Assembly (NCBI GenBank): GCA_039935735.1
Contig: JBDTJR010000010.1
Span: 1-52,931, forward strand
Length of the DNA stretch: 52,931 bases
Direction of reading: 5' to 3'
Source: Chthoniobacterales bacterium
Lineage (GTDB): Bacteria > Verrucomicrobiota > Verrucomicrobiia > Chthoniobacterales > JBDTJR01
Part shown: positions 1-52,931 of the stretch, in pieces
How the letters are laid out: every line of letters starts with the position of its first letter
Numbering within the stretch: the first letter of the stretch is position 1
Translations under genes and position numbers: made by a program
The notes under the pieces: generated by a model
What the model was told of the DNA's origin: nothing
Seen by the model: only the letters and a program-made list of their open reading frames with translations
Databases searched by the model: none

Positions 1-1
1 A

Positions 2-3000
2 ACACTCGGCGCCCTTTCTCTTGGAGGAAATACACTGATTCTAAAAGCTGGCACCAATGTGACATCCGGAACAGCCGGACTGACTTTTGGCGCCACTACC
101 CTGACCGGCGATACAAGCTTTAATATCACGTCATCCATTCTCACTCTCGCTTCTGTCAGCGGCAGTGGAAATATCACGGAGGCCGGTAACGGCGGCGGAC
201 AATTCGTGATTCCCGGCACGATTGCAACAGGCACTGGATCGATCACTGTAAGCAGCGGAACGCTCACGCTCTCGGGTAATAATAGCTACAGCGGTGGCAC
301 CAGTATCGGCGGTGCAACGACGGTGAATGCCACCAATTCCAATGCTCTTGGCACGGGTAATGTTGCCGTTAACGGCACTTTGCAATTGTCCGGCGATAGC
401 GCCCTCACACTTGGTAATACTGTCAGTTCATCCTCCGGTGGAACGTTTGCTTCTGACCGCTTAACGAACGGTGCCGGGGTAACTCACAACCTGGGAGCTC
501 TAACGGCTGGCAACAATGTCTTCACTTCGATTATATCGGTGAATGCTGGCAGTCACGTGACTTCCGGTACCGCAGGCATCTCGTTTACTTCGGCCGTTTT
601 AAACGGTGATCTTGCTCTAAACATAGCCAATAGCGCGCAGCTTACACTCGGTTCGGTTACCGGCACGGATACAAATTTGTTTATCCAGGCCGGTTACAAT
701 GGCAATCTCAACATTATCGGAAACATCGATACCGGGGCCGGATTTATCAGTTTGCAATCCAACAGCATAGTGACGCTTTCCGGTACCAATAGTTACAGCG
801 GGGGCACCTACATCTTCGGCGGCACGATGAAAGCTACCAATAATTCCGCACTCGGTACTGACGTCGTTTATCTCGGGGGTGGCTGGCTTAACCTCGCCAG
901 TGACTCCGCGCTTCATTACAGCAACAACGTCGAAGTGGGTTATTACGCCACGATCTTTTCCGATCGCGCCACTGCCGGTGCGGGCGTTACGCATATCATT
1001 GATACCATGCTTTTTGATGATGCCTATTCGCTAACCGTGTCAAAGGGAGCCAATGTGACTTCCGGGACTGCGGGATTGAGTATTGGCGCCGTTACCTTGA
1101 CGACGGACGGCGCATCTTTTGCGCCGGATTCGGGCGTTCAACTTACGATCGGAACAATCACCGGTACCGACACGGGCTGGAGTAATAATGGCAATGGCGC
1201 AATCACAGTCACCGGTGCGATGTCCCTCGGTGCGGGTTCGGTTTCACAGAATGGCGGCACGTTGACGCTTAACAGCAGCAACAGCTATAGCGGTGGAACC
1301 GATATTGCTTCCGGAACATTACGCATCACTAATAGCGGCGCGATGGGATCCGGTAACATAGCGATGGATGGAGGAACACTCACACTCGCCGATGATACGG
1401 GTTTGACACTTAGCAACGCCTCGACTGTTCCCACCAACAGTACGATCACATCAGATCGGTTAACGTCCGGAGCGGGAATTACTCATACATTGGGCACACT
1501 CTCCATCGGAGCAAGAACCCTGACGGTGAATAAGGGCGCCAATGTGAGTTCCGGCACCGCCGGAATCACCTACGGCGCTGTCACGCTCACTGGTAATGCG
1601 ACCTTTAAACCCTCAACCGGCACATTGCTTACACTTGCTTCGGTAACTGGTACTAATCGCAGCTTTAGCGATACTGGTGCAGGGAATTTGACGATCCCCG
1701 GCATTATCGCCACGGGCTCGGGCACCGTCACACAATCCGGCACCGGTAATCTGACGCTTAATGGCACAAACACTTATACCGGTGGCTTCACGGCAACCGG
1801 CGGCACGACCACGATCGGAAATACCAAGGCTTTCGGCACTGGCACGCTTACCCTTAATGGCGGCACCATTAAGGGAGATGGGTCGGACTATACGCTGGCC
1901 AACGTCATTTCGTTGGCTGCCGCATCCACTATCAGCGGCGCTTCCAACCTCACATTCAGCGGCGCTTTAACAAATTCCCTAACCGCCAACACACTCACGA
2001 ATAACGGGACGGGTGATCTCAGCCTGGCTGCCATTAATATTTCAAACAGTAATACCGCCAGGGGTATCACATTTGCGGGCACCGGTGATACAGAAATCAC
2101 CGGCGTTATCGCCAATGGAGGTACGGGTGCCGGTGCAATTACCAAGACGGGTGCGGGCACGCTGACTCTTTCCGGTACCGCGAATACCTACACAGGCGTG
2201 ACGACGATCACGTCTGGCATATTAAGCACGGCGACGTTTGCGGCGGGCGGCTCAAACAGTGGCATCGGCAAGGCTCCTGCTGCGGGAGGCAATATCGTTC
2301 TTAATGGCGGAACTTTGCAATATACCGGTGCAGCAGTCAGCACGGATCGTCTTTTCACGGTGACTACCGGTGGCGGTGCGCTGGATGCTTCCGGCACCGG
2401 AGCAGTCAATTTCAGCAATACCGGAGCCCTTCTCTATACAACTACCGGCGCTCGTACTCTGACCTTGACGGGAACGAATACGGGCGCAAATACGTTGGCC
2501 TCTATTCTCGCAAACGGCCCCAGCACCAGCGTCACAGCCATGACGAAGACGGGCGCGGGTAAATGGATTCTTTCCGGCGCAAACACCTACACCGGGGTGA
2601 CCACGGTCACAGCTGGCACATTAAGCACGGCATCATTTGCAAACGGCGGCACAGCCAGCGGCATCGGCAAGGCGACCAATGCGGGTGGCAATCTGGTTCT
2701 TAATGGCGGAACATTGCAATATACCGGTGCAGCAGTCAGCACCAATCGTCTTTTCACGGTGACCGCTTCCGGCGGTGCGCTGGACGCTTCCGGCAGCGGG
2801 GCCGTTAATTTCACCGGCACGGGGCCCACGCTCTTTAGCGGCAGTGGAACACGCACACTGACCCTGACCGGAAGCAATGCAGGCGCAAATACGCTTGCGG
2901 CGGTTCTTGGAGACGGCACTGGCGGTGCCACGAGCCTGACCAAAACGGGCGATGGCACATGGGTTCTTTCCGGTGCGAATACCTACACCGGCCTGGTCAA

Positions 3001-4363
3001 CGTTAGTGACGGGTTGCTCTCGATCAATGCGATTGCGGCAAACGGAACTGCCCAGCCTCTGGGTAAGGGAACCGGCGCAATCACTCTGGGTGACACCGCG
3101 ACACTGCGTTACACCTCCAACTCGGCTGCCACACTGGCCCGCGCATTGACCGTATCGGCCGGCACGGGAACAATCAGCAATACTGGCAGCGGTGTATTGA
3201 CACTTTCCGGCACATTGACCAAGGCGAATACGGTTCTGGCATTCTCCGGCGGAAAATTCGATATCAGCGGCCAGATTACGGGAGGAACCGGCAGCACTTT
3301 TAATTCCGACCTCGTAATTAACAACGCAACCGACATCACACTCGACAATACTGACAATGATTACGCCGGTCCCACTTACGTGTATGGCGGCGCAGCGTTG
3401 AGAAATGGTGCGAATAACGTGCTTCCATTAGGCACCACTCTCACGCTTGGTGATGCCACAGATGGCGCGGTGACGAACACCTATGATCTCAACACCCATA
3501 CTCAGAGCATCGGAGCGATCACCAGCGTCAGCCACGGTGGAAACATTAATAAGATAACCAATGCCGGATCTTCTGCCGCTACGCTTACGCTCACCGGTAT
3601 CCAGGGAGCAATTACTCCCGTGAGCAGTAACTTCGGCGGAACCCTTGTCGACGGTCTGTCAGGAACCACAGCGCTCACTTTGTCAGGAGGCACCCACAAA
3701 TTTACCGGTGCGAATACTTATAGCGGAGGCACCACGGTTGCTGCTGGCGCCAAGTTCATTGCAAGCAATACCACCGGTTCCGCAACAGGTGTGGGAAATG
3801 TGAACATCGCAGTTGGCGCTACGCTCGCAGGATCAGGAATCCTTGCACCTACCGGCACCAATTCCATCACCGTCCTCGGCACGTTGGCTCCGGGTGATAT
3901 TGAAGTCATTAATACGCTTTCGCTCGATGGCAGCAGCAACTCAGCGGCGCATCTTCTTACGCTGGGCACAGGGGCGACGCTTGAGTTTGATCTTGATGTC
4001 TCACTGGCCAGTGATCGAATCGCGCTGCTTAGCAATTCCGTCGGTGGCATTTCCTTTAATGACAATGTTATTAATTTCACAGATTTGTCCGATGGCAACC
4101 TTGCTTACGGCAGCTACACGCTCTTCACCGCGCCAAACCTTACTGATTACAGCGGCCTTACGGTGGACGGCAACGGCAACATTATTGGCGGCCTTACCAT
4201 CGGAACAGGCGTGTCAGACTTTAATGCCAATCTCTCGTATTCCGGAAATAATATCGTCCTGAATTTGGCTGCCGTACCGGAACCCTCAACCTGGTTGCTC
4301 CTCGTTATCGGTTTCAGCGGTCTGTTTTTCGTAAGGAAAAAGAAGTTTGTAAAAATCCTGTAG
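2..4363 (+). CDS. Giant surface protein with autotransporter-associated beta-strand (PATR-type) repeats and a C-terminal PEP-CTERM sorting signal; 5' end lies outside the window
   Basis: The frame is open from base 2 (TLGALSLGGNTLILKAGTN precedes the track's GTG at 59), and this upstream stretch matches internal repeats such as HTLGTLSIGARTLTVNKGANVSSGTAG. The protein is full of Gly/Thr/Ala-rich L.L.G.NTYTGGT..GGTL units. The C-terminus VPEPSTWLLLVIGFSGLFFVRKKK (VPEP at 4274-4285) has PEP motif, TM helix and basic tail. Confidence 0.85.
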   Translation, partial: TLGALSLGGNTLILKAGTNVTSGTAGLTFGATTLTGDTSFNITSSILTLASVSGSGNITEAGNGGGQFVIPGTIATGTGSITVSSGTLTLSGNNSYSGGTSIGGATTVNATNSNALGTGNVAVNGTLQLSGDSALTLGNTVSSSSGGTFASDRLTNGAGVTHNLGALTAGNNVFTSIISVNAGSHVTSGTAGISFTSAVLNGDLALNIANSAQLTLGSVTGTDTNLFIQAGYNGNLNIIGNIDTGAGFISLQSNSIVTLSGTNSYSGGTYIFGGTMKATNNSALGTDVVYLGGGWLNLASDSALHYSNNVEVGYYATIFSDRATAGAGVTHIIDTMLFDDAYSLTVSKGANVTSGTAGLSIGAVTLTTDGASFAPDSGVQLTIGTITGTDTGWSNNGNGAITVTGAMSLGAGSVSQNGGTLTLNSSNSYSGGTDIASGTLRITNSGAMGSGNIAMDGGTLTLADDTGLTLSNASTVPTNSTITSDRLTSGAGITHTLGTLSIGARTLTVNKGANVSSGTAGITYGAVTLTGNATFKPSTGTLLTLASVTGTNRSFSDTGAGNLTIPGIIATGSGTVTQSGTGNLTLNGTNTYTGGFTATGGTTTIGNTKAFGTGTLTLNGGTIKGDGSDYTLANVISLAAASTISGASNLTFSGALTNSLTANTLTNNGTGDLSLAAINISNSNTARGITFAGTGDTEITGVIANGGTGAGAITKTGAGTLTLSGTANTYTGVTTITSGILSTATFAAGGSNSGIGKAPAAGGNIVLNGGTLQYTGAAVSTDRLFTVTTGGGALDASGTGAVNFSNTGALLYTTTGARTLTLTGTNTGANTLASILANGPSTSVTAMTKTGAGKWILSGANTYTGVTTVTAGTLSTASFANGGTASGIGKATNAGGNLVLNGGTLQYTGAAVSTNRLFTVTASGGALDASGSGAVNFTGTGPTLFSGSGTRTLTLTGSNAGANTLAAVLGDGTGGATSLTKTGDGTWVLSGANTYTGLVNVSDGLLSINAIAANGTAQPLGKGTGAITLGDTATLRYTSNSAATLARALTVSAGTGTISNTGSGVLTLSGTLTKANTVLAFSGGKFDISGQITGGTGSTFNSDLVINNATDITLDNTDNDYAGPTYVYGGAALRNGANNVLPLGTTLTLGDATDGAVTNTYDLNTHTQSIGAITSVSHGGNINKITNAGSSAATLTLTGIQGAITPVSSNFGGTLVDGLSGTTALTLSGGTHKFTGANTYSGGTTVAAGAKFIASNTTGSATGVGNVNIAVGATLAGSGILAPTGTNSITVLGTLAPGDIEVINTLSLDGSSNSAAHLLTLGTGATLEFDLDVSLASDRIALLSNSVGGISFNDNVINFTDLSDGNLAYGSYTLFTAPNLTDYSGLTVDGNGNIIGGLTIGTGVSDFNANLSYSGNNIVLNLAAVPEPSTWLLLVIGFSGLFFVRKKKFVKIL
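2141..2938 (+). repeat. Intragenic tandem duplication of about 400 bp (units 2141-2542 and 2543-2938) inside the PATR protein gene
   Basis: Both units start TKTGAG..LSG..NTYTGVTT and are collinear over about 133 aa. The core 2300-2364 differs from 2699-2763 at only 3 of 65 nt (offset 399 bp). Confidence 0.85.
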
Positions 4364-4406
4364 GTTTTGAGGCAACGCCCCTTTTTGCCTTGAAGCTGCT
4401 CACCTT

Positions 4407-5990
4407 GTGGGGAAGGCTGTGGGAGGAATGAAATTCTCTTTCCTCAAAAACGCACTCGCGATTCTTCTTTGTCTCTTCGTCTTCCACTCGCTTTCATTTG
4501 CGGCGGAAACTCCGAAAGGAAAAGCCTCTCATATCGTCATTATTGTTTGGGACGGGTTGCGGCCTGACATGGTCACGGCGAAAAATACGCCCACTCTATA
4601 TAAGTTTTCACAGGAGGGGACATTTTTTACGCATCATCATGCTGTTTACCCCAGCACGACGGAGGTCAATGGCACAGCGCTCGCCACCGGCATGTATCCC
4701 GAGCACAGCGGCATCATTGGAAACCGGGAGTTTCGCCCCCTGATTGCACCCAACGAGCCTTCGGGTATGGAAAAGCTCTCGACTATTCGCAAGGGCGAGT
4801 CGGTGATGCAGGGAAATTATCTAAAAGCGCTCACGCTTTACGAAATCCTCCAGGCAAAGGGAATCCCCACGGTCGTGGCGGGAACCAAGTCCGTCGCCCT
4901 GCTCGCAGATCGAAATGCAAAACCCTCCGAAGGCTCTTATATCGTTTATGAAGGGTCTGCATTCCCTGCGGAAATTCTGCCCAAACTCAATACGAAGTTT
5001 GGCGTTTTTTCTCCCACCCCGACTTATCCGGATAAAGAGCAAAACACATGGACTACTCGCGTGCTGCTGGAAGAGTTATGGAAAAATGATGTTCCGAAAC
5101 TTTCTCTGCTCTGGCTTAGCGATCCTGACTACTCCCAGCATCACTCCCAGCCCGGAAGCGTCGAGGCGCTCGCCGCGCTTAAAGCTAATGATGACCTCCT
5201 CGGAAAATTACTTGCCACGCTGGACGCCAAAGGCATTCGTGAAAAAACAGATATCCTCCTCGTTTCCGATCATGGTTTTTCGACGACAGAGCAGGTCGTG
5301 GACTTTTCCACACTGCTCATTGATGCAGGCTTCAAAGCGAGGCGGAAATTTTTAGCTAAGCCAACCGCAGGAGACATTCTTGTCGTAAGCAATGGCGCCA
5401 GCACCTTTTTCTATGTCACCGATCGTAATAAGGAAACCACGCACAAACTTGTGGATTTTCTGCAACACTGCAAATGCAGCGGCGTCATTCTTTCAAAAGA
5501 AGTGTTCCCAGGAACCTTTACGCTAAAGACCGCACTTCTCGATACACCTGACGCGCCTGATGTCATCGTATCCATGCCTTGGAATGACAGGGCCAATGCC
5601 TCGGGCGTGAAAGGACTCCTTTACTCCGACTCGGGCACACCGCGCGATCCCGGTTATGGAACGCATGGCTCTCTCAGCCGTTATGATATGCATAACACAC
5701 TGATCGCTGCTGGCCCGGATTTTCGCAAAAGCTTTAAAGACGAACTTCCCAGCGGCAATACCGATCTCGCGCCTACCGTGCTTTGGATTCTCGGCATTGA
5801 TGCCCCTAAAAAAATGGATGGCCGAGTCCTTACGGAAGCTCTGATAAACTCCCACTCCTCAACCCTTCACTCCGAAGAAAAGACTCTGGAAGCGAATGGT
5901 AAAAATCTCCCATGGCATCAATATTTGAAAACAAGCACCGTCGGCAGCACTCTGTACTTCGATGAAGGCAATGGAGGACAAACCAAATGA
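4407..5990 (+). CDS. Secreted nucleotide pyrophosphatase/phosphodiesterase (alkaline-phosphatase superfamily, NPP type)
   Basis: Signal peptide present. VIIVWDGLRPD, YPSTTEVNGTALATGMYPEHSGIIGN and LVSDHGF match NPP/AP-superfamily metal and nucleophile motifs. The track start is GTG 4407; ATG 4428 (MKFSFLKNALAILL) is an equally plausible start. Confidence 0.8.
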   Translation: MGKAVGGMKFSFLKNALAILLCLFVFHSLSFAAETPKGKASHIVIIVWDGLRPDMVTAKNTPTLYKFSQEGTFFTHHHAVYPSTTEVNGTALATGMYPEHSGIIGNREFRPLIAPNEPSGMEKLSTIRKGESVMQGNYLKALTLYEILQAKGIPTVVAGTKSVALLADRNAKPSEGSYIVYEGSAFPAEILPKLNTKFGVFSPTPTYPDKEQNTWTTRVLLEELWKNDVPKLSLLWLSDPDYSQHHSQPGSVEALAALKANDDLLGKLLATLDAKGIREKTDILLVSDHGFSTTEQVVDFSTLLIDAGFKARRKFLAKPTAGDILVVSNGASTFFYVTDRNKETTHKLVDFLQHCKCSGVILSKEVFPGTFTLKTALLDTPDAPDVIVSMPWNDRANASGVKGLLYSDSGTPRDPGYGTHGSLSRYDMHNTLIAAGPDFRKSFKDELPSGNTDLAPTVLWILGIDAPKKMDGRVLTEALINSHSSTLHSEEKTLEANGKNLPWHQYLKTSTVGSTLYFDEGNGGQTK

Positions 5991-6454
5991 ATCCCCTCGC
6001 CCAGGAACATCGCGAAATAGAACGCCGCTTCCTCGTGGAGCAACCTCCGGACTTAAGCACCCTTGAGCATCACGAAGTCTCGCAGGGGTACCTTACCAGC
6101 ATGCCTACCATAGTCCGTATACGGAACATCGGTGATACGCAGTTCTTCCTCACCGTGAAGCGCGGCGCGCAAGCCAATCACGAGGAACGCGAAATCAATC
6201 TTTCAAAGGAACAGTTCGAAGCGCTCTGGCCTGTCACTACCGGAAGACGTATTTGTAAAACCCGATACCTGATTCCTCATGGAAACCTGCTCATCGAGCT
6301 GGACGTTTTTCAGGGCTCGCACACGGGATTACGAATTGCGGAAATCGAATTTCCCGGTATCGCGGAGGCAAAGGCTTTCGTTCCTCTTCCCTGGTTCGGA
6401 CGGGAAGTCACGGAAGATATCGCCTATGCAAATGTCAGCCTAGCCACGGAGTAA
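5987..6454 (+). CDS. CYTH-domain (triphosphate tunnel metalloenzyme / CyaB-like) protein
   Basis: N-terminal EIERRFLV (ExExK-type signature) and about 155 aa size are typical of CYTH. Its ATG overlaps the upstream stop as ATGA at 5987-5990. Confidence 0.8.
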   Translation: MNPLAQEHREIERRFLVEQPPDLSTLEHHEVSQGYLTSMPTIVRIRNIGDTQFFLTVKRGAQANHEEREINLSKEQFEALWPVTTGRRICKTRYLIPHGNLLIELDVFQGSHTGLRIAEIEFPGIAEAKAFVPLPWFGREVTEDIAYANVSLATE

Positions 6455-6481
6455 ATCCGCTGCTATGACTCTCCCTGTAAA

Positions 6482-8374
6482 ATGACAACGGAAGCAAAGA
6501 AAGCGGGTATCGCCGCGCTATCAATTGCCGCACTCGGCGTTGTCTTCGGCGATATCGGTACCAGTCCGCTTTATGCTTTCGGTACGGCGCTGCAAACCAT
6601 TCCCGATGGAAATCCTGGCGATGTCATTGCGATCGCCTCGCTTATTGCCTGGGCACTCATCATTATTGTAACGCTGAAATACGTCATGATCGTGATGCGC
6701 GCGGACTTTAATGGCGAAGGCGGTATTTTTGCGCTCTACGCCATTATAAGAAAAACCCAGCTTCCAATCCGAATCTGGAGACCGCTTTCCCTAATACTCG
6801 TGATCGGTGCGGCGCTTCTTTATGGAGATGGCACGATTACTCCCGCGATTTCTGTTTTAAGCGCCGTAGAGGGTTTGCAAACCGTGGATATGGCACTAAA
6901 GCCCTGGGTGATTCCAATTACCGCCGTAGTTCTGATTCTTCTTTTCAGTGTGCAACGAATTGGAACGGGGAAACTCGGACGTTTTTTTGGCTACATCATG
7001 CTCTTCTGGTTTATCTGCATCGGCGTAATGGGGTTTATGCAGATTGTGCATACTCCAGTGGTGCTTCAGGCGCTGTTGCCGTGGGTAGGAGTGAGCTTCA
7101 TGTTCCACCATATCAAGCTTACTTTTTATGTGCTTGGTGCTGTGGTATTGGCGGTCACCGGTGCGGAAGCTCTTTACGCAGATCTCGGCCATTTTGGCAG
7201 ACGTCCCATCTCGATCGCCTGGCATGGAGTTGCTCTTCCAGCTCTGCTTCTAAATTACCTAGGTCAGGCAGCGGCAGTTGTTCACGATCCGTCCCTTAAA
7301 AGTAATTCCAACCTTTTCTACATGCTTCTCCCGGAAGGCGGCTTACGCATGGGAATGATTTTACTCGCCACGGTGACTACCGTGATTGCTTCACAGGCTT
7401 TGATCAGCGGAATCTTCTCCCTCACCAGCCAGGCAGTCGATTTGAATTACCTCCCACGTTTTGCCGTCTTCCATACCAGTTCCTCCCAGCGCGGTCAGAT
7501 TTACATGCCGGCTATCAATTGGCTTCTTGCTGCCATCTGCTTATTGCTTGTCATTACTTTTAAAACCAGCGACTCACTCGCCGGGGCGTATGGACTAGCT
7601 GTTACCGGCACGATGATTTGCACCACTGCGGGTTTGGGCTTCGTGTTACGTTGTGTGAAGGGCTGGAACCTTTGGGCCGTCATCGGGGTATGCGGAGGCC
7701 TTCTGCTTGTCGAGGGGTGCTTCCTGATATCATGCACTTTTAAACTTCTTCATGGCGGCTATGTCCCAGTTATCCTCGGCGGCGGAATGATGGCGATCAT
7801 GATAGCATGGAAATCTGGGCGCCGGCTTATCCGTGAGGAAGTACTGGAAAATGGAAATACCCCCGAAGAGTTTGCAAAAATGTTTTCGGATCAAGCCGTG
7901 CCTCGCGTTCCAGGCACGATCGTTTTTGTCGGAAGACGCCCTGATGGCATTCTCGCCGTCGCTGTCGCAAAGGAGTACCTGCGCAGAACCGGCTCTGTGC
8001 AGCAAAACATTATCATTCTTACCCTCAGCACCAGTTGGACAAATCCCTACTCTGCCGTCCACACCCTCAGCACAAAGGAATACGAAAACGGCATCACGCA
8101 CGTGAATGCCTCCTATGGTTATATGATTACTCCCGATGCTCCCCGCTTCGTCGCGGAGGCGAATGAAAAACTCGGCGGCAAATTGTTCGCCGATCCTGAA
8201 GAAACCTTTTACGTGATTTTCCATGAAGTTATTTACGAAGCCTCAGGTCGTCTTATGTCCGCATGGCGACGCAATCTTTTTTCATGGTTGAGCCGTAACG
8301 TACAGCCCGCCCAAAACTATCTTTATGTTCCACCACGTCAGATCGTGGAATTCAGTTGGATGATGCGCCTCTAA
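6482..8374 (+). CDS. kup: KUP/HAK/KT potassium uptake transporter
   Basis: Hallmark GVVFGDIGTSPLYAF near the N-terminus, GAEALYADLGHFG, about 12 hydrophobic segments and a cytoplasmic C-terminal domain; 630 aa. Confidence 0.95.
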   Translation: MTTEAKKAGIAALSIAALGVVFGDIGTSPLYAFGTALQTIPDGNPGDVIAIASLIAWALIIIVTLKYVMIVMRADFNGEGGIFALYAIIRKTQLPIRIWRPLSLILVIGAALLYGDGTITPAISVLSAVEGLQTVDMALKPWVIPITAVVLILLFSVQRIGTGKLGRFFGYIMLFWFICIGVMGFMQIVHTPVVLQALLPWVGVSFMFHHIKLTFYVLGAVVLAVTGAEALYADLGHFGRRPISIAWHGVALPALLLNYLGQAAAVVHDPSLKSNSNLFYMLLPEGGLRMGMILLATVTTVIASQALISGIFSLTSQAVDLNYLPRFAVFHTSSSQRGQIYMPAINWLLAAICLLLVITFKTSDSLAGAYGLAVTGTMICTTAGLGFVLRCVKGWNLWAVIGVCGGLLLVEGCFLISCTFKLLHGGYVPVILGGGMMAIMIAWKSGRRLIREEVLENGNTPEEFAKMFSDQAVPRVPGTIVFVGRRPDGILAVAVAKEYLRRTGSVQQNIIILTLSTSWTNPYSAVHTLSTKEYENGITHVNASYGYMITPDAPRFVAEANEKLGGKLFADPEETFYVIFHEVIYEASGRLMSAWRRNLFSWLSRNVQPAQNYLYVPPRQIVEFSWMMRL

Positions 8375-8375
8375 A

Positions 8376-8963
8376 ATGCCCGTCAAAAAAACATCAAAAG
8401 CCATTGCTCGCTGCGCATGGTGCCCGATAGAAGACCCCTTGTATGTGAAATACCACGACAAGGAATGGGGTCGCCCGGAATACGATGGCCGAAAACTTTT
8501 CGAAATGATTAATCTCGAAGGTGCCCAGGCTGGCCTCAGTTGGCGAACCGTTCTTCATAAAAGAGAGAATTACCGAAAAGTATTTCAAAAGTTTGACCCG
8601 AAGAAACTGGCGCGCTGGACGGACAAAGACATCGCCAAAGCGCTGCTAAACGCCGGTATCATTCGCAACCGCCTGAAAGTAAATGCCGTCGTGCGCAATG
8701 CCCGTGCCTTTTTGGATCACTTTGACGCCGATTCAAAAAAGTTCTCTTCATTTTTATGGGCTTTCGTCGATGGCAGGCCCCTGATCAGGCCCCGTGCTTC
8801 CGAGATGCAATCCCGTACGGAAATCAGCGATGCAATGAGTAAGGCCCTGCAAAAGATGAATTTTACTTTTGTAGGCTCCACCATTTGCTATGCCTTCATG
8901 CAGGCTGTAGGTATGGTTAACGACCACATGACCGATTGTTTTCTCTTTAAACCGAAAAAATAA
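8376..8963 (+). CDS. tag: DNA-3-methyladenine glycosylase I
   Basis: RCAWC...YHDKEWGRP, LEGAQAGLSW, and a C-terminal H..DC zinc-snap pattern typical of Tag. Starts 2 nt after the kup stop. Confidence 0.92.
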   Translation: MPVKKTSKAIARCAWCPIEDPLYVKYHDKEWGRPEYDGRKLFEMINLEGAQAGLSWRTVLHKRENYRKVFQKFDPKKLARWTDKDIAKALLNAGIIRNRLKVNAVVRNARAFLDHFDADSKKFSSFLWAFVDGRPLIRPRASEMQSRTEISDAMSKALQKMNFTFVGSTICYAFMQAVGMVNDHMTDCFLFKPKK

Positions 8964-8966
8964 GCC

Positions 8967-9575
8967 ATGGTATCCCGCGATTCTTACGATTCGGTTGACG
9001 ACTATCTGGAATCCGTTCCGGATTTTGCAAAACCGATCTGTCTGAAACTCCGCGAGATCATCCGAAAAACCCTTCCCAAGGCAGATGAGGCCATTCGATG
9101 GGGTGCCCCCTGCTATCTCGATCAGGGGCTGATCTGCTCCTTTATAGTAGACGACGACCATGTCGCCTTAAGTTTTTTTCGCGGAATGGAAATCCCTCTC
9201 GACGACGCCATTTTCTCAAAAACAAAAGGAAAGAACCTTCGCACCGTAAAATTCAAAAAAATGGAGGATATCCCTCGTGGCCACCTCCGAAGCTGGCTAG
9301 TGGACGCGTCAAAGCTCAACGCATTTGGCCTCCCTCCCAAACGGCCTCTCACTACAGACGCTCCTTTGGATATGCCTGCAGAGTTACAGCACGCCCTCGC
9401 AAAGCATCGCGGGGCCCGCCGGAATTTTGAATCATTTCCCCTGGCCCGACGACGGGAATTTACCGAGTGGATCGCCAGTGCAAAACACCCGGAAACAAAG
9501 TTGCGTAGAGCCCAGGAATCCGCTCTCCTGTTAAAGGACAACAAGAACCTTCACGGAAAAATAAATCCTCAATGA
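8967..9575 (+). CDS. DUF1801 / YdeI (OmpD-associated) family protein
   Basis: The N-terminal half resembles the YdhG/DUF1801 fold. The C-terminal FESFPLARRREFTEWIASAKHPETKLRR matches the YdeI/OmdA signature. Confidence 0.7.
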   Translation: MVSRDSYDSVDDYLESVPDFAKPICLKLREIIRKTLPKADEAIRWGAPCYLDQGLICSFIVDDDHVALSFFRGMEIPLDDAIFSKTKGKNLRTVKFKKMEDIPRGHLRSWLVDASKLNAFGLPPKRPLTTDAPLDMPAELQHALAKHRGARRNFESFPLARRREFTEWIASAKHPETKLRRAQESALLLKDNKNLHGKINPQ

Positions 9576-10267
9576 AAATTCGACTCCTCGGATGTGGCGG
9601 TGCTTTTGAGCCGCAGGCAGGAAACTCTTCTTTTTGGGTTGAGGATTTTCATGGCGAACGCCTTCTGATCGATTGCGGATTTACGATTTACCCCCGCCTT
9701 GTAGAGTTGGGCCTCGATAAAGCTCCCGATGCGTTGTTGATCACACATCTCCATGCGGATCACTCGGGTAGTCTCTCGAATGAGATTTTATCTCTCTGGT
9801 ATCACAAGGAACAAAAGCCCGTTCGCGTCTATCTTCCCGCAGAGCATTTCCGAAAACCCTTAATGGATTTTCTGCGCCCTCAGCTACTCACACCGGAAAC
9901 TTTCGTCGACCTCGTGCCGATGCCTCCGGACAAGTGCATTATCGCCATCGATACATTCGGCGAGCACCTTCCCGATATGCCGACCTTTGGTTACGTTCTT
10001 CAGGACGAAACCGGCGCGGTAGTAATCTCCGGCGATATCGCCAATGGAACGAGTATCTTTAAGGCAATCGAGTCCTTGAATCTCAAACCTCGTTATGTAA
10101 TGCACGAGCTGACCTACAACCCTGATAATTGTGCGCACGTGCATTTTAAAAAACTGGAGCCCATGCTGGATCGCTACCAGATTTACGGATATCATTGCGA
10201 TCCTGCAAAAAAACCCGCGGATTGCGCTATTCCGCTCGCATGGGATAATCCCGAGTTCCGTTTCTAA
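9572..10267 (+). CDS. MBL-fold metallo-hydrolase
   Basis: ITHLHADHSG (HxHxDH) metallo-beta-lactamase motif. ATGA overlap with the preceding gene (9572-9575). Confidence 0.75.
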   Translation: MKIRLLGCGGAFEPQAGNSSFWVEDFHGERLLIDCGFTIYPRLVELGLDKAPDALLITHLHADHSGSLSNEILSLWYHKEQKPVRVYLPAEHFRKPLMDFLRPQLLTPETFVDLVPMPPDKCIIAIDTFGEHLPDMPTFGYVLQDETGAVVISGDIANGTSIFKAIESLNLKPRYVMHELTYNPDNCAHVHFKKLEPMLDRYQIYGYHCDPAKKPADCAIPLAWDNPEFRF

Positions 10268-10291
10268 ATCCATTACCTACGCTTTGACAAA

Positions 10292-10594
10292 ATGAACGAC
10301 GAAAAAAAATCTTCCGCGCCAAAACTGAAAGAACTCAAAGCCCGCGCCCAATTATTGAAGCCGTGCGTCTCCATCGGCAAAGCAGGATTGACGGATGCCG
10401 TGCTCGCCGCTCTCGATCATTCCCTTTCAAAGCATCTTCTTGTGAAGTTGAAGTTCGATGAATTCAAGGATCAGAAAAAGACTCTCGCACCTGAGATCGC
10501 GCTACGCACGAACAGCCAGTTGGTACAACGCGTCGGAAACACTGCTGTTTTTTATCGCGTCCGGCAAACTCCTGAAACTGACTCCGGAGAGTAA
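10292..10594 (+). CDS. yhbY: YhbY-like CRM-domain RNA-binding protein (ribosome assembly)
   Basis: 100 aa. LKARAQLLKPCVSIGKAGLTDAVLAALDHSLSKHLLVKLKF matches the YhbY/CRS1 pattern. Confidence 0.8.
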   Translation: MNDEKKSSAPKLKELKARAQLLKPCVSIGKAGLTDAVLAALDHSLSKHLLVKLKFDEFKDQKKTLAPEIALRTNSQLVQRVGNTAVFYRVRQTPETDSGE

Positions 10595-10596
10595 TT

Positions 10597-11106
10597 CTAG
10601 AACCCTTGCGAACTCGCAAGCCGCTGCAATTCCATCTGGAACGCAGTGACATCTTCCGCACTCGGACGATATCCCGGTGTGGACGGACTCAGCCCCAGCC
10701 TTCCCGTCTGATCGAGATACCAGTCGGAATTAACCCCATCGCTGAAAGTAACTTTTCCGCTGATCATGGAACCCGGTTTTGTAATGTGATCAATCGTCAC
10801 ACTCACGCCACTACCTTCCCCAGGAAGTGCTTCGCCCAGATCGCCCTCAGAGGATAAAGATTCCTCCTTCGACACGTCGGGCACCGTCACAGGCTCATTT
10901 ACTTCTTTTTCCACCGGAGTCAGGTTTAACTCCGCCATTAAAAGACGCGCCTCCATATAAGTCACAATGACTTGAAGCTCGGAGCGAAGACGGCTCTGCA
11001 CATCGGAAAGCGAGCTCCCTTCGGCAATCCATTTGGATACTATGGCTTTTTGTTCGTCAGTAAGATTCATGAGAGTTCGGAAAACGTAGCGGATCTCCGC
11101 CATCAT
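10597..11106 (-). CDS. Hypothetical protein (helical N-terminal module, acidic linker, beta-rich C-terminal module)
   Basis: Long ORF with no competing frame and no motif I recognise. Its stop lies 2 nt from the yhbY stop (convergent). The start could instead be the internal MNLTDEQK. Confidence 0.5.
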   Translation of the reverse strand: MMAEIRYVFRTLMNLTDEQKAIVSKWIAEGSSLSDVQSRLRSELQVIVTYMEARLLMAELNLTPVEKEVNEPVTVPDVSKEESLSSEGDLGEALPGEGSGVSVTIDHITKPGSMISGKVTFSDGVNSDWYLDQTGRLGLSPSTPGYRPSAEDVTAFQMELQRLASSQGF

Positions 11107-11153
11107 GCACGGAATAAACGGTTTTTCAATGATACCGCATACTATCCCTGTAC

Positions 11154-11184
11154 AAAAAAGCGCCGCCTGTTTCCAGACGGCGCT
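11154..11184 (-). terminator. Rho-independent terminator downstream of the 11209-11604 gene
   Basis: The minus strand reads AGCGCCGTCTG-GAAA-CAGGCGGCGCT followed by TTTTT: an 11-bp GC-rich stem (one G-U), GNRA tetraloop and T-tract. Confidence 0.7.
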
Positions 11185-11208
11185 TCGGGTTAAATGATAG
11201 ATAATCGA

Positions 11209-11604
11209 TTAATACCAGCCGGGACCAAATGAGCCCCAATCCATCGACTCAGACTCCGCATCAGACTCCGCGATGATTTCGTCATCAATCATGGATTGCT
11301 TCAAAGCCAATTTCTTGTAAGCCATGTAGTTCGAAGGTTTACCTGCGAAGACCACATTCTTGCTTGGATCGTAGTAAGTGTAGTAGGTCTTGCCATTCTT
11401 ATGACGCATTACCGTCTTGTAAGGAGGCATCTTGGTGACCATTGCCTGCTGCTTCGCAGACGTCACCTGGAACTGCTTGTATCCGGCAGCGGCGAGAAGA
11501 GATTCCTTGTTGTGAGAGTTGTCCTTGCGGATTGCAGTACAATTGCTCATGGCAATGGTAAGAATCGCGAGAATACAGAGCGTAGTAATTTTCTTTAGTG
11601 TCAT
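11209..11604 (-). CDS. Small secreted or lipoprotein-like hypothetical protein
   Basis: N-terminal hydrophobic signal ending AMSNC (lipobox-like), 131 aa, followed by the terminator above. Confidence 0.6.
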   Translation of the reverse strand: MTLKKITTLCILAILTIAMSNCTAIRKDNSHNKESLLAAAGYKQFQVTSAKQQAMVTKMPPYKTVMRHKNGKTYYTYYDPSKNVVFAGKPSNYMAYKKLALKQSMIDDEIIAESDAESESMDWGSFGPGWY

Positions 11605-11690
11605 TATGGGGTGATGGCTTGAATTCCGAGCCTATTAAGGAACCGATTTTCAGGCAAGCAACTTCCGCCGCGTAGCAAATTTTTTACAAA

Positions 11691-12464
11691 CTACCGCGTC
11701 CCCTGCTCCACAGTCTTCAGGGCCGCTTCCGCCTTACCGGAAAGATCCACATTCAGGAATTGTCGGTTCTTTGGCAGCACCATCTGCATGTCAGATAACG
11801 CATCCAATTCGATCCTGGCATTTTGGATCACGCAATCCAGCACATGCCCCCCCTTACTCTTGTCATCCGTGATAAAATGAAAGTGGTATCCCGGCACATT
11901 CATTCCGCTCACAAAAGGCGGACAGCGAAATCCCACCAGTGTCCCGCGGACATTGTGCAGCGTAAATTCACTCTGCGTCTTTACAATATCCACCAGTAGG
12001 CGATAAGGCGGTCTTTGTCGTTCCACACTTCGAAATTTAATCGTGGAGAAAGTTCCTGTTACCTTGATTGCATAAAAAAGATTTTTAGAAGAGATCATCC
12101 CATCAAGTGCCCTTTGCAGTTCCGCAAATGACTTCACCATTTCAAGACTGTGACGTTGCTGTGCATGAAAATTCGTCACCTCTGCAAAAGGTGTTTTCAT
12201 TCCCGCAGGAATAGGCACCACTTTTCCATTCGACAATGCCTGATAAAATCGACCGTCGACTGCGATCATCTCGCCATCCAGCGCATTCACCGTGCCGATA
12301 CCGAAGTCGCCATGCCTCCCAAGTTCCCCAAAAGTCATCGTCCCGTCATAGACTCCCTGCATCAGCGCGTTAATAGCTGATGCCTGAAACAAAATATCCC
12401 CGCCCCGCGCGATGGAAAATCCCAGAAAGACAAATAGAAGAACAAGTCCGCGATTAAATTTCAT
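11691..12464 (-). CDS. budA: Alpha-acetolactate decarboxylase with N-terminal signal peptide
   Basis: ALMQGVYDG, GDFGIGTVNALDGEMIAVDG.FYQ and GYHFHF are family signatures. Hydrophobic leader MKFNRGLVLLFVFLGFSIA. Confidence 0.85.
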   Translation of the reverse strand: MKFNRGLVLLFVFLGFSIARGGDILFQASAINALMQGVYDGTMTFGELGRHGDFGIGTVNALDGEMIAVDGRFYQALSNGKVVPIPAGMKTPFAEVTNFHAQQRHSLEMVKSFAELQRALDGMISSKNLFYAIKVTGTFSTIKFRSVERQRPPYRLLVDIVKTQSEFTLHNVRGTLVGFRCPPFVSGMNVPGYHFHFITDDKSKGGHVLDCVIQNARIELDALSDMQMVLPKNRQFLNVDLSGKAEAALKTVEQGTR

Positions 12465-12478
12465 CGGTTAAAAGAAGA

Positions 12479-13294
12479 TTAAATCGTTTCCCGTTTCTTA
12501 TGCGTCGCGACATAGGCCTCGAGCGATTCACGCGTGATTTTATGCTTCGCTCCGCATCGCGGACATCCTACACGGATCATTTCACCACCATCGAAGAGCG
12601 CATCAGGGTCCATGCGCATCGTCGCCGCAAGCACTTCCATGATTCGCTCCTGATTACATCCACACTCCCACCGGTAATGTCGTGTCTCGAGCAATCGGAG
12701 CGTTTCTTCCTGATCGATCCTTTTCATTTTTTCGACGTCCAGGGATTCAAACCACTCCAGGTCACAATCCGGCTGTGCCGTAATCATCACAAAGTCATCA
12801 TCCTCGAGGTGAAAATACCGCGTGGGCCGCTGCTCGCTTTGACGGCAAAACACCTCCACTGCGGCAAACACATCTTTCCCCTCAAAGTCCACCACACTCC
12901 GTCGCGGTTGATCACTTCCCTGCACCAGATCGGAATAAAATAAATTCTTCCCCGCACATTTCACATCCTGTTCAAAAAGATTTCCCGTCACCGTACTCGC
13001 AGGATTGTTACCCGTGACAAATAAATTCAAAAGCGGATCTTCGAAATGGATCGTCCATGCCGCGATCTCATTCCAGGGCTTCGACGCGCTGTGCAGCGTG
13101 ACGGCGGCAACCGCGTCCTTCAGCATCGTATCCATCGCAGGCTCAGGTCGCATCTGATACTGAGCGAGGTGAAGATAATAATCCACATACAGATCGGTAA
13201 AATCCGCACGGGCGATCAGCGCATTTCGATTCCGCACGAAATACGTCCGCACCGCCAGTCCCTCCACCTCCGGGATTTCATCAGTATCACTCAT
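12479..13294 (-). CDS. hslO: Hsp33-family redox-regulated chaperone
   Basis: C-terminal zinc/redox switch CGC...CPRC (WECGCNQERI...VGCPRCGAKH) and Hsp33-like length. Confidence 0.85.
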   Translation of the reverse strand: MSDTDEIPEVEGLAVRTYFVRNRNALIARADFTDLYVDYYLHLAQYQMRPEPAMDTMLKDAVAAVTLHSASKPWNEIAAWTIHFEDPLLNLFVTGNNPASTVTGNLFEQDVKCAGKNLFYSDLVQGSDQPRRSVVDFEGKDVFAAVEVFCRQSEQRPTRYFHLEDDDFVMITAQPDCDLEWFESLDVEKMKRIDQEETLRLLETRHYRWECGCNQERIMEVLAATMRMDPDALFDGGEMIRVGCPRCGAKHKITRESLEAYVATHKKRETI

Positions 13295-13308
13295 GGGACT
13301 ATTCTATA

Positions 13309-13327
13309 TGATTTTGTCTCAAATTCA
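13309..13327. promoter_or_regulatory. Imperfect 19-bp palindrome in the hslO/mbfA divergent intergenic region (candidate metalloregulator operator)
   Basis: TGATTTTG-TCT-CAAATTCA, 14 of 19 positions self-complementary and AT-rich, lying 15 nt upstream of the hslO ATG. Confidence 0.25.
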
Positions 13328-13416
13328 ATCCAGTCTTGCCGCGTTCAAGAAAATGCTTACTTGTCTTCGGCATATCCCGTATCGACAAGTCAGCGGAAAT
13401 ATTGTTAGAAAACGCC

Positions 13417-14376
13417 ATGAAGAAGGCCTTTCGGGATCTGAGCGAACAGGAGATCCTCGCCCTTGCCATTGGCTCGGAAGAAGATGATGCCCGTATTTAT
13501 GCCGATATCGCGGCGGGTTTAAAAAAAGACTTCCCACACTCGGCAGCTGTCTTTGAGCAGATGCAGGCTGAGGAATCCACACATCGCCATCGTCTGCTGG
13601 ACCTTTACCAGCAAAAATTTGGCGACCACATTCCCCTCATCCGCCGCGACGACGTCAAAGGTTTCATCCAGCGCAAACCCATCTGGCTCTTTAGCCCCCT
13701 TCGTCTCGAAGCCGTTCGCTCTCTCGCGGAGCAGATGGAGATCGAAACCCAGCATTTCTATGTAAAAGCTGCCACCAGGTCCACCGACCCCGAAGTCCGT
13801 AAGCTCCTCGGCGATCTTGCAGAGGCAGAAAAAAACCACGCCGATCTTGCCGAGCATCTGACCGAGTCCAATCTCACCGACTCTGTGAAGCAGGAGGAGG
13901 ACCGCACCCGTAAGCGCCTCATAGTTCTCCAAATCATCCAACCCGCGCTCGCAGGTCTCATGGATGGTTCGGTTTCCACCCTTGCCCCCTTGTTTGCCGC
14001 AGCACTCGCCACCCATAGCAGCGGAGACGCCTTTCGTGTCGGCCTCGCCGCGTCAGCCGGTGCCGGTATCAGTATGGGATTTGCCGAAGCGCTTTCCGAT
14101 GACGGCAGCCTCAGCGGCCGTGGCCAGCCATGGATTCGCGGCACGGTTTGCGGAGCCATGACGGCTCTTGGCGGTTTGGGCCACACCCTTCCTTTTCTGC
14201 TTCCGAATTTCCATGCAGCCCTCGTAGCCGCTATCGCAGTAGTGGTCGTCGAACTGGCCATTATTTCCTGGATTCGGCATCATTATATGGACACGCCTTG
14301 GGTCTCAGCCAGCCTTCAGGTCGGGCTGGGAGGGGCTCTGGTCTTCGCCGCCGGGCTCTGGATCGGAAGCGCCTAA
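13417..14376 (+). CDS. mbfA: Erythrin (ferritin-like) - VIT1/CCC1 fusion, membrane-bound iron exporter
   Basis: N-terminal rubrerythrin-like ExxH pairs ([18 protein letters not shown]) plus C-terminal VIT1-type TM segments. I prefer ATG 13417 ([24 protein letters not shown]) over the track's TTG at 13336. Confidence 0.8.
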
Positions 14377-14453
14377 AAAGCTTCGCAAAGAATTTTGAGG
14401 CTTGGCCTTCTTTTAAAGTGAAACTCCCGTCCGTTCTGCTTTAGAATATCGCC

Positions 14454-15818
14454 ATGCCGCGTTTCCTCCGCCTCCTTTTGATCGCGGGAGGAATTATTGC
14501 CTTTCATGCCACCTCGTATGGCAATGTAGAAAAAATCACCGCACAATTAAATGCGGCGACAACCGAGAAGGATCTTTATTCTCAAATTGAACTCCTTCGT
14601 CGCCTGCTCGATGAAAAACCGGGAAACGGCGAAGCCCATCAGAGACTCGTTCATCTTTGGGTGAAAGTTTCCGATTACACAATGGCTGAAGACGCACTCG
14701 CGCACTGGCCAAACGCACCGAAAGATTTGACCGCTCGCGTTCATGCAATGACTCTCTACTATCGTGATGATAATCTTGAGGGGGCAATCCAGACCCTGAA
14801 TGATTATCTCAAGACATCGCCAAAAGATGAGCTGACCTTAAAGGATCTCGTCAAATACCTTGCTTCCGCAAAACAATGGCAGGCACAGATCAAGGCGCTG
14901 GATACCCTTATCGTCATGCAACCCACTGCGGAACGCCTCCTGACACGTGCCAACGCGAAACGCGCGCTTCAGGATTACACCGGCGCATTAAGTGATGCTT
15001 TTGCGGCTCAATATCTCGATCCCGAATCCAGCCCCGTTAAGTCGGCAATGCCAGCGTATGAACGTCTCAATACGGCCCTCAAAGCGATCCAGTCCCTCAC
15101 CGCAAACCTGCAGGCAAATCCCAACGATTTGAAATCCCTTCTAATCCGTGCCGGTTACTATCAATACGGTGGAATGCCTGAACTCGCGCTTCAGGATGCG
15201 GACGCCGCACTGAAGATTGCGCCAAACTCCGACTACGCGAAAATTATCAAGGCACGTTCTTTATATGCGATAGGCAAAATCGATTACTCCGGCGCGATGC
15301 ATGACTACAAGGTGGATATCAATAAATCCGATGAGAAAAATGCGGTCTCCACAGCCATCATCGAATGCGACATCGCTCTCGCTAAAGATCCAAAAAATAC
15401 AGGTAAACTTCAGATGCGCGCTTTTCTTTTAAATGACGATATCGGCCAGTATGCCATGGCTCTCGAAAGCGCAAAAATGGCATTGCAAATCGATCCTCAC
15501 TTTTCTCCCGCGATGCTCGAGGCCCTCTACGCTACGACGATGCTTCGAAATTTCGAGGGTGCCAAAACATGGCTCCGCGAACTTCAGGACCAGAAGGCAT
15601 CTCCCAAAATACTGGCCCGCGCCCTCTCCATCATGGCGAATATGTATTTCAAAAATACTAATTACGCGCTCGCACTCGAATTCGCCGACCAGTCCTTAAA
15701 GCGGGAAGAGTTACGTGAAACTCTCCTTCTTAAAGCCTCATGTCTACAGCGTCTCGGACGACAAAAGGACGCCGAAGCAATTCTGAAACGTGCCGCGGCA
15801 CTTAAGGAGAAAAAATGA
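14454..15818 (+). CDS. Secreted TPR-repeat protein
   Basis: Signal peptide followed by repeated 34-aa A/L/Y-rich TPR-like units. Its stop overlaps the next start as ATGA (15815-15818). Confidence 0.7.
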   Translation: MPRFLRLLLIAGGIIAFHATSYGNVEKITAQLNAATTEKDLYSQIELLRRLLDEKPGNGEAHQRLVHLWVKVSDYTMAEDALAHWPNAPKDLTARVHAMTLYYRDDNLEGAIQTLNDYLKTSPKDELTLKDLVKYLASAKQWQAQIKALDTLIVMQPTAERLLTRANAKRALQDYTGALSDAFAAQYLDPESSPVKSAMPAYERLNTALKAIQSLTANLQANPNDLKSLLIRAGYYQYGGMPELALQDADAALKIAPNSDYAKIIKARSLYAIGKIDYSGAMHDYKVDINKSDEKNAVSTAIIECDIALAKDPKNTGKLQMRAFLLNDDIGQYAMALESAKMALQIDPHFSPAMLEALYATTMLRNFEGAKTWLRELQDQKASPKILARALSIMANMYFKNTNYALALEFADQSLKREELRETLLLKASCLQRLGRQKDAEAILKRAAALKEKK

Positions 15819-18800
15819 AAACGCGCACTCTTATTTTTTGTTTTCTCCTCGCATTCACTTTCTCCGCCGCGTCGATGACGCGCCCTCCGGTGAAACCTTC
15901 CGTTGCTTCGGACGAGAGTCCATCGACAACTACAACACTCCAGATTCCGGATGACACGCGCGCTTTTGTAAATAAGCCGGACGGCGCAGGAGTCAAAGTG
16001 GATTCCACTACAAATACGCTCAATGGAGAAACTCGCATCACGATCATTTTCCCAACGGACATGGTAAATCCGGATCAGATCGATTCGGAAACCGCCGCGT
16101 CTCCCATTGTCACATGGCCGAATCTCGACGCTACATTCATCTGGCGTACTCCCTCCCAGGGAGAGTGGGCAGTAAAAGGGCCATTCATTCCCAATCAGAA
16201 TTACCGCCTTCGTTTACGCGAGGATTTAAAGGACGCGGAGGGAAAGCCCCTGCCGACAAACGCATGGGGCATGGAACTTCACACAGACCCGATTAATGTG
16301 ATTTGTAATTATGATGAGCACGAGCATCTCAGCGCCCAGCCTCAGGTTTCTCTTGAGTTTAGCTACCAGGTGCGTCCCGACGCCTCGGCGAAAGACATCT
16401 GGTTCCAGAATCGCGCCACTCGCCAAAAATATCCTGCTGAGATTCTTCTAAATCATGCCTCGGAAACAGCGACCGATGTCGTCGATGTTCACCTTCCCGA
16501 AATGCCTGCGTTGGATGGTTTCCGCGTTCGTCCACGCGAGACATTACCCGTTAATGCGACCTATGACCTGATCGTTGAAAATGTGCGCGATGCTTACTCG
16601 GGCCGTGGGCTGGTCTACCCTCGTGTGTTTCCTCTTGGCACAACGCGACCGCTGACAATCGATTATGTTGCCGCTCGAAACTGGCCTACAGACAAGCCGC
16701 ATATCGAAGCGAAATTTAATACCTCACTTGATAACAATCTTCCGGCGAATGCGGTTACGGTTACGCCATCCGTTCCCAATCTGCGACTGCATACCGAAGG
16801 AGCAGACCTTATGATCGAAGGAGACTTCGATACGGCTCAACATTACCGCATCATTCTCTCGGATAAAATCCGCGATGACCGTGGTTATACCATGGAGAAA
16901 TCCTCTTCATGGGGAGCGACTTTTCATGCAAAGGATGCCACCATTCTTTTCCCCGAACGGGACATCATCCGCCAGCGCTCGCTGCTGGGCCTTCGCTTTG
17001 CACTTCTCCAGGCAAACACAGGCCCGATCACATGGAAACTGGCACGCATCCCGCTTAATAAGTTTTCTGAAATTTCTGAAGATCGGAGAAAAGCCCCCCC
17101 CCCTGCGCTCCTGATTAAGAAATATGCGCTCGAAATCGTAGGTCAGGGAAACATCCCCGCATCGGGACAGGATAAGGAAATCGTGCGTCCCATCGAATGG
17201 AAGCCGACAGACAACACCATGTTGACAGGCCCCTACTTACTGGAAGCCTCATCAACGAATGCCGATGGCGATGTTATCGGTAATAATATCTTCACTTTCT
17301 TCAATGAGGTCGTCTTTACGCAAAAATCGACACCGACAAAAACGATCCTCCGCCTCGCAAACATGGGCGACGCAAAACCGATTCCAGGTGTGACCGTCCA
17401 TGCCATATCCCGCGATGAAAAGGAACTCGCCACTGCTGCTACGGATATAAATGGGAGCGTCGAGTTTTCCACATTGGCCCTTGCAGGCGTTGCTTATTAT
17501 TTGGCGGACACTCCCGGAACTCCTGCAATCGCTTCCGCACAGACAAATAGCGCCTTCTCCTCAGGCTCGACTTATCAATCACCTCGCCCATCTATCCTTG
17601 GAAAAATCATCACAGATCGCCCTCTTTACCGCCCTTCGCATGAGATTAAGATCAAGGGGATATTTCGTGAGAAAACGGAAACCGGTTTAAAATGCCTTCC
17701 CGCAGGTACGATCGTCTCATGGGAAATCGCCAGTACCATGGAAAATGAAATTCTCACGAGTGGAACGGCGAAGCTAAACGCCCTCGGCGCATGGGATGCT
17801 GCATGGAAGGTGCCTCCTCAGGGCAAGTTGGGAGGCTATCAGGTACGCTGTAAAATCAATGATGCTTACGTCGGTGACCCAGCCGACTTCCGCATTGAAG
17901 AATACAGTCCTCCCGCATTTTCCGTTGTCTGTGAGCCAAAGACAGATACGCCCTCCGGTGAAGCATCCATCGTTGTTTCCTCCCAATACTTCCATGGCGC
18001 GCCGAATGTCGGCAGTAAGGTCGTATGGAAGGCTACGTGGACAAGCGATCACGATGGAGAAATGATTACCATATCCAATCCTGAAGAATTCCGGGAAATG
18101 GATCTACTTTCGCAAAATGTTAAAGCCGTAGTTTACGAATCGGAATGTGAGGGAGAAACCATCCTCGATGACAAAGGCAGCGTCACTCTGACCTGTAAGC
18201 CGCCTTTTAAAGATCCTGGCAACCGTGCGCACTGCACCGTGCTATGGGAAGCGAATATCACCGGCCCCGATGGCCAAACCATAACAGGTGGCATCAGTCA
18301 GAATATCACGATGAATGATATTACCCTCGGAGTGAAGGCAGATCACCATTCCGGCAAAAAAGATATCGCCTTTGATATTCAAGCGATTCCCTTTACACCC
18401 ACGACCGCAGTTCCCGAAAAAGTACGTGCCGAACTTTTCCTTGTTCGTACAAAATCGGTTAAGGAACGCATTGCTCCCTTTATCTATCGCTTCCGCAATA
18501 CGGATGAATTCATAAGCATTGAGAAAAAGGATATTCCTGCCAATGGCCATCTGGTCTTTAGTCCAAAAGAACCCGGTCGCTACATTCTCCAGGTTTCGCC
18601 CTTGTCGGGTCAGTCAGGAATTCCTGTCACCGATGAAATTTACCTCTCGGGAACCGGCGAGGCTGAAGTCGCCGTGCAAAACGATGACACCCTTGAAGTA
18701 AAACCTCTGCATGATGGAGACTCTTTCCCAAGCGGACAGACCGCCGCCTTCCAGGTTCTTTCACCGAGTGGAGGCGTTGCATGGGTTACGGTAGAAACGG

Positions 18801-21361
18801 ATAAAATCCTTCAAACCTTCACGATGGAATTACCCGGCAATTCAAGCCGCATCGAAATCCCCGTCCGTCCCGAATATCTCCCAAATGCCACGGTCTCCGT
18901 CTATCTCCTGCGTCCCGGAAAAAAAGATGAACTGCCAGGCGAAATGTTCGGCTACACCCGGATGAATGTCACCGATCCTGCAAAAGATTTAAAAATGCAG
19001 ATCACGGTAACGAAATCCGAATACGAACCGCGCGAGAAGATCCACGGCGAAGTCATGGTCACCGCAGATACGAAGCCTGTAGCCAATGCAGAACTCACGG
19101 TTTACGCCGTGGATGACTCCGTTCTCGAACTCGGCGGCTGGGTGCTTCCGAAACTCATAGATACATTTTACCCCGAAAATCCCTTCGGTGTTGTCACCTA
19201 TACTGCACTTCGCGGATATGTGGAAAACATCGAGCAAAAAAGCCTCATGCAAAAAGGCTTCACCGTTGGCGATGTCGGAAAAGATCAGTTCGGAAGTGTC
19301 AAATTTACACGCCAGAATTTTCGCCCTCTAATTTTATGGCTGCCCGCTATTAAGACCGACGCGCGTGGTATTGCCTCCTTCGACTGCACCGCTCCCGATA
19401 ATCTTACCCGCTTCCGCATCATCGTGGTGGGCCAAACGGCAGAAAATCAATTCGGTTCGGGGGATACCACATTCAATGTCACCAAGAATCTCTTGATCGA
19501 GCCTGCGCTTCCTCGTTTTCTCCGGGAAGATGATCAGGTGGAGCTACGTGCGGTCGTGCGTCAGAAGTTCTCACCGAGTGAAAAACTGCTTGTCCGCTGT
19601 ATCACCAGCGATGGGCTCGCAATCGTTGGCACTCATGAAACGGAAGTCACCGCCGCGAAAGATCAACCTGTCGTCGTTCGCTTCCCTGCTCATGCTGCAG
19701 GAAATAGTGAGACTGCAAGCGTCCGCTTCGACGTTGTTGCCAAAGCAGACTCCAAACGCGCTGACTCCGTCGAGGTTACCTTTCCGATTACTACAAAAAG
19801 CATCGTAGTTCAGGAATCCGCCACGGGTGAATGGCACGGAAATGAATTCAAACTATCCACGCAGATACCGGAAACCTGGAAAAAATCAGCCGGCAAATAC
19901 GATCTCACCCTTTCCACTTCGCAATACCTTACAAAACTAATGGGTATTCCCACAGTCCTGGATTACCCCCACGGCTGTTTCGAACAGAAATCCTCTCGTC
20001 TCCTTGTCTATACAAACCTTGGAAAGCTTCTTGCCTATCTTCCAAAATCAAAGACACGGGATGATAATTATCAGCGCACGATCCACGACTCCCTTAAGGA
20101 ATTTGAAAGTTCCCTTCTTCCCGACGGGCTACTCCCCTACTGGCCGTTTGGCACAGAAGGGAATCCCTATGTAACAATCCAGATAACATGGGCCATCGCC
20201 GAGGCTCAGAAGGCTGGATTTGAAATTCCCGACGAACTCTCCAGTGCCCTCACCACGACGCTTCAAAATTTTGTATTGAGAAAAGCCAAAATTAATCTCT
20301 CTCCTACCCAGCGCACTTTCGCACTCTTCGCTTTATCTCGCTTCGAGGAGGCTCCGGGTGATGAAGTCACTGCCGCCGCAGAAGATCTCGTGCTGCACCG
20401 CGACAAACTCGATGATGAAGGGCGCGCGATGCTCGCGATTGCCCTACATGACATGGACAAACTTCCCGAGCGTCAAATCGAGCTCGTTAAGGAACTCCCT
20501 CAAGAGATTGTCCAAAAGGAATTTAATCCCGAAACGTTCTCCTCGCAGACACGCACTGAAGCGATCTGCACATGGGCTCGCATCCTGATCACTCCCGAGG
20601 TCGATCAGCCTGCAATGAAAAAGAAACTCGAAGTTCTTATGGCCTCTTCCGCCAGTCTTTCAACTCAGGAGAATCTCTGGTTGCTCGTGGCATTCAACGC
20701 CATGCTAACTCAAAAGCCTCCGACGAAACTTCCTCAACCTTTGGACCCCAAATCCGATGCCGTATCTCCTGACAAATCCGCTTCCGAGTGGACGGATCGT
20801 GAACTTAACGAAATCGCAAATTTCACCGTTCGCAATCTCGGTAAGGCATCAAATGGAACTTTCGTGGCTTCAGTTCATCGTCAACTTACCCCTGCGGAGC
20901 AAATCCCTGTCTCGCACGGCCTGCGCCTCAGTCGCGTGGTCAAGGATCTGACCGATCCCAAACGCACTGGCACTGCGGAGGCCCCATTCAAAATCGGCGA
21001 TCAGATTCTCATCTCCTATCGATTCAGCAGCGATCACTCCCAAAGCTTTGTTGCTCTCACGGATTCGATCCCCGCGGGTATTGAAATCGTAAATCCAAAC
21101 CTCGAGATGTTTGGAAAATTTTATCAAATCCCCGACGAACCCGGCGTGAAGACTGCGGCCTTATCGTATTGCGAGATGCGCGACAAACAAACGAATCTTT
21201 ACTTCAATAACATGGAAACTGGTTTTCAGGGATATTCCGTCCTTGCGAGGGCAACTGCGGCAGGAACATTCTCGTGGCCGGTCAGTCAGATATCCCCGAT
21301 GTATGATAGCCGGTTTTACGCCCGCACTGCTCCATTGGAATGCGTCGTAACCTCCGAATAG
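15815..21361 (+). CDS. Bacterial alpha-2-macroglobulin (YfhM/ECAM type) with thioester motif
   Basis: 1848 aa, signal peptide, MG-domain-like beta-rich repeats. CxEQ thioester site YPHGCFEQ (CFEQ at 19976-19987, Cys1388). Immediately followed by pbpC, the classic A2M partner. AAGGAG lies 5 nt before the ATG. Confidence 0.9.
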   Translation: MKTRTLIFCFLLAFTFSAASMTRPPVKPSVASDESPSTTTTLQIPDDTRAFVNKPDGAGVKVDSTTNTLNGETRITIIFPTDMVNPDQIDSETAASPIVTWPNLDATFIWRTPSQGEWAVKGPFIPNQNYRLRLREDLKDAEGKPLPTNAWGMELHTDPINVICNYDEHEHLSAQPQVSLEFSYQVRPDASAKDIWFQNRATRQKYPAEILLNHASETATDVVDVHLPEMPALDGFRVRPRETLPVNATYDLIVENVRDAYSGRGLVYPRVFPLGTTRPLTIDYVAARNWPTDKPHIEAKFNTSLDNNLPANAVTVTPSVPNLRLHTEGADLMIEGDFDTAQHYRIILSDKIRDDRGYTMEKSSSWGATFHAKDATILFPERDIIRQRSLLGLRFALLQANTGPITWKLARIPLNKFSEISEDRRKAPPPALLIKKYALEIVGQGNIPASGQDKEIVRPIEWKPTDNTMLTGPYLLEASSTNADGDVIGNNIFTFFNEVVFTQKSTPTKTILRLANMGDAKPIPGVTVHAISRDEKELATAATDINGSVEFSTLALAGVAYYLADTPGTPAIASAQTNSAFSSGSTYQSPRPSILGKIITDRPLYRPSHEIKIKGIFREKTETGLKCLPAGTIVSWEIASTMENEILTSGTAKLNALGAWDAAWKVPPQGKLGGYQVRCKINDAYVGDPADFRIEEYSPPAFSVVCEPKTDTPSGEASIVVSSQYFHGAPNVGSKVVWKATWTSDHDGEMITISNPEEFREMDLLSQNVKAVVYESECEGETILDDKGSVTLTCKPPFKDPGNRAHCTVLWEANITGPDGQTITGGISQNITMNDITLGVKADHHSGKKDIAFDIQAIPFTPTTAVPEKVRAELFLVRTKSVKERIAPFIYRFRNTDEFISIEKKDIPANGHLVFSPKEPGRYILQVSPLSGQSGIPVTDEIYLSGTGEAEVAVQNDDTLEVKPLHDGDSFPSGQTAAFQVLSPSGGVAWVTVETDKILQTFTMELPGNSSRIEIPVRPEYLPNATVSVYLLRPGKKDELPGEMFGYTRMNVTDPAKDLKMQITVTKSEYEPREKIHGEVMVTADTKPVANAELTVYAVDDSVLELGGWVLPKLIDTFYPENPFGVVTYTALRGYVENIEQKSLMQKGFTVGDVGKDQFGSVKFTRQNFRPLILWLPAIKTDARGIASFDCTAPDNLTRFRIIVVGQTAENQFGSGDTTFNVTKNLLIEPALPRFLREDDQVELRAVVRQKFSPSEKLLVRCITSDGLAIVGTHETEVTAAKDQPVVVRFPAHAAGNSETASVRFDVVAKADSKRADSVEVTFPITTKSIVVQESATGEWHGNEFKLSTQIPETWKKSAGKYDLTLSTSQYLTKLMGIPTVLDYPHGCFEQKSSRLLVYTNLGKLLAYLPKSKTRDDNYQRTIHDSLKEFESSLLPDGLLPYWPFGTEGNPYVTIQITWAIAEAQKAGFEIPDELSSALTTTLQNFVLRKAKINLSPTQRTFALFALSRFEEAPGDEVTAAAEDLVLHRDKLDDEGRAMLAIALHDMDKLPERQIELVKELPQEIVQKEFNPETFSSQTRTEAICTWARILITPEVDQPAMKKKLEVLMASSASLSTQENLWLLVAFNAMLTQKPPTKLPQPLDPKSDAVSPDKSASEWTDRELNEIANFTVRNLGKASNGTFVASVHRQLTPAEQIPVSHGLRLSRVVKDLTDPKRTGTAEAPFKIGDQILISYRFSSDHSQSFVALTDSIPAGIEIVNPNLEMFGKFYQIPDEPGVKTAALSYCEMRDKQTNLYFNNMETGFQGYSVLARATAAGTFSWPVSQISPMYDSRFYARTAPLECVVTSE

Positions 21362-23556
21362 CACTGCTCCTTCTCGTCATTGCCGGCGTCCTGTATGCCT
21401 GCTTTGAAATAACGGTCAGCCGTTGTCGACTTCCTGAGAGCCTGAATGCTCCTCCTCCCGCCACTGCCGTGCTTCTCGATATGCACGACCAGCCATTTTC
21501 GCGACTGGGTGACGAGCTCCTGCGCGACGCGCGACCGATTCCGCTTCACGACATGGGCCCTTGGATTCCACTCGTTACTGTGGGAATTGAGGACCATCGC
21601 TTCTGGAAACATCACGGTGTAGACTGGTACGCCATGCTCAGTGCCTGCGTACGAAATGTCCGTAATTTACGCGTAGTCTCAGGCGCATCTACGATTACGC
21701 AACAAACGGTCAAAGTTGCATCTGGACGTACACAGCGCACATTGAGAGCAAAAGCATCCGAGGCGTTCCGCGCACTGAAGCTCGAAAAAACGTGGGGCAA
21801 AAAACAAATCCTCGAAACTTACCTTAATCGAATTGACTATGGAAATCGTCGCATCGGCATTGAAGCGGCATCACAGGCTTACTTCGGAAAAAAGACCGCC
21901 GATCTTTCCTTAGCCGAGGCTATTTATCTTGCCGGACTTCCTCAATCACCCGGGAGATTCAATCCCTGGCGTAATGCCAAGCGGGCCATGGCACGCTATC
22001 AGCAAAATGTCATTCACCTGGATGAACTCGGCCTACTGCCAAAGGATATATCCCGCGCACAACTGCTCGCAACACCACCGAAAGTGGAGATGCATCACCC
22101 TAATGTTGTAGCGGCCCACTTCACTGCTCTCGCTGTTCAACGAACTGGTGAAAGCGCCGCCGCCATCCATACAAACATGGATCCCAATCTCCAGCAGGTT
22201 GCGGAGACATTACTAAATGAACATCTCCGTGTCTCGGGTCCGATGGGAGTCGGTGATGCCGCCATTGTCATTGTCGAAAATTCCACGGGAGCCGTTCGCG
22301 CGCTCGCAAGCGCTGGTCGCGCAGATCATCGGGACATTGATGCAGCCATCGTGGCACGGAGCTCCGGCTCCACCCTGAAGCCTTTCATCTACCTTTCAGC
22401 GATCGAACAGAAAATTCTTACCGCCGCCACGCTTCTTCCCGATACTGAAGAGGCAATCCCCGCCCAATACCATGATTACGATCCCCAGAATTACAGTCAT
22501 CACTTCCACGGTCCGGTACGTGTCCGTGAGGCATTGGGAAATTCCTTTAATGTCCCTGCCGTCATCACGGTAAGCCGACTTGGTGCACGCAATGCCTTTA
22601 ATGATCTCCGCCAGTGGGGATTTCAGTTTTCAGGAACCTTCGATGATTATGGAGCAGGGTTTATTCTCGGAAATGCCGATATTCGCCTGATCGATCTTGC
22701 GGGCGCCTACGCCGGCCTCGCCCGTGGCGGCATCGCCTGGCACGCACGCATGCTACGTAATGAACCCATTGAAAGTAAGCTTATGGCTTCGCCTGAAGCC
22801 TGTGCAATCATCACCGATATTATTTCTGATAATGAATCGCGGAAAATAAGCTTTGGTTTGACTTCTCCTCTGAATCTCGGCGTGCGTGTTGCCGTCAAGA
22901 CAGGCACCAGTTCCGGTTTTCGCGATCGCTGGTGTGTGGGATTCGATCGCGAGCACACCGTTGCCGTCTGGGCGGGAAATCTCGACGGAAAATCGCTCGG
23001 CGAAGTTCTCGCTGTCCGCGCAGCCGCTCCACTCTGGGCGGGGATGATGCGTTATCTTCTCGCTCATGGAGACACTCCACTGCCCGACCCTCAGGAAAGT
23101 CCGGCACTTCGCCCCCTTACCATAGCAGCCGAAACTGGTCTCCTGCCCCGACCCGAAGAGCCGGTTATCCATGAATGGTTTTTACCGGGAACAGAACCCA
23201 CACAAAACGCCGCAACCATGTATAAACCTATCGATGGAAAGGATACGCTCATCCTGCCTTCCGAATATGCCGCATGGTGTGCCAGCAATCAAAACACTCT
23301 GGCCGCGATTGCTCGCAGCGACAAACTCGAGATCATTTTCCCAAAAAACGCGGCTTCCTTTGAATGGAACTCCCATCTCCCAAAAAATCAACAGATGATC
23401 CGACTGAAAGCTTCGCAACCGAATTGCCATTGGATGGTGAATGGCAAAAACGCGGATGAATTATTTCCTCTGGAACCCGGTGAATGGGTAGTAACAGCGA
23501 TCAAGGATGGCGCCGCCGCCGAATCAAAATTCTTCGTAACGAAACCCGGCTCCTGA
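21340..23556 (+). CDS. pbpC: Penicillin-binding protein 1C (bifunctional glycosyltransferase/transpeptidase)
   Basis: N-terminal TM anchor; GT51 motifs EDHRFWKHHGVD and GASTITQQ; transpeptidase SGSTLKP (SxxK) and KTGTS; C-terminal PBP1C-type beta domain. Overlaps the A2M gene by 22 nt. Confidence 0.9.
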   Translation: MRRNLRIALLLLVIAGVLYACFEITVSRCRLPESLNAPPPATAVLLDMHDQPFSRLGDELLRDARPIPLHDMGPWIPLVTVGIEDHRFWKHHGVDWYAMLSACVRNVRNLRVVSGASTITQQTVKVASGRTQRTLRAKASEAFRALKLEKTWGKKQILETYLNRIDYGNRRIGIEAASQAYFGKKTADLSLAEAIYLAGLPQSPGRFNPWRNAKRAMARYQQNVIHLDELGLLPKDISRAQLLATPPKVEMHHPNVVAAHFTALAVQRTGESAAAIHTNMDPNLQQVAETLLNEHLRVSGPMGVGDAAIVIVENSTGAVRALASAGRADHRDIDAAIVARSSGSTLKPFIYLSAIEQKILTAATLLPDTEEAIPAQYHDYDPQNYSHHFHGPVRVREALGNSFNVPAVITVSRLGARNAFNDLRQWGFQFSGTFDDYGAGFILGNADIRLIDLAGAYAGLARGGIAWHARMLRNEPIESKLMASPEACAIITDIISDNESRKISFGLTSPLNLGVRVAVKTGTSSGFRDRWCVGFDREHTVAVWAGNLDGKSLGEVLAVRAAAPLWAGMMRYLLAHGDTPLPDPQESPALRPLTIAAETGLLPRPEEPVIHEWFLPGTEPTQNAATMYKPIDGKDTLILPSEYAAWCASNQNTLAAIARSDKLEIIFPKNAASFEWNSHLPKNQQMIRLKASQPNCHWMVNGKNADELFPLEPGEWVVTAIKDGAAAESKFFVTKPGS

Positions 23557-23599
23557 TAATTTCCTTCCTCTTTTACACTCGAATAGAAAGATTTTATCC

Positions 23600-24370
23600 A
23601 TGCCAACCCTATTTAATCCCGGTCTGGTATCTGTCACGTTTCGTCAGCTCTCCGTAGACGAGATCATTGATACTACCGTGGCGGCAAAACTGCGTTGTAT
23701 CGAGTGGGGCGGCGACATCCATGTGCCACATGGTGACGTGAAGACCGCGCAGCTTGTCCACAAAAAAACTGCTAATGCAGGTCTCACAGTTGCATCCTAC
23801 GGATCTTACTATCGCGTAGGCGAAAGCGAACTGGCAGGTATTGCATTTGAAGACGTCCTGGCATCTGCATCGAATCTCGGTGCACCTGTCATTCGAGTAT
23901 GGGCAGGTACAAAAGCATCAGCCGTTACTACTCCGGAATATCGCGACATGGTGGAACAAGACGCCACGCGAATCGCTAATCTCGCACAAAAAGCGGGCAT
24001 TGAAGTCGCGTGGGAGTACCACGTTAATACATTAACAGACACCCTTGCTTCCACCCTCGCTCTTTTGCGTTCTATCGATGGAAAGATAAAAACTTTCTGG
24101 CAGCCACAAACGAGTCTCTCGGTCGAGGAGAACGTCTCTTCCTTACGAACCCTTCTTCCGTGGCTTCGTCATATCCATGTTTATCATTGGAAAAATCGCG
24201 GCGAGAGATTTCCTCTCTCAGAAGGAATTGCAGAATGGGCTCCGTATCTGAAAGTCCTTCGCGAGGACGGGACTCCGCGTCCATTCCTGCTAGAATTCGT
24301 TCGTGAAGACAGCATCGAATCCCTGATTCAGGACGCCGCCGCCCTGAATCAATGGATTATTGAGGCGTAG
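23600..24370 (+). CDS. Sugar phosphate isomerase/epimerase (xylose-isomerase-like TIM barrel)
   Basis: About 256 aa with an alternating beta/alpha pattern. IEWGG, IRVWAG and the WEYH metal-ligand context are typical of AP-endonuclease-2/XI-like TIM barrels. Confidence 0.7.
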   Translation: MPTLFNPGLVSVTFRQLSVDEIIDTTVAAKLRCIEWGGDIHVPHGDVKTAQLVHKKTANAGLTVASYGSYYRVGESELAGIAFEDVLASASNLGAPVIRVWAGTKASAVTTPEYRDMVEQDATRIANLAQKAGIEVAWEYHVNTLTDTLASTLALLRSIDGKIKTFWQPQTSLSVEENVSSLRTLLPWLRHIHVYHWKNRGERFPLSEGIAEWAPYLKVLREDGTPRPFLLEFVREDSIESLIQDAAALNQWIIEA

Positions 24371-24375
24371 GTCTT

Positions 24376-25695
24376 TTACAGCTTCGCGACAACCTTACTT
24401 GTTGCTTCGAGCGTGGCATCGATATCCGCCGCGGAATGCGCTGCGCTCACCGAGCCTTGTTTGCAAGGAGCCGGGAAATGATAAATTCCTTCTGCGATCA
24501 AGCCCTGACGATAACGACCGTCGACTTCGAAATCCTGATGCGCGAGAATGTCATGCCAGTCTGATGGCGCGTGATCCATGAAGTAGACGCAGAATGCCGA
24601 AGCATTTCGCACGATTGTCACGTTCCGTCCAGCTTTGGTGAAAATCTCCTTCGTGCCCTTTACAAGACGTTCCGTCGTATCATCAATCTTCTTGTAAATC
24701 GCACCGTTGTCGCGTTTCAGAATTTCCAGCGTGGCAATTGCCGCTGCCACATTCACGGGGTGTCCGTTATAAGTACCGGCAACCAATACCCGCTTCTTCA
24801 TGTCGGGATGGCAGAAAAGCTCCATCAGATCCGCACGGCCTCCAAGGACTCCGAGTGGGTATCCATTCGCCACCGCTTTTCCGAAAATTGACAAATCTGG
24901 CTTCACCTTGGCGATGGATTGATACCCGCCGAGTGCCGAACGGAATCCCGTCTTTACTTCATCCATCACAAAAACTACGCCGTATTTATCGCAAAGATCG
25001 CGTAAGCCCTGAAGATAATCGGGTTTTGGCAACACGATACCCACATTCTGCAATGCAGGTTCCGTGATCAGACACGCCACGGAATGCCGACGGAATACAT
25101 ACTCCACGGATTCCAGGTCATTGAAGTTAACGGTGTGAATACGCCGTTGCGTCGTCACAGGAATACCTGCCGAGATTGGGCAGAAAGGATACTCTCCAGG
25201 CGATACACGTGGGCCCACTTGCTCGAGAGAGGGCATCACGGCGCGCCCCACTTCATCATGCCATCCATTGTAGCCGCCGATTGTCGTTACGACATCTTCA
25301 CGTCCGGTATGTGCGCGGGAAAGTCGGATTGCGAGGTTCGACGCTTCGCTCCCCGTATTCAAAATCTGCACACGCTCCAAGCTTGTCACCGATTCACAAA
25401 GGGACTGCGCAAGCTGCGCTTCCCACGGAGTCGTTCCACTCCCCATGAGCGACCATCCGCGATCCAGCGCCGCACGTACCGCATCGGTAACTTCCGGGTG
25501 ATGATGCCCGAGAAGATGAGGTGCAAATGCCGCATGATAATCAATATAGGTCTTTCCGTCCGCATCGAAGAGATGGCTACCTTCCGCTCTTACGAAAACG
25601 AGCGAAGGAGACGACTTACGATTCAACGAGACAACACCGCCCGCGATATACTTTTCGCTCTGGCTGATAATGGATTTGGAAGATTCTGAACTCAT
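24376..25695 (-). CDS. Class III (GSA-aminomutase-like) PLP-dependent aminotransferase
   Basis: YIAGGV, DEVKTGFR and FGKAVANGYPLG (PLP lysine) are present. Start moved to ATG 25695 (MSSESSK), which avoids overlap with the upstream gene. Confidence 0.85.
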   Translation of the reverse strand: MSSESSKSIISQSEKYIAGGVVSLNRKSSPSLVFVRAEGSHLFDADGKTYIDYHAAFAPHLLGHHHPEVTDAVRAALDRGWSLMGSGTTPWEAQLAQSLCESVTSLERVQILNTGSEASNLAIRLSRAHTGREDVVTTIGGYNGWHDEVGRAVMPSLEQVGPRVSPGEYPFCPISAGIPVTTQRRIHTVNFNDLESVEYVFRRHSVACLITEPALQNVGIVLPKPDYLQGLRDLCDKYGVVFVMDEVKTGFRSALGGYQSIAKVKPDLSIFGKAVANGYPLGVLGGRADLMELFCHPDMKKRVLVAGTYNGHPVNVAAAIATLEILKRDNGAIYKKIDDTTERLVKGTKEIFTKAGRNVTIVRNASAFCVYFMDHAPSDWHDILAHQDFEVDGRYRQGLIAEGIYHFPAPCKQGSVSAAHSAADIDATLEATSKVVAKL

Positions 25696-25711
25696 GGTTT
25701 TGTTTGTAAAA

Positions 25712-27073
25712 TTAAGAAGCAGCGCGAACTTCAGCGGCCTTTTTATCGGCTTCATTGAGCAGGTCAATCAGGGTTGCAAGTGGATCACCATACATTTTTG
25801 TGAAGTAATCCTTAAAGTGAGAGACGGGTTCGCCCGGATGATAAATCTCATATACCTCCCCGCCATCCGCTTCAAACTCCACACGACACCAGTCCATCGT
25901 CGAGCCCCAGAATTCATTACGCGAACGAATGTCGATATGTTTCCCCGTCAATACATTACGGCATTTCCAATGTGTGGAATTCGTTCCAAGGATACCCGTA
26001 TGGATGGATACGGTTTCATCGCTCTCCGTGGCCACAAGGAAACGCGTCTTATGATCCATCTTGATGCCCGCCTCCATTAATCTTGGCACAGAGTATTTCC
26101 GACGTCCCGCCGCAATCACCTTATAGACCTGATGCCGTGGTCCGTAGAGATTTGTCAGCGTCCGGATCTGATCCGCATTGGGATATTCGAAAGGATAAAA
26201 ACTCTGCTCAATTTTAAACCCGTAGTTGATCGACTGCGCGATAAACTCCAGATACCCAGCATGCCATGCTACATCGGACGTTGGAAACTCCGACCCCTCA
26301 CCCCATACCATTTCGAGCCATGGCGTGATGTCGTGACCCTTGATGTAACTCTGCAGCACCTTGCATGTCTCGCCGATGATCACGCTGCGATCCATCCCGA
26401 TGAAGTCTCCACAGATCGTATCCTGAATGTATGGCTGACATCCGCTGATATGTTTCGCACAACATACACGCACTGCGGGATTCACAGCCTTTACCGATTC
26501 TTCAACAAGTTTGTAGAAGTTCGGCACCATCGTCTTATTATCCTCGTCTGAGAACGAATAGTTCATCTTCTTATAGAAAGCATCATTCGGCTCATAGAAT
26601 GCCGGGAAATCCGTCTTGAAGGCATCGATACCGTAGTCGCGCACCAGACGCTGCATTACCGAGCGAATATGCTCGCGACCAACTTCCGTGCGGATATCGA
26701 GGCGGTAGGTTCCGAGCCCTGGATAGAATGCTGGTTTTCCGTCTGCATCCTTAAGCACCGCATCGGGAAATGCTTTTTTGTAAATCTCCGTGCCATCATG
26801 AATTTGTAGCGGAGCCACCCAAAGTCTAACGGCATAGCCTTTTGTATGAATCCAATCCACCAGCCCCTTCATGTCCGGAAAGGTCACAGGATTCGGAGTC
26901 CAGTCCCCCAGCAACCCATTCACCGTCCATCCGTCATCGATACATACTGAGCCAAAGCGATAGCCATTTGCCTCCCAGGTCTCCACCATTTCCACCACGC
27001 CCTGCTGCGTGACCCCCTTGTTAAAAAGACGCCAAGTGTTGATCTCCGGTAGTTGAAAGCGAATGTCATTCAT
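25712..27073 (-). CDS. Cytoplasmic clan GH-D type glycoside hydrolase (alpha-galactosidase-like TIM barrel)
   Basis: VCIDDGW and FKTDF resemble the DDGW / KxD motifs of GH27/36/31-like enzymes. Start at ATG 27073 (MNDIRFQ), preceded by a sigma70-like promoter; the track's 27154 start is TTG. Confidence 0.6.
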   Translation of the reverse strand: MNDIRFQLPEINTWRLFNKGVTQQGVVEMVETWEANGYRFGSVCIDDGWTVNGLLGDWTPNPVTFPDMKGLVDWIHTKGYAVRLWVAPLQIHDGTEIYKKAFPDAVLKDADGKPAFYPGLGTYRLDIRTEVGREHIRSVMQRLVRDYGIDAFKTDFPAFYEPNDAFYKKMNYSFSDEDNKTMVPNFYKLVEESVKAVNPAVRVCCAKHISGCQPYIQDTICGDFIGMDRSVIIGETCKVLQSYIKGHDITPWLEMVWGEGSEFPTSDVAWHAGYLEFIAQSINYGFKIEQSFYPFEYPNADQIRTLTNLYGPRHQVYKVIAAGRRKYSVPRLMEAGIKMDHKTRFLVATESDETVSIHTGILGTNSTHWKCRNVLTGKHIDIRSRNEFWGSTMDWCRVEFEADGGEVYEIYHPGEPVSHFKDYFTKMYGDPLATLIDLLNEADKKAAEVRAAS

Positions 27074-27089
27074 AGATAGGAAGCGTTCA

Positions 27090-27117
27090 TTTCTACTAAA
27101 TGCGAAAAAAGCGTCAA
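27090..27117 (-). promoter_or_regulatory. Putative sigma70-type promoter for the glycosidase/aminotransferase pair
   Basis: The minus strand reads TTGACG-16 nt-TAGAAA, ending 16 nt upstream of ATG 27073. Confidence 0.35.
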
Positions 27118-27130
27118 CCCTTGTTCCTTC

Positions 27131-27166
27131 AAACACGTGGGTATTTTTCCGCAACGTGTTTTCCCA
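27131..27166. promoter_or_regulatory. Inverted repeat AAACACGT-N15-ACGTGTTT, overlapping a partial copy (GTGTTTTCCCA) of the island element
   Basis: Arms at 27131-27138 and 27154-27161 are perfectly complementary. 27156-27166 resembles TTGTCTTTTCCCA of the three-copy motif. It sits just upstream of the promoter above. Confidence 0.3.
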
Positions 27167-27267
27167 TTTTGTATCAGGCCTTCACATCCGGGTGGACAGG
27201 CTTACCTACAACCCCTACACTTGACCTCAATTTCTGACCGTTTTTTATATTTCGCCTCTGTTCATTT

Positions 27268-28140
27268 ATGAAAAAAATTCCATCCTTTCTCATCTGTACC
27301 TTACTCATTGCGACTATTACGCATCCTTCTCGCGTATCTGCCGCTGATTCAAATATTTTATATTACTTCGACAAGCCCGACTCCGGCATGCCGACCAATT
27401 CAGGAGGCGCGTCTTTCTCCATCGGTTACGTCGGCACGACACAGCAAACTTCCACTGAGCACAAATTTGGTGGCGGCAGCATGAAGATCGGGGAAAAAGG
27501 CATCGTTCCCAATGTCGCCGAATTTACCGGCTTTGCTTCAAAACCTGATGAATTCAACGATGCCATTTCGAAACTCACGATCGTTGCATGGATTCGCCCC
27601 ACCTCTCCACCTCCCGGTGGACAAAGTAAATTTAGTGGCGATGGAGGATCGCATATTTTCGGCCGCTGGGTGAATGGCAAAGGTCCTGGCTTTTTTTTCT
27701 ATGACTTTTCCTACAAACGCTTCAATTTCACATTCTACTGCGACACGGCTGATCCAAAGCTACAGTCATACAGCTCTCCTGCTATTCTAGGCGCTTTAAC
27801 GGATGAATGGCTACAAGTAGCCGTCACATTCGATGAAGGCCATATCGTTTTCTATTATAATGGCCTTCCCATCGGAGACGCCAACGCCGCTACCAAAGGC
27901 GGCACCAGCATTTCCGCCGTCGAAGCAAGTAGCACCCTCGTCGGATTTAGCTTTTCCAACCCTGGAGATTGCATCGACGATTTCGGGTTTTTCCCGGGCC
28001 GCGCTCTCTCCGATCCCGAGATCGACGAAATTTACACTAAGGGCCTCGAAGCTTTCACCAAAGCCTCCATTCCTGCCCCCACTCCCGGCAAGTCACCCGC
28101 CGCAAAACCTGGTGCGGCCTCACTGCCAATCAGAAAGTAG
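27268..28140 (+). CDS. Secreted LamG (Laminin_G_3 / concanavalin-A-like) protein, paralog E, with a Pro/Ala-rich tail
   Basis: Signal peptide. Shares all five family blocks with the 45.9-49.1 kb array: SNILYYFD..MPTNSGGA, HKFGGGSM, KLTIVAWIRP, WLQVAVTFDEGHIVFYYNGLP, IDDFGFFPGRALSDPEIDEIYTKGL. Confidence 0.75.
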   Translation: MKKIPSFLICTLLIATITHPSRVSAADSNILYYFDKPDSGMPTNSGGASFSIGYVGTTQQTSTEHKFGGGSMKIGEKGIVPNVAEFTGFASKPDEFNDAISKLTIVAWIRPTSPPPGGQSKFSGDGGSHIFGRWVNGKGPGFFFYDFSYKRFNFTFYCDTADPKLQSYSSPAILGALTDEWLQVAVTFDEGHIVFYYNGLPIGDANAATKGGTSISAVEASSTLVGFSFSNPGDCIDDFGFFPGRALSDPEIDEIYTKGLEAFTKASIPAPTPGKSPAAKPGAASLPIRK

Positions 28141-28190
28141 TGGAGATATCGGATTCCCTTTATTGGGTAACTTAATGCGCTATAAAAGCG

Positions 28191-29346
28191 CTAGGGAATA
28201 TCAATTTTAAAGGGCAAAGCACGCAACCCGTCTCCATTCACGAGATCCACCGAAGGATTATATGCCCATGCATAGCGCACGGTTTTCGGTGCAGGAACTT
28301 CCGCGCATTCCAATACAATGCCACCGTCAATAATCGTCGCCGTAGCAGATTTGAAAACACCGCTTACATCAGCAACTTCGAAACCCAGCGGCGGTTGTCC
28401 ATCCGTCGTCTTAAGATTTCCGGCATGATCAAACTCCAGACGCGGTTTCCCCTGTGCAATCTTTGCCGTGCGAATCATAGGACCGGTGGATTCCATTTTC
28501 TGCCCGTAATCACTTACAAGAGTAATTCGCGCAAGGCGTTCGCCCACTGATTTTTTATTTTTGTGATGTAAGTCGTTCGCATCTCCGACATCGACGATGA
28601 TCGCCATCCCTGTTTTTGGAAGTCTTAACGTCTCGCGTTGAATTTCACGCATCTCCGGCCAGTGCTCATGAGCCGGGCAGGAATAATTTGGGAGCTGCAC
28701 AAAATAGAAAGGAAGCTGATCATTCCCCCAATAGTGTCTCCAACTGGTAATCAAGCCGGAAAACGCTTTGGCATAATAATCCTCATTATGCACGGACCAG
28801 TCCAAATGAAGTTCTCGCGTACCCCACACGAGAGAAATCACTAAACCGGTGGTATCGGACTCCCCTTAATACCAAAGAAAGCCACGGATGGCATATCCGA
28901 TGAAAGGATGCGTCATGGCATTAAAGATATTTCCGGGGCCAAGAGAAAAATCCACTCCCCTGGGATCTTGTGCGGCAGGTATCACCTGGGCTGCATTCTC
29001 GTTTTGCTCAAGAAGCCGCACCATATTTGACTGCCCGGCGCAAAACCACACCTCACCCCATAGTACGTCGTGAATTACTTTTTGTGTGTCCGTCCACTTG
29101 TGGTGGTAACTCTACACGCCACTATCCACCGGCATCCGCGTTCGCAGCAACCGAAACGCCATCGACGGCGATAGTAATTTTTTCATTCGGACCAGCTTTA
29201 CCCCAGATTGGAGTTTTGACTCCTGCCTGCAAAACCATGTGATCCGAGAAAAATGCAGGCATCTTTAACTCCGCCCGTGCACTACCAACAAAAACCAGAA
29301 GTAAAACAAACAGGTGTGAGTGACTCAGACAAAGCTTTCTACTCAT
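28191..29346 (-). pseudogene. Decayed sialate O-acetylesterase (SASA/SGNH-type) gene
   Basis: Three collinear fragments: signal peptide plus FFSDHMVLQ..PIWGKA; then WGEVWFCAGQSNM...GFLWY; then GESD...ITSWRHYWG..LPFYFVQLPNY. They are broken by an in-frame TAG (29122-29124), a frameshift at about 29075-29100, and an in-frame TAA (28866-28868) replacing the Q of the conserved WYQGE motif. Confidence 0.8.
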
Positions 29347-29463
29347 AGATTGCAAAATTGGTTTTGACGTCTCGGTAATTTTTTCCCAAAAATGAAGGCT
29401 CAAAGCATCTGACCATTTGAGCGTATTTTTACCGGATAACCCGAACAAACGAAAGATCTCTCT

Positions 29464-30873
29464 ATGAAAAAGTCTATCTCACACACAGAGGAATACGACA
29501 TCGTCGTGCTGGGAAGCGGCGAAGCAGGTAAATACATCGCATGGAGCCAGGCAGAAAAAGGAAAGAAGACAGTCGTCATCGAGCGTAGATATATCGGAGG
29601 CTCATGCCCTAATATCGCTTGTCTTCCCAGTAAGAACATCATCCACAGCGCAAAGATTGCCTCCTATTTCTTCCGCAGCGAAGAGTTTGGAATCCGCAAA
29701 GACAATACCCGTATCGATATGTCCATTGTTCGTGAACGTAAGCGTAATATGGTCAAAGGGCTCGTCGATATGCATCTCGCCATCTATAAAAAAACCGGAG
29801 CGGAATTAGTCATGGGCTCCGGTCACTTCATTTCTCCCAAGACCATCGAAGTCGCATTATCCGATGGTGGCACCCGCACTTTTCACGGTAAGAATGTTAT
29901 CATTAATACAGGTAGTCGCGCAACCGTCGACCCCATCCCCGGACTACTCGAAGCAGATCCCCTTACGCATATCGAGCTTCTCGAATTAGACCACATCCCT
30001 GAACATCTTATAATCATCGGCGGCGGCTATATTGGTCTCGAATTGGCACAGGCGATGCGTCGCTTCGGTAGTCGAGTAACAATTGTTGAGCGGAATAAAC
30101 GTCTGGCGCATCGTGAAGATGAAGATATCTCGGTGGCCCTCCACGATTTATGCAAGGATGAAGGAATCGATCTCGTCACGAATGCTCAAATCACACGTGT
30201 TGAAGGAATATCTGGTCAGCAGGTGAAGTTGTATGGTTCACAAAACGGCACTGAGTTCGTTCTTGAAGGCACTCATTTTCTCGTCGCTAGCGGTCGCAAG
30301 GCAAATACGGATGGAATCGGTCTAGAGTTAGCAGGAGTGGAATTAACCGAGCGTGACACTCTAAAAGTAAATGAGCGGCTCCAAACCACGGCTCCCGGTG
30401 TTTGGGGTGTCGGAGATTGCGCGGGAAGCCCAAATTTCACGCATATTTCTTTCGACGATTTCCGCGTCGTTCGGGATAACCTGGCTGGCATCGAAAAGGT
30501 AACAAGCGGGCGACAAGTGCCGTTCTGCTTGTATACTGATCCCGAGTTTGCCCGGATCGGGCTTAGCGAAACAGAAGCTAAAAAACAGGGTATTCCCTAC
30601 CGACTTACAAAAATTCCCATGGCTGCAGTGTTGCGCACCCGAACACTTTCCGAAACCCGTGGATTCATGAAAGCCCTTGTGGATGCCGGAAGCGATCGCA
30701 TTCTAGGTTTCACTGTTTTTGGAGTGGAAGCGGGAGAGATCATCGCTACCGTCCAGGTCGCTATGCTCGCAGGACTACCCTATACTACGTTACGTGATGC
30801 CGTCTTTACACACCCAACTATGCTAGAGGGTCTTGTCAATCTGTTTACGGCCGTACCGGCTCGAGCCTCTTGA
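29464..30873 (+). CDS. Class I pyridine nucleotide-disulfide oxidoreductase (FAD/NAD(P), redox-active CxxxxC)
   Basis: GSGEAG dinucleotide fold, GGSCPNIACLPSK redox disulfide, second GGGYIGLE fold, and a C-terminal dimerisation domain with HPT. Confidence 0.85.
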   Translation: MKKSISHTEEYDIVVLGSGEAGKYIAWSQAEKGKKTVVIERRYIGGSCPNIACLPSKNIIHSAKIASYFFRSEEFGIRKDNTRIDMSIVRERKRNMVKGLVDMHLAIYKKTGAELVMGSGHFISPKTIEVALSDGGTRTFHGKNVIINTGSRATVDPIPGLLEADPLTHIELLELDHIPEHLIIIGGGYIGLELAQAMRRFGSRVTIVERNKRLAHREDEDISVALHDLCKDEGIDLVTNAQITRVEGISGQQVKLYGSQNGTEFVLEGTHFLVASGRKANTDGIGLELAGVELTERDTLKVNERLQTTAPGVWGVGDCAGSPNFTHISFDDFRVVRDNLAGIEKVTSGRQVPFCLYTDPEFARIGLSETEAKKQGIPYRLTKIPMAAVLRTRTLSETRGFMKALVDAGSDRILGFTVFGVEAGEIIATVQVAMLAGLPYTTLRDAVFTHPTMLEGLVNLFTAVPARAS

Positions 30874-30897
30874 GCATACTCCTAAACTTCTTCATCA

Positions 30898-31632
30898 TTA
30901 TAAATTTCCTCCGGCCGCCTGCCGTGGTTCGAGCTTGCCAGTCTCGGTGACCCACACCGCAAGGGCCGATTGACCGTGCTTTATTTGTCCCACAGGTAGG
31001 CGTAGAGTCGCCGTTGGCGTTTCTCCGCTCATCGCCGATGTTTGGTAATCGACCACGACGAAATCGTGAATCAGCTTGCGCCCCTTATTTTCACCGGCCT
31101 TCACATCGGAGCTTGCGCCCAACGTTAGTAAAGCTACATGAGCCTCCCATTTGGCTTCTATTTTATTTGACGGTTGGAAAGTGACTTCCACTTTTCCACT
31201 CTCATGAAGCGTCGCAGAAAGTTTTCCCACTTCCTTTTTTATCGATGAAATAGAATGCAGGTCACGCGGTCTCCACTCTGCTCCGTTCAAAACAAAAGCT
31301 GGCGTATACACGCTATCGCTCCCCCACGAGGCCGCATAGTCATGCTGACGGCGAGTAGCCTGCGCGCTCGCAAAAGGATCACTCCAGCCAAGCTTGTCCC
31401 AATAATCGACATGGAAAGCGACAGGCACGACTTCTTTCCAAAGCTCCGGACTACGACGCAGACTCGAAAACCATTCCTCGGCGGGCGGGCAGCTCGAACA
31501 CCCTTCTGAAGTAAACAACTCCAGTAAAGACGTCCGCATAGGTCCACTCTGCACCGTTACCTCCATAGCCTCAGAATTTCCTATAAAACAGGAAAACCAC
31601 AGGATCAAAACAACGGACCGAATAAGCTGCAT
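30898..31632 (-). CDS. Secreted DUF1223 (thioredoxin-like) protein
   Basis: Signal peptide plus LELFTSEGCSSCPPAE, the DUF1223 hallmark. Confidence 0.75.
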   Translation of the reverse strand: MQLIRSVVLILWFSCFIGNSEAMEVTVQSGPMRTSLLELFTSEGCSSCPPAEEWFSSLRRSPELWKEVVPVAFHVDYWDKLGWSDPFASAQATRRQHDYAASWGSDSVYTPAFVLNGAEWRPRDLHSISSIKKEVGKLSATLHESGKVEVTFQPSNKIEAKWEAHVALLTLGASSDVKAGENKGRKLIHDFVVVDYQTSAMSGETPTATLRLPVGQIKHGQSALAVWVTETGKLEPRQAAGGNL

Positions 31633-31673
31633 ATCTATTCGAGATACGAAGCACCCTGTTTATTCCCTCCTAT

Positions 31674-32510
31674 CTACCCCTTCGCCTTTTTATAAAGCTC
31701 GGACGCTGTTTCCCAATTCACGATGTCCCACCAGGCTTTCATATAATCCGCACGCACGTTTTTATATTTCAGATAGTAGGCATGCTCCCAGACGTCCAAT
31801 GCGAGAATGGGTTTTCCGGGAACTTCGGCGATGTCTGCCATCACCGGTGAATCCTGATTCGGCGTGGAAGTGATCTTCAGCTCTCCCTGTGGTGTATAGA
31901 CAAGCCATGCCCAACCGGAGCCGAATACTGTTCCTGCTTCCTTGATGAAAGCCTCCTTGAATTTATCCATGCTGCCAAAGGTGGCGATGATTGCTGCCTC
32001 AAGCGATGGGGATAGACGCTTACTGTCCTTATTCGGCGTCATCATACGCCAGAACAGGCTGTGATTGTAATATCCACCGCCATTATTGCGGATCGCCTTA
32101 CGAACCGCTTCGGGCAAGCTTTTGATCGAAACCAATAACTCCTCGATGCTTTTGGTCTTCAACTCTGGCGCACTTTCGAGCGCCTTGTTCAAATTATTCG
32201 TATATCCGACATAATGCTTGTCGTGATGCAGGTGCATTGTCTCTGTATCGATCGAAGGCTGTAGTGCGCTGTAATCATACGGCAAAGGCGCTGCCTGGAA
32301 TACGCCATCCGTTTCCGGCATCATGTCAGCAGTTCCGCTGGCGCTCGCCGCGCTGACCGAAGCCGCCCGGAGCATCGAAGGTAATTCCATTACTGTTGCA
32401 AGAGCCACACCGCCAAGAAACATAAACCGCCGCCGCGAGAACCGCGATGACGCATCACTGACTGTCTGCAAACCGGTATTCGTATTCATAAAGAACAGGA
32501 TATTCCGCAT
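31674..32510 (-). CDS. Fe/Mn superoxide dismutase with N-terminal twin-arginine (Tat) signal
   Basis: HHDKHY, the DVWEHAYYL metal-ligand motif, and an LPYDYSALQP mature N-terminus. An extension of about 70 aa carries SRRRFMFLGG (32418-32438). AAGGAG lies 4 nt before ATG 32510. Confidence 0.9.
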   Translation of the reverse strand: MRNILFFMNTNTGLQTVSDASSRFSRRRFMFLGGVALATVMELPSMLRAASVSAASASGTADMMPETDGVFQAAPLPYDYSALQPSIDTETMHLHHDKHYVGYTNNLNKALESAPELKTKSIEELLVSIKSLPEAVRKAIRNNGGGYYNHSLFWRMMTPNKDSKRLSPSLEAAIIATFGSMDKFKEAFIKEAGTVFGSGWAWLVYTPQGELKITSTPNQDSPVMADIAEVPGKPILALDVWEHAYYLKYKNVRADYMKAWWDIVNWETASELYKKAKG

Positions 32511-32571
32511 TTGCTCCTTGGCAACCCGTAAGGAGGGTAAGGGCTATCCTATTTGCGGCATTTTCGCGCTC

Positions 32572-32600
32572 TTATAATCTCTTTTGCTCGATCGTACCAA
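32572..32600 (-). promoter_or_regulatory. Putative sigma70-type promoter of the SOD gene
   Basis: The minus strand reads TTGGTA-17 nt-TTATAA, about 60 nt upstream of the ATG. Confidence 0.35.
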
Positions 32601-32662
32601 AAAGATTTTGACAACCTGCACCTAGCACACACAATCGCCTAAGCTTTAAGCCCTTCTATTTC

Positions 32663-34357
32663 GTGAGTATTAAGCACGTTAAACTACCCGCCACCTTCCC
32701 AAAGCTCCATGATTACAATACATGGAGCTACGATTCCGAGCATACCACTCAGGAACAAGTCGCCGCACAGGAAAAGCTACAGCAAGAGTTTGCCGCACAT
32801 TTCGAAACAAAATTCGGCAAAGGGGTCTACATCTCTCCGAATGCCGCCATGCTATGCTCGCGTCTTGTTCTGGGTGATCATTCCTATATCGCTGGTTATT
32901 GCTACGTTACCAATGATCTGGAAATGGGGTCGAACTCCACCATGAATATTCACTGCATGTCGCGCGGTAAAGTGAAAATGGGCAATGATGTGCGTATCGG
33001 CGCCTACGCCACGTTCATGGCGGTGAATCATATCCATGAAGACTGGGAAAAAACCATCCGCACGCAGGGCACCGAATGGAAAGAAATCACGATTGGCGAC
33101 GACGTCTGGATCGGCTCACATGTAACTATCCTGCCCGGAGTTACTGTCGGCTCTCATTCAATCATCGGTGCGGGCGCGATTGTCACCAAAGACATTCCCG
33201 AATACTCCATCGCTGTCGGAAATCCCGCGAAGGTGGTTCGCGACAGGCGGGTTAAAAAAGGAAGCTCTGCCAATAGCAGCGCTCTCGAAAAAAAGATCAC
33301 TACATTTGGTCAAAAGGTCGCACAGCAATGGCCGGATGTTCTCGCGAAATTCGAAACTACAGATCCGAAGCTCGGCCCGTGCTATCAGGAGAAAGCGGAT
33401 ATGCGTTACGCCCTTGCATTGCGCAGGACAGCCGATGCCATCGAAATCGCCGCGATGTTCAATTCCCTTCCCGCACTGATGAAAAAGGAAGAATACGCTG
33501 CGTTCTTTCTAAAGCATCAGGACCAGGAATCCGGTCTTTTCTACGACCCCTGGGTAGAGGAAAGCCGCAAGGAACCGGAGTTGTTGGAATCCCGGATGGC
33601 GGCCTACAATTTTTTGACGGTTGGCTATGCCCTTGAGCTTCTCGATTCAAAACCTCTCCATCCCATTTCCCTTCTCGATAAACTCTCTACAGAGCGTCTT
33701 CTCGCAAAACTCAACAGCCTCCCGTGGACAAGTGCTTCATGGGGTGCCGGCGCGTGGATCGATCACTACTCCACCGCCGCCTATCTCCATAAAAAATACT
33801 TTAATCCCGATTTCTCTCTCGAAGCGCTTTTCGGGTGGATGACGCTTCACGCCGATTCTTTTACCGGCATGTGGGGAAAGCCAATACAAGAAACAGGCTG
33901 GATCGAACCCGTCAATGGCTTCTACCGGATGACCCGCGGCTCCTATGCGCAATTCGGAGTTCCCATTCCCCACCCCGAGCGCGCGATCGATACTATCCTC
34001 GTGCAGGCGAACGATCCCCGTTACTTCGGCGAAGGCAAATATAACGCCTGCAATGTGCTCGATGTCATTCATCCGCTCTGGCTTTGCGCCAAACAAACCC
34101 AATATCGCAAAGCCGAGGCCACACAATGGGCCCGCACAATGCTCGACCTCTCCATGGCAAAGTGGCGCGATGGCGACGGCTTTGGTTTCGATATCGATCC
34201 TGGAACAAAACCCAACGCACAGCCCAGCCTGCAAGGCACAGAAATGTGGCTAAGTATCATTTTCCTCCTCTGCGAATATCTCGGAGTCGCACCCGCTCTC
34301 GGCTATCGTCCGAAAGGTGTCCACCGAATCGAAGTCGCCCTGCCGCTGACAAAATGA
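32663..34357 (+). CDS. Fusion protein: left-handed beta-helix sugar O-acetyltransferase (Maa/LacA-like) plus a C-terminal domain of about 350 aa with unknown function
   Basis: Hexapeptide repeats GDDVWIGSHVTILPGVTVGSHSIIGAGAIVTKDIPEYSIAVGNPAKVV. The helical C-terminal half has QDQESGLF, SFTGMWG and DGDGFGF, which recall prenyltransferase/terpene-cyclase-type repeats. GTG start is uncertain. Confidence 0.65.
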   Translation: MSIKHVKLPATFPKLHDYNTWSYDSEHTTQEQVAAQEKLQQEFAAHFETKFGKGVYISPNAAMLCSRLVLGDHSYIAGYCYVTNDLEMGSNSTMNIHCMSRGKVKMGNDVRIGAYATFMAVNHIHEDWEKTIRTQGTEWKEITIGDDVWIGSHVTILPGVTVGSHSIIGAGAIVTKDIPEYSIAVGNPAKVVRDRRVKKGSSANSSALEKKITTFGQKVAQQWPDVLAKFETTDPKLGPCYQEKADMRYALALRRTADAIEIAAMFNSLPALMKKEEYAAFFLKHQDQESGLFYDPWVEESRKEPELLESRMAAYNFLTVGYALELLDSKPLHPISLLDKLSTERLLAKLNSLPWTSASWGAGAWIDHYSTAAYLHKKYFNPDFSLEALFGWMTLHADSFTGMWGKPIQETGWIEPVNGFYRMTRGSYAQFGVPIPHPERAIDTILVQANDPRYFGEGKYNACNVLDVIHPLWLCAKQTQYRKAEATQWARTMLDLSMAKWRDGDGFGFDIDPGTKPNAQPSLQGTEMWLSIIFLLCEYLGVAPALGYRPKGVHRIEVALPLTK

Positions 34358-35346
34358 AAGCGATTTATCTTTGCGACCATTCGGAACACTTTGATCAGGT
34401 ATGGGCATCGGAGCAAAAAAGCCGCTTGCGTTCCGTTGTCGATATTTCGGACAGGATGTTCAAATCCGACGAACTCCCTGCTGAAGCTACGAATCTGAAA
34501 GACGTGGAAGTGGCCTTCTCCACCTGGGGAATGCCTGCTCTCACCGAAGAGCAACTCGACTATCTTCCAAACCTCCGCGCCGTCTTCTACGCCGCTGGCA
34601 CCACCCGCAACTTCGCGCTCCCGTTTCTAAAACGGAACATTCTCGTTGTAAACGCCGCCGCTGCAAATGCCGTTCCCGTTGCGGAGTTCACGCTCTCACA
34701 AATTCTTTTCGCGCTGAAATTCGGCTGGCAACAGGCGATGGCTTTGAAAAACGGCGGTCCGGAAAATTGGAAACGCCGGGATATGCCCGGTGTTTACGAA
34801 AACACGATTGGTATTATTTCTCTCGGCCTGATCGGTCGTAAAGTCTGCGAACTGCTTCGCCCTTTTGTCCTCAAAAAACTGGCTTTCGATCCCCATGCCT
34901 CCGCTGAGACTTTTCAGTCTCTCGATGTAAAGTCTGCCTCGCTCGAATCTCTCTTTGCAGAAAGTGAAGTCGTCACACTCCATGCTCCATGGCTACCACA
35001 AACCGAAGGGCTTATCACCGGCAAACTCATCGCATCCATGAAACCGAACGCGACTTTCATCAATACCTCTCGTGGAGCCATCGTTAACGAGCCCGAAATG
35101 ATCGAAGTCCTGAAGCAACGTCCTGATCTAATGGCGGTGCTCGATGTCAGCAACCCCGAGCCACCAGTTACGAGTTCTCCGCTTTATACCCTTCCAAATG
35201 TCATTCTCACACCGCACATCGCGGGTTCGATGGGCAAGGAAGTGCGCCGTATGTCGGACATGATGATCGACGAATTCATTGCATGGACAAAAGGCCATGC
35301 CTCTCCGCATACGGTCACTTTCGAAACCCTCGAAAAAAGCGCCTGA
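34354..35346 (+). CDS. D-isomer-specific 2-hydroxyacid dehydrogenase family protein
   Basis: GIISLGLIGRKV NAD fold, LHAPW, NTSRG and TPHIAG motifs. True start is ATG 34354 (MKAIYLC), overlapping the upstream stop as ATGA. The track's 34084 extension is Arg-rich and overlaps the previous gene. Confidence 0.85.
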   Translation: MKAIYLCDHSEHFDQVWASEQKSRLRSVVDISDRMFKSDELPAEATNLKDVEVAFSTWGMPALTEEQLDYLPNLRAVFYAAGTTRNFALPFLKRNILVVNAAAANAVPVAEFTLSQILFALKFGWQQAMALKNGGPENWKRRDMPGVYENTIGIISLGLIGRKVCELLRPFVLKKLAFDPHASAETFQSLDVKSASLESLFAESEVVTLHAPWLPQTEGLITGKLIASMKPNATFINTSRGAIVNEPEMIEVLKQRPDLMAVLDVSNPEPPVTSSPLYTLPNVILTPHIAGSMGKEVRRMSDMMIDEFIAWTKGHASPHTVTFETLEKSA

Positions 35347-35358
35347 TCAATTTACTCT

Positions 35359-35877
35359 ATGAATCCCGCCACAAAAGAAGAACTCGTATCGACAATTCCC
35401 GAAAGCCGTAATCCTTACACAGAGGATCCTGACCGCCACGCCATCTGGGATGCACTCGTCAAACGCGATTACGAAGCTTTCCTCTCCTATGACTGGAGTA
35501 TTTGTGCCGATGATTTCGTTGAAAGTGAATTCGTTGCCTACGATGCAGGATTCAAGGCCGACACCGCGCTCTGGAAATTGAAATATCCCCGACTCTCAGA
35601 CTACCGGGATGAATGGCTTCGCCAGGCTCGTGAGTTTCTCTCCGTCGAATTCAATGGCATCAGCAAAATCGACTTCCTGTACAAGGCAATCGATCTCAGT
35701 TATATCGAACTTCAGGGTGACCGCGGGCTAGCCCGTAAAAAATTCAACGCCTCCGTCGAAACGACAAAAGGCGATACCGTCACCCTCGATTGGCAAAGCA
35801 TTTTCTTTTTGAAGAAAGACGAAGGCCGCTGGAAGGTTACCGGCTTTATCGGTTATCTCCCAAGGAAGATGATGTAG
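35359..35877 (+). CDS. Hypothetical protein, possibly NTF2/SnoaL-like fold
   Basis: 172 aa with alpha+beta pattern and the C-terminal GRWKVTGF strand typical of NTF2-like proteins. No catalytic motif recognised. Confidence 0.45.
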   Translation: MNPATKEELVSTIPESRNPYTEDPDRHAIWDALVKRDYEAFLSYDWSICADDFVESEFVAYDAGFKADTALWKLKYPRLSDYRDEWLRQAREFLSVEFNGISKIDFLYKAIDLSYIELQGDRGLARKKFNASVETTKGDTVTLDWQSIFFLKKDEGRWKVTGFIGYLPRKMM

Positions 35878-35887
35878 AGATTTCGGG

Positions 35888-36964
35888 TCAGGCTGGCATT
35901 GCTTCGAGAAGGAAGCGCTTCCAGTTTCCGAAAAATACCTTATCGATATCCTCCGACTTATAGCCACGGCTCTCGAGGACAACCTCGAGCTTGTGGAGAT
36001 CGTAAATCGTTTCGATGTCGCCCGGGCTTTGCTCCGTGCCGTAACCACCGTCAAGATCGCTTCCGATCGCGGCATGGTTACAATTTCCCGCCAACTGGCA
36101 GATATGGTCGATATGGTCGGCGACATTTTCCATCGTCACAAGATCACGGGACGTTTTCCCCAACACCCAGCCGGGCATAAGCATCCAGGTATCCATAACT
36201 GCACCGATCACGCCATCGCGCTCGATGATCATGCGCAACTGCTCGTCGGTAAACTGGCGTTCGTCATTCACAAGACTGCGGCAGTTGTTATGACTCGCAT
36301 GAATACGACCGCCAAAAAGATCAATCGCCTGGAAAAAGCTAGGATCGCTCATGTGCGTCATATCGAGAATCATCCCGACTTCCTCCATAGCCTTGAGCAC
36401 CGCAGGAGCGCGTGAAGTCAACGGGCCGGAAGCATTGGTCCCCACCGCATAAGCGCTTGCGCCGTAATGAGACAGACCTAGCAAGCGCAGACCACGATCC
36501 CACCATACTTTGATATCGTCGGCATTCAGGATCGGATCAGCCCCTTCCATCGCGAGAAAATATCCCTGTGGTTGCGCATCAAAATCTTTCTCGCAAGCCG
36601 CCCAATGCGATTTCAAATCCGATGCCGTAAAGAGCTGACGCATCGCACCCTGGCTTTCGAGGATATGGTAATACTGAAGCTGCCCGACCGCCGTCGCATT
36701 CGCAATCTCCTGGTTTCTAAAATCCAGATCCACCCGCTTCCAGGAAAGCACTTCGGATTTGGCACGTGCTAGAAGCGTTGCAAAACAAACGGCCATTTTC
36801 GCACGCTTCATTTCCGGAAGACTCACCGTCGCAAGATCACGGCCCTGCGTGTCATCCATTCCTCTTTCAGCGGCGCGAATGTGCGCGATGGATTTTGTAA
36901 TATCCCGGTTCCATGACATGGCGTTCCAGGAAAGGTCCAAATGGGAGTCGATTAGGTATCTCAT
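35888..36964 (-). CDS. Membrane-dipeptidase family (peptidase M19) protein
   Basis: IDSHLDL (HxD), GLSHYG, and VADHIDHICQLAG..HAAIGSDLDGG match the M19 zinc-ligand architecture. Confidence 0.8.
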   Translation of the reverse strand: MRYLIDSHLDLSWNAMSWNRDITKSIAHIRAAERGMDDTQGRDLATVSLPEMKRAKMAVCFATLLARAKSEVLSWKRVDLDFRNQEIANATAVGQLQYYHILESQGAMRQLFTASDLKSHWAACEKDFDAQPQGYFLAMEGADPILNADDIKVWWDRGLRLLGLSHYGASAYAVGTNASGPLTSRAPAVLKAMEEVGMILDMTHMSDPSFFQAIDLFGGRIHASHNNCRSLVNDERQFTDEQLRMIIERDGVIGAVMDTWMLMPGWVLGKTSRDLVTMENVADHIDHICQLAGNCNHAAIGSDLDGGYGTEQSPGDIETIYDLHKLEVVLESRGYKSEDIDKVFFGNWKRFLLEAMPA

Positions 36965-37024
36965 GCGTGAATTTTTAAAGTTAGCACGTCTTCCCCTACG
37001 GTCAATATTGAGATCAATTTTCCT

Positions 37025-37990
37025 TCAGCGGGATTTCTCTATCGGCGTGTATTTGTCCGCCAATCGCCGCATTTCCCAGGTAAAATCCCGCCATTTCTTC
37101 TCCCACTCGGCAGCTTCCTCTGGAGTGTAGGCGTAAAAACCCCGTTGATTGGCAATACCCTTCGCTCCGCTCTCTGCAAGCTTCCTAAGGGTTTCAGGTG
37201 ACTTTTTGGCATCACAGAGCTCTGCCGCCAGCTCATCGAGAACCGAGTGATAAGCCGGAATCCCCGTCAAATCCACCCAGCGAAAAGGCCCTGCAATCGT
37301 GGCCCAGGAACCGATGTCATTGCGAAAGGACGCGTCAATATCCTCCACATTACCGATTCCATTTTCCAAAAGATACAAAGCCTCCCGCAGCATCGCGTAC
37401 CTCAGGCGATTGGTGATAAATCCCCGAATGTCCTTTTTAACAACCACCACATCCTTACCAACCGCGCGTCCAAGCGCAGCAGTCGTCTCCGCAGTGGTAT
37501 CCGAGGTCTGCTCTCCGCGAATCACTTCAAGAAAGCGAATGATATGGCACGGCTCGCCCCAATGCATGCCGATAAACCGCTCAGGATGCTTACGCCCCAT
37601 CTGCAACAGCGTTATGGGAAGCGCTGAGGTGTTGCTCGCAATAATAGCCGCCGGAGAAATTACCTTCTCCAGCAGCTCAAAAATCCCGCGCTTGTCCTCC
37701 AGACTCTCGACCGCACTTTCAATAACGAACGGACAATCCTTCAGTCCTTCAATATCCGGAGTAACCGTGAGGTTTTTCCTACCTGTCGCTGTAAGATCCG
37801 CGGATGCACCAAGGTTCTCAACCAACTCCTGTAAAGCGATGTCTACATGTTCCTTTGCAGCTTCTGCCGCTTCCTCACTCCGATCACAACCGATAACGCG
37901 GTAACCATGAGCCAGCAGGCAGGCCGCGATACCGCGCCCGAGCAAGCCCAGCCCTACGATTCCGATCGGTTGTTCCCGCGGTGGTTCCAT
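37025..37990 (-). CDS. 3-hydroxyacyl-CoA dehydrogenase family NAD-binding protein
   Basis: IGIVGLGLLGRGIA Rossmann motif, the SNTS signature and a C-terminal HADH helical domain. Confidence 0.85.
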   Translation of the reverse strand: MEPPREQPIGIVGLGLLGRGIAACLLAHGYRVIGCDRSEEAAEAAKEHVDIALQELVENLGASADLTATGRKNLTVTPDIEGLKDCPFVIESAVESLEDKRGIFELLEKVISPAAIIASNTSALPITLLQMGRKHPERFIGMHWGEPCHIIRFLEVIRGEQTSDTTAETTAALGRAVGKDVVVVKKDIRGFITNRLRYAMLREALYLLENGIGNVEDIDASFRNDIGSWATIAGPFRWVDLTGIPAYHSVLDELAAELCDAKKSPETLRKLAESGAKGIANQRGFYAYTPEEAAEWEKKWRDFTWEMRRLADKYTPIEKSR

Positions 37991-37999
37991 GACAGATGC

Positions 38000-38377
38000 C
38001 TACTTCTTGCAGGCGATCACATCGATCTCCACCTTGATCTCGCCCAGGCCGCTCTGCACGGTCGTACGGACGGGAAGAATAGTGCCCGCAAAAAACTTCT
38101 GATATGCCGCATCGAAACGGTCAAAATCATCAAAGTTTGCCAGGTGACAAGTGCTCTTAACAATATCGGCACGCGTGCAGCCCGCCTGTTTCAAAACGCG
38201 TTCCACGTTTTCCAACGTAAGCTGGGTCTCTTCTTCGATCGTGCCCTCCTTGTATTCGCCGGTCTGCATATCCAGCGAACCCTGGCCGCTGACGAATACA
38301 AATCCGTTAGCTTCGATTCCGGCGGAGTAACTGCCGGTGTTTGCGTCTTTGTTTGGATCTCTGATTTCTTTTTTCAT
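38000..38377 (-). CDS. ridA: RidA/YjgF-family reactive enamine/imine deaminase
   Basis: 125 aa. GFVFVSGQ, the ARTTVQ-like PVRTTVQ, and a terminal EIDVIA pattern. Confidence 0.9.
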   Translation of the reverse strand: MKKEIRDPNKDANTGSYSAGIEANGFVFVSGQGSLDMQTGEYKEGTIEEETQLTLENVERVLKQAGCTRADIVKSTCHLANFDDFDRFDAAYQKFFAGTILPVRTTVQSGLGEIKVEIDVIACKK

Positions 38378-38395
38378 AAAATTTATTTTTGAACT

Positions 38396-41179
38396 TTAAA
38401 AAAGGTCGTTACCTTTCAACAGGATCATCTCTACACCGCGAAGTGGAACTTTTACAGTCAGTTTCCCATTCGCAAATTCCGATATCAGGTTACCACTACG
38501 CACACCCGTGACACTCTCAGGTTTGTTGCGACATGCAATTTCCACCGTCACTGGATAAGGCTCAATAGTATCAAGATCGACATCCGTACTTAAAGGATTG
38601 GGATGCTTCCTTCCCAAATTACCCAATCCGTAATCGACAAGACCCACGGCGGAGGCGTCCTTGTTCACTGTAACACGTCCGCTGATCATGGTATCACTTA
38701 CCTTGACCGTTGAGGGCAAGGTCGTCGCTGGAAGCGTTGCAAATTCGCGTTGCGTTGCGTTTTGCGCCAGGATCGTTGGGAAAATATCCCGCAGGTTATG
38801 CTCATAAGTCGCACGCATGTAGCTTAATCCTGGAGCGAGTCCATATTGATAAACCACTCCCTGTCCTTTCTTCGTTTTGACAAGCGCAGGTGAACCATCT
38901 GAAAAAGTCGCAAGGATTTCTGTCTCTGCTTCCGGAGTAATCTTCGACTTCTGGCAGATCACCTCAATGGTCTTGCCGTTCCATATGACTTTATCGAGAG
39001 GAACAATCGCTCCGGCGTTCCCGATTCCTCCACGCAGGGCATCGTTTTTGACGGATTGAAGCCCTGCGATGCCGAATACCTTCGCACCACTGGTGACCGG
39101 TTCATCAAATTCATTGCGAACCTCCGGCACAGAACTCACCAGTGTACCGCCTTTATCAACATAGCCATCCAATGCGGACAGCGTCTCCTTGCGCATATCG
39201 GTACCAACTACAAAAAGCATCTGATAATCTTTTCCCATCCCATCAATGAGATCCTGCTCGGTTATGACATCGAGAGGAATTCCCGCATGCAGATATGCCA
39301 GATAAAGAGCCGCACATTTTTCATAAGCCGTGCGATCCCAAAGAATACACGAGCTGGGATAAACAATCGCTGCATGCGCTGGCTGCACCTTGCCACCTAC
39401 GACTACATTTTCAGCCAGCGCCAGTTCACGTGCAATTTTCGCGGCGCCCACAGCATTTTTTGGATTACAGATCCAACCGATTTCTCCACCTATAGGACTA
39501 TAAGGATAGAGAAAAAAGATCGTATTTCCCCGCATCAGGCGCTCGTAAAACTTAAAGAGATCGCGCGACGGAGCCGAGACGCCATCAAAGCCAAAGATAG
39601 GATAGTCGCCGATGGGAATATTCCGGTATTTTGCCTGCGACCGCATCTGCTCCGCATACCATGCCGTGATTCCCGCCCCTCCTGGTTCAATCTCAAGCCA
39701 GTCTTCGCCCCACACTACGCCTAAACCGGGGCGGCGATATAGCTCCCACAAATCAATGGTATTCCCCGTATAATATTCAAAACACGACCAGTTTACCTTT
39801 GAGAGAAGATGCGGATTCAATTCCGTAAAAATCTTCATCGAGCTATCCCAGAAATTGATCTGCTCATCCATCTGGAATTGACGGGACAATGTAGAAAGTC
39901 GTTTTTGCGATATATTGGGAGCAATGCACTTCACCTGCTCCCATGCTCCCACTCCGGCATCCTGTGGTGTGAGATTCCTTTTCTTCATCCACTCCACAAA
40001 AGTCGCATCCACGGCAGGAGTCTTCGGCAACTCCGTAAATCGTGGCTCGTCCGCGCCATTCACAAGTGTGGGAATCGCAATGTTCTTCACCGCGTCTGCA
40101 TTCTTGCGAATGATCGCTTCGATTTGTGGTGTAAAATGAAAGTCAGGAGCGTTGGCATAGAACGGCGCACTAAACAGCCCGTAAGTAGCGCCCATCGCCG
40201 CTCTATCGGATTCCAGTTCATCGAGAATGAAATTCCCATTAAGTCCGATTGCCCGCGCCATCTTGATTTCTGTATGCAGGGTATCGTAGTTAGGCTGATC
40301 GCGATTTTGAATCGATGCCGCAATGAACCATATTTTTTGCGGCACGGGACCTGTCAAACTTGCCTTTGCAAGAGCGTCAATGTTTTGTTGAAACATATCC
40401 TGGAGGGTTAACAGGGAAAAAGAACCGTCCACCGCAGGAACCATGAAACAATATTCCTTACAGGGTTTTGCTCCAACGACCTTGATTGCTTTAAGCGGTT
40501 TTTTGCCATCGGCATCCGCATAAAATTCGATGTCTGCATTCACAGAGTCGAGAAAAGAAAACGCCATGGTGCAGCGCTCGCGCACTTCCTGCGGAAAAGC
40601 GGCGACTACCGTGGCTTCGCCAGGTTTTAACTCTCCGGTCTTAGCATCGAATCCTGTAGGAGAGCCATATCCTATGTTAACTCCGGCTCCCATAGTCCGT
40701 ATAACGCCCACCGAGGCGCGAAGCACTTTATCTCCGTTATTTCGAATGCGAAAATAGATCACTGCATCCTGATTGCGAAAAGCCGCGATGTAGTTAGGAT
40801 CAGTGGTGGCAAACATCCCGTCAAACTTTGCTCCATCGAGAGGCTCCACCATGATAGAGGCAGGCCCGCCATCCGCCTCGCCCACCGGCATCACAGCTAC
40901 CGTCGTGCTTGCCAAAGGAACTGTCGAGATAACCGTGATCCACCCAAACGACGGGATCGTCACTTCCTGCTGTGTCGTGCCATTCTCCGTCTTGAAGCTT
41001 ATACGGAACTTCCCCTCTCCTCGCAGATGCGAGTAAACAGCGAATGGCGTATTTTTAACCGGTCCGGCAATCCATACGGAAGGCTTGTCGATGGCACGTG
41101 TCCAGTCGCCGACTTCGACCTCGGCAGCATGGAGCGAGAGACAAGTTAGAAGCAGTGTGAAGAGGTGGATTTTGCGCAT
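38396..41179 (-). CDS. Large secreted protein with a GH42-like (beta-galactosidase-type) central region and an uncharacterised N-terminal region of about 280 aa
   Basis: Signal peptide. The segment AAIVYPSS..W......YLAYLHAGIPLDVI....L....YQMLFVVG......L..LDGYVDKGGTLV closely follows the GH42 trimerisation (class-I glutaminase-like) domain pattern, with a TIM-barrel-sized region upstream. The family call is tentative. Confidence 0.5.
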   Translation of the reverse strand: MRKIHLFTLLLTCLSLHAAEVEVGDWTRAIDKPSVWIAGPVKNTPFAVYSHLRGEGKFRISFKTENGTTQQEVTIPSFGWITVISTVPLASTTVAVMPVGEADGGPASIMVEPLDGAKFDGMFATTDPNYIAAFRNQDAVIYFRIRNNGDKVLRASVGVIRTMGAGVNIGYGSPTGFDAKTGELKPGEATVVAAFPQEVRERCTMAFSFLDSVNADIEFYADADGKKPLKAIKVVGAKPCKEYCFMVPAVDGSFSLLTLQDMFQQNIDALAKASLTGPVPQKIWFIAASIQNRDQPNYDTLHTEIKMARAIGLNGNFILDELESDRAAMGATYGLFSAPFYANAPDFHFTPQIEAIIRKNADAVKNIAIPTLVNGADEPRFTELPKTPAVDATFVEWMKKRNLTPQDAGVGAWEQVKCIAPNISQKRLSTLSRQFQMDEQINFWDSSMKIFTELNPHLLSKVNWSCFEYYTGNTIDLWELYRRPGLGVVWGEDWLEIEPGGAGITAWYAEQMRSQAKYRNIPIGDYPIFGFDGVSAPSRDLFKFYERLMRGNTIFFLYPYSPIGGEIGWICNPKNAVGAAKIARELALAENVVVGGKVQPAHAAIVYPSSCILWDRTAYEKCAALYLAYLHAGIPLDVITEQDLIDGMGKDYQMLFVVGTDMRKETLSALDGYVDKGGTLVSSVPEVRNEFDEPVTSGAKVFGIAGLQSVKNDALRGGIGNAGAIVPLDKVIWNGKTIEVICQKSKITPEAETEILATFSDGSPALVKTKKGQGVVYQYGLAPGLSYMRATYEHNLRDIFPTILAQNATQREFATLPATTLPSTVKVSDTMISGRVTVNKDASAVGLVDYGLGNLGRKHPNPLSTDVDLDTIEPYPVTVEIACRNKPESVTGVRSGNLISEFANGKLTVKVPLRGVEMILLKGNDLF

Positions 41180-41194
41180 AAAATTCGTCCCGAT

Positions 41195-41227
41195 ACCTCA
41201 CCACTTTTGCGGAAAAAGGGATGAGGT
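41195..41227 (-). other. Intercistronic stem-loop between the PhyH-like and GH42-like genes
   Basis: Minus-sense RNA reads ACCUCAUCCCUUUU-UCCGC-AAAAGUGGUGAGGU: 14-position stem with 12 Watson-Crick pairs, 1 G-U and 1 mismatch. Pairing is better in the transcribed sense. No T-tract directly follows. Confidence 0.45.
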
Positions 41228-41244
41228 CGAGAACAAATTGCGCT

Positions 41245-42042
41245 CTATATCCCGTTGGGCTGTGTTGCTCCGCGCACCAGTGTATAACTACGTGCTTTTT
41301 TGCCGGGAAGGAGTCTGCAATGCGCGCTGGCATAGTGGACTTGAAGCGAGCGACGACGGGATCCGGAACGGTTTGTCGGAGTATAGTGAAAGACCCGACT
41401 CGAGAAAAGTAGGACATCTCCCGGCTCCATTGGTAAAGCCACCTTTTCAAAGTGCTCCATGAATTCAGGACTTATAACCTTGTGCGGCGTACCTTCTTTT
41501 TGCGCATGGTCTACCACCGGTAGGCGATGCGTTCCCGGCCATACAAACATACATCCGTTCTCCTCAGTCGCACGATCAAGCGCCCACCAGGTACCAACAA
41601 CCTGATCGAACGGTTCGATTTCGAAATACGCTGCGTCCTGATGAAGCGGTTTTTCAGATCCGATGAAAGGAGGCTTAATTAACGCCATATCTTGAAGAAC
41701 TTTTATGTCCTCTCCGAGCAACGATACGAGCGCTTCGGAGACAGACGCGTTTTTTACGAGTCTCAGAAAGCGATCATCGCTGGAAGCTTTCTGGTGAAAA
41801 CCACGTACGGCCAGCAATCGCTCTTCATCTGTAAGAGCTTCGGGTTTCCGGTTTTTGAGAATTTCCTCTTCATAGGAAACTTCCAGAGGATGTTTTATGA
41901 TATAGTCATCGATTGACTCTTTTGCGAATTCAACCGTTTCAAGATCAACGAGCCCGCGAACTACAAGATAACCCTGCTGGTGATAATCAGCGACCTGTTG
42001 GGCTGTTAGCGTACCGTAAGGAGATAAGGATTTTGCCTTCAT
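41245..42042 (-). CDS. Phytanoyl-CoA dioxygenase (PhyH) family Fe(II)/2-oxoglutarate oxygenase
   Basis: YHQQGYLVVRGL N-terminus, HQDAAYF (HxD) and a distal His in FSSRVFHYT. Confidence 0.8.
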   Translation of the reverse strand: MKAKSLSPYGTLTAQQVADYHQQGYLVVRGLVDLETVEFAKESIDDYIIKHPLEVSYEEEILKNRKPEALTDEERLLAVRGFHQKASSDDRFLRLVKNASVSEALVSLLGEDIKVLQDMALIKPPFIGSEKPLHQDAAYFEIEPFDQVVGTWWALDRATEENGCMFVWPGTHRLPVVDHAQKEGTPHKVISPEFMEHFEKVALPMEPGDVLLFSSRVFHYTPTNRSGSRRRSLQVHYASAHCRLLPGKKARSYTLVRGATQPNGI

Positions 42043-42074
42043 GGTTCATACACTATCAGAATGCGCTCTGCTGA

Positions 42075-42109
42075 CCATGCCGGAGCCGCTCAGCTATTGT
42101 CTTTTCCCA
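42075..42109 (-). promoter_or_regulatory. Copy C of the bipartite island element, abutting the AraC stop and upstream of the PhyH-like gene
   Basis: The plus strand reads CCATGCCGGAG-N10-ATTGTCTTTTCCCA. The distal block is 14/14 identical to copies A and B, the proximal block matches 8/11, and the block starts are 21 bp apart as in A and B. Confidence 0.5.
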
Positions 42110-42973
42110 TCACCGGTTCGATGTGCGGAAATGCCCGGGAGTACTGCCCGCAACTTTCTTAAACTGACGACAAAAATGCGCTGTCTCGCGGTACCCCAGA
42201 TCAGCCGCAATCGCTTCCACCGTATAGGGCGACTCCAGCAAGAGCAACTTCGCCCGTTCCATCCGACGATGAAGAAAAAATTGCTTGGGAGATTTACCAA
42301 AACATACCTGCATCCGGCGTCTGAATGTATTGGCGGAAATGCCACACATCCGGGCAAGCTTCTCCGTGCTGGGATCAAGCTCTCCCGTTTGCATGGGATA
42401 AGTCAGGGCAGGAATGAGATCCTGATAGGAAATGGGCGCAGTCTGTAAGTCATCACTGTGCCCGTCCTCACGAATCAACCAAAGAATCGACCTCAGTAAA
42501 TTATTGCTCAGGTTATCATGAGTCGGGGAAAGCAACATCCCTGCACGGATGGCACGCGGTGAAATCGAATTGGTCACGCGTAACATCAATTGCTCAAGAA
42601 GAGGGAACCCGGAGACTTCCATACAAATCTTTGTTCGAAAAGTGGCAGGCAGACTCACTTTATTCCCCTTGGAATTTTGCAACTCGAAACGCACGACCGA
42701 AGTGACGAGAGGCTTCCGTTCGTTGTGGGTGATGCCATAAGTCTCACCCGGTATGCCAAAGAGCAAACTGCCGCGCCGTAATTTGTAGGAACGGTCGGGA
42801 CAAGCCACTTCGCCAAGCCCTGCTCTCACCAGGAGAAGACGGTAATCAGGCCATGCGCGATAAGGAAGCACCCAGCCGCGGCCGCACTTGGAGCTGCTTG
42901 AAACAACAATCTTTAAACTTAATCTGGAAAGCTCCTGTCTGGCTTTGCGTGCGGGAATATTCCGCGTGGTCAT
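42110..42973 (-). CDS. AraC-family transcriptional regulator (cupin-like sensor plus dual HTH)
   Basis: The C-terminal region SANTFRRRMQVCFGKSPKQFF...LGYRETAHFCRQFKKVAGSTPGHFR is a canonical AraC/XylS HTH region. Confidence 0.85.
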   Translation of the reverse strand: MTTRNIPARKARQELSRLSLKIVVSSSSKCGRGWVLPYRAWPDYRLLLVRAGLGEVACPDRSYKLRRGSLLFGIPGETYGITHNERKPLVTSVVRFELQNSKGNKVSLPATFRTKICMEVSGFPLLEQLMLRVTNSISPRAIRAGMLLSPTHDNLSNNLLRSILWLIREDGHSDDLQTAPISYQDLIPALTYPMQTGELDPSTEKLARMCGISANTFRRRMQVCFGKSPKQFFLHRRMERAKLLLLESPYTVEAIAADLGYRETAHFCRQFKKVAGSTPGHFRTSNR

Positions 42974-43034
42974 GCGAGCAGCATAAAGAACCGTGCCGCG
43001 GATACCATTTAAAAAGCATCTTTAGCGGCAAGTC

Positions 43035-43820
43035 TTACAGCCAACGTATGATATCACCCCGAGAATCGAGCTTGCAACGAATCGTTCGTGCATCCACGCG
43101 TTCGACTCCCATACGAGCAGCATAGCCATCAGCCATATCGCTCCGATAGAATGTAAGCTCTGCCGTTATAGGAAGTTTTGGCTTAAAGGGCGAAAAGGAT
43201 TTTGCGTTCGATACCGCACGTTTTGCGGTTTTACGAATAATGTCGTGGGCTTTTTCAAGAGAGAGACATTTCGCCTTATTACGACATACCCCCCATTTAA
43301 CGACGGCGGTTTCCACTTTCCCGAGAGTCGCTTTAGCCTCGATCCCCGTTGTCCCATCTCCAGAAACCATGATTACCGGGACATCGAAATGCCCTGCGTA
43401 GGTCGCTTCGATCCCGATTTCTCCCACGACTTTTCCGTTGATGCGGAATTCGAACCATTCCCCGGAATTCATTGTATGATCGAGGAAGCCATTGATCGTC
43501 CCCGCTTTCGCGTGATGTCCGATAAGAATAACGCCGTCGAACGACTTATCCAGTGACGGCATGAGATTTCCCGGCCATATAGGAAGCTCATAAATTGCCC
43601 GAGGATCCATCTCAGCAATCCGCACCTGTCCACCACCGGCATGAGTGTCCGTCACAACCACCTCGGTAGCGCCGCCGGAAAAAGCACCATCGATTGCCGC
43701 ATTGATATCCCACATCATCAGCTTACGGCCTTCTTCATACTCTGGAGAAGCACTTTGCACCTGCGGCCATGTGCGAATGCCCGAGATACCTTCCATGTCC
43801 GCGAGAATGTAAATTTTCAT
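43035..43820 (-). CDS. M55-family D-aminopeptidase (DppA-type)
   Basis: MKIYILADMEGISGI N-terminus, VVVTDTHAGG and GHHAKAG match the Bacillus DppA-type peptidase M55. Confidence 0.85.
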   Translation of the reverse strand: MKIYILADMEGISGIRTWPQVQSASPEYEEGRKLMMWDINAAIDGAFSGGATEVVVTDTHAGGGQVRIAEMDPRAIYELPIWPGNLMPSLDKSFDGVILIGHHAKAGTINGFLDHTMNSGEWFEFRINGKVVGEIGIEATYAGHFDVPVIMVSGDGTTGIEAKATLGKVETAVVKWGVCRNKAKCLSLEKAHDIIRKTAKRAVSNAKSFSPFKPKLPITAELTFYRSDMADGYAARMGVERVDARTIRCKLDSRGDIIRWL

Positions 43821-43838
43821 AGTATGTGAATTAAATGC

Positions 43839-44699
43839 TTACTGCGCGAGTTCGTGACAACGCTTCAGATGCGCAAGATCGTCGCGTATCTGATCCGGCG
43901 TACAACCCGTCGGGATATGATGGTTTTCGTTGCTTACCCATCCATCATAACCCACTGCCTTAAATGCCTTGAAAACCGTAATCCAGTTTACAAATCCCGC
44001 TTTCATTTCAGCGGTATCGCGTTGCCATAATACGCCACCACTTTCCGTAGCTCCGCGGGCGGTAAGTCGCGCATTCTGGGCGTGGCAGTAAGCAAGATAA
44101 GGGCCGAGCAGTTCACAGCCCATCTGCCAGTTTTCAAAACCCTCCATTGCCATATTACCAGGATCATACATTACGGCCATGTGCTTCGGGTCGAGTCCAT
44201 CGAGGAGTCGATGTGCCAGCGAGGCAGATGGCGTGAGGCTACCGGCATGAAGTTCGAGTAATCCCTGAACTCCGGCGTCTTTGCACAAATCTGCAGCACG
44301 GGAAAAGTCCGCACGAGCGGTTTTGTACAACTCATGATAATTTGCCTGAGCGCGATACCATGTGCCACAGATTCGCAAACGTGGAGAGCCAAGTGCTTTC
44401 GCGATTTCGATAGAGACCTTCACGTCGTCGGGATCGTTCGCCTGACAGTAGGTGGCGAGGTTTGAAAACTCCAGCCCATTATTGCTCATGATACGTTTGT
44501 ATTCGGGAACAACTTTTTTCCAATTCTTTACATCGAGAGTTGTGCGATTGCTGCCCCAGAGATTGGGAATCAGAGGAAGTTCATCGGGTTGTGCGAGACA
44601 GCGCCACTCCACACCATCGTAACCGGCCTCCTTGATGAGTTTCGCAGCTTCGTCCGGCTTACACTGTGGAAGTGTCAAAGAAAAGAGTGAGTATTTCAT
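43839..44699 (-). CDS. Sugar phosphate isomerase/epimerase (xylose-isomerase-like TIM barrel)
   Basis: GYDGVEW, LRICG, LELHAGS, YDPGN and SNENHH patterns are typical of the family. Confidence 0.8.
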   Translation of the reverse strand: MKYSLFSLTLPQCKPDEAAKLIKEAGYDGVEWRCLAQPDELPLIPNLWGSNRTTLDVKNWKKVVPEYKRIMSNNGLEFSNLATYCQANDPDDVKVSIEIAKALGSPRLRICGTWYRAQANYHELYKTARADFSRAADLCKDAGVQGLLELHAGSLTPSASLAHRLLDGLDPKHMAVMYDPGNMAMEGFENWQMGCELLGPYLAYCHAQNARLTARGATESGGVLWQRDTAEMKAGFVNWITVFKAFKAVGYDGWVSNENHHIPTGCTPDQIRDDLAHLKRCHELAQ

Positions 44700-44727
44700 G
44701 ATAATTTTTAAATGGGTGATGGTGAAT

Positions 44728-45819
44728 TTAGATCCACGGGCAAAGTTTGCGGCATTTTTCCAGAACGGCGATTTGTCTTTGGATGCTTTCAGGCGTGACT
44801 ACAAGAGGAGTGCCTTTTTTGAGGGTCTTATATAAATCCTGGTAGAAAGGAATGTATTGAACCGGTTGATCCGGCGGAAGGGTCCATTTCTCTTCCGTCC
44901 AGTCATACTGTTCTGAATTGTAACTCCGGTCGGGAGTCGGCTGACGATCCACGGGGCGCGCGGGCAGTTTTGAGAAATCGACATATTTCCATGTGAGTTC
45001 TTTTTGAGTTCCAGTGAGTCCTCCCTCGGTCCCCATGACATGCCACATGTTCTGTGGGAAGGCGCAGCTTTTTGTGATTTCCACATCCACCACGGGTGCA
45101 CCTTCGGCACGTAGGACAACCTTCACATGATCTTCTGCATCGCCACTGGTGAGCGTACGATCAAGATGACAGAAAATTTCAGGTTCCGTGGAACCAAAAA
45201 ACTGCAACCCCTGGTCAATAAAATGCGCGCCGGAATTATTTAGTTCACCGCCGGAAAATTCCTTGAGAGTTTGCCAATCCCAGCGTCGGCCAAAACCATG
45301 AATGCAGATGCGGATCTGAACAATGCGGCCCAGTTTACCACTGGCAATAACCTCACGTAACTTTACAAAACTTGGCATGTAGCGATTTTGCTGAAAGCCT
45401 GTGAGCACTTTGCCCGCAGCTTTTGCGGCCTTCATCATTTGTGTGGCTTCGTCGCTGGTTGAGGAGAGCGGCTTTTCACAGATGACATTTTTATTCGCGG
45501 AAAAGGCTTGTAACGCCTGTTCGTAATGAAAGCGGCTGGGCGTTGCGAGCACTACGAGATCCACTTCGTTATCGGCAAGGAGAGACTCCAAATTTTCGTG
45601 AGCGCGACAACCGAATTTCGCGACAGCCTCCTGGCGACGTTCCTCGCTCTGATCGGTAACCGCAACAACCGCAAACTGCTCCGGCATACCCGCTAAGGTC
45701 AGCGCATGGATCGCCCATCCGCTTCGTCCCAGACCGACGATACCAACACGAACGGTATCATTCGTAATATGAGAATGGCAGTCCTTTGATTTTGCTTCAG
45801 AAATAGCTACTTCGCTCAT
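44728..45819 (-). CDS. Gfo/Idh/MocA-family NAD(P) oxidoreductase
   Basis: VRVGIVGLGRSG Rossmann motif, EKP (ICEKPL) signature and C-terminal alpha/beta domain. Start set to ATG 45819 (MSEVAIS), which leaves the conserved element intergenic; the track's 45927 start overlaps the upstream gene. Confidence 0.85.
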   Translation of the reverse strand: MSEVAISEAKSKDCHSHITNDTVRVGIVGLGRSGWAIHALTLAGMPEQFAVVAVTDQSEERRQEAVAKFGCRAHENLESLLADNEVDLVVLATPSRFHYEQALQAFSANKNVICEKPLSSTSDEATQMMKAAKAAGKVLTGFQQNRYMPSFVKLREVIASGKLGRIVQIRICIHGFGRRWDWQTLKEFSGGELNNSGAHFIDQGLQFFGSTEPEIFCHLDRTLTSGDAEDHVKVVLRAEGAPVVDVEITKSCAFPQNMWHVMGTEGGLTGTQKELTWKYVDFSKLPARPVDRQPTPDRSYNSEQYDWTEEKWTLPPDQPVQYIPFYQDLYKTLKKGTPLVVTPESIQRQIAVLEKCRKLCPWI

Positions 45820-45844
45820 AGTCCCTACCCTAATGCGCCGGGCC

Positions 45845-45888
45845 ACAAAAGCCATGTCGCAACGATCTATGAATTGTCTTTTCCCACC
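45845..45888 (-). promoter_or_regulatory. Copy A of the bipartite island element, upstream of the Gfo/Idh/MocA gene
   Basis: The plus strand reads ACAAAAGCCATGTCGCAA-N10-ATTGTCTTTTCCCACC, identical to copy B at 33 of 34 conserved positions. It ends 26 nt from the ATG. Confidence 0.55.
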
Positions 45889-45904
45889 ACTGAGGAAAAG
45901 ACGA

Positions 45905-46795
45905 CTAGAGAGCGGCTTTCGTTTCAAGAAGCTTTTTTAGACCGTCGCTGTAGACTTTATCCATCTCAGCACTTGTGAAAGCACGGTCCGTGAAAAAACC
46001 AAAATCATCCACCTCGCCACCTGCTTCGAGATTGTAAAAAGCCGCAATGACGGCATCTCCGGTAGCCGCAGAAATACTCGTAGGGCCATCGACCCCGGTC
46101 TCCTGAGTGGCGATGGGAAGTCCATTCACGTAAAAAACCATTTTTCCCTCATCAAACGTCATTCCCATTTGAATCCATATCCCCTGAAGAACGGAATTAA
46201 AGCGCGGCGAACGAAAGGTAACGCGGCCTTTGCCTGCGGGGAAAAAATTGAAAAAGAGCGCCTTATATTCCTCACTGTATCCAAAAGAAAAGAATCCCTC
46301 ACCTGCACCTGCGGATCCGCGACCAACACTCCATAAAAGGTAGCCCGGTGGAAAACCGAGAGGCTGCACCATATTGTTTGGAGTATTTTCACGGGCAGAC
46401 TCCGGACGCGGAGCGTTGCGACGCATGAAAATATAAAATCCTTTTGTCGAATTAGGAGGACGAATCCACGCCGTGATCGTCATCTTATGGAGCTCACCAT
46501 TGAAAGCCGCAGAAGCGGAGGCAAGCCCAGCGCGGGGGGCGCGTCCCCAGTTTGTCTGCGCCTCACTTTTGCCCTCTTCTGGAAGCTCGATCACCATACA
46601 GCCGCTACCGAATTTCGGATCGTCAGCCGTCTGATGCGTTTTTCCGACATAGTGAAGAACAAGTGCCCCGGAGATGGAATTCGTTGGAGCTGCCGGATCG
46701 CGGTTATCGTCGAAGTAATAAACATTATCAACAGCACACGCCACGTCCACTGTGAGAATCAGCATACAAAGAGAAAATGGGAGGACTTTCATCAC
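45905..46795 (-). CDS. Secreted LamG (Laminin_G_3 / ConA-like) protein, paralog A
   Basis: Signal peptide. Blocks DNVYYFDDNRDPAAPTNS, PKFGSGCM, HKMTITAWIRP, WIQMGMTFDEGKMVFYVNGLP, VDDFGFFTDRAFTSAEMDKVYSDGL. Carries a central insertion of about 40 aa relative to B-D. Confidence 0.8.
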   Translation of the reverse strand: MMKVLPFSLCMLILTVDVACAVDNVYYFDDNRDPAAPTNSISGALVLHYVGKTHQTADDPKFGSGCMVIELPEEGKSEAQTNWGRAPRAGLASASAAFNGELHKMTITAWIRPPNSTKGFYIFMRRNAPRPESARENTPNNMVQPLGFPPGYLLWSVGRGSAGAGEGFFSFGYSEEYKALFFNFFPAGKGRVTFRSPRFNSVLQGIWIQMGMTFDEGKMVFYVNGLPIATQETGVDGPTSISAATGDAVIAAFYNLEAGGEVDDFGFFTDRAFTSAEMDKVYSDGLKKLLETKAAL

Positions 46796-46804
46796 TGGGG
46801 AATA

Positions 46805-47578
46805 TTAGGGAGAAGATTTTGTTTTGAGAAACTCATCCAGCCCGTTGTTGTAAATTTTCTCAATATCCGCTGCAGAAAGCACACGATCTGTGAAAAGCCC
46901 GAAGTCATCGACATTACTGCCTCGCGGAAGATTGTAAAATCCCTCCAAAACTGCAGCCGCCTTTATCTCAGGAATGAAGACATTCCCCAGATCAGTTCCA
47001 CCAACAGGAAGCCCATTAATATAAAAAGCGACCTTCCCCTCATTGAAAGTCATAGCCATATGCATCCATTCACCTCCAAGCACACATAAAAACTTATCAG
47101 AATTAATGCCGTAGAATTTTCTGTCTTTTCCGACGAAAGAAAAGGAATAACAATTATAAGGCGTCGGAAAATAACGAAACAGCATCGTGCCCTCAGGAGC
47201 GGGATAGGCAATGCGACTGAGAACGCAAAGCTCCCTCGAAGTAAGAGAGGGGCGAATCCATGTCACCACGCTCATTTTATGAATGGCTCCGTTCCATTCA
47301 TTGAGGAGCGAGGTGAAGCCTGCATGATGCTGAAGCTTGTCCGCAGGATCACCCATAACCTCCATACTCCCCTGACCGAACTTATGCTGTGTAGTGGTCT
47401 GACGCGTATCGGCGTTAAAATGCATCGCCTGTGTTGCGCCGCCCGAGTTCGCAGGCACGGTCGGATCCGCATTATTTTCAAAGAAATAATAAAGATTGAA
47501 ATCAGGTGCCGCTACGGCCACTCCCGTTAAAAGAAAAATCAGGCAAATACAAAAAAGACGGATCATGAGTGCAAACAT
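46805..47578 (-). CDS. Secreted LamG (Laminin_G_3 / ConA-like) protein, paralog B
   Basis: About 70% aa identity to paralog C by eye. Start taken at ATG 47578, overlapping C's stop as TGATG; the track's 47581 start is TTG. Confidence 0.8.
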   Translation of the reverse strand: MFALMIRLFCICLIFLLTGVAVAAPDFNLYYFFENNADPTVPANSGGATQAMHFNADTRQTTTQHKFGQGSMEVMGDPADKLQHHAGFTSLLNEWNGAIHKMSVVTWIRPSLTSRELCVLSRIAYPAPEGTMLFRYFPTPYNCYSFSFVGKDRKFYGINSDKFLCVLGGEWMHMAMTFNEGKVAFYINGLPVGGTDLGNVFIPEIKAAAVLEGFYNLPRGSNVDDFGLFTDRVLSAADIEKIYNNGLDEFLKTKSSP

Positions 47579-48336
47579 CAATGAGAAGGCTTCGTTTTAA
47601 GAAACTCTTCCAGACCGTTGTTGTAAATCTTTTCAATATCCGTAGCGGAGAGTGCGCGATCCATGAAAAGTCCAAAATCATCGACATAGCTTCCACGTGG
47701 AAGACTGTAAAATCCCTCAAGCCGAGCAGGCTCTTTTATTGCAGGAATGAAGGCAATCCCCACATCGCCACTTCCAGCCGGCAGACCATTTATATAATAA
47801 ACGATTTTTCCTTCGTCAAAGGTTACAGCCATGTGCACCCATTCATCTGCCAGCACACATAAAAACCGGTCCGAAAGTACGTAGTGATTTTGATTATTAC
47901 TGATGAAGGAAAGGGTTAAATAATTATAGGGTGTCTGAATATAACGAAGCAGAATAGTGCCATCTGGAGCGGGGTAGGTAATGCGGCTCAGAATGCCAAT
48001 CTCCTGTGAAGTAATAGAAGGGCGGATCCATGTCACCACACTCATCTTGTGGATAGCGCCACTCCACTCATTCGGAAGTGAAGTGAAACCGGCGGGATGT
48101 TGACGGATTTCGGCAGGATCACCCACAACTTCCATGCTTCCCTTGCCGAATTTATGCACCGAGGTGGTTTGACGCGTATCGGGATTAAAATGCATCACCT
48201 GTGTTGCGCCACCCGAGTTCGTTGGCAACGCTGGATCCACATTATCTTCAAAGAAGTAATAAAGGTTTGAATCCGCCGCGATGGCCATTGTGCCCACGAG
48301 AAGAAGAATCAGACAAAGATATGATGAGCGGATCAT
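47578..48336 (-). CDS. Secreted LamG (Laminin_G_3 / ConA-like) protein, paralog C
   Basis: Signal peptide. Blocks SNLYYFFEDNVDPALPTNSGGA, HKFGKGSM, HKMSVVTWIRP, WVHMAVTFDEGKIVYYINGLP, VDDFGLFMDRALSATDIEKIYNNGL. Confidence 0.8.
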   Translation of the reverse strand: MIRSSYLCLILLLVGTMAIAADSNLYYFFEDNVDPALPTNSGGATQVMHFNPDTRQTTSVHKFGKGSMEVVGDPAEIRQHPAGFTSLPNEWSGAIHKMSVVTWIRPSITSQEIGILSRITYPAPDGTILLRYIQTPYNYLTLSFISNNQNHYVLSDRFLCVLADEWVHMAVTFDEGKIVYYINGLPAGSGDVGIAFIPAIKEPARLEGFYSLPRGSYVDDFGLFMDRALSATDIEKIYNNGLEEFLKTKPSH

Positions 48337-48357
48337 GGGTGTATCGGATAAGAAGCC

Positions 48358-49128
48358 TTAGGAACCGGGAGAAGCTTTAAGAAAAGCCTTCAGGCCATTC
48401 GTATAGACGGCGTCCATTTCTTTTTCCGTAAGAGCGCGATCCATAAAAAATCCGACATCATCCACATAACTACCGGGCGCAAGCGTTGTGAACATGGAAA
48501 CAAAACTGTCAGGTTCCTGCATGGCGGGAATAAACTTCATGTCCGGCGCTTCTGAATGTCCAACCGGCAGACCATTTATATACATAACTGCCTTCCCCTC
48601 ATCAAAAGTCACCGCGAAGTGCAGCCATTCTCCCTGAAGGATACAATTTACTATCGGTCCCGTGATACCGATCCGCACACCCTGTCCCGCAGCGCCAAAG
48701 AAAAAGCATCGATAAGCAATGGAGTAGTCTATCCCAATATAGCCCGGTTTCAGACCAATCGGCACATTGCGAATGAGAATATGAAAGTCCTTGCCAGTAG
48801 CGGCGGGACAAATCCATGCAGTGATCGTCATTTTATGAATTTCACCACAGAAAGCTCCCGGCGCAGCTAAAAGCCCTCCGCGAAACCCTTTTCCCGGAGC
48901 ATCATTTTTCCCGATAAACATACTGCCCGTTCCAAACTTAAACTTTTTATCGGTCTGATGGGTTTTCCCGATATACTGCATGATCTCTGTAGATCCGTTG
49001 GAATTCGTCGGCACGGCAGGATCCTTATTATCGTCGAAGTAATAATAGATATTTGAACCTGCAAGCGCGACAGAGACCGTAAAATTAGCTGTCAGAGCAA
49101 GGAATAGAAAATATTTCAAAAAGCGCAT
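48358..49128 (-). CDS. Secreted LamG (Laminin_G_3 / ConA-like) protein, paralog D
   Basis: Signal peptide. Blocks SNIYYYFDDNKDPAVPTNS, FKFGTGSM, HKMTITAWICP, WLHFAVTFDEGKAVMYINGLP, VDDVGFFMDRALTEKEMDAVYTNGL. Confidence 0.8.
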   Translation of the reverse strand: MRFLKYFLFLALTANFTVSVALAGSNIYYYFDDNKDPAVPTNSNGSTEIMQYIGKTHQTDKKFKFGTGSMFIGKNDAPGKGFRGGLLAAPGAFCGEIHKMTITAWICPAATGKDFHILIRNVPIGLKPGYIGIDYSIAYRCFFFGAAGQGVRIGITGPIVNCILQGEWLHFAVTFDEGKAVMYINGLPVGHSEAPDMKFIPAMQEPDSFVSMFTTLAPGSYVDDVGFFMDRALTEKEMDAVYTNGLKAFLKASPGS

Positions 49129-49253
49129 GCTGGCAGCAAATGAATATTTGATCGTAGGCCCCTTTTAAAAGGATATTTTTAGAAGATTTTTAGGCTTCAC
49201 CATAGGAAAATAAGCAGCCTAAGACCGACAAGTTAGCCGGGCAGTAACGATTT

Positions 49254-50654
49254 TCATACTAAATCGAGAAAAGGAATTACGCCAAATGGTGCTGTGTTGA
49301 CACTGCTCAACTGGATAATTCCATTTTGAATTCTCACGGTGGGCCAGCCTTGATTACCCAACTGATAAAGATCCGGATGCGATTCCAATATTTGCTTTTG
49401 AATGACAGGAGAGCATGAAGAAAGCCCTGCAAAGTAATGGTGACCATTTCGTTCTACACTTTTATTTCCGAGTGCGGCTTGTACTGCGAGGTCTTGAAGC
49501 AATGCTACGGGACCTATATTGGACAGGTCCTCCCCGCTCATGATAAACGAAGTGGAAGAATTGGAATCGCTGCGTTTTTTAGCCAATAGACACGCATTGG
49601 CTATTCCGTGAAAAACGCCTTTACAGTTTTTGTGGCTCACTCCGGCATATCCCAACTCTAAAGCGCGAGGCAAAGAGGCAATCTCCGCATCGGACTCGTC
49701 GATAATAATGGGGGGCCGTTCTCGCCACGAGAGCATTGATTGCCCGACTTCCTCGCTTAATGCAAAATCACGATGAAAAGGCTGTTCGACAAACAGAAGT
49801 TTTTGCAGAAATTCGCGTAATCCTGAGTCCTCCTGAATAAGCGACCAAAAGTGACGAAATTGTCCGACATCAGAAAAGCTCTCGTTTCCATCGAGGCTAA
49901 TCTCAGGCACGACCCCGCATGACTCCATGACGGCACATATTTTTTGCAATCTCGCCATGCTCGCTTTGACATCCGAAGTGATTTTAATTTTTAGCTGACG
50001 AATGCCGTATTGGTAAACACAGGCTTCCAGGGATTGCGGTAATCCGTCATCCAATCTTTCGCTAGAAGGAATTTCCTTTTCAAAAAGAGGATCGGAAAGC
50101 CCGACAGTGTGGCGACAGAAAACTTCTTGAAGTGGAGCAACAGGCAGCCAGTCCGAGGGAGCGCTACCAGCCAACTCTGAATGCATTTCTTCCAGATTAA
50201 TTCGAAAAGCATTTTCCCGAAGAAGACGATGAAAAGGTTTTTTTTGACTCCGACAAAATGCGTCGATCAGCGCACGCTCGATGAGCGAAACCCCAAATTG
50301 ACATAGAAGAGGTGGCCATCCCTTCTCTCTGCCCCATGCGGCTTGCTTTTCATAGAGCGCTTTCCATAGGGAAAAAACGTCATTACCCTCCATTCCGCGA
50401 GCCAGTTCTGCGGCATGCTGAATAACCTCCAGCATATCGTCAATCTCCTCAATCGGGTCTCGATGCGGGTCTTTGGTAAACCATTTGGGAGGTAAGTGAT
50501 CCGCCGCGATGCCACGGCAGGAGATCTCATTGATTTCGCATTCCATCTCGACAAAAAGATGTGGCAGCTCTGTAAGTACTGCAATGCCGTATCGAAAAGG
50601 CATTCGCGTGCGAAGCTCCACCCGATGGAGAGAAATCTGTGCTATACGGATCAT
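49254..50654 (-). CDS. Enolase-superfamily enzyme (MLE / dipeptide-epimerase-like subgroup), unusually long at 466 aa
   Basis: Ordered catalytic set: K222-x-K224 (LKIKI, 49983-49991), D255 (SLDGNE), E290 (FVEQP), D319 (IIDESD), K342/K345 (SHKNCKG). Spacing is 35/29/23-26 residues, close to known MLE-subgroup members. Confidence 0.6.
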   Translation of the reverse strand: MIRIAQISLHRVELRTRMPFRYGIAVLTELPHLFVEMECEINEISCRGIAADHLPPKWFTKDPHRDPIEEIDDMLEVIQHAAELARGMEGNDVFSLWKALYEKQAAWGREKGWPPLLCQFGVSLIERALIDAFCRSQKKPFHRLLRENAFRINLEEMHSELAGSAPSDWLPVAPLQEVFCRHTVGLSDPLFEKEIPSSERLDDGLPQSLEACVYQYGIRQLKIKITSDVKASMARLQKICAVMESCGVVPEISLDGNESFSDVGQFRHFWSLIQEDSGLREFLQKLLFVEQPFHRDFALSEEVGQSMLSWRERPPIIIDESDAEIASLPRALELGYAGVSHKNCKGVFHGIANACLLAKKRSDSNSSTSFIMSGEDLSNIGPVALLQDLAVQAALGNKSVERNGHHYFAGLSSCSPVIQKQILESHPDLYQLGNQGWPTVRIQNGIIQLSSVNTAPFGVIPFLDLV

Positions 50655-50723
50655 TACAAGATGCGAGGACTAGCTTCAGAAGTGGCAAATTCGCTCATAG
50701 TCTTTATCTTAAGACATCTCGCG

Positions 50724-50767
50724 ACAAAATCCATGTCGCAATGTCATCGACATTGTCTTTTCCCACC
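50724..50767 (-). promoter_or_regulatory. Copy B of the bipartite island element, upstream of the enolase-superfamily gene
   Basis: The plus strand reads ACAAAATCCATGTCGCAA-N10-ATTGTCTTTTCCCACC. It lies in the 141-bp gap between the XylR-like regulator stop and the enolase-like start, 70 nt from the ATG. Confidence 0.55.
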
Positions 50768-50795
50768 CAGGAGAAATAGAAGTTTCAGGACTTTA

Positions 50796-51947
50796 TTAGA
50801 CGATGAGATGGCGAAATCGTGCACGATATTCTCCCGGAGTCGCCCCAACTTTTTCACGAAAGAGTTTTGTCATATAGGGAATACTTAGGAAGCCGCTTGC
50901 TTCGGCGATCTCGTAGAGCTTCATGGAGGTGGAATGCAAGAGGTGCTGGACGCGTTCTATCTTCAATAGCTGGATCACTTCGCCAATAGTGTAGCCAAGA
51001 CACTCGTGAAATCGACGCTCCAGCGTGCGACGAGACATGGGAACGTGTTTGAATATCTGCGGAAGGAGGGTGACTTCATTCAGGTGGGCGCGGATGAACT
51101 CGATGGCGCTGTTCACATGCTTATCGCGTGTCATGAGTGCGTTTGCGGATTCGCGCTGAATGACTCCACCGGGCGCGATGAGAATAGGACTTATCGGAGG
51201 AGCTTCACCCTCCAGCAAGCGCACCATTAATGCAGCCGCTTCATAACCGATACGCTCCGGCCTCGGCTCTATACTCGTAATACCGGGGTGCCGGGTCTTG
51301 CAGAAAAACTCATCATTCCCATAACCCACGATACCCACCTCCTTGCCAATTTCGATATCAAGTGCTTCGCAGGCATTGTAAACCTGATAGGCATCGCGGT
51401 CACTTACACAGAATATTCCCACCGGCTTCGGAAGATGGGCAATCCAGCGCTGCAGATTTTTCTGTTGTACAAGGTTGATCATCTCATCGAAGTTTTTCAT
51501 AGAATCGAGATGCATTGCGCATTTAAAACCCGCCTCAAGGATTCCTTTTTTAAAGCCGACGCGACGCAAGACATGCTGGTTTCCTTTAATGGAGCCGTAA
51601 CATCCGAAGTTATGAAACCTGCATTTCAGCAGATGCTCGGCAGCCATGCGACCACCAGTTTCGTTATCGCTGATCGCTGATGGCAAGCCAAGAGGCTTGA
51701 GCGCGCTGGACATATTCACTACAGGCACACCGTGAGAACGCACCGTGCGTATCAAAGAAAGCTTCGTCGCGAGAAAGATAATGCCTTTGAGGGTTTTTCG
51801 TGGATGAATGAAGGGTTCGCCAAAAGTGAGCGCCAGCTCGAAGTTCCTGCCATTTTCGGAAAAATAATCAATGATACCCTGATAGACCAACCGGGTAAAA
51901 CGACCATCGGGATCAAGGACAATATAAATGCACGGACGTTTCCGCAT
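50796..51947 (-). CDS. XylR-type regulator: periplasmic-binding-protein-like sugar sensor domain fused to an AraC-family HTH
   Basis: The N-terminal two-thirds have a LacI/PBP-type fold pattern (GIIFL, VPVVN, GIFCVSD, VGIVGYGND). The C-terminus PMSRRTLERRFHECLGYTIGE...GFLSIPYMTKLFREKVGATPGEYR is an AraC HTH. ATG 51947 is preferred over the track's TTG 51998. Confidence 0.85.
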   Translation of the reverse strand: MRKRPCIYIVLDPDGRFTRLVYQGIIDYFSENGRNFELALTFGEPFIHPRKTLKGIIFLATKLSLIRTVRSHGVPVVNMSSALKPLGLPSAISDNETGGRMAAEHLLKCRFHNFGCYGSIKGNQHVLRRVGFKKGILEAGFKCAMHLDSMKNFDEMINLVQQKNLQRWIAHLPKPVGIFCVSDRDAYQVYNACEALDIEIGKEVGIVGYGNDEFFCKTRHPGITSIEPRPERIGYEAAALMVRLLEGEAPPISPILIAPGGVIQRESANALMTRDKHVNSAIEFIRAHLNEVTLLPQIFKHVPMSRRTLERRFHECLGYTIGEVIQLLKIERVQHLLHSTSMKLYEIAEASGFLSIPYMTKLFREKVGATPGEYRARFRHLIV

Positions 51948-52104
51948 GCGCAGGAGACTAACGCAAAGACCCACAGACTTCAATAGCGCATAATTCAAAA
52001 AGGGCTAGTCTATTCGTGTCGCGCTAGAGAACTGGATTGTCGTTGCAGAGAATTGATGAAATTTCGCAGGTGCTGTAATTTCACGTAATCAATCACCCCT
52101 ATCT

Positions 52105-52931
52105 ATGAAAAAATCCCCTGTTACCTATTTAACGTTCATGGCCCTTGCTACCATGGCATTTCTCGGATCGACACATGCGGCAACGATTCAGGAATGGCTG
52201 TTTGATCAGACTCCGGTGGGTGCTGCTTTCGCAACAGTTAACGAAGTGCCAGGTGGCGCTACTCCGTTTCAGCAGCAGAATGTCACTAATACATATCTGA
52301 ATTTACAGGTACCAGGCGGCAAATTTCCACAGAGCACAGGCATGCTGGATCTGCATTTGGCCAAAAATTCCGCTTCGGGAACCGGCGGTATCGTGTGGTC
52401 TAGCATCACTCAGTTTACCATCGAGCTATGGGTGAATCCGGCGACCATGACGACCGGCACGAGCATGGATGTATTCAACTACGGCTCCCAGATCATGCGT
52501 CTGACCTCCACGGGATCGGGTTACAAATTAGCTGCTTACCTTTTCAATGGAGGCTTTATAGCCGCAACCAGCACAGCAACGAACATTCCTTCGAATACCT
52601 GGACGCAGATCGCGATGACTTGGAATGGCAGCACCTTGATAACCTATGAAAATGGAATACAGGATATCTCCGTGCCCACGGGTGTCACGACCCTTACAGG
52701 GAGTACCTCACTTTCCATCGGCGCATCTGGAACGGGAGGGCAAGGTCAATACTATGGATATATTGATGAGATGCGCGTAAGTAATGTCGCGCTGCTCCCA
52801 GGCACCGGCACGGGAGTCAATGAGCTGGCGTGGAATGCAAGTCTCGTGGCCGTTCCTGAACCCGGCACGACTGCGCTTCTACTGGGAGCGGGCGGGCTGA
52901 TGGCCTGGGTCGTGCGTCGCAAAAAACGCTA
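52105..52931 (+). CDS. LamG-domain protein with PEP-CTERM anchor (paralog F); stop codon cut by the window edge
   Basis: Absent from the supplied ORF track because no stop codon is reached. My translation is MKKSPVTYLTFMALATMAFLGSTHA...FTIELWVNP...WTQIAMTWNGSTLITYENG...YIDEMRVSNVAL...VPEPGTTALLLGAGGLMAWVVRRKKR, followed by 'ta'. VPEP lies at 52852-52863. Confidence 0.8.
   Translation, partial: MKKSPVTYLTFMALATMAFLGSTHAATIQEWLFDQTPVGAAFATVNEVPGGATPFQQQNVTNTYLNLQVPGGKFPQSTGMLDLHLAKNSASGTGGIVWSSITQFTIELWVNPATMTTGTSMDVFNYGSQIMRLTSTGSGYKLAAYLFNGGFIAATSTATNIPSNTWTQIAMTWNGSTLITYENGIQDISVPTGVTTLTGSTSLSIGASGTGGQGQYYGYIDEMRVSNVALLPGTGTGVNELAWNASLVAVPEPGTTALLLGAGGLMAWVVRRKKR

Follow-up and report, generated by a model that had tools for sequence, protein, structure and literature searches.

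The window analysed here is the whole 52.9-kb stretch of DNA (52,931 nucleotides) from a Chthoniobacterales bacterium. Three of its minus-strand genes, encoding an enolase-superfamily protein, a Gfo/Idh/MocA oxidoreductase and a PhyH protein, are each preceded by a copy of a short conserved element (copies 1, 2 and 3, respectively; Table 1). Two regulator genes accompany them. The smaller encodes a 287-aa protein that matches HTH_18 (1.2e-21), HTH_AraC and AraC_binding; it falls far below the NCBIfam cut-offs of the named AraC-family regulators (AraC, RhaS, HpaA), scoring 38 bits against the AraC equivalog, whose cut-off is 208. Downstream of the enolase-like gene a weak hairpin lies in a gap of 125 nt, and no terminators were found between the putative transcription units. 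With copy 3 abutting the AraC stop codon as well, the clean split into three transcription units proposed in the first-pass annotation is not supported.

Table 1. Positions of the element copies, their associated signals and the surrounding genes in the window.
Feature	Position	Strand	Remark
Copy 1 distal half-site, GGTGGGAAAAGACAAT	50752..50767	-	about -69..-54, taking the ATG at 50698 as +1
Copy 1 proximal block, TTGCGACATGG	50731..50741	-	proximal half-site ends GACATGG at about -34
Copy 1 perfect dyad, GCGACA-N7-TGTCGC	50721..50739		
Copy 1 -10-like hexamer, TAAGAT	50706..50711	-	7 nt 5' of ATG
14-codon uORF, MSEFATSEASPRIL (then stop)	50654..50698	-	probably from duplicated Gfo 5' end; TAA overlaps enolase-like ATG (TAATG)
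Copy 2 distal half-site, GGTGGGAAAAGACAAT	45873..45888	-	
Copy 2 proximal block, TTGCGACATGG	45852..45862	-	
Copy 2 -10-like hexamer, TAGGGT	45827..45832	-	7 nt 5' of Gfo ATG (45817-45819)
Copy 3 distal half-site, GATGGGAAAAGACAAT	42096..42111	-	shares bases with AraC stop codon
Copy 3 proximal block, CTCCGGCATGG	42075..42085	-	GGCATGG, the ancestral form, seen in orthologues
Copy 3 -10-like hexamer, TAGTGT	42050..42055	-	7 nt 5' of PhyH ATG (42040-42042)
XylR-like regulator	50796..51947	-	Peripla_BP_3 + AraC-type HTH; alternative or additional candidate binder
Enolase-superfamily gene, 466 aa	49254..50654	-	MIRI start conserved in orthologues
Gfo/Idh/MocA oxidoreductase	44728..45819	-	true start is ATG at 45819; heads run Gfo-TIM-M55-AraC
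AraC-family regulator, 287 aa	42110..42973	-	cupin-like AraC_binding domain + HTH_18; proposed binder
Run PhyH, GH42M-like, RidA, 3HCDH, M19 dipeptidase	35888..42042	-	predicted to be served by copy 3

Blocks, repeat and dyad of the element

The sequence TGGGAAAAGACAAT has three exact matches in the window, each of them on the minus strand and between open reading frames (50752-50765, 45873-45886 and 42096-42109), as the first-pass annotation had described; the 16-mer of copy 3 shares two bases with the AraC stop codon. Allowing up to three mismatches gives 13 sites against 5.9 expected, a count reached in none of 100 shuffles. The proximal block followed by N-TTTTGT occurs twice, and exact matches to TTGCGACATGGNTTTTGT are found at 50724-50741 and 45845-45862, where 0.13 would be expected. 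Rereading the sequence confirmed that copies 1 and 2 are identical at 33 of the 34 conserved positions (and at only 2/10 of the 10-nt spacer), and that copy 3 matches at 14/14 positions of the distal block and 8/11 of the proximal one. In a scan of the 52.9-kb window with a 37-nt PWM only the three copies stand out (44–51 bits; next best site 10.4 bits), and the degenerate look-alikes claimed at 27156 and 52017 lie in regions that score below zero.

Are the two blocks related to each other? The self-similarity of the first 16 nt is highest at an offset of 20 (85 matches), ahead of offset 25 (73 matches) and the remaining offsets (21–60 matches). This bears out the earlier claim of direct repeats 20 bp apart; the block starts themselves, given there as 21 bp apart, are separated by 26 bp (16 + 10). 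The element is a tandem direct repeat of half-sites of about 15–17 bp, some two helical turns apart, in which the distal consensus tGGrAAAnkrCmAw is followed 20 bp downstream by a second half-site ending in GRCATGG (in the related locus L296 the pair reads TGGAAAGTGCC and TGGAAAGGGCA). In copies 1 and 2 the half-sites have only GACA(W) in common, the proximal one retaining GACATGG alone. These two copies also carry a dyad, GCGACA-N7-TGTsGC, with one mismatch in copy 2 (45842-45860); it is lacking in copy 3 and in the closest genomes (L001 and L304), and it falls outside the direct-repeat model. The TTTTGT block of the first-pass annotation is explained by this dyad. In copy 1 the dyad may be a second operator.

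The likeness of copies 1 and 2 extends well beyond the element, over 108 nt at 73% (45794-45901 versus 50673-50780), past the ATG and into some 10 codons. Copy 1 appears to be a recent duplicate of the Gfo promoter (copy 2), extending over the first ~10 codons of Gfo. As one duplication event would account for both, the three copies are not independent and the dyad represents one evolutionary event. Since copy 1 would have brought Gfo codons with it, translation of the enolase-like gene would be coupled to the 14-codon uORF through the TAATG overlap. The LamG genes nearby are tandem duplicates, with a divergence similar to that of the copy 1/2 pair.

Candidate promoter signals

The module reads, in order: distal half-site, proximal half-site, about 19 nt without conservation, a -10-like TAnnnT hexamer, 6–9 nt and an ATG. 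A canonical -35 hexamer, or a canonical -35/-10 pair, was sought at all three copies and not found. In about 10 of 13 related instances a TAnnnT is present 6–9 nt 5' of the ATG, and its conserved positions (T1, A2 and T6) are those of a -10 box. With the ATG as +1, and provided that TAnnnT is the -10, the half-sites would occupy -69..-54 and -49..-34. A -10-like box placed 7 nt from the start codon makes leaderless, or almost leaderless, transcripts probable. A TANNNT about 10–12 bp before the start codon of genes without a Shine-Dalgarno sequence is a published signature of leaderless bacterial genes (PMC3160421), in a survey whose main text does not mention Verrucomicrobia; the predicted units here resemble such TA-led genes. 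Shine-Dalgarno scarcity has been reported for some Verrucomicrobia (PMC10783764).

Could the hexamer instead be a weak ribosome-binding site (TARGRT), with transcription starting further upstream, short leaders and the blocks shifted relative to the start? The hexamers of the closest genomes are indeed purine-rich (TAAGAT, TAGGGT, TAGGAT, TAAGGT), and L099 has GGTGATC, with complementarity to the 3' end of the 16S rRNA. However, Shine-Dalgarno sequences are rare here, being absent from most genes in the window, and GC-rich relatives carry at the same place the non-purine forms TCATAT and TAATTT, as well as TAGAGT. The conserved T1, A2 and T6 and the lack of any detectable alternative -10/-35 pair upstream also speak against a ribosome-binding site, and we regard this reading as unlikely. 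The one we favour, and hold to be reasonably probable, is that each copy is a predicted activator-dependent sigma-70-type promoter with an operator upstream.

Conservation in related genomes and candidate regulators

Phylogenetic footprinting in related genomes, suggested in the first pass, found the module kept at orthologous positions where proteins are 50–75% identical. In eight other Verrucomicrobiota contigs it lies directly 3' of an orthologue of the 287-aa AraC regulator gene, immediately past the stop codon, with the same spacings (L098, L099, L296/L297, L298, L299, L300, L301 and L302; weakest match in L299, with CCCTGG and AACAAT). There it precedes PhyH or GH42M/DUF4838-like genes; the AraC orthologues are 48–63% identical, and the flanking intergenic DNA is not conserved. 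Further sites, not used for training, turned up in AraC-orthologue loci only, at 8913 in L298 (30.6 bits) and 7075 in L296 (25.1 bits). The module also lies 5' of the Gfo orthologue in both closest MAGs (position 2179 in L001, 346 in L304), and none of the best 45 sites, the lowest at 17.1 bits, came from the loci fetched via protein matches (L002-L080 and L100-L178). Across nine genomes the module is co-inherited with the AraC orthologues, in instances that are phylogenetically related and whose counts are not independent.

How would such a switch work? The 287-aa AraC regulator would probably bind the tandem half-sites with two subunits, of which the promoter-proximal one would touch RNA polymerase at the -35 position, and the effector would presumably be an intermediate of the glycoside/peptide-catabolic cluster. 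The units activated would be PhyH-GH42M-RidA-3HCDH-M19, uORF-enolase(-LamG) and Gfo-TIM-M55-AraC, the last amounting to positive autoregulation.

The XylR-like regulator might bind the element in its place, or bind the dyad of copies 1 and 2 alongside it, giving double control. Between the end of its gene and copy 1 lie 28 nt, and its protein has an AraC-type HTH. A 53% identical relative adjoins a LamG-LamG-enolase-[element]-Gfo cluster in L304, where the XylR-LamG gap contains three GCGACA/TGTCGC hexamers, and the dyad itself is carried by copies 1 and 2 but not by copy 3 or L001/L304. Yet the protein has no clear orthologue: its best relatives are many paralogue-like proteins about 50% identical, versus 72–76% for the neighbouring genes. 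No such gene stands beside the element in L001/L098, L296, L298, L299, L301 or L302; the element tracks the small AraC gene instead, and the dyad counts as one event only. Binding by the XylR-like protein is accordingly given little chance. The first-pass annotation had offered both AraC-family regulators as candidate binders; the small one, whose gene the element tracks, is the likelier, and the XylR-like one is the weaker candidate.

Two further readings are very improbable. Recognition of the blocks by an alternative sigma factor (ECF or sigma-54) could draw on the resemblance of GGGAAA to ECF -35 motifs such as GGAAC and on an ECF sigma/FecR pair near the AraC-PhyH pair in L302, but the 22 nt from GGAAA to GCATGG are too long for a -35/-10 spacing, a separate TAnnnT box stands at a fixed distance, and the two blocks repeat each other in direct orientation; a sigma-54 promoter (TGGCAC-N5-TTGCW, GG-N10-GC) was rejected by inspection, as GG-N10-GC is not kept in register across copies. 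Equally remote is the idea that local duplication left the copies as non-functional remnants, or that they represent a cis-acting RNA or a small dispersed repeat. The long similarity of copies 1 and 2, next to the similarly diverged LamG duplicates, would suit remnants, and, taken by itself, that pair shows a block pattern of weak significance, identity being clustered in a modestly non-random way (longest run, P=0.12; top three runs, P=0.015). Against this stands the conservation at orthologous positions. A dispersed repeat or MITE, which the first pass had named as the outcome that would overturn its proposal, was rejected: the three window copies all lie in gaps and none in genes, an exact-pattern scan of the genome collection returned one locus (L001), a looser scan returned at least two related loci among the matches listed, both from the closest MAG, and a metagenome scan with the exact pattern gave chance hits only. 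A cis-regulatory RNA was likewise discarded, with no Rfam match for the element at gathering or E<=1 thresholds and an RNAalifold consensus of -0.2 kcal/mol with 0 compensatory pairs and no conserved structure.

Known operators and proposed promoter copying

The activator-dependent promoter we propose has familiar counterparts. In Pm, the XylS-dependent promoter of the TOL plasmid, half-sites occupy about -70..-56 and -49..-35, matching -69..-54 and -49..-34 here (given +1 = ATG), and the proximal site abuts the -35 of an activator-dependent promoter. In E. coli pBAD the AraC I1-I2 half-sites are tandem direct repeats, as here, and the proximal one overlaps the -35 of pBAD; the cupin-type sensor and double HTH of the regulator are shared as well, although no CRP site is evident here. 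XylS binds two homologous 15-bp direct repeats, one monomer on each (PMC5481539), a layout like the two ~15-bp half-sites of the element. The two differ in sequence (TGCA-N6-GGNTA for XylS, unrelated to tGGrAAAnkrCmAw), in period (21 bp in XylS, 20 bp here), in the regulator, here only a distant family member, and in the probably leaderless transcripts. The MtlR operator (AraC/XylS type) at PmtlE of Pseudomonas fluorescens is at least 37 bp in length, stands upstream of the -35 and has two blocks of 15 bp that resemble each other, at -72..-58 and -50..-36 (PMC4514859); in length and position it is nearly identical to the 37-nt element here (-69..-33, if +1 = ATG). Sequence and regulator subfamily differ, and the MtlR site was footprinted whereas the present one is inferred from sequence. 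Most likely the element belongs to the known AraC/XylS-type kind. The proposal of an AraC/XylS-type operator of a small local regulon is favoured by the repeat, the missing -35, the fixed -10-like box and the co-inheritance, and is to be amended in that the copies are not independent and the regulators unequal.

A bolder scenario, which we put forward tentatively and consider rather doubtful, is that the AraC regulon was enlarged when a leaderless promoter, with the first ~10 codons of its gene, was copied ahead of a second operon, whose first gene would now be expressed through a leaderless 5'-terminal uORF of 14 codons with termination-reinitiation at TAATG, and that the copied promoters gained a dyad operator for the XylR-like regulator. 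If true, it would be a two-input switch made by promoter duplication in a Shine-Dalgarno-scarce Verrucomicrobium.

To our knowledge, almost nothing experimental exists on transcription factor sites or promoter architecture in free-living, Chthoniobacterales-like Verrucomicrobiota. The cluster would belong to Verrucomicrobial sugar and peptide catabolism in an uncultured lineage, and its type of gene switch is ordinary; the mechanism is textbook AraC/XylS biology, and the value lies in annotation and comparison, not in concept. The analysis supplies a predicted operator consensus (tGGrAAAnkrCmAw twice, 20 bp apart) with a candidate cognate regulator family, and points to a PhyH-type dioxygenase or a GH42M/DUF4838-like protein as the conserved core targets. 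It also contributes evidence, at the sequence level, that leaderless transcripts may be in use in such organisms, and it would offer a clear example of regulon growth through promoter copying.

The three copies and their genes

Judged from sequence comparison, the bipartite element on the minus strand of the window is a real, conserved cis-regulatory module. Its parts are AAAAGACAAT, GRCATGG and a TAnnnT box, and minus-strand reading finds the blocks at the three places where the first-pass annotation had put them, here called c1, c2 and c3; c1 and c2 also carry the arms of a dyad. The spacers of c1 and c2 are identical at 2 of 10 positions. How specific is the element to these places? The 14-mer TGGGAAAAGACAAT occurs exactly three times in the window; with up to three mismatches it has 13 sites against 5.9 expected, a number reached in 0 of 100 shuffles, and the 18-mer proximal pattern is found exactly twice against 0.13 expected. 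A 37-nt position weight matrix (PWM) trained on six close instances gave c1–c3 scores of 44-51 bits, the runner-up in the 52.9-kb window scoring 10.4 bits. Two look-alikes previously proposed at 27156 and 52017 have PWM scores below 0 and are rejected, in agreement with direct reading of the sequence.

Several other readings of the element were rejected. A dispersed repeat is rejected on the matches listed in the pattern scans of genome and metagenome contigs together with the window PWM. An RNA element was rejected, there being no Rfam match and no conserved fold (-0.2 kcal/mol, no compensatory pairs), and by inspection the spacing is incompatible with sigma-54 and ECF promoters. A 7-bp inverted repeat, CAATGTC-GAT-GACATTG, spans block A, spacer and block B in c1 only (50742-50758, minus); as a functional hairpin it is taken to be incidental, c2 being without it.

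Pfam bears out the gene names of the first-pass annotation. NCBIfam offers no specific name for any of the enzymes, and the enolase-like, GH42M-like, TIM-barrel and LamG proteins come without a specific function. Relatives put the window in Verrucomicrobiota, near Chthoniobacterales MAGs. The LamG_3 paralogues share about 75% DNA identity over 300-nt stretches and a common N-terminal motif, (N/D)xYY(F/Y)F(D/E)DN.DP..PTNS; the size and location of the array differ between related MAGs, with no such genes in L001, three in L099 and two in L304.

Copies of the element, neighbouring genes of the window and corresponding promoters in related loci
Feature	Positions	Strand	Sequence or description
c1	50724-50767	minus	GGTGGGAAAAGACAAT-GTCGATGACA-TTGCGACATGG-A-TTTTGT
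c2	45845-45888	minus	blocks as in c1; spacer TCATAGATCG
c3	42075-42111	minus	GATGGGAAAAGACAAT-AGCTGAGCGG-CTCCGGCATGG
XylR-like regulator	50796-51947	minus	Peripla_BP_3 + HTH_18; followed by c1
Enolase-superfamily protein	49254-50654	minus	3' of c1
Four tandem LamG_3 paralogues	45905-49128	minus	with signal peptides; between enolase-like gene and c2
Gfo/Idh/MocA	real start ATG 45819	minus	after c2
Xylose-isomerase-like TIM barrel, then M55 D-aminopeptidase		minus	between Gfo and AraC
AraC, 287 aa	42110-42973	minus	followed by c3
PhyH dioxygenase, GH42M-like (927 aa), RidA, 3-hydroxyacyl-CoA dehydrogenase, M19 dipeptidase		minus	after c3
L098 gap			TGA-TGGAAAAAGACAAT-TCGTGAGAGG-TTAGGGCATGG-20 nt-TAAGGT-6 nt-ATG
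L099 gap			TGA-CACAAAAAGACAAT-CGCTGAAAGG-TTAAGGCATGG-20 nt-TACGGT-7 nt-ATG
L001 Gfo promoter			GGTGGGAAAAGACAAT ... GGGCATGG ... TAGGAT-9-ATG
L304 Gfo promoter			GGTGGGAAAAGGCAAT ... GAGACATGG ... TAGGAT-9-ATG

Conservation in relatives and the accompanying regulator

Taken by themselves, c1 and c2 show identities gathered into blocks only modestly beyond chance (P=0.12 and 0.015), so the functional case must rest on other genomes. Where else does the module occur? The closest relatives of the AraC protein (63% and 61% identity) are encoded in two Chthoniobacterales MAGs, on syntenic contigs (L098 and L099), and in both the module lies in the gap from the AraC stop codon to the PhyH ATG, its spacings unchanged. 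The promoter ahead of Gfo is conserved in L001 and L304. Six remoter AraC orthologues with 48-55% identity (L296/L297, L298, L299, L300, L301 and L302) are each followed by a gap of 67-123 nt (67-75 nt except in L300) and then by a PhyH or GH42M/DUF4838-like gene. The anatomy of the module is conserved in these gaps as [nnGrAAAnkGCmAn]-[nGCTGAnnGG]-[nnnnG-GCATGG]-~20 nt-[TCATAT / TAATTT / TAGAGT / GAGACT]-7-9 nt-ATG, the weakest match being L299 (CCCTGG, AACAAT); the called start of L300 lies far downstream of the hexamer box.

A second PWM, built from 11 instances and run over 3.24 Mb of the window and collected loci, found untrained sites (not gathered via the DNA pattern) only in AraC-orthologue loci. 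One such match in L298 (8877-8913, minus; 30.6 bits) lies between a sulfatase gene and the 805-aa gene that it precedes, and another in L296 (7075-7111, plus; 25.1 bits) is upstream of the operon containing the AraC orthologue, a position that suggests autoregulation. None of the loci gathered via protein matches was among the 45 best PWM sites (lowest 17.1 bits). Among genome contigs, the exact-pattern scan returned one real relative, L001, and the degenerate pattern matched at least 118 stretches, of which L001 and L290 (the same contig as L098) are the only real ones among the matches listed. The 17 exact-pattern matches in metagenome contigs were all due to chance, their flanks being wrong and their GC content unrelated, with no -10 box present, and searching for related loci with the AraC protein gave only unrelated Firmicutes and Bacteroidota AraC-family genes. 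The motif is lineage-restricted, as it is absent from 79 enolase-based loci other than L001 (remoter orthologues, 48-57% identity).

The spacing of block starts, earlier given as 21 bp, is in fact 26 bp, and the meaningful period is 20 bp. When the first 16 nt of the element were compared with the sequence at offsets 12-29, there were 85 matches at 20, 73 at 25 (the next best) and 21-60 elsewhere; the 20-nt repeat is clear in L296 (TGGAAAGTGCC / TGGAAAGGGCA). With its best match 20 nt downstream, the element is a tandem direct repeat, and it is inherited together with one AraC orthologue group.

Which regulator would bind it? Of the regulator genes, that of the 287-aa AraC protein alone accompanies the element in every genome examined. 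The XylR-like gene, encoding a possible alternative binder, adjoins the homologous LamG-enolase-Gfo cluster in L304; it is missing at most element-bearing loci, and its product has many ~50% relatives and no clear orthologue, neighbouring enzymes being 72-76% identical. For AraC, recognition-helix residues (SANTF vs SSSTF, ETAHF vs EPGHF) correlate imperfectly with the half-site change GAC/TGC, P0005 breaking the pattern. Embedded in the proximal block is a dyad, GCGACA-N7-TGTCGC, which is perfect in c1 (50721-50739), has one mismatch in c2 (45842-45860) and is absent from c3 and from the orthologous Gfo promoters of L001 and L304. It explains the TTTTGT block of the first-pass annotation and could be a second operator. 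Three GCGACA/TGTCGC hexamers occur at 3690-3750 of L304, inside a 185-nt divergent XylR-like/LamG gap, against about 0.1 expected.

Probable promoter architecture

No canonical -35/-10 pair was found at any of the three copies. In about 10 of 13 instances a TAnnnT hexamer follows GRCATGG at a constant distance of 19-20 nt and precedes the ATG by 6-9 nt. Is this a -10 box or a Shine-Dalgarno sequence? The hexamer is not purine-rich in GC-rich relatives, which speaks for a -10 box. Most genes of the window have no Shine-Dalgarno sequence, in agreement with the scarcity of this signal in some Verrucomicrobia (PMC10783764), and TANNNT about 10-12 bp before the start codon has been described as the mark of leaderless genes in bacteria (PMC3160421). 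Setting +1 at the A of the ATG puts the half-sites at -69..-54 (distal) and -49..-34 (proximal), and the -10 box at -13..-8. With this assumed start, the geometry is the one seen with activators of the AraC/XylS type: the MtlR operator covers at least 37 bp, with blocks at -72..-58 and -50..-36 (PMC4514859), and XylS recognizes two 15-bp direct repeats with one monomer per repeat (PMC5481539). We infer that AraC would bind the element and activate transcription from this start, with leaderless translation of the message. Two more gene starts of the window, 13294 (minus) and 14454 (plus), have a near-consensus TAGAAT with exactly 6 nt between it and the ATG, and are further leaderless candidates.

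Origin of copy 1 and the transcription units

Why does the window hold three copies? Apparently because one copy was duplicated. The likeness of c1 and c2 is longer than first described. It extends over 108 nt with 73% identity (45794-45901 against 50673-50780) and takes in GACTATGAGCGAA and TTCTGAAGC, which comprise the Gfo start codon and about 10 codons. The corresponding ATG of c1 (50698) opens a 14-codon ORF, MSEFATSEASPRIL (50654-50698, minus), whose TAA stop shares bases with the start codon of the enolase-like gene (TAATG), where the protein begins with MIRI, as it does in orthologues; the overlap suggests translational coupling. Since L001 and L304, the two closest MAGs, have other sequence upstream of the enolase-like gene and carry the element downstream of it, before Gfo, c1 appears to be a recent promoter duplication that put the enolase-like gene under a Gfo-type promoter. 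Common to both MAGs is TAAGAT/TAGGAT-TCAAGTC, about 20 nt before the enolase-like ATG (L001 690-732, L304 1779-1830 (-)); it is a different promoter, replaced by c1 in the window.

Each copy does precede a run of genes, as the first-pass annotation had it; the separation of these runs into distinct transcription units is not supported, no terminator-like sites being seen between them in the window. For this reason, and because c3 abuts the AraC stop codon and c2 begins 16 nt after that of a LamG gene, upstream transcription is likely to read through, and c2 and c3 are best regarded as regulated promoters internal to the run. The enolase-like gene and the first LamG gene are separated by 125 nt of AT-rich sequence (49129-49253) containing a weak terminator-like hairpin (49215-49227); the LamG array may thus be transcribed from a separate promoter.

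The original idea of an AraC/XylS-type operator is favoured by the 20-bp tandem repeat, the co-inheritance with AraC and the predicted geometry. The module is best explained as such a tandem operator joined to a promoter that would depend on the activator and probably gives leaderless transcripts.

Follow-up and report, generated by a model that had tools for sequence, protein, structure and literature searches.

The Chthoniobacterales-like Verrucomicrobiota genome analyzed here carries four consecutive genes for small exported LamG proteins (A to D), and a fifth copy (E) lies elsewhere in the window, which is the whole 52,931-nt stretch of contig JBDTJR010000010.1 that was analyzed. The five proteins form part of an uncharacterized subfamily of a known domain type, and on the basis of fold and homology we hold with moderate confidence that they are non-catalytic ligand-binding accessory proteins of sugar-utilization loci, the ligands probably being oligosaccharides or glycosides. 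The five genes are as follows:

45905..46795, minus strand: LamG paralog A, 296 aa, or 295 aa with the ATG at 46792
46805..47578, minus strand: LamG paralog B, 257 aa (ATG at 47578) or 258 aa (TTG at 47581)
47578..48336, minus strand: LamG paralog C, 252 aa, PF13385 match
48358..49128, minus strand: LamG paralog D, 256 aa, PF13385 match
27268..28140, plus strand: LamG paralog E, 290 aa, PF13385 match

The four minus-strand ORFs that a sequence-only reading had placed between positions 45905 and 49128 were found intact at exactly those coordinates. Their anatomy is also as described there, with a signal peptide and a single LamG domain but neither an anchor nor a recognizable catalytic module. 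The Sec-type signal peptides of A to D, read from the sequence, end in the AXA-like cleavage sites ACA/V, AVA/A, AIA/A, and ALA/G (the slash marks cleavage). No lipobox was seen at these sites, and the sequences of A to E contained no PEP-CTERM-type tail. As expected in the earlier reading, each of the five proteins gave one match to PF13385 (Laminin_G_3) above the curated gathering score of 27.6 bits: 36.3 bits for A (E, 8e-9), 35.5 for B (1.4e-8), 42.3 for C (1e-10), 39.9 for D (6e-10), and 38.9 for E (1.3e-9).

The five collinear sequence blocks reported earlier are seen in the alignment of A to D, and the insertion noted in A consists of two loop insertions relative to B, C, and D. The stop codon of C and the start codon of B overlap in the TGATG of the junction CATTGATGTTT. 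At 68% protein identity and 74% DNA identity, B and C come close to the earlier estimate of about 70%, and exactly 4 of the 51 nt differ between the stretches 47401-47451 and 48171-48221. A and D are indeed far more diverged, the remaining pairs being 37 to 45% identical (D shares 40 to 45% identity with A, C, and E and 37% with B). E, proposed as a fifth soluble copy, is a true family member (37 to 40% identity to A to D) with a C-terminal tail rich in Pro, Ala, and Lys, and its gene lies between a GH31/melibiase-like gene and one for a SASA-like esterase. It is the orthologue of the "E-type" copies in related metagenome-assembled genomes (MAGs), groups with P0010 and P0013 in the neighbor-joining tree, and is 48% identical to the LamG protein of a related locus (L019; loci in other genomes are given L numbers).

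We defined the stand-alone subfamily as proteins of about 215 to 295 aa with a signal peptide and an end-to-end profile match that spans the N-terminal F.Y.F[DE] and KFGxGS strands and the C-terminal GLxxF helix. All of A to E match at full length, the typical member has ~255 aa, and giant proteins match the profile at positions ~98 to 246 only. A search of 1.84 billion representatives gave about 44 clusters (50% identity) among the best 150 matches, and PF13385 was matched by 40/40 family members. The similarity of A to E to their relatives is not due to chance, since the pairwise E-values range from 1e-36 to 1e-67. The stand-alone family is small and has its center in Verrucomicrobiota. The relatives are named in the databases only as "LamG-like jellyroll fold domain-containing protein," and no NCBIfam model was found for the subfamily. 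The earlier statement that no role has been described is fair for the subfamily; however, the idea of pfam13385 proteins as carbohydrate-binding modules in Verrucomicrobia has already been published, as He et al. (2017) treated such proteins, encoded beside carbohydrate genes in Verrucomicrobia MAGs, in this way (PMC5615132).

The AlphaFold2 model of C (pLDDT, 92) is a jelly roll of about 15 strands followed by a C-terminal helix. PF13385 belongs to the ConA-like lectin/glucanase clan, and its members occur in giant surface proteins, as repeats, and in glycoside hydrolases, as accessory modules. A to E share with these domains the fold and the signature W103, W166-x-H168, T172, Y181-x-N183-G184, and D219. 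In A to E, however, the LamG domain makes up the whole mature protein, conserved N-terminal strands (YYF..DN and KFGxGS) are added outside the Pfam match, and there is a conserved C-terminal helix (NGLxxFL), which the generic repeats lack; these strands and the helix are specific to the stand-alone family. The last two of the five blocks had been likened to the Laminin_G_3 signature, which is correct, but block 3 belongs to it as well, and blocks 3 to 5 are all generic. The Pfam match begins only at residue ~96 to 102 and leaves out the N-terminal YYF..N.DP block; in the model this block is no extra module but supplies the opening strands of the same jelly roll.

From position 98 on, the family conserves the same residues as 608 generic LamG_3 repeats taken from giant proteins. 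Positions whose conservation is specific to the family carry mainly glycines or hydrophobic residues (F29, KFGxGS, G83, R118, G176, IP, and GLxxF), and the comparison of conserved columns revealed no catalytic-looking cluster among them. The only polar residues conserved across the family are K62, S67, R118, S155, H168, T172, D174, N183, and D219/D220, most of which are common to generic LamG_3 domains.

Judged by profile and by modeled fold, the nearest solved relatives are all non-catalytic binding modules, so that "binding or accessory proteins," as suggested earlier, is the reading best supported by fold and homology. A Foldseek search with the C model gave 703 PDB matches at an E-value of ≤0.001, and the best 50 of the 703 were all LamG/ConA-like modules. 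The nearest relatives include an S-layer-domain protein (4qvs), the tetanus and botulinum toxin HCN domains, the LamG domain of pappalysin, domain 4 of AbnA, the NanA lectin domain (a distant profile match; E, 3.6e-4), CBM40, and pentraxins. The best stand-alone fold match was AbnA domain 4 (TM score of 0.71, target normalized, for PDB 5hon), which was also a distant profile match to the family (E, 1.7e-6). This arabinan-binding LamG-type module of an extracellular carbohydrate-active enzyme, the GH43 arabinanase of Geobacillus stearothermophilus (PDB 5hon and 5ho2), has been solved with bound ligand. It is, however, covalently joined to its enzyme and only about 15% identical, and its likeness to A to E is one of fold and profile. 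The top Foldseek matches were clostridial neurotoxin HCN and NTNH (E, about 1e-11; TM score of about 0.6, query normalized), in which a helix follows the jelly roll as in the C model; their profile matches reached an E-value of 6e-9. HCN is a domain of large toxins, whereas A to E are single-domain proteins in which any toxin context is absent, and PF07953 (toxin receptor-binding N-terminal domain) was matched weakly by only 2/40 family members (best E, 0.008).

The genes around the array, together with the LamG gene at the end of the window, are as follows:

42110..42973, minus strand: AraC-family regulator downstream of the run, HTH_18 (E, 1e-21)
43035..43820, minus strand: peptidase M55, DppA-type D-aminopeptidase-like, PF04951 (E, 5e-78)
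43839..44699, minus strand: xylose-isomerase-like TIM barrel, cytoplasmic, AP_endonuc_2 (E, 2e-27)
44728..45822, minus strand: Gfo/Idh/MocA oxidoreductase (GFO) directly downstream of the array, GFO_IDH_MocA (E, 2e-27)
49254..50654, minus strand: enolase-superfamily-like protein, cytoplasmic, directly upstream of the array, MR_MLE_C at 24.8 bits (below the cut-off)
50796..51998, minus strand: XylR-type regulator, Peripla_BP_3 (E, 4e-27; sugar sensor) and HTH_18 (E, 1e-18; AraC HTH)
52105..52931 (to the window end), plus strand: protein F, a PEP-CTERM-anchored generic LamG_3 protein, PF13385 and PF07589

The spacing from D through the M55 gene is -1 to 28 bp, suggesting that these genes form one operon, and the M55 gene is the last tightly spaced gene of the run, with an 18-bp gap to the TIM-barrel gene. 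No export signal was seen at the N termini of the window GFO and TIM-barrel protein. The enolase-like protein has >7,400 homologues, which are named "hypothetical" or "L-Ala-DL-Glu epimerase-like."

F is encoded divergently from the XylR-type regulator and was earlier counted as a sixth family member. It does combine a LamG domain (PF13385, 65.1 bits) with a PEP-CTERM signal (PF07589, 26.1 bits; TIGR02595, 24.7 bits against a cut-off of 16), and its C terminus has the PEP motif, hydrophobic helix, and basic tail, VPEPGTTALLLGAGGLMAWVVRRKKR. However, it is only ~19% identical to A, and by its sequence it is a generic LamG_3 protein outside the stand-alone subfamily.

The description of the region as a regulated catabolic island holds, and the island is conserved. 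A neighborhood survey of related Chthoniobacterales MAGs showed that the combination of LamG, enolase-like, GFO, and TIM-barrel genes recurs, in a gene set of XylR-type regulator, PEP-CTERM LamG, stand-alone LamG, enolase-like protein, GFO, and TIM barrel. In L019 (GCA_039931985.1), the order is XylR-type regulator, PEP-CTERM LamG, LamG, enolase-like, and GFO; the regulator there is an orthologue (53% identical) of the one in the window and adjoins an F orthologue (70% identical). XylR-type regulators are also located beside family members in L002 and L013. L003 and L014, in two MAGs, have the order AraC followed by LamG-GFO-GFO-TIM, and L018 has three LamG genes with an AraC orthologue (61% identical) two genes downstream. 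In L020 and L021, an enolase-like gene is followed by GFO and TIM-barrel genes. More distant members adjoin LacI/GntR/XylR-type regulators and DUF4838/GH67N, GH28, AXE1, and GDSL genes, and their neighbors include PEP-CTERM proteins, prepilin-like proteins, and glycoside hydrolases.

This gene context also resembles that of a known enzyme. DUF1080/3keto-disac_hyd proteins (PF06439; BT2157 and AL2) are 3-keto-glycoside lyases/hydratases that have two Gfo/Idh/MocA proteins and a xylose-isomerase-like TIM-barrel lyase as partners, and they share with A to E an export signal, a ConA-like jelly roll, and genes beside Gfo/Idh/MocA, TIM-barrel, and regulator genes. A to E could therefore be exported enzymes on a ConA scaffold, either DUF1080 analogues or other lyases or hydrolases releasing sugar for the GFO and TIM-barrel proteins, but we consider this distinctly unlikely. 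Both the window (jelly roll x4, GFO, and TIM) and L014 (jelly roll, two GFOs, TIM, and regulator) do parallel the BT2156-2160 and AL1-5 clusters, and PF06439 was the second commonest Pfam match in the family, although weak (12/40 members; best E, 1.3e-4) and absent from A to E at an E-value of ≤1. The solved structures closest to the window GFO are unnamed oxidoreductases, and the characterized ones that come nearest are the C-glycoside 3-oxidase DgpA, which fits the enzyme reading, 1,5-anhydrofructose reductase, and inositol dehydrogenases. However, the window GFO reached only 53 bits (cut-off, 650) and the TIM-barrel protein 32 bits (cut-off, 750) with the NCBIfam models BT_2158/BT_2159. The first GFO of the known pathway is a periplasmic, Tat-exported partner of DUF1080, whereas the GFO and TIM-barrel proteins here lack signal peptides; the GFOs of the window and L014 open with the Rossmann motif itself or with a leader that is not of the Tat type. 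DUF1080 and GH16 structures were absent from the PDB profile matches (E ≤ 0.01) and from the best 50 of the 703 fold matches. The channel residues of BT2 are Glu103, Asn134, Glu164, Gln166, Tyr190, Lys245, Gln273, and His275, in addition to a metal site (bioRxiv 10.1101/2024.03.25.586180), and the column comparison gave no counterpart of such a Glu/Asn/Gln/Tyr/Lys/His set among the conserved columns of the family.

LamG domains mediate protein-protein contacts as well. A to E might be envelope or surface interaction modules, and not sugar binders, partnering PEP-CTERM beta-helix proteins or N_methyl pseudopilins in a surface apparatus specific to the Planctomycetota-Verrucomicrobiota-Chlamydiota (PVC) group, with the catabolic neighbors merely co-regulated. 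A PEP-CTERM protein directly adjoins a family member in L002, L010, L012, L016, L017, and L019, the window has F next to the regulator, and N_methyl prepilin-like genes share the clusters in L012, L013, L016, and L017. In addition, the amphipathic C-terminal helix (GLxxF), which is specific to the family and not found in generic LamG_3 repeats, might serve for docking, and for the closest fold matches, toxin HCN and NTNH, no sugar ligand is firmly established to our knowledge. However, some of this adjacency is expected by chance because both PEP-CTERM and N_methyl genes abound in these phyla; no N_methyl neighbor was seen beside the window array, and L003, L014, and L018 have neither type of partner. 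We regard this interaction-module reading as unlikely. A further reading, in which the array is a set of duplicates that are redundant or in decay and lack a function of their own, is close to refuted. In its favor, the four similar genes are adjacent, the insertions in A are large, and the two positions at which A differs between the assemblies both change the amino acid. However, the inactivating lesions that would mark decay are absent: all array ORFs are intact in the window and in an independent assembly (L015; 99.88% identical), including the A allele with its 2 different residues, and a protein identical to C occurs in Logan run SRR26386581. The youngest pair, B and C, has a dN/dS of 0.17 (dS, about 1.1), whereas synonymous sites are saturated in all other pairs; the copies go back to old duplications and have been kept under purifying selection. 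Every copy keeps the family-wide motifs, and related genomes keep arrays and single copies at about 40% identity. The repeated local duplication proposed earlier is borne out, B/C being a lineage-specific duplicate and a related MAG having its own three-gene array in a separate clade.

As ligand-binding accessory proteins, the Sec-exported A to E would do their work either in the periplasm or on the cell surface. Their genes would be co-transcribed with those for the enolase-like, Gfo/Idh/MocA, and TIM-barrel enzymes under sugar-sensing XylR/AraC-type control. Outside the cytoplasm, the LamG proteins, perhaps assisted by surface proteins with a PEP-CTERM anchor, would capture or hold substrate; once imported, the sugar would be processed by the enolase-like, GFO, and TIM-barrel enzymes. 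Because the GFO and TIM-barrel proteins lack export signals, they and the LamG proteins would reside in different compartments, and the route of captured substrate to the cytoplasmic enzymes is unexplained since no transporter gene is encoded in the cluster. Something other than a plain glycan might be the substrate, as the cluster also has M55 and M19 peptidase-type genes and a PhyH dioxygenase gene. Old tandem duplication followed by divergence mainly in loops and insertions could have widened the ligand range.

In this proposed role, A to E would resemble the SusD/SGBP proteins of Bacteroidota PULs, which are likewise exported non-catalytic binders, often diverged paralogs, encoded within substrate-regulated carbohydrate loci. 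A to E differ in having an unrelated fold and neither a lipid anchor nor a SusC-type partner. A more specific but rather unlikely extension is that the stand-alone LamG proteins are the soluble part of a new PVC-specific substrate-capture system or, in a variant, that LamG takes the place of DUF1080 as exported jelly-roll enzyme in a rearranged 3-keto-glycoside-type pathway. In such a capture system, a sugar-sensing regulator would turn on the gene for a PEP-CTERM-anchored surface protein along with those for at least one secreted LamG binder and, in many cases, a prepilin-like protein; the hydrolases or cytoplasmic oxidative enzymes that go with them would be induced as well. Functionally, the system would then correspond to the SusD/SGBP layer of Bacteroidota, with the tandem LamG paralogs setting the ligand range.

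Minus-strand ORFs for the tandem LamG genes A to D were identified at 45905-49128, exactly where the sequence-only reading had placed the array, and each product carries a Sec-type signal peptide and one Laminin_G_3 (PF13385) match above the gathering score, in agreement with the export signal and single LamG domain proposed for it. The array lies within a run, from 51998 down to 35888, in which all genes are on the minus strand:

From 51998, minus: XylR-type regulator (Peripla_BP_3 and AraC HTH), first in the run
49254-50654, minus: enolase-superfamily-like protein, between the regulator and D
48358-49128, minus: LamG paralog D, ORF with signal peptide and one PF13385 match
47578-48336, minus: LamG paralog C, ORF with signal peptide and one PF13385 match
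46805-47581, minus: LamG paralog B, ORF with signal peptide and one PF13385 match
45905-46795, minus: LamG paralog A, ORF with signal peptide and one PF13385 match
44728-45822, minus: Gfo/Idh/MocA oxidoreductase (GFO), after A
43839-44699, minus: xylose-isomerase-like TIM-barrel protein (TIM), after GFO
43035-43820, minus: Peptidase_M55 (DppA-like D-aminopeptidase), after TIM
42110-42973, minus: AraC regulator, after M55
41245-42042, minus: PhyH-family 2OG dioxygenase, after the AraC gene
38396-41179, minus: secreted 927-aa protein with a weak GH42M match, after PhyH
Between the 927-aa gene and M19, minus: 3-hydroxyacyl-CoA-dehydrogenase-type protein
35888-36964, minus: M19 dipeptidase, last of the run

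The gaps from D through M55 are -1 to 28 bp, except that between A and GFO, the length of which varies with the start codon chosen for GFO, and this spacing suggests that D through M55 form one transcription unit; a promoter/terminator scan gave sites no more frequent than in shuffled sequence. Export signals were not found on the enolase-like, GFO, and TIM proteins, and the cluster has no transporter gene. None of the neighbouring genes scored above the curated cut-offs of NCBIfam, and the cluster substrate is therefore left unnamed. With M55, M19, and PhyH present in a "sugar" cluster, it could be a glycopeptide or amino-sugar conjugate and not a plain glycan. Besides the LamG paralogs, the only exported protein of the cluster is the 927-aa protein (signal peptide MRKIHLFTLLLTCLSLHAAEV), which matches only Glyco_hydro_42M, below threshold, at residues 620 to 796 and is a candidate for a novel glycoside hydrolase. 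Sequence searches of the PDB gave no match for the enolase-like, 927-aa secreted, or TIM-barrel protein.

The N termini of A to D were read as a basic n-region, a hydrophobic core, and an AXA-like site without a lipobox, on which ground a lipoprotein anchor was rejected, and an N_methyl or PEP-CTERM tail was likewise rejected for all of the paralogs A to E. The fifth copy, E (27268-28140, plus strand), with a GH31/melibiase-like gene on one side and a SASA-type esterase gene on the other, also has a signal peptide and a PF13385 match above the gathering score, as anticipated. The protein F, encoded from 52105 to the window end, does contain the PF13385 domain and the PEP-CTERM signal ascribed to it, but it shares only ~19% identity with A and is thus a generic LamG_3 protein outside the A-to-E subfamily. 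A Pro/Ala/Lys-rich low-complexity tail (e.g., KASAPKTTPAPSASPAASPAPKK), absent from A to D, ends the E-type and GFO-operon-type family members, where it might tether the protein to the envelope or act as a spacer. Tailed members were found at the following positions, the last three outside the window:

Window 27268-28140: E, at the C terminus
L014 10001-10807: tailed family member
L003 9980-10795: tailed family member
L002 3374-4258: tailed family member

B and C are the closest pair (68% protein identity, compared with 37% to 45% for all remaining pairs), in line with the graded divergence described from the sequence, and the stop codon of C (TGA) shares bases with the ATG start of B (CATTGATGTTT). 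A script confirmed 4 mismatches over 51 nt between 47401-47451 and 48171-48221. For recent gene conversion between B and C, which this stretch had brought to mind, no clear tract was found, since sliding windows ranged from 0.53 to 0.83 nucleotide identity with synonymous differences throughout. For B and C, dS is ~1.1 and dN/dS is 0.17, and synonymous sites are saturated in every other A-to-E pair, indicating that the array is old and under purifying selection. Inactivating lesions were not seen: an independent assembly (Logan run SRR26386581) covers this region over 12 kb and is 99.88% identical to it, with 13 substitutions, one intergenic indel, and all ORFs intact. In a neighbor-joining tree, B grouped with C, the three copies of another tandem array (L018) with the L001 copy, and E with the L002 and L019 copies; tandem duplication has therefore occurred independently in different lineages, which bears out the repeated local duplication suggested earlier. 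The array is thus a real, conserved, and selected tandem set of exported single-domain LamG proteins.

The family was visible only by exhaustive search of 1.84 billion representative proteins, whereas word-indexed homologue searches gave at least five proteins each, including those with the 40-sequence profile. The exhaustive profile search yielded 5,770 matches at an E value of ≤0.001, 677 at ≤1e-10, and 32 at ≤1e-30. About 44 of the best 150 are proteins of 215 to 295 aa that align to the whole profile, and the remainder are giant multirepeat proteins covering profile positions ~98 to 246 only. The motifs F.Y.F[DE], KFGxGS, I.KMT..W..P, EW.H.A.TFD.G.V.FY.NG, and DDF..F.DRAL and a C-terminal GL..F helix are common to the short members, all of which also carry a signal peptide. 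Column-wise comparison of 40 family members with 608 LamG_3 repeats from giant proteins showed that W103, W166, H168, A170, T172, Y181, N183, G184, D219, and L229 are conserved in both, and F29, K62-F63-G64-x-G66-S67, G83, R118, G176, I197-P198, and G241-L242-x-x-F245 in the family only; no family-specific acidic or histidine cluster stood out among the conserved columns. Of the five collinear motif blocks noted in the array, the last two do belong to the ordinary LamG_3 signature, as had been supposed, but by this comparison so does block 3. Blocks 1 and 2 and the terminal helix define the subfamily. NCBIfam has no model for A to E, which belong to a small, uncharacterised subfamily within a domain family that is very well known. 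A metagenome-contig scan for the family gave one weak fragment only, and a genome-contig scan with a narrow peptide pattern, which speaks only for sequences fitting it, gave one MAG and one weak planctomycete match. The database gene call for the relative P0013, the E-type LamG protein of GCA_039931985.1 (L019 4330-5139; 229 aa, GTG start), looks truncated, as an upstream in-frame ATG adds a signal peptide and a YFYFEDNGDP block (MKIKRYVFASILIGLMGVQAPRSFAADPGAYFYFEDNGDPAVPAN...).

An AlphaFold2 model built from a 40-sequence alignment (pLDDT, 92; pTM, 0.88) is a single beta-sandwich at residues ~25 to 224, of which the N-terminal block forms part, and after it come two short helices at 231 to 248. 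Foldseek against the PDB retrieved the lectin-like N-terminal half of the botulinum and tetanus toxin receptor-binding domains, NTNH, and domain 4 of the GH43 arabinanase AbnA (5hon, a ligand-bound structure; TM score normalised by target, 0.71). A sequence-profile search of the PDB matched the S-layer-domain protein 4qvs (E value, 1.8e-14), and further matches were to tetanus toxin, the pappalysin LamG domain, AbnA, the NanA lectin domain, and pentraxins. None of the matched domains is an enzyme active site.

The nearest family relatives (~40% identity) are in Chthoniobacterales MAGs. Locus L018 (JBDTQX010000210, GCA_039931985.1) contains three family members in tandem, then a 190-aa gene, and then an AraC gene 61% identical to that at 42110-42973 in the window. 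On another contig of the same assembly (L019, contig ...146) are orthologues of the XylR-type regulator (53%), F (70%, with PEP-CTERM), the enolase-like protein (72%), and GFO (53%), together with an E-type LamG gene; this contig ends inside the GFO gene. An AraC gene and a LamG-GFO-GFO-TIM row are present in L014 (contig ...013, GCA_039931985.1) and also in L003, from a second MAG. The association of LamG with enolase-like and GFO genes recurs in L019, and that with GFO and TIM genes in L014 and L003; these arrangements, with that of L018, show that the gene set is kept and the gene order is not. F belongs to this conserved set.

The enolase-like protein (~470 aa) has >7,400 homologues, the best 120 of which are all ≥51% identical, are named only "hypothetical" or "L-Ala-DL-Glu epimerase-like," and, where a taxon is named, all come from Verrucomicrobiota lineages. 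The trio also occurs in a Methylacidiphilales MAG:

L020 5040-8379: enolase-like gene, then GFO and TIM
L021 1342-4681: enolase-like gene, then GFO and TIM

Here, a different secreted protein of 297 aa without a Pfam match is encoded upstream in place of LamG; the trio is thus widespread, and its exported partner varies. These superfamilies comprise sugar 1- or 3-dehydrogenases, acid-sugar dehydratases/epimerases, and ketose isomerases, dehydratases, or lyases, and on this basis an oxidative sugar pathway is plausible for the trio.

The LamG-GFO-GFO-TIM row is strikingly parallel to the 3-keto-glycoside pathway, the parts of which are an exported ConA-like jelly-roll enzyme of the DUF1080 family (BT2157/AL2), a Tat-exported GFO, a cytosolic GFO, and an exported TIM-barrel lyase (bioRxiv 10.1101/2024.03.25.586180; PMC8121099). 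The LamG proteins might accordingly be DUF1080-like enzymes of such a pathway, and 12 of the 40 family members do give weak matches to the DUF1080 model PF06439. However, A to E give none, DUF1080 or GH16 structures were absent from the PDB profile matches and the top fold matches, and the active-site residues described for DUF1080 have no equivalent among the columns conserved in the family. In addition, the GFO and TIM proteins of the window are cytoplasmic, whereas one GFO and the TIM lyase of that pathway are exported. We consider an enzymatic role of this kind unlikely. The leading reading, to which we give an even chance, is that the exported LamG paralogs are putative noncatalytic binders of glycans or glycosides outside the cytoplasm; such binding would support the sugar-regulated catabolic cluster, and the diverged paralogs would widen its specificity. 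The binding or accessory role first proposed from the sequence is thus essentially retained, but a binding-type reading of pfam13385 proteins in Verrucomicrobia precedes this work (PMC5615132).

Around more distant members, a sugar-sensing regulator is present (LacI/GntR/XylR type with a periplasmic-binding-protein-like domain), and nearby carbohydrate enzymes include DUF4838/GH67N, GH28, AXE1, GDSL, and a lactonase. A PEP-CTERM protein directly adjoins the LamG gene in L002, L010, L012, L016, and L017, and the loci L012, L013, L016, and L017 encode a prepilin-like N_methyl protein. The recurring cassette comprises a LacI/GntR/XylR-type regulator, a PEP-CTERM-anchored beta-helix/PATR-like protein, a secreted stand-alone LamG protein, and an N_methyl protein, frequently accompanied by DUF4838/GH67N, GH28, AXE1, or GDSL enzymes:

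L016 580-9607: cassette locus
L017 158-3703: cassette locus
L013 123-3988: cassette locus
L012 497-12454: cassette locus
L002 365-4258: cassette locus
L010 886-3212: cassette locus

Nothing relevant to such a cassette is described in the literature searched. Its gene classes are abundant, and on the roughly 12 contexts covered here we regard it as a lead and not as a result.

Among the major degraders of complex glycans are Verrucomicrobiota and related bacteria, which, to our knowledge, do not have the SusC/D machinery by which glycan capture is explained in Bacteroidota. Extracellular substrate recognition in these bacteria is poorly understood, and this compact, easily expressed secreted family is a concrete candidate for the recognition step, because its genes are reliably accompanied by those for sugar-sensing regulators, PEP-CTERM surface proteins, and carbohydrate enzymes. 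With four diverged paralogs, the putative operon also offers a natural panel for ligand-specificity studies. Should they prove to be CBM-like binders of the ordinary kind, annotation would improve but no new biology would be gained; the main draw is the possible PEP-CTERM/LamG/prepilin capture cassette and the very widespread, uncharacterised enolase-like/GFO/TIM trio brought to notice here.

Elsewhere in the window, a bacterial alpha-2-macroglobulin of 1,848 aa (15815-21361; MG2, A2M_BRD, A2M, and bMG10 domains) is directly followed and overlapped by a PBP1C-type penicillin-binding protein gene (21340-23556; Transgly, Transpeptidase, and BiPBP_C), a known pairing, with a TPR protein gene ahead of both (14454-15818). 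An autotransporter-like passenger with an anchor of the exosortase type is encoded at 59-4363; this 1,434-aa protein has five PATR (passenger-associated transport) repeats as well as a PEP-CTERM sorting signal. The gene at 13336-14376 joins a rubrerythrin to a VIT1-like membrane domain, and an Fe/Mn superoxide dismutase at 31674-32510 is possibly exported, since ~70 residues precede its Sod_Fe_N domain. Two long plus-strand ORFs (32663-34357 and 34084-35346), one with hexapeptide-repeat transferase matches and one a 2-hydroxyacid dehydrogenase, overlap by 274 nt; the start of the latter ORF is probably downstream of the listed TTG, as its Pfam matches begin at residue ~130.
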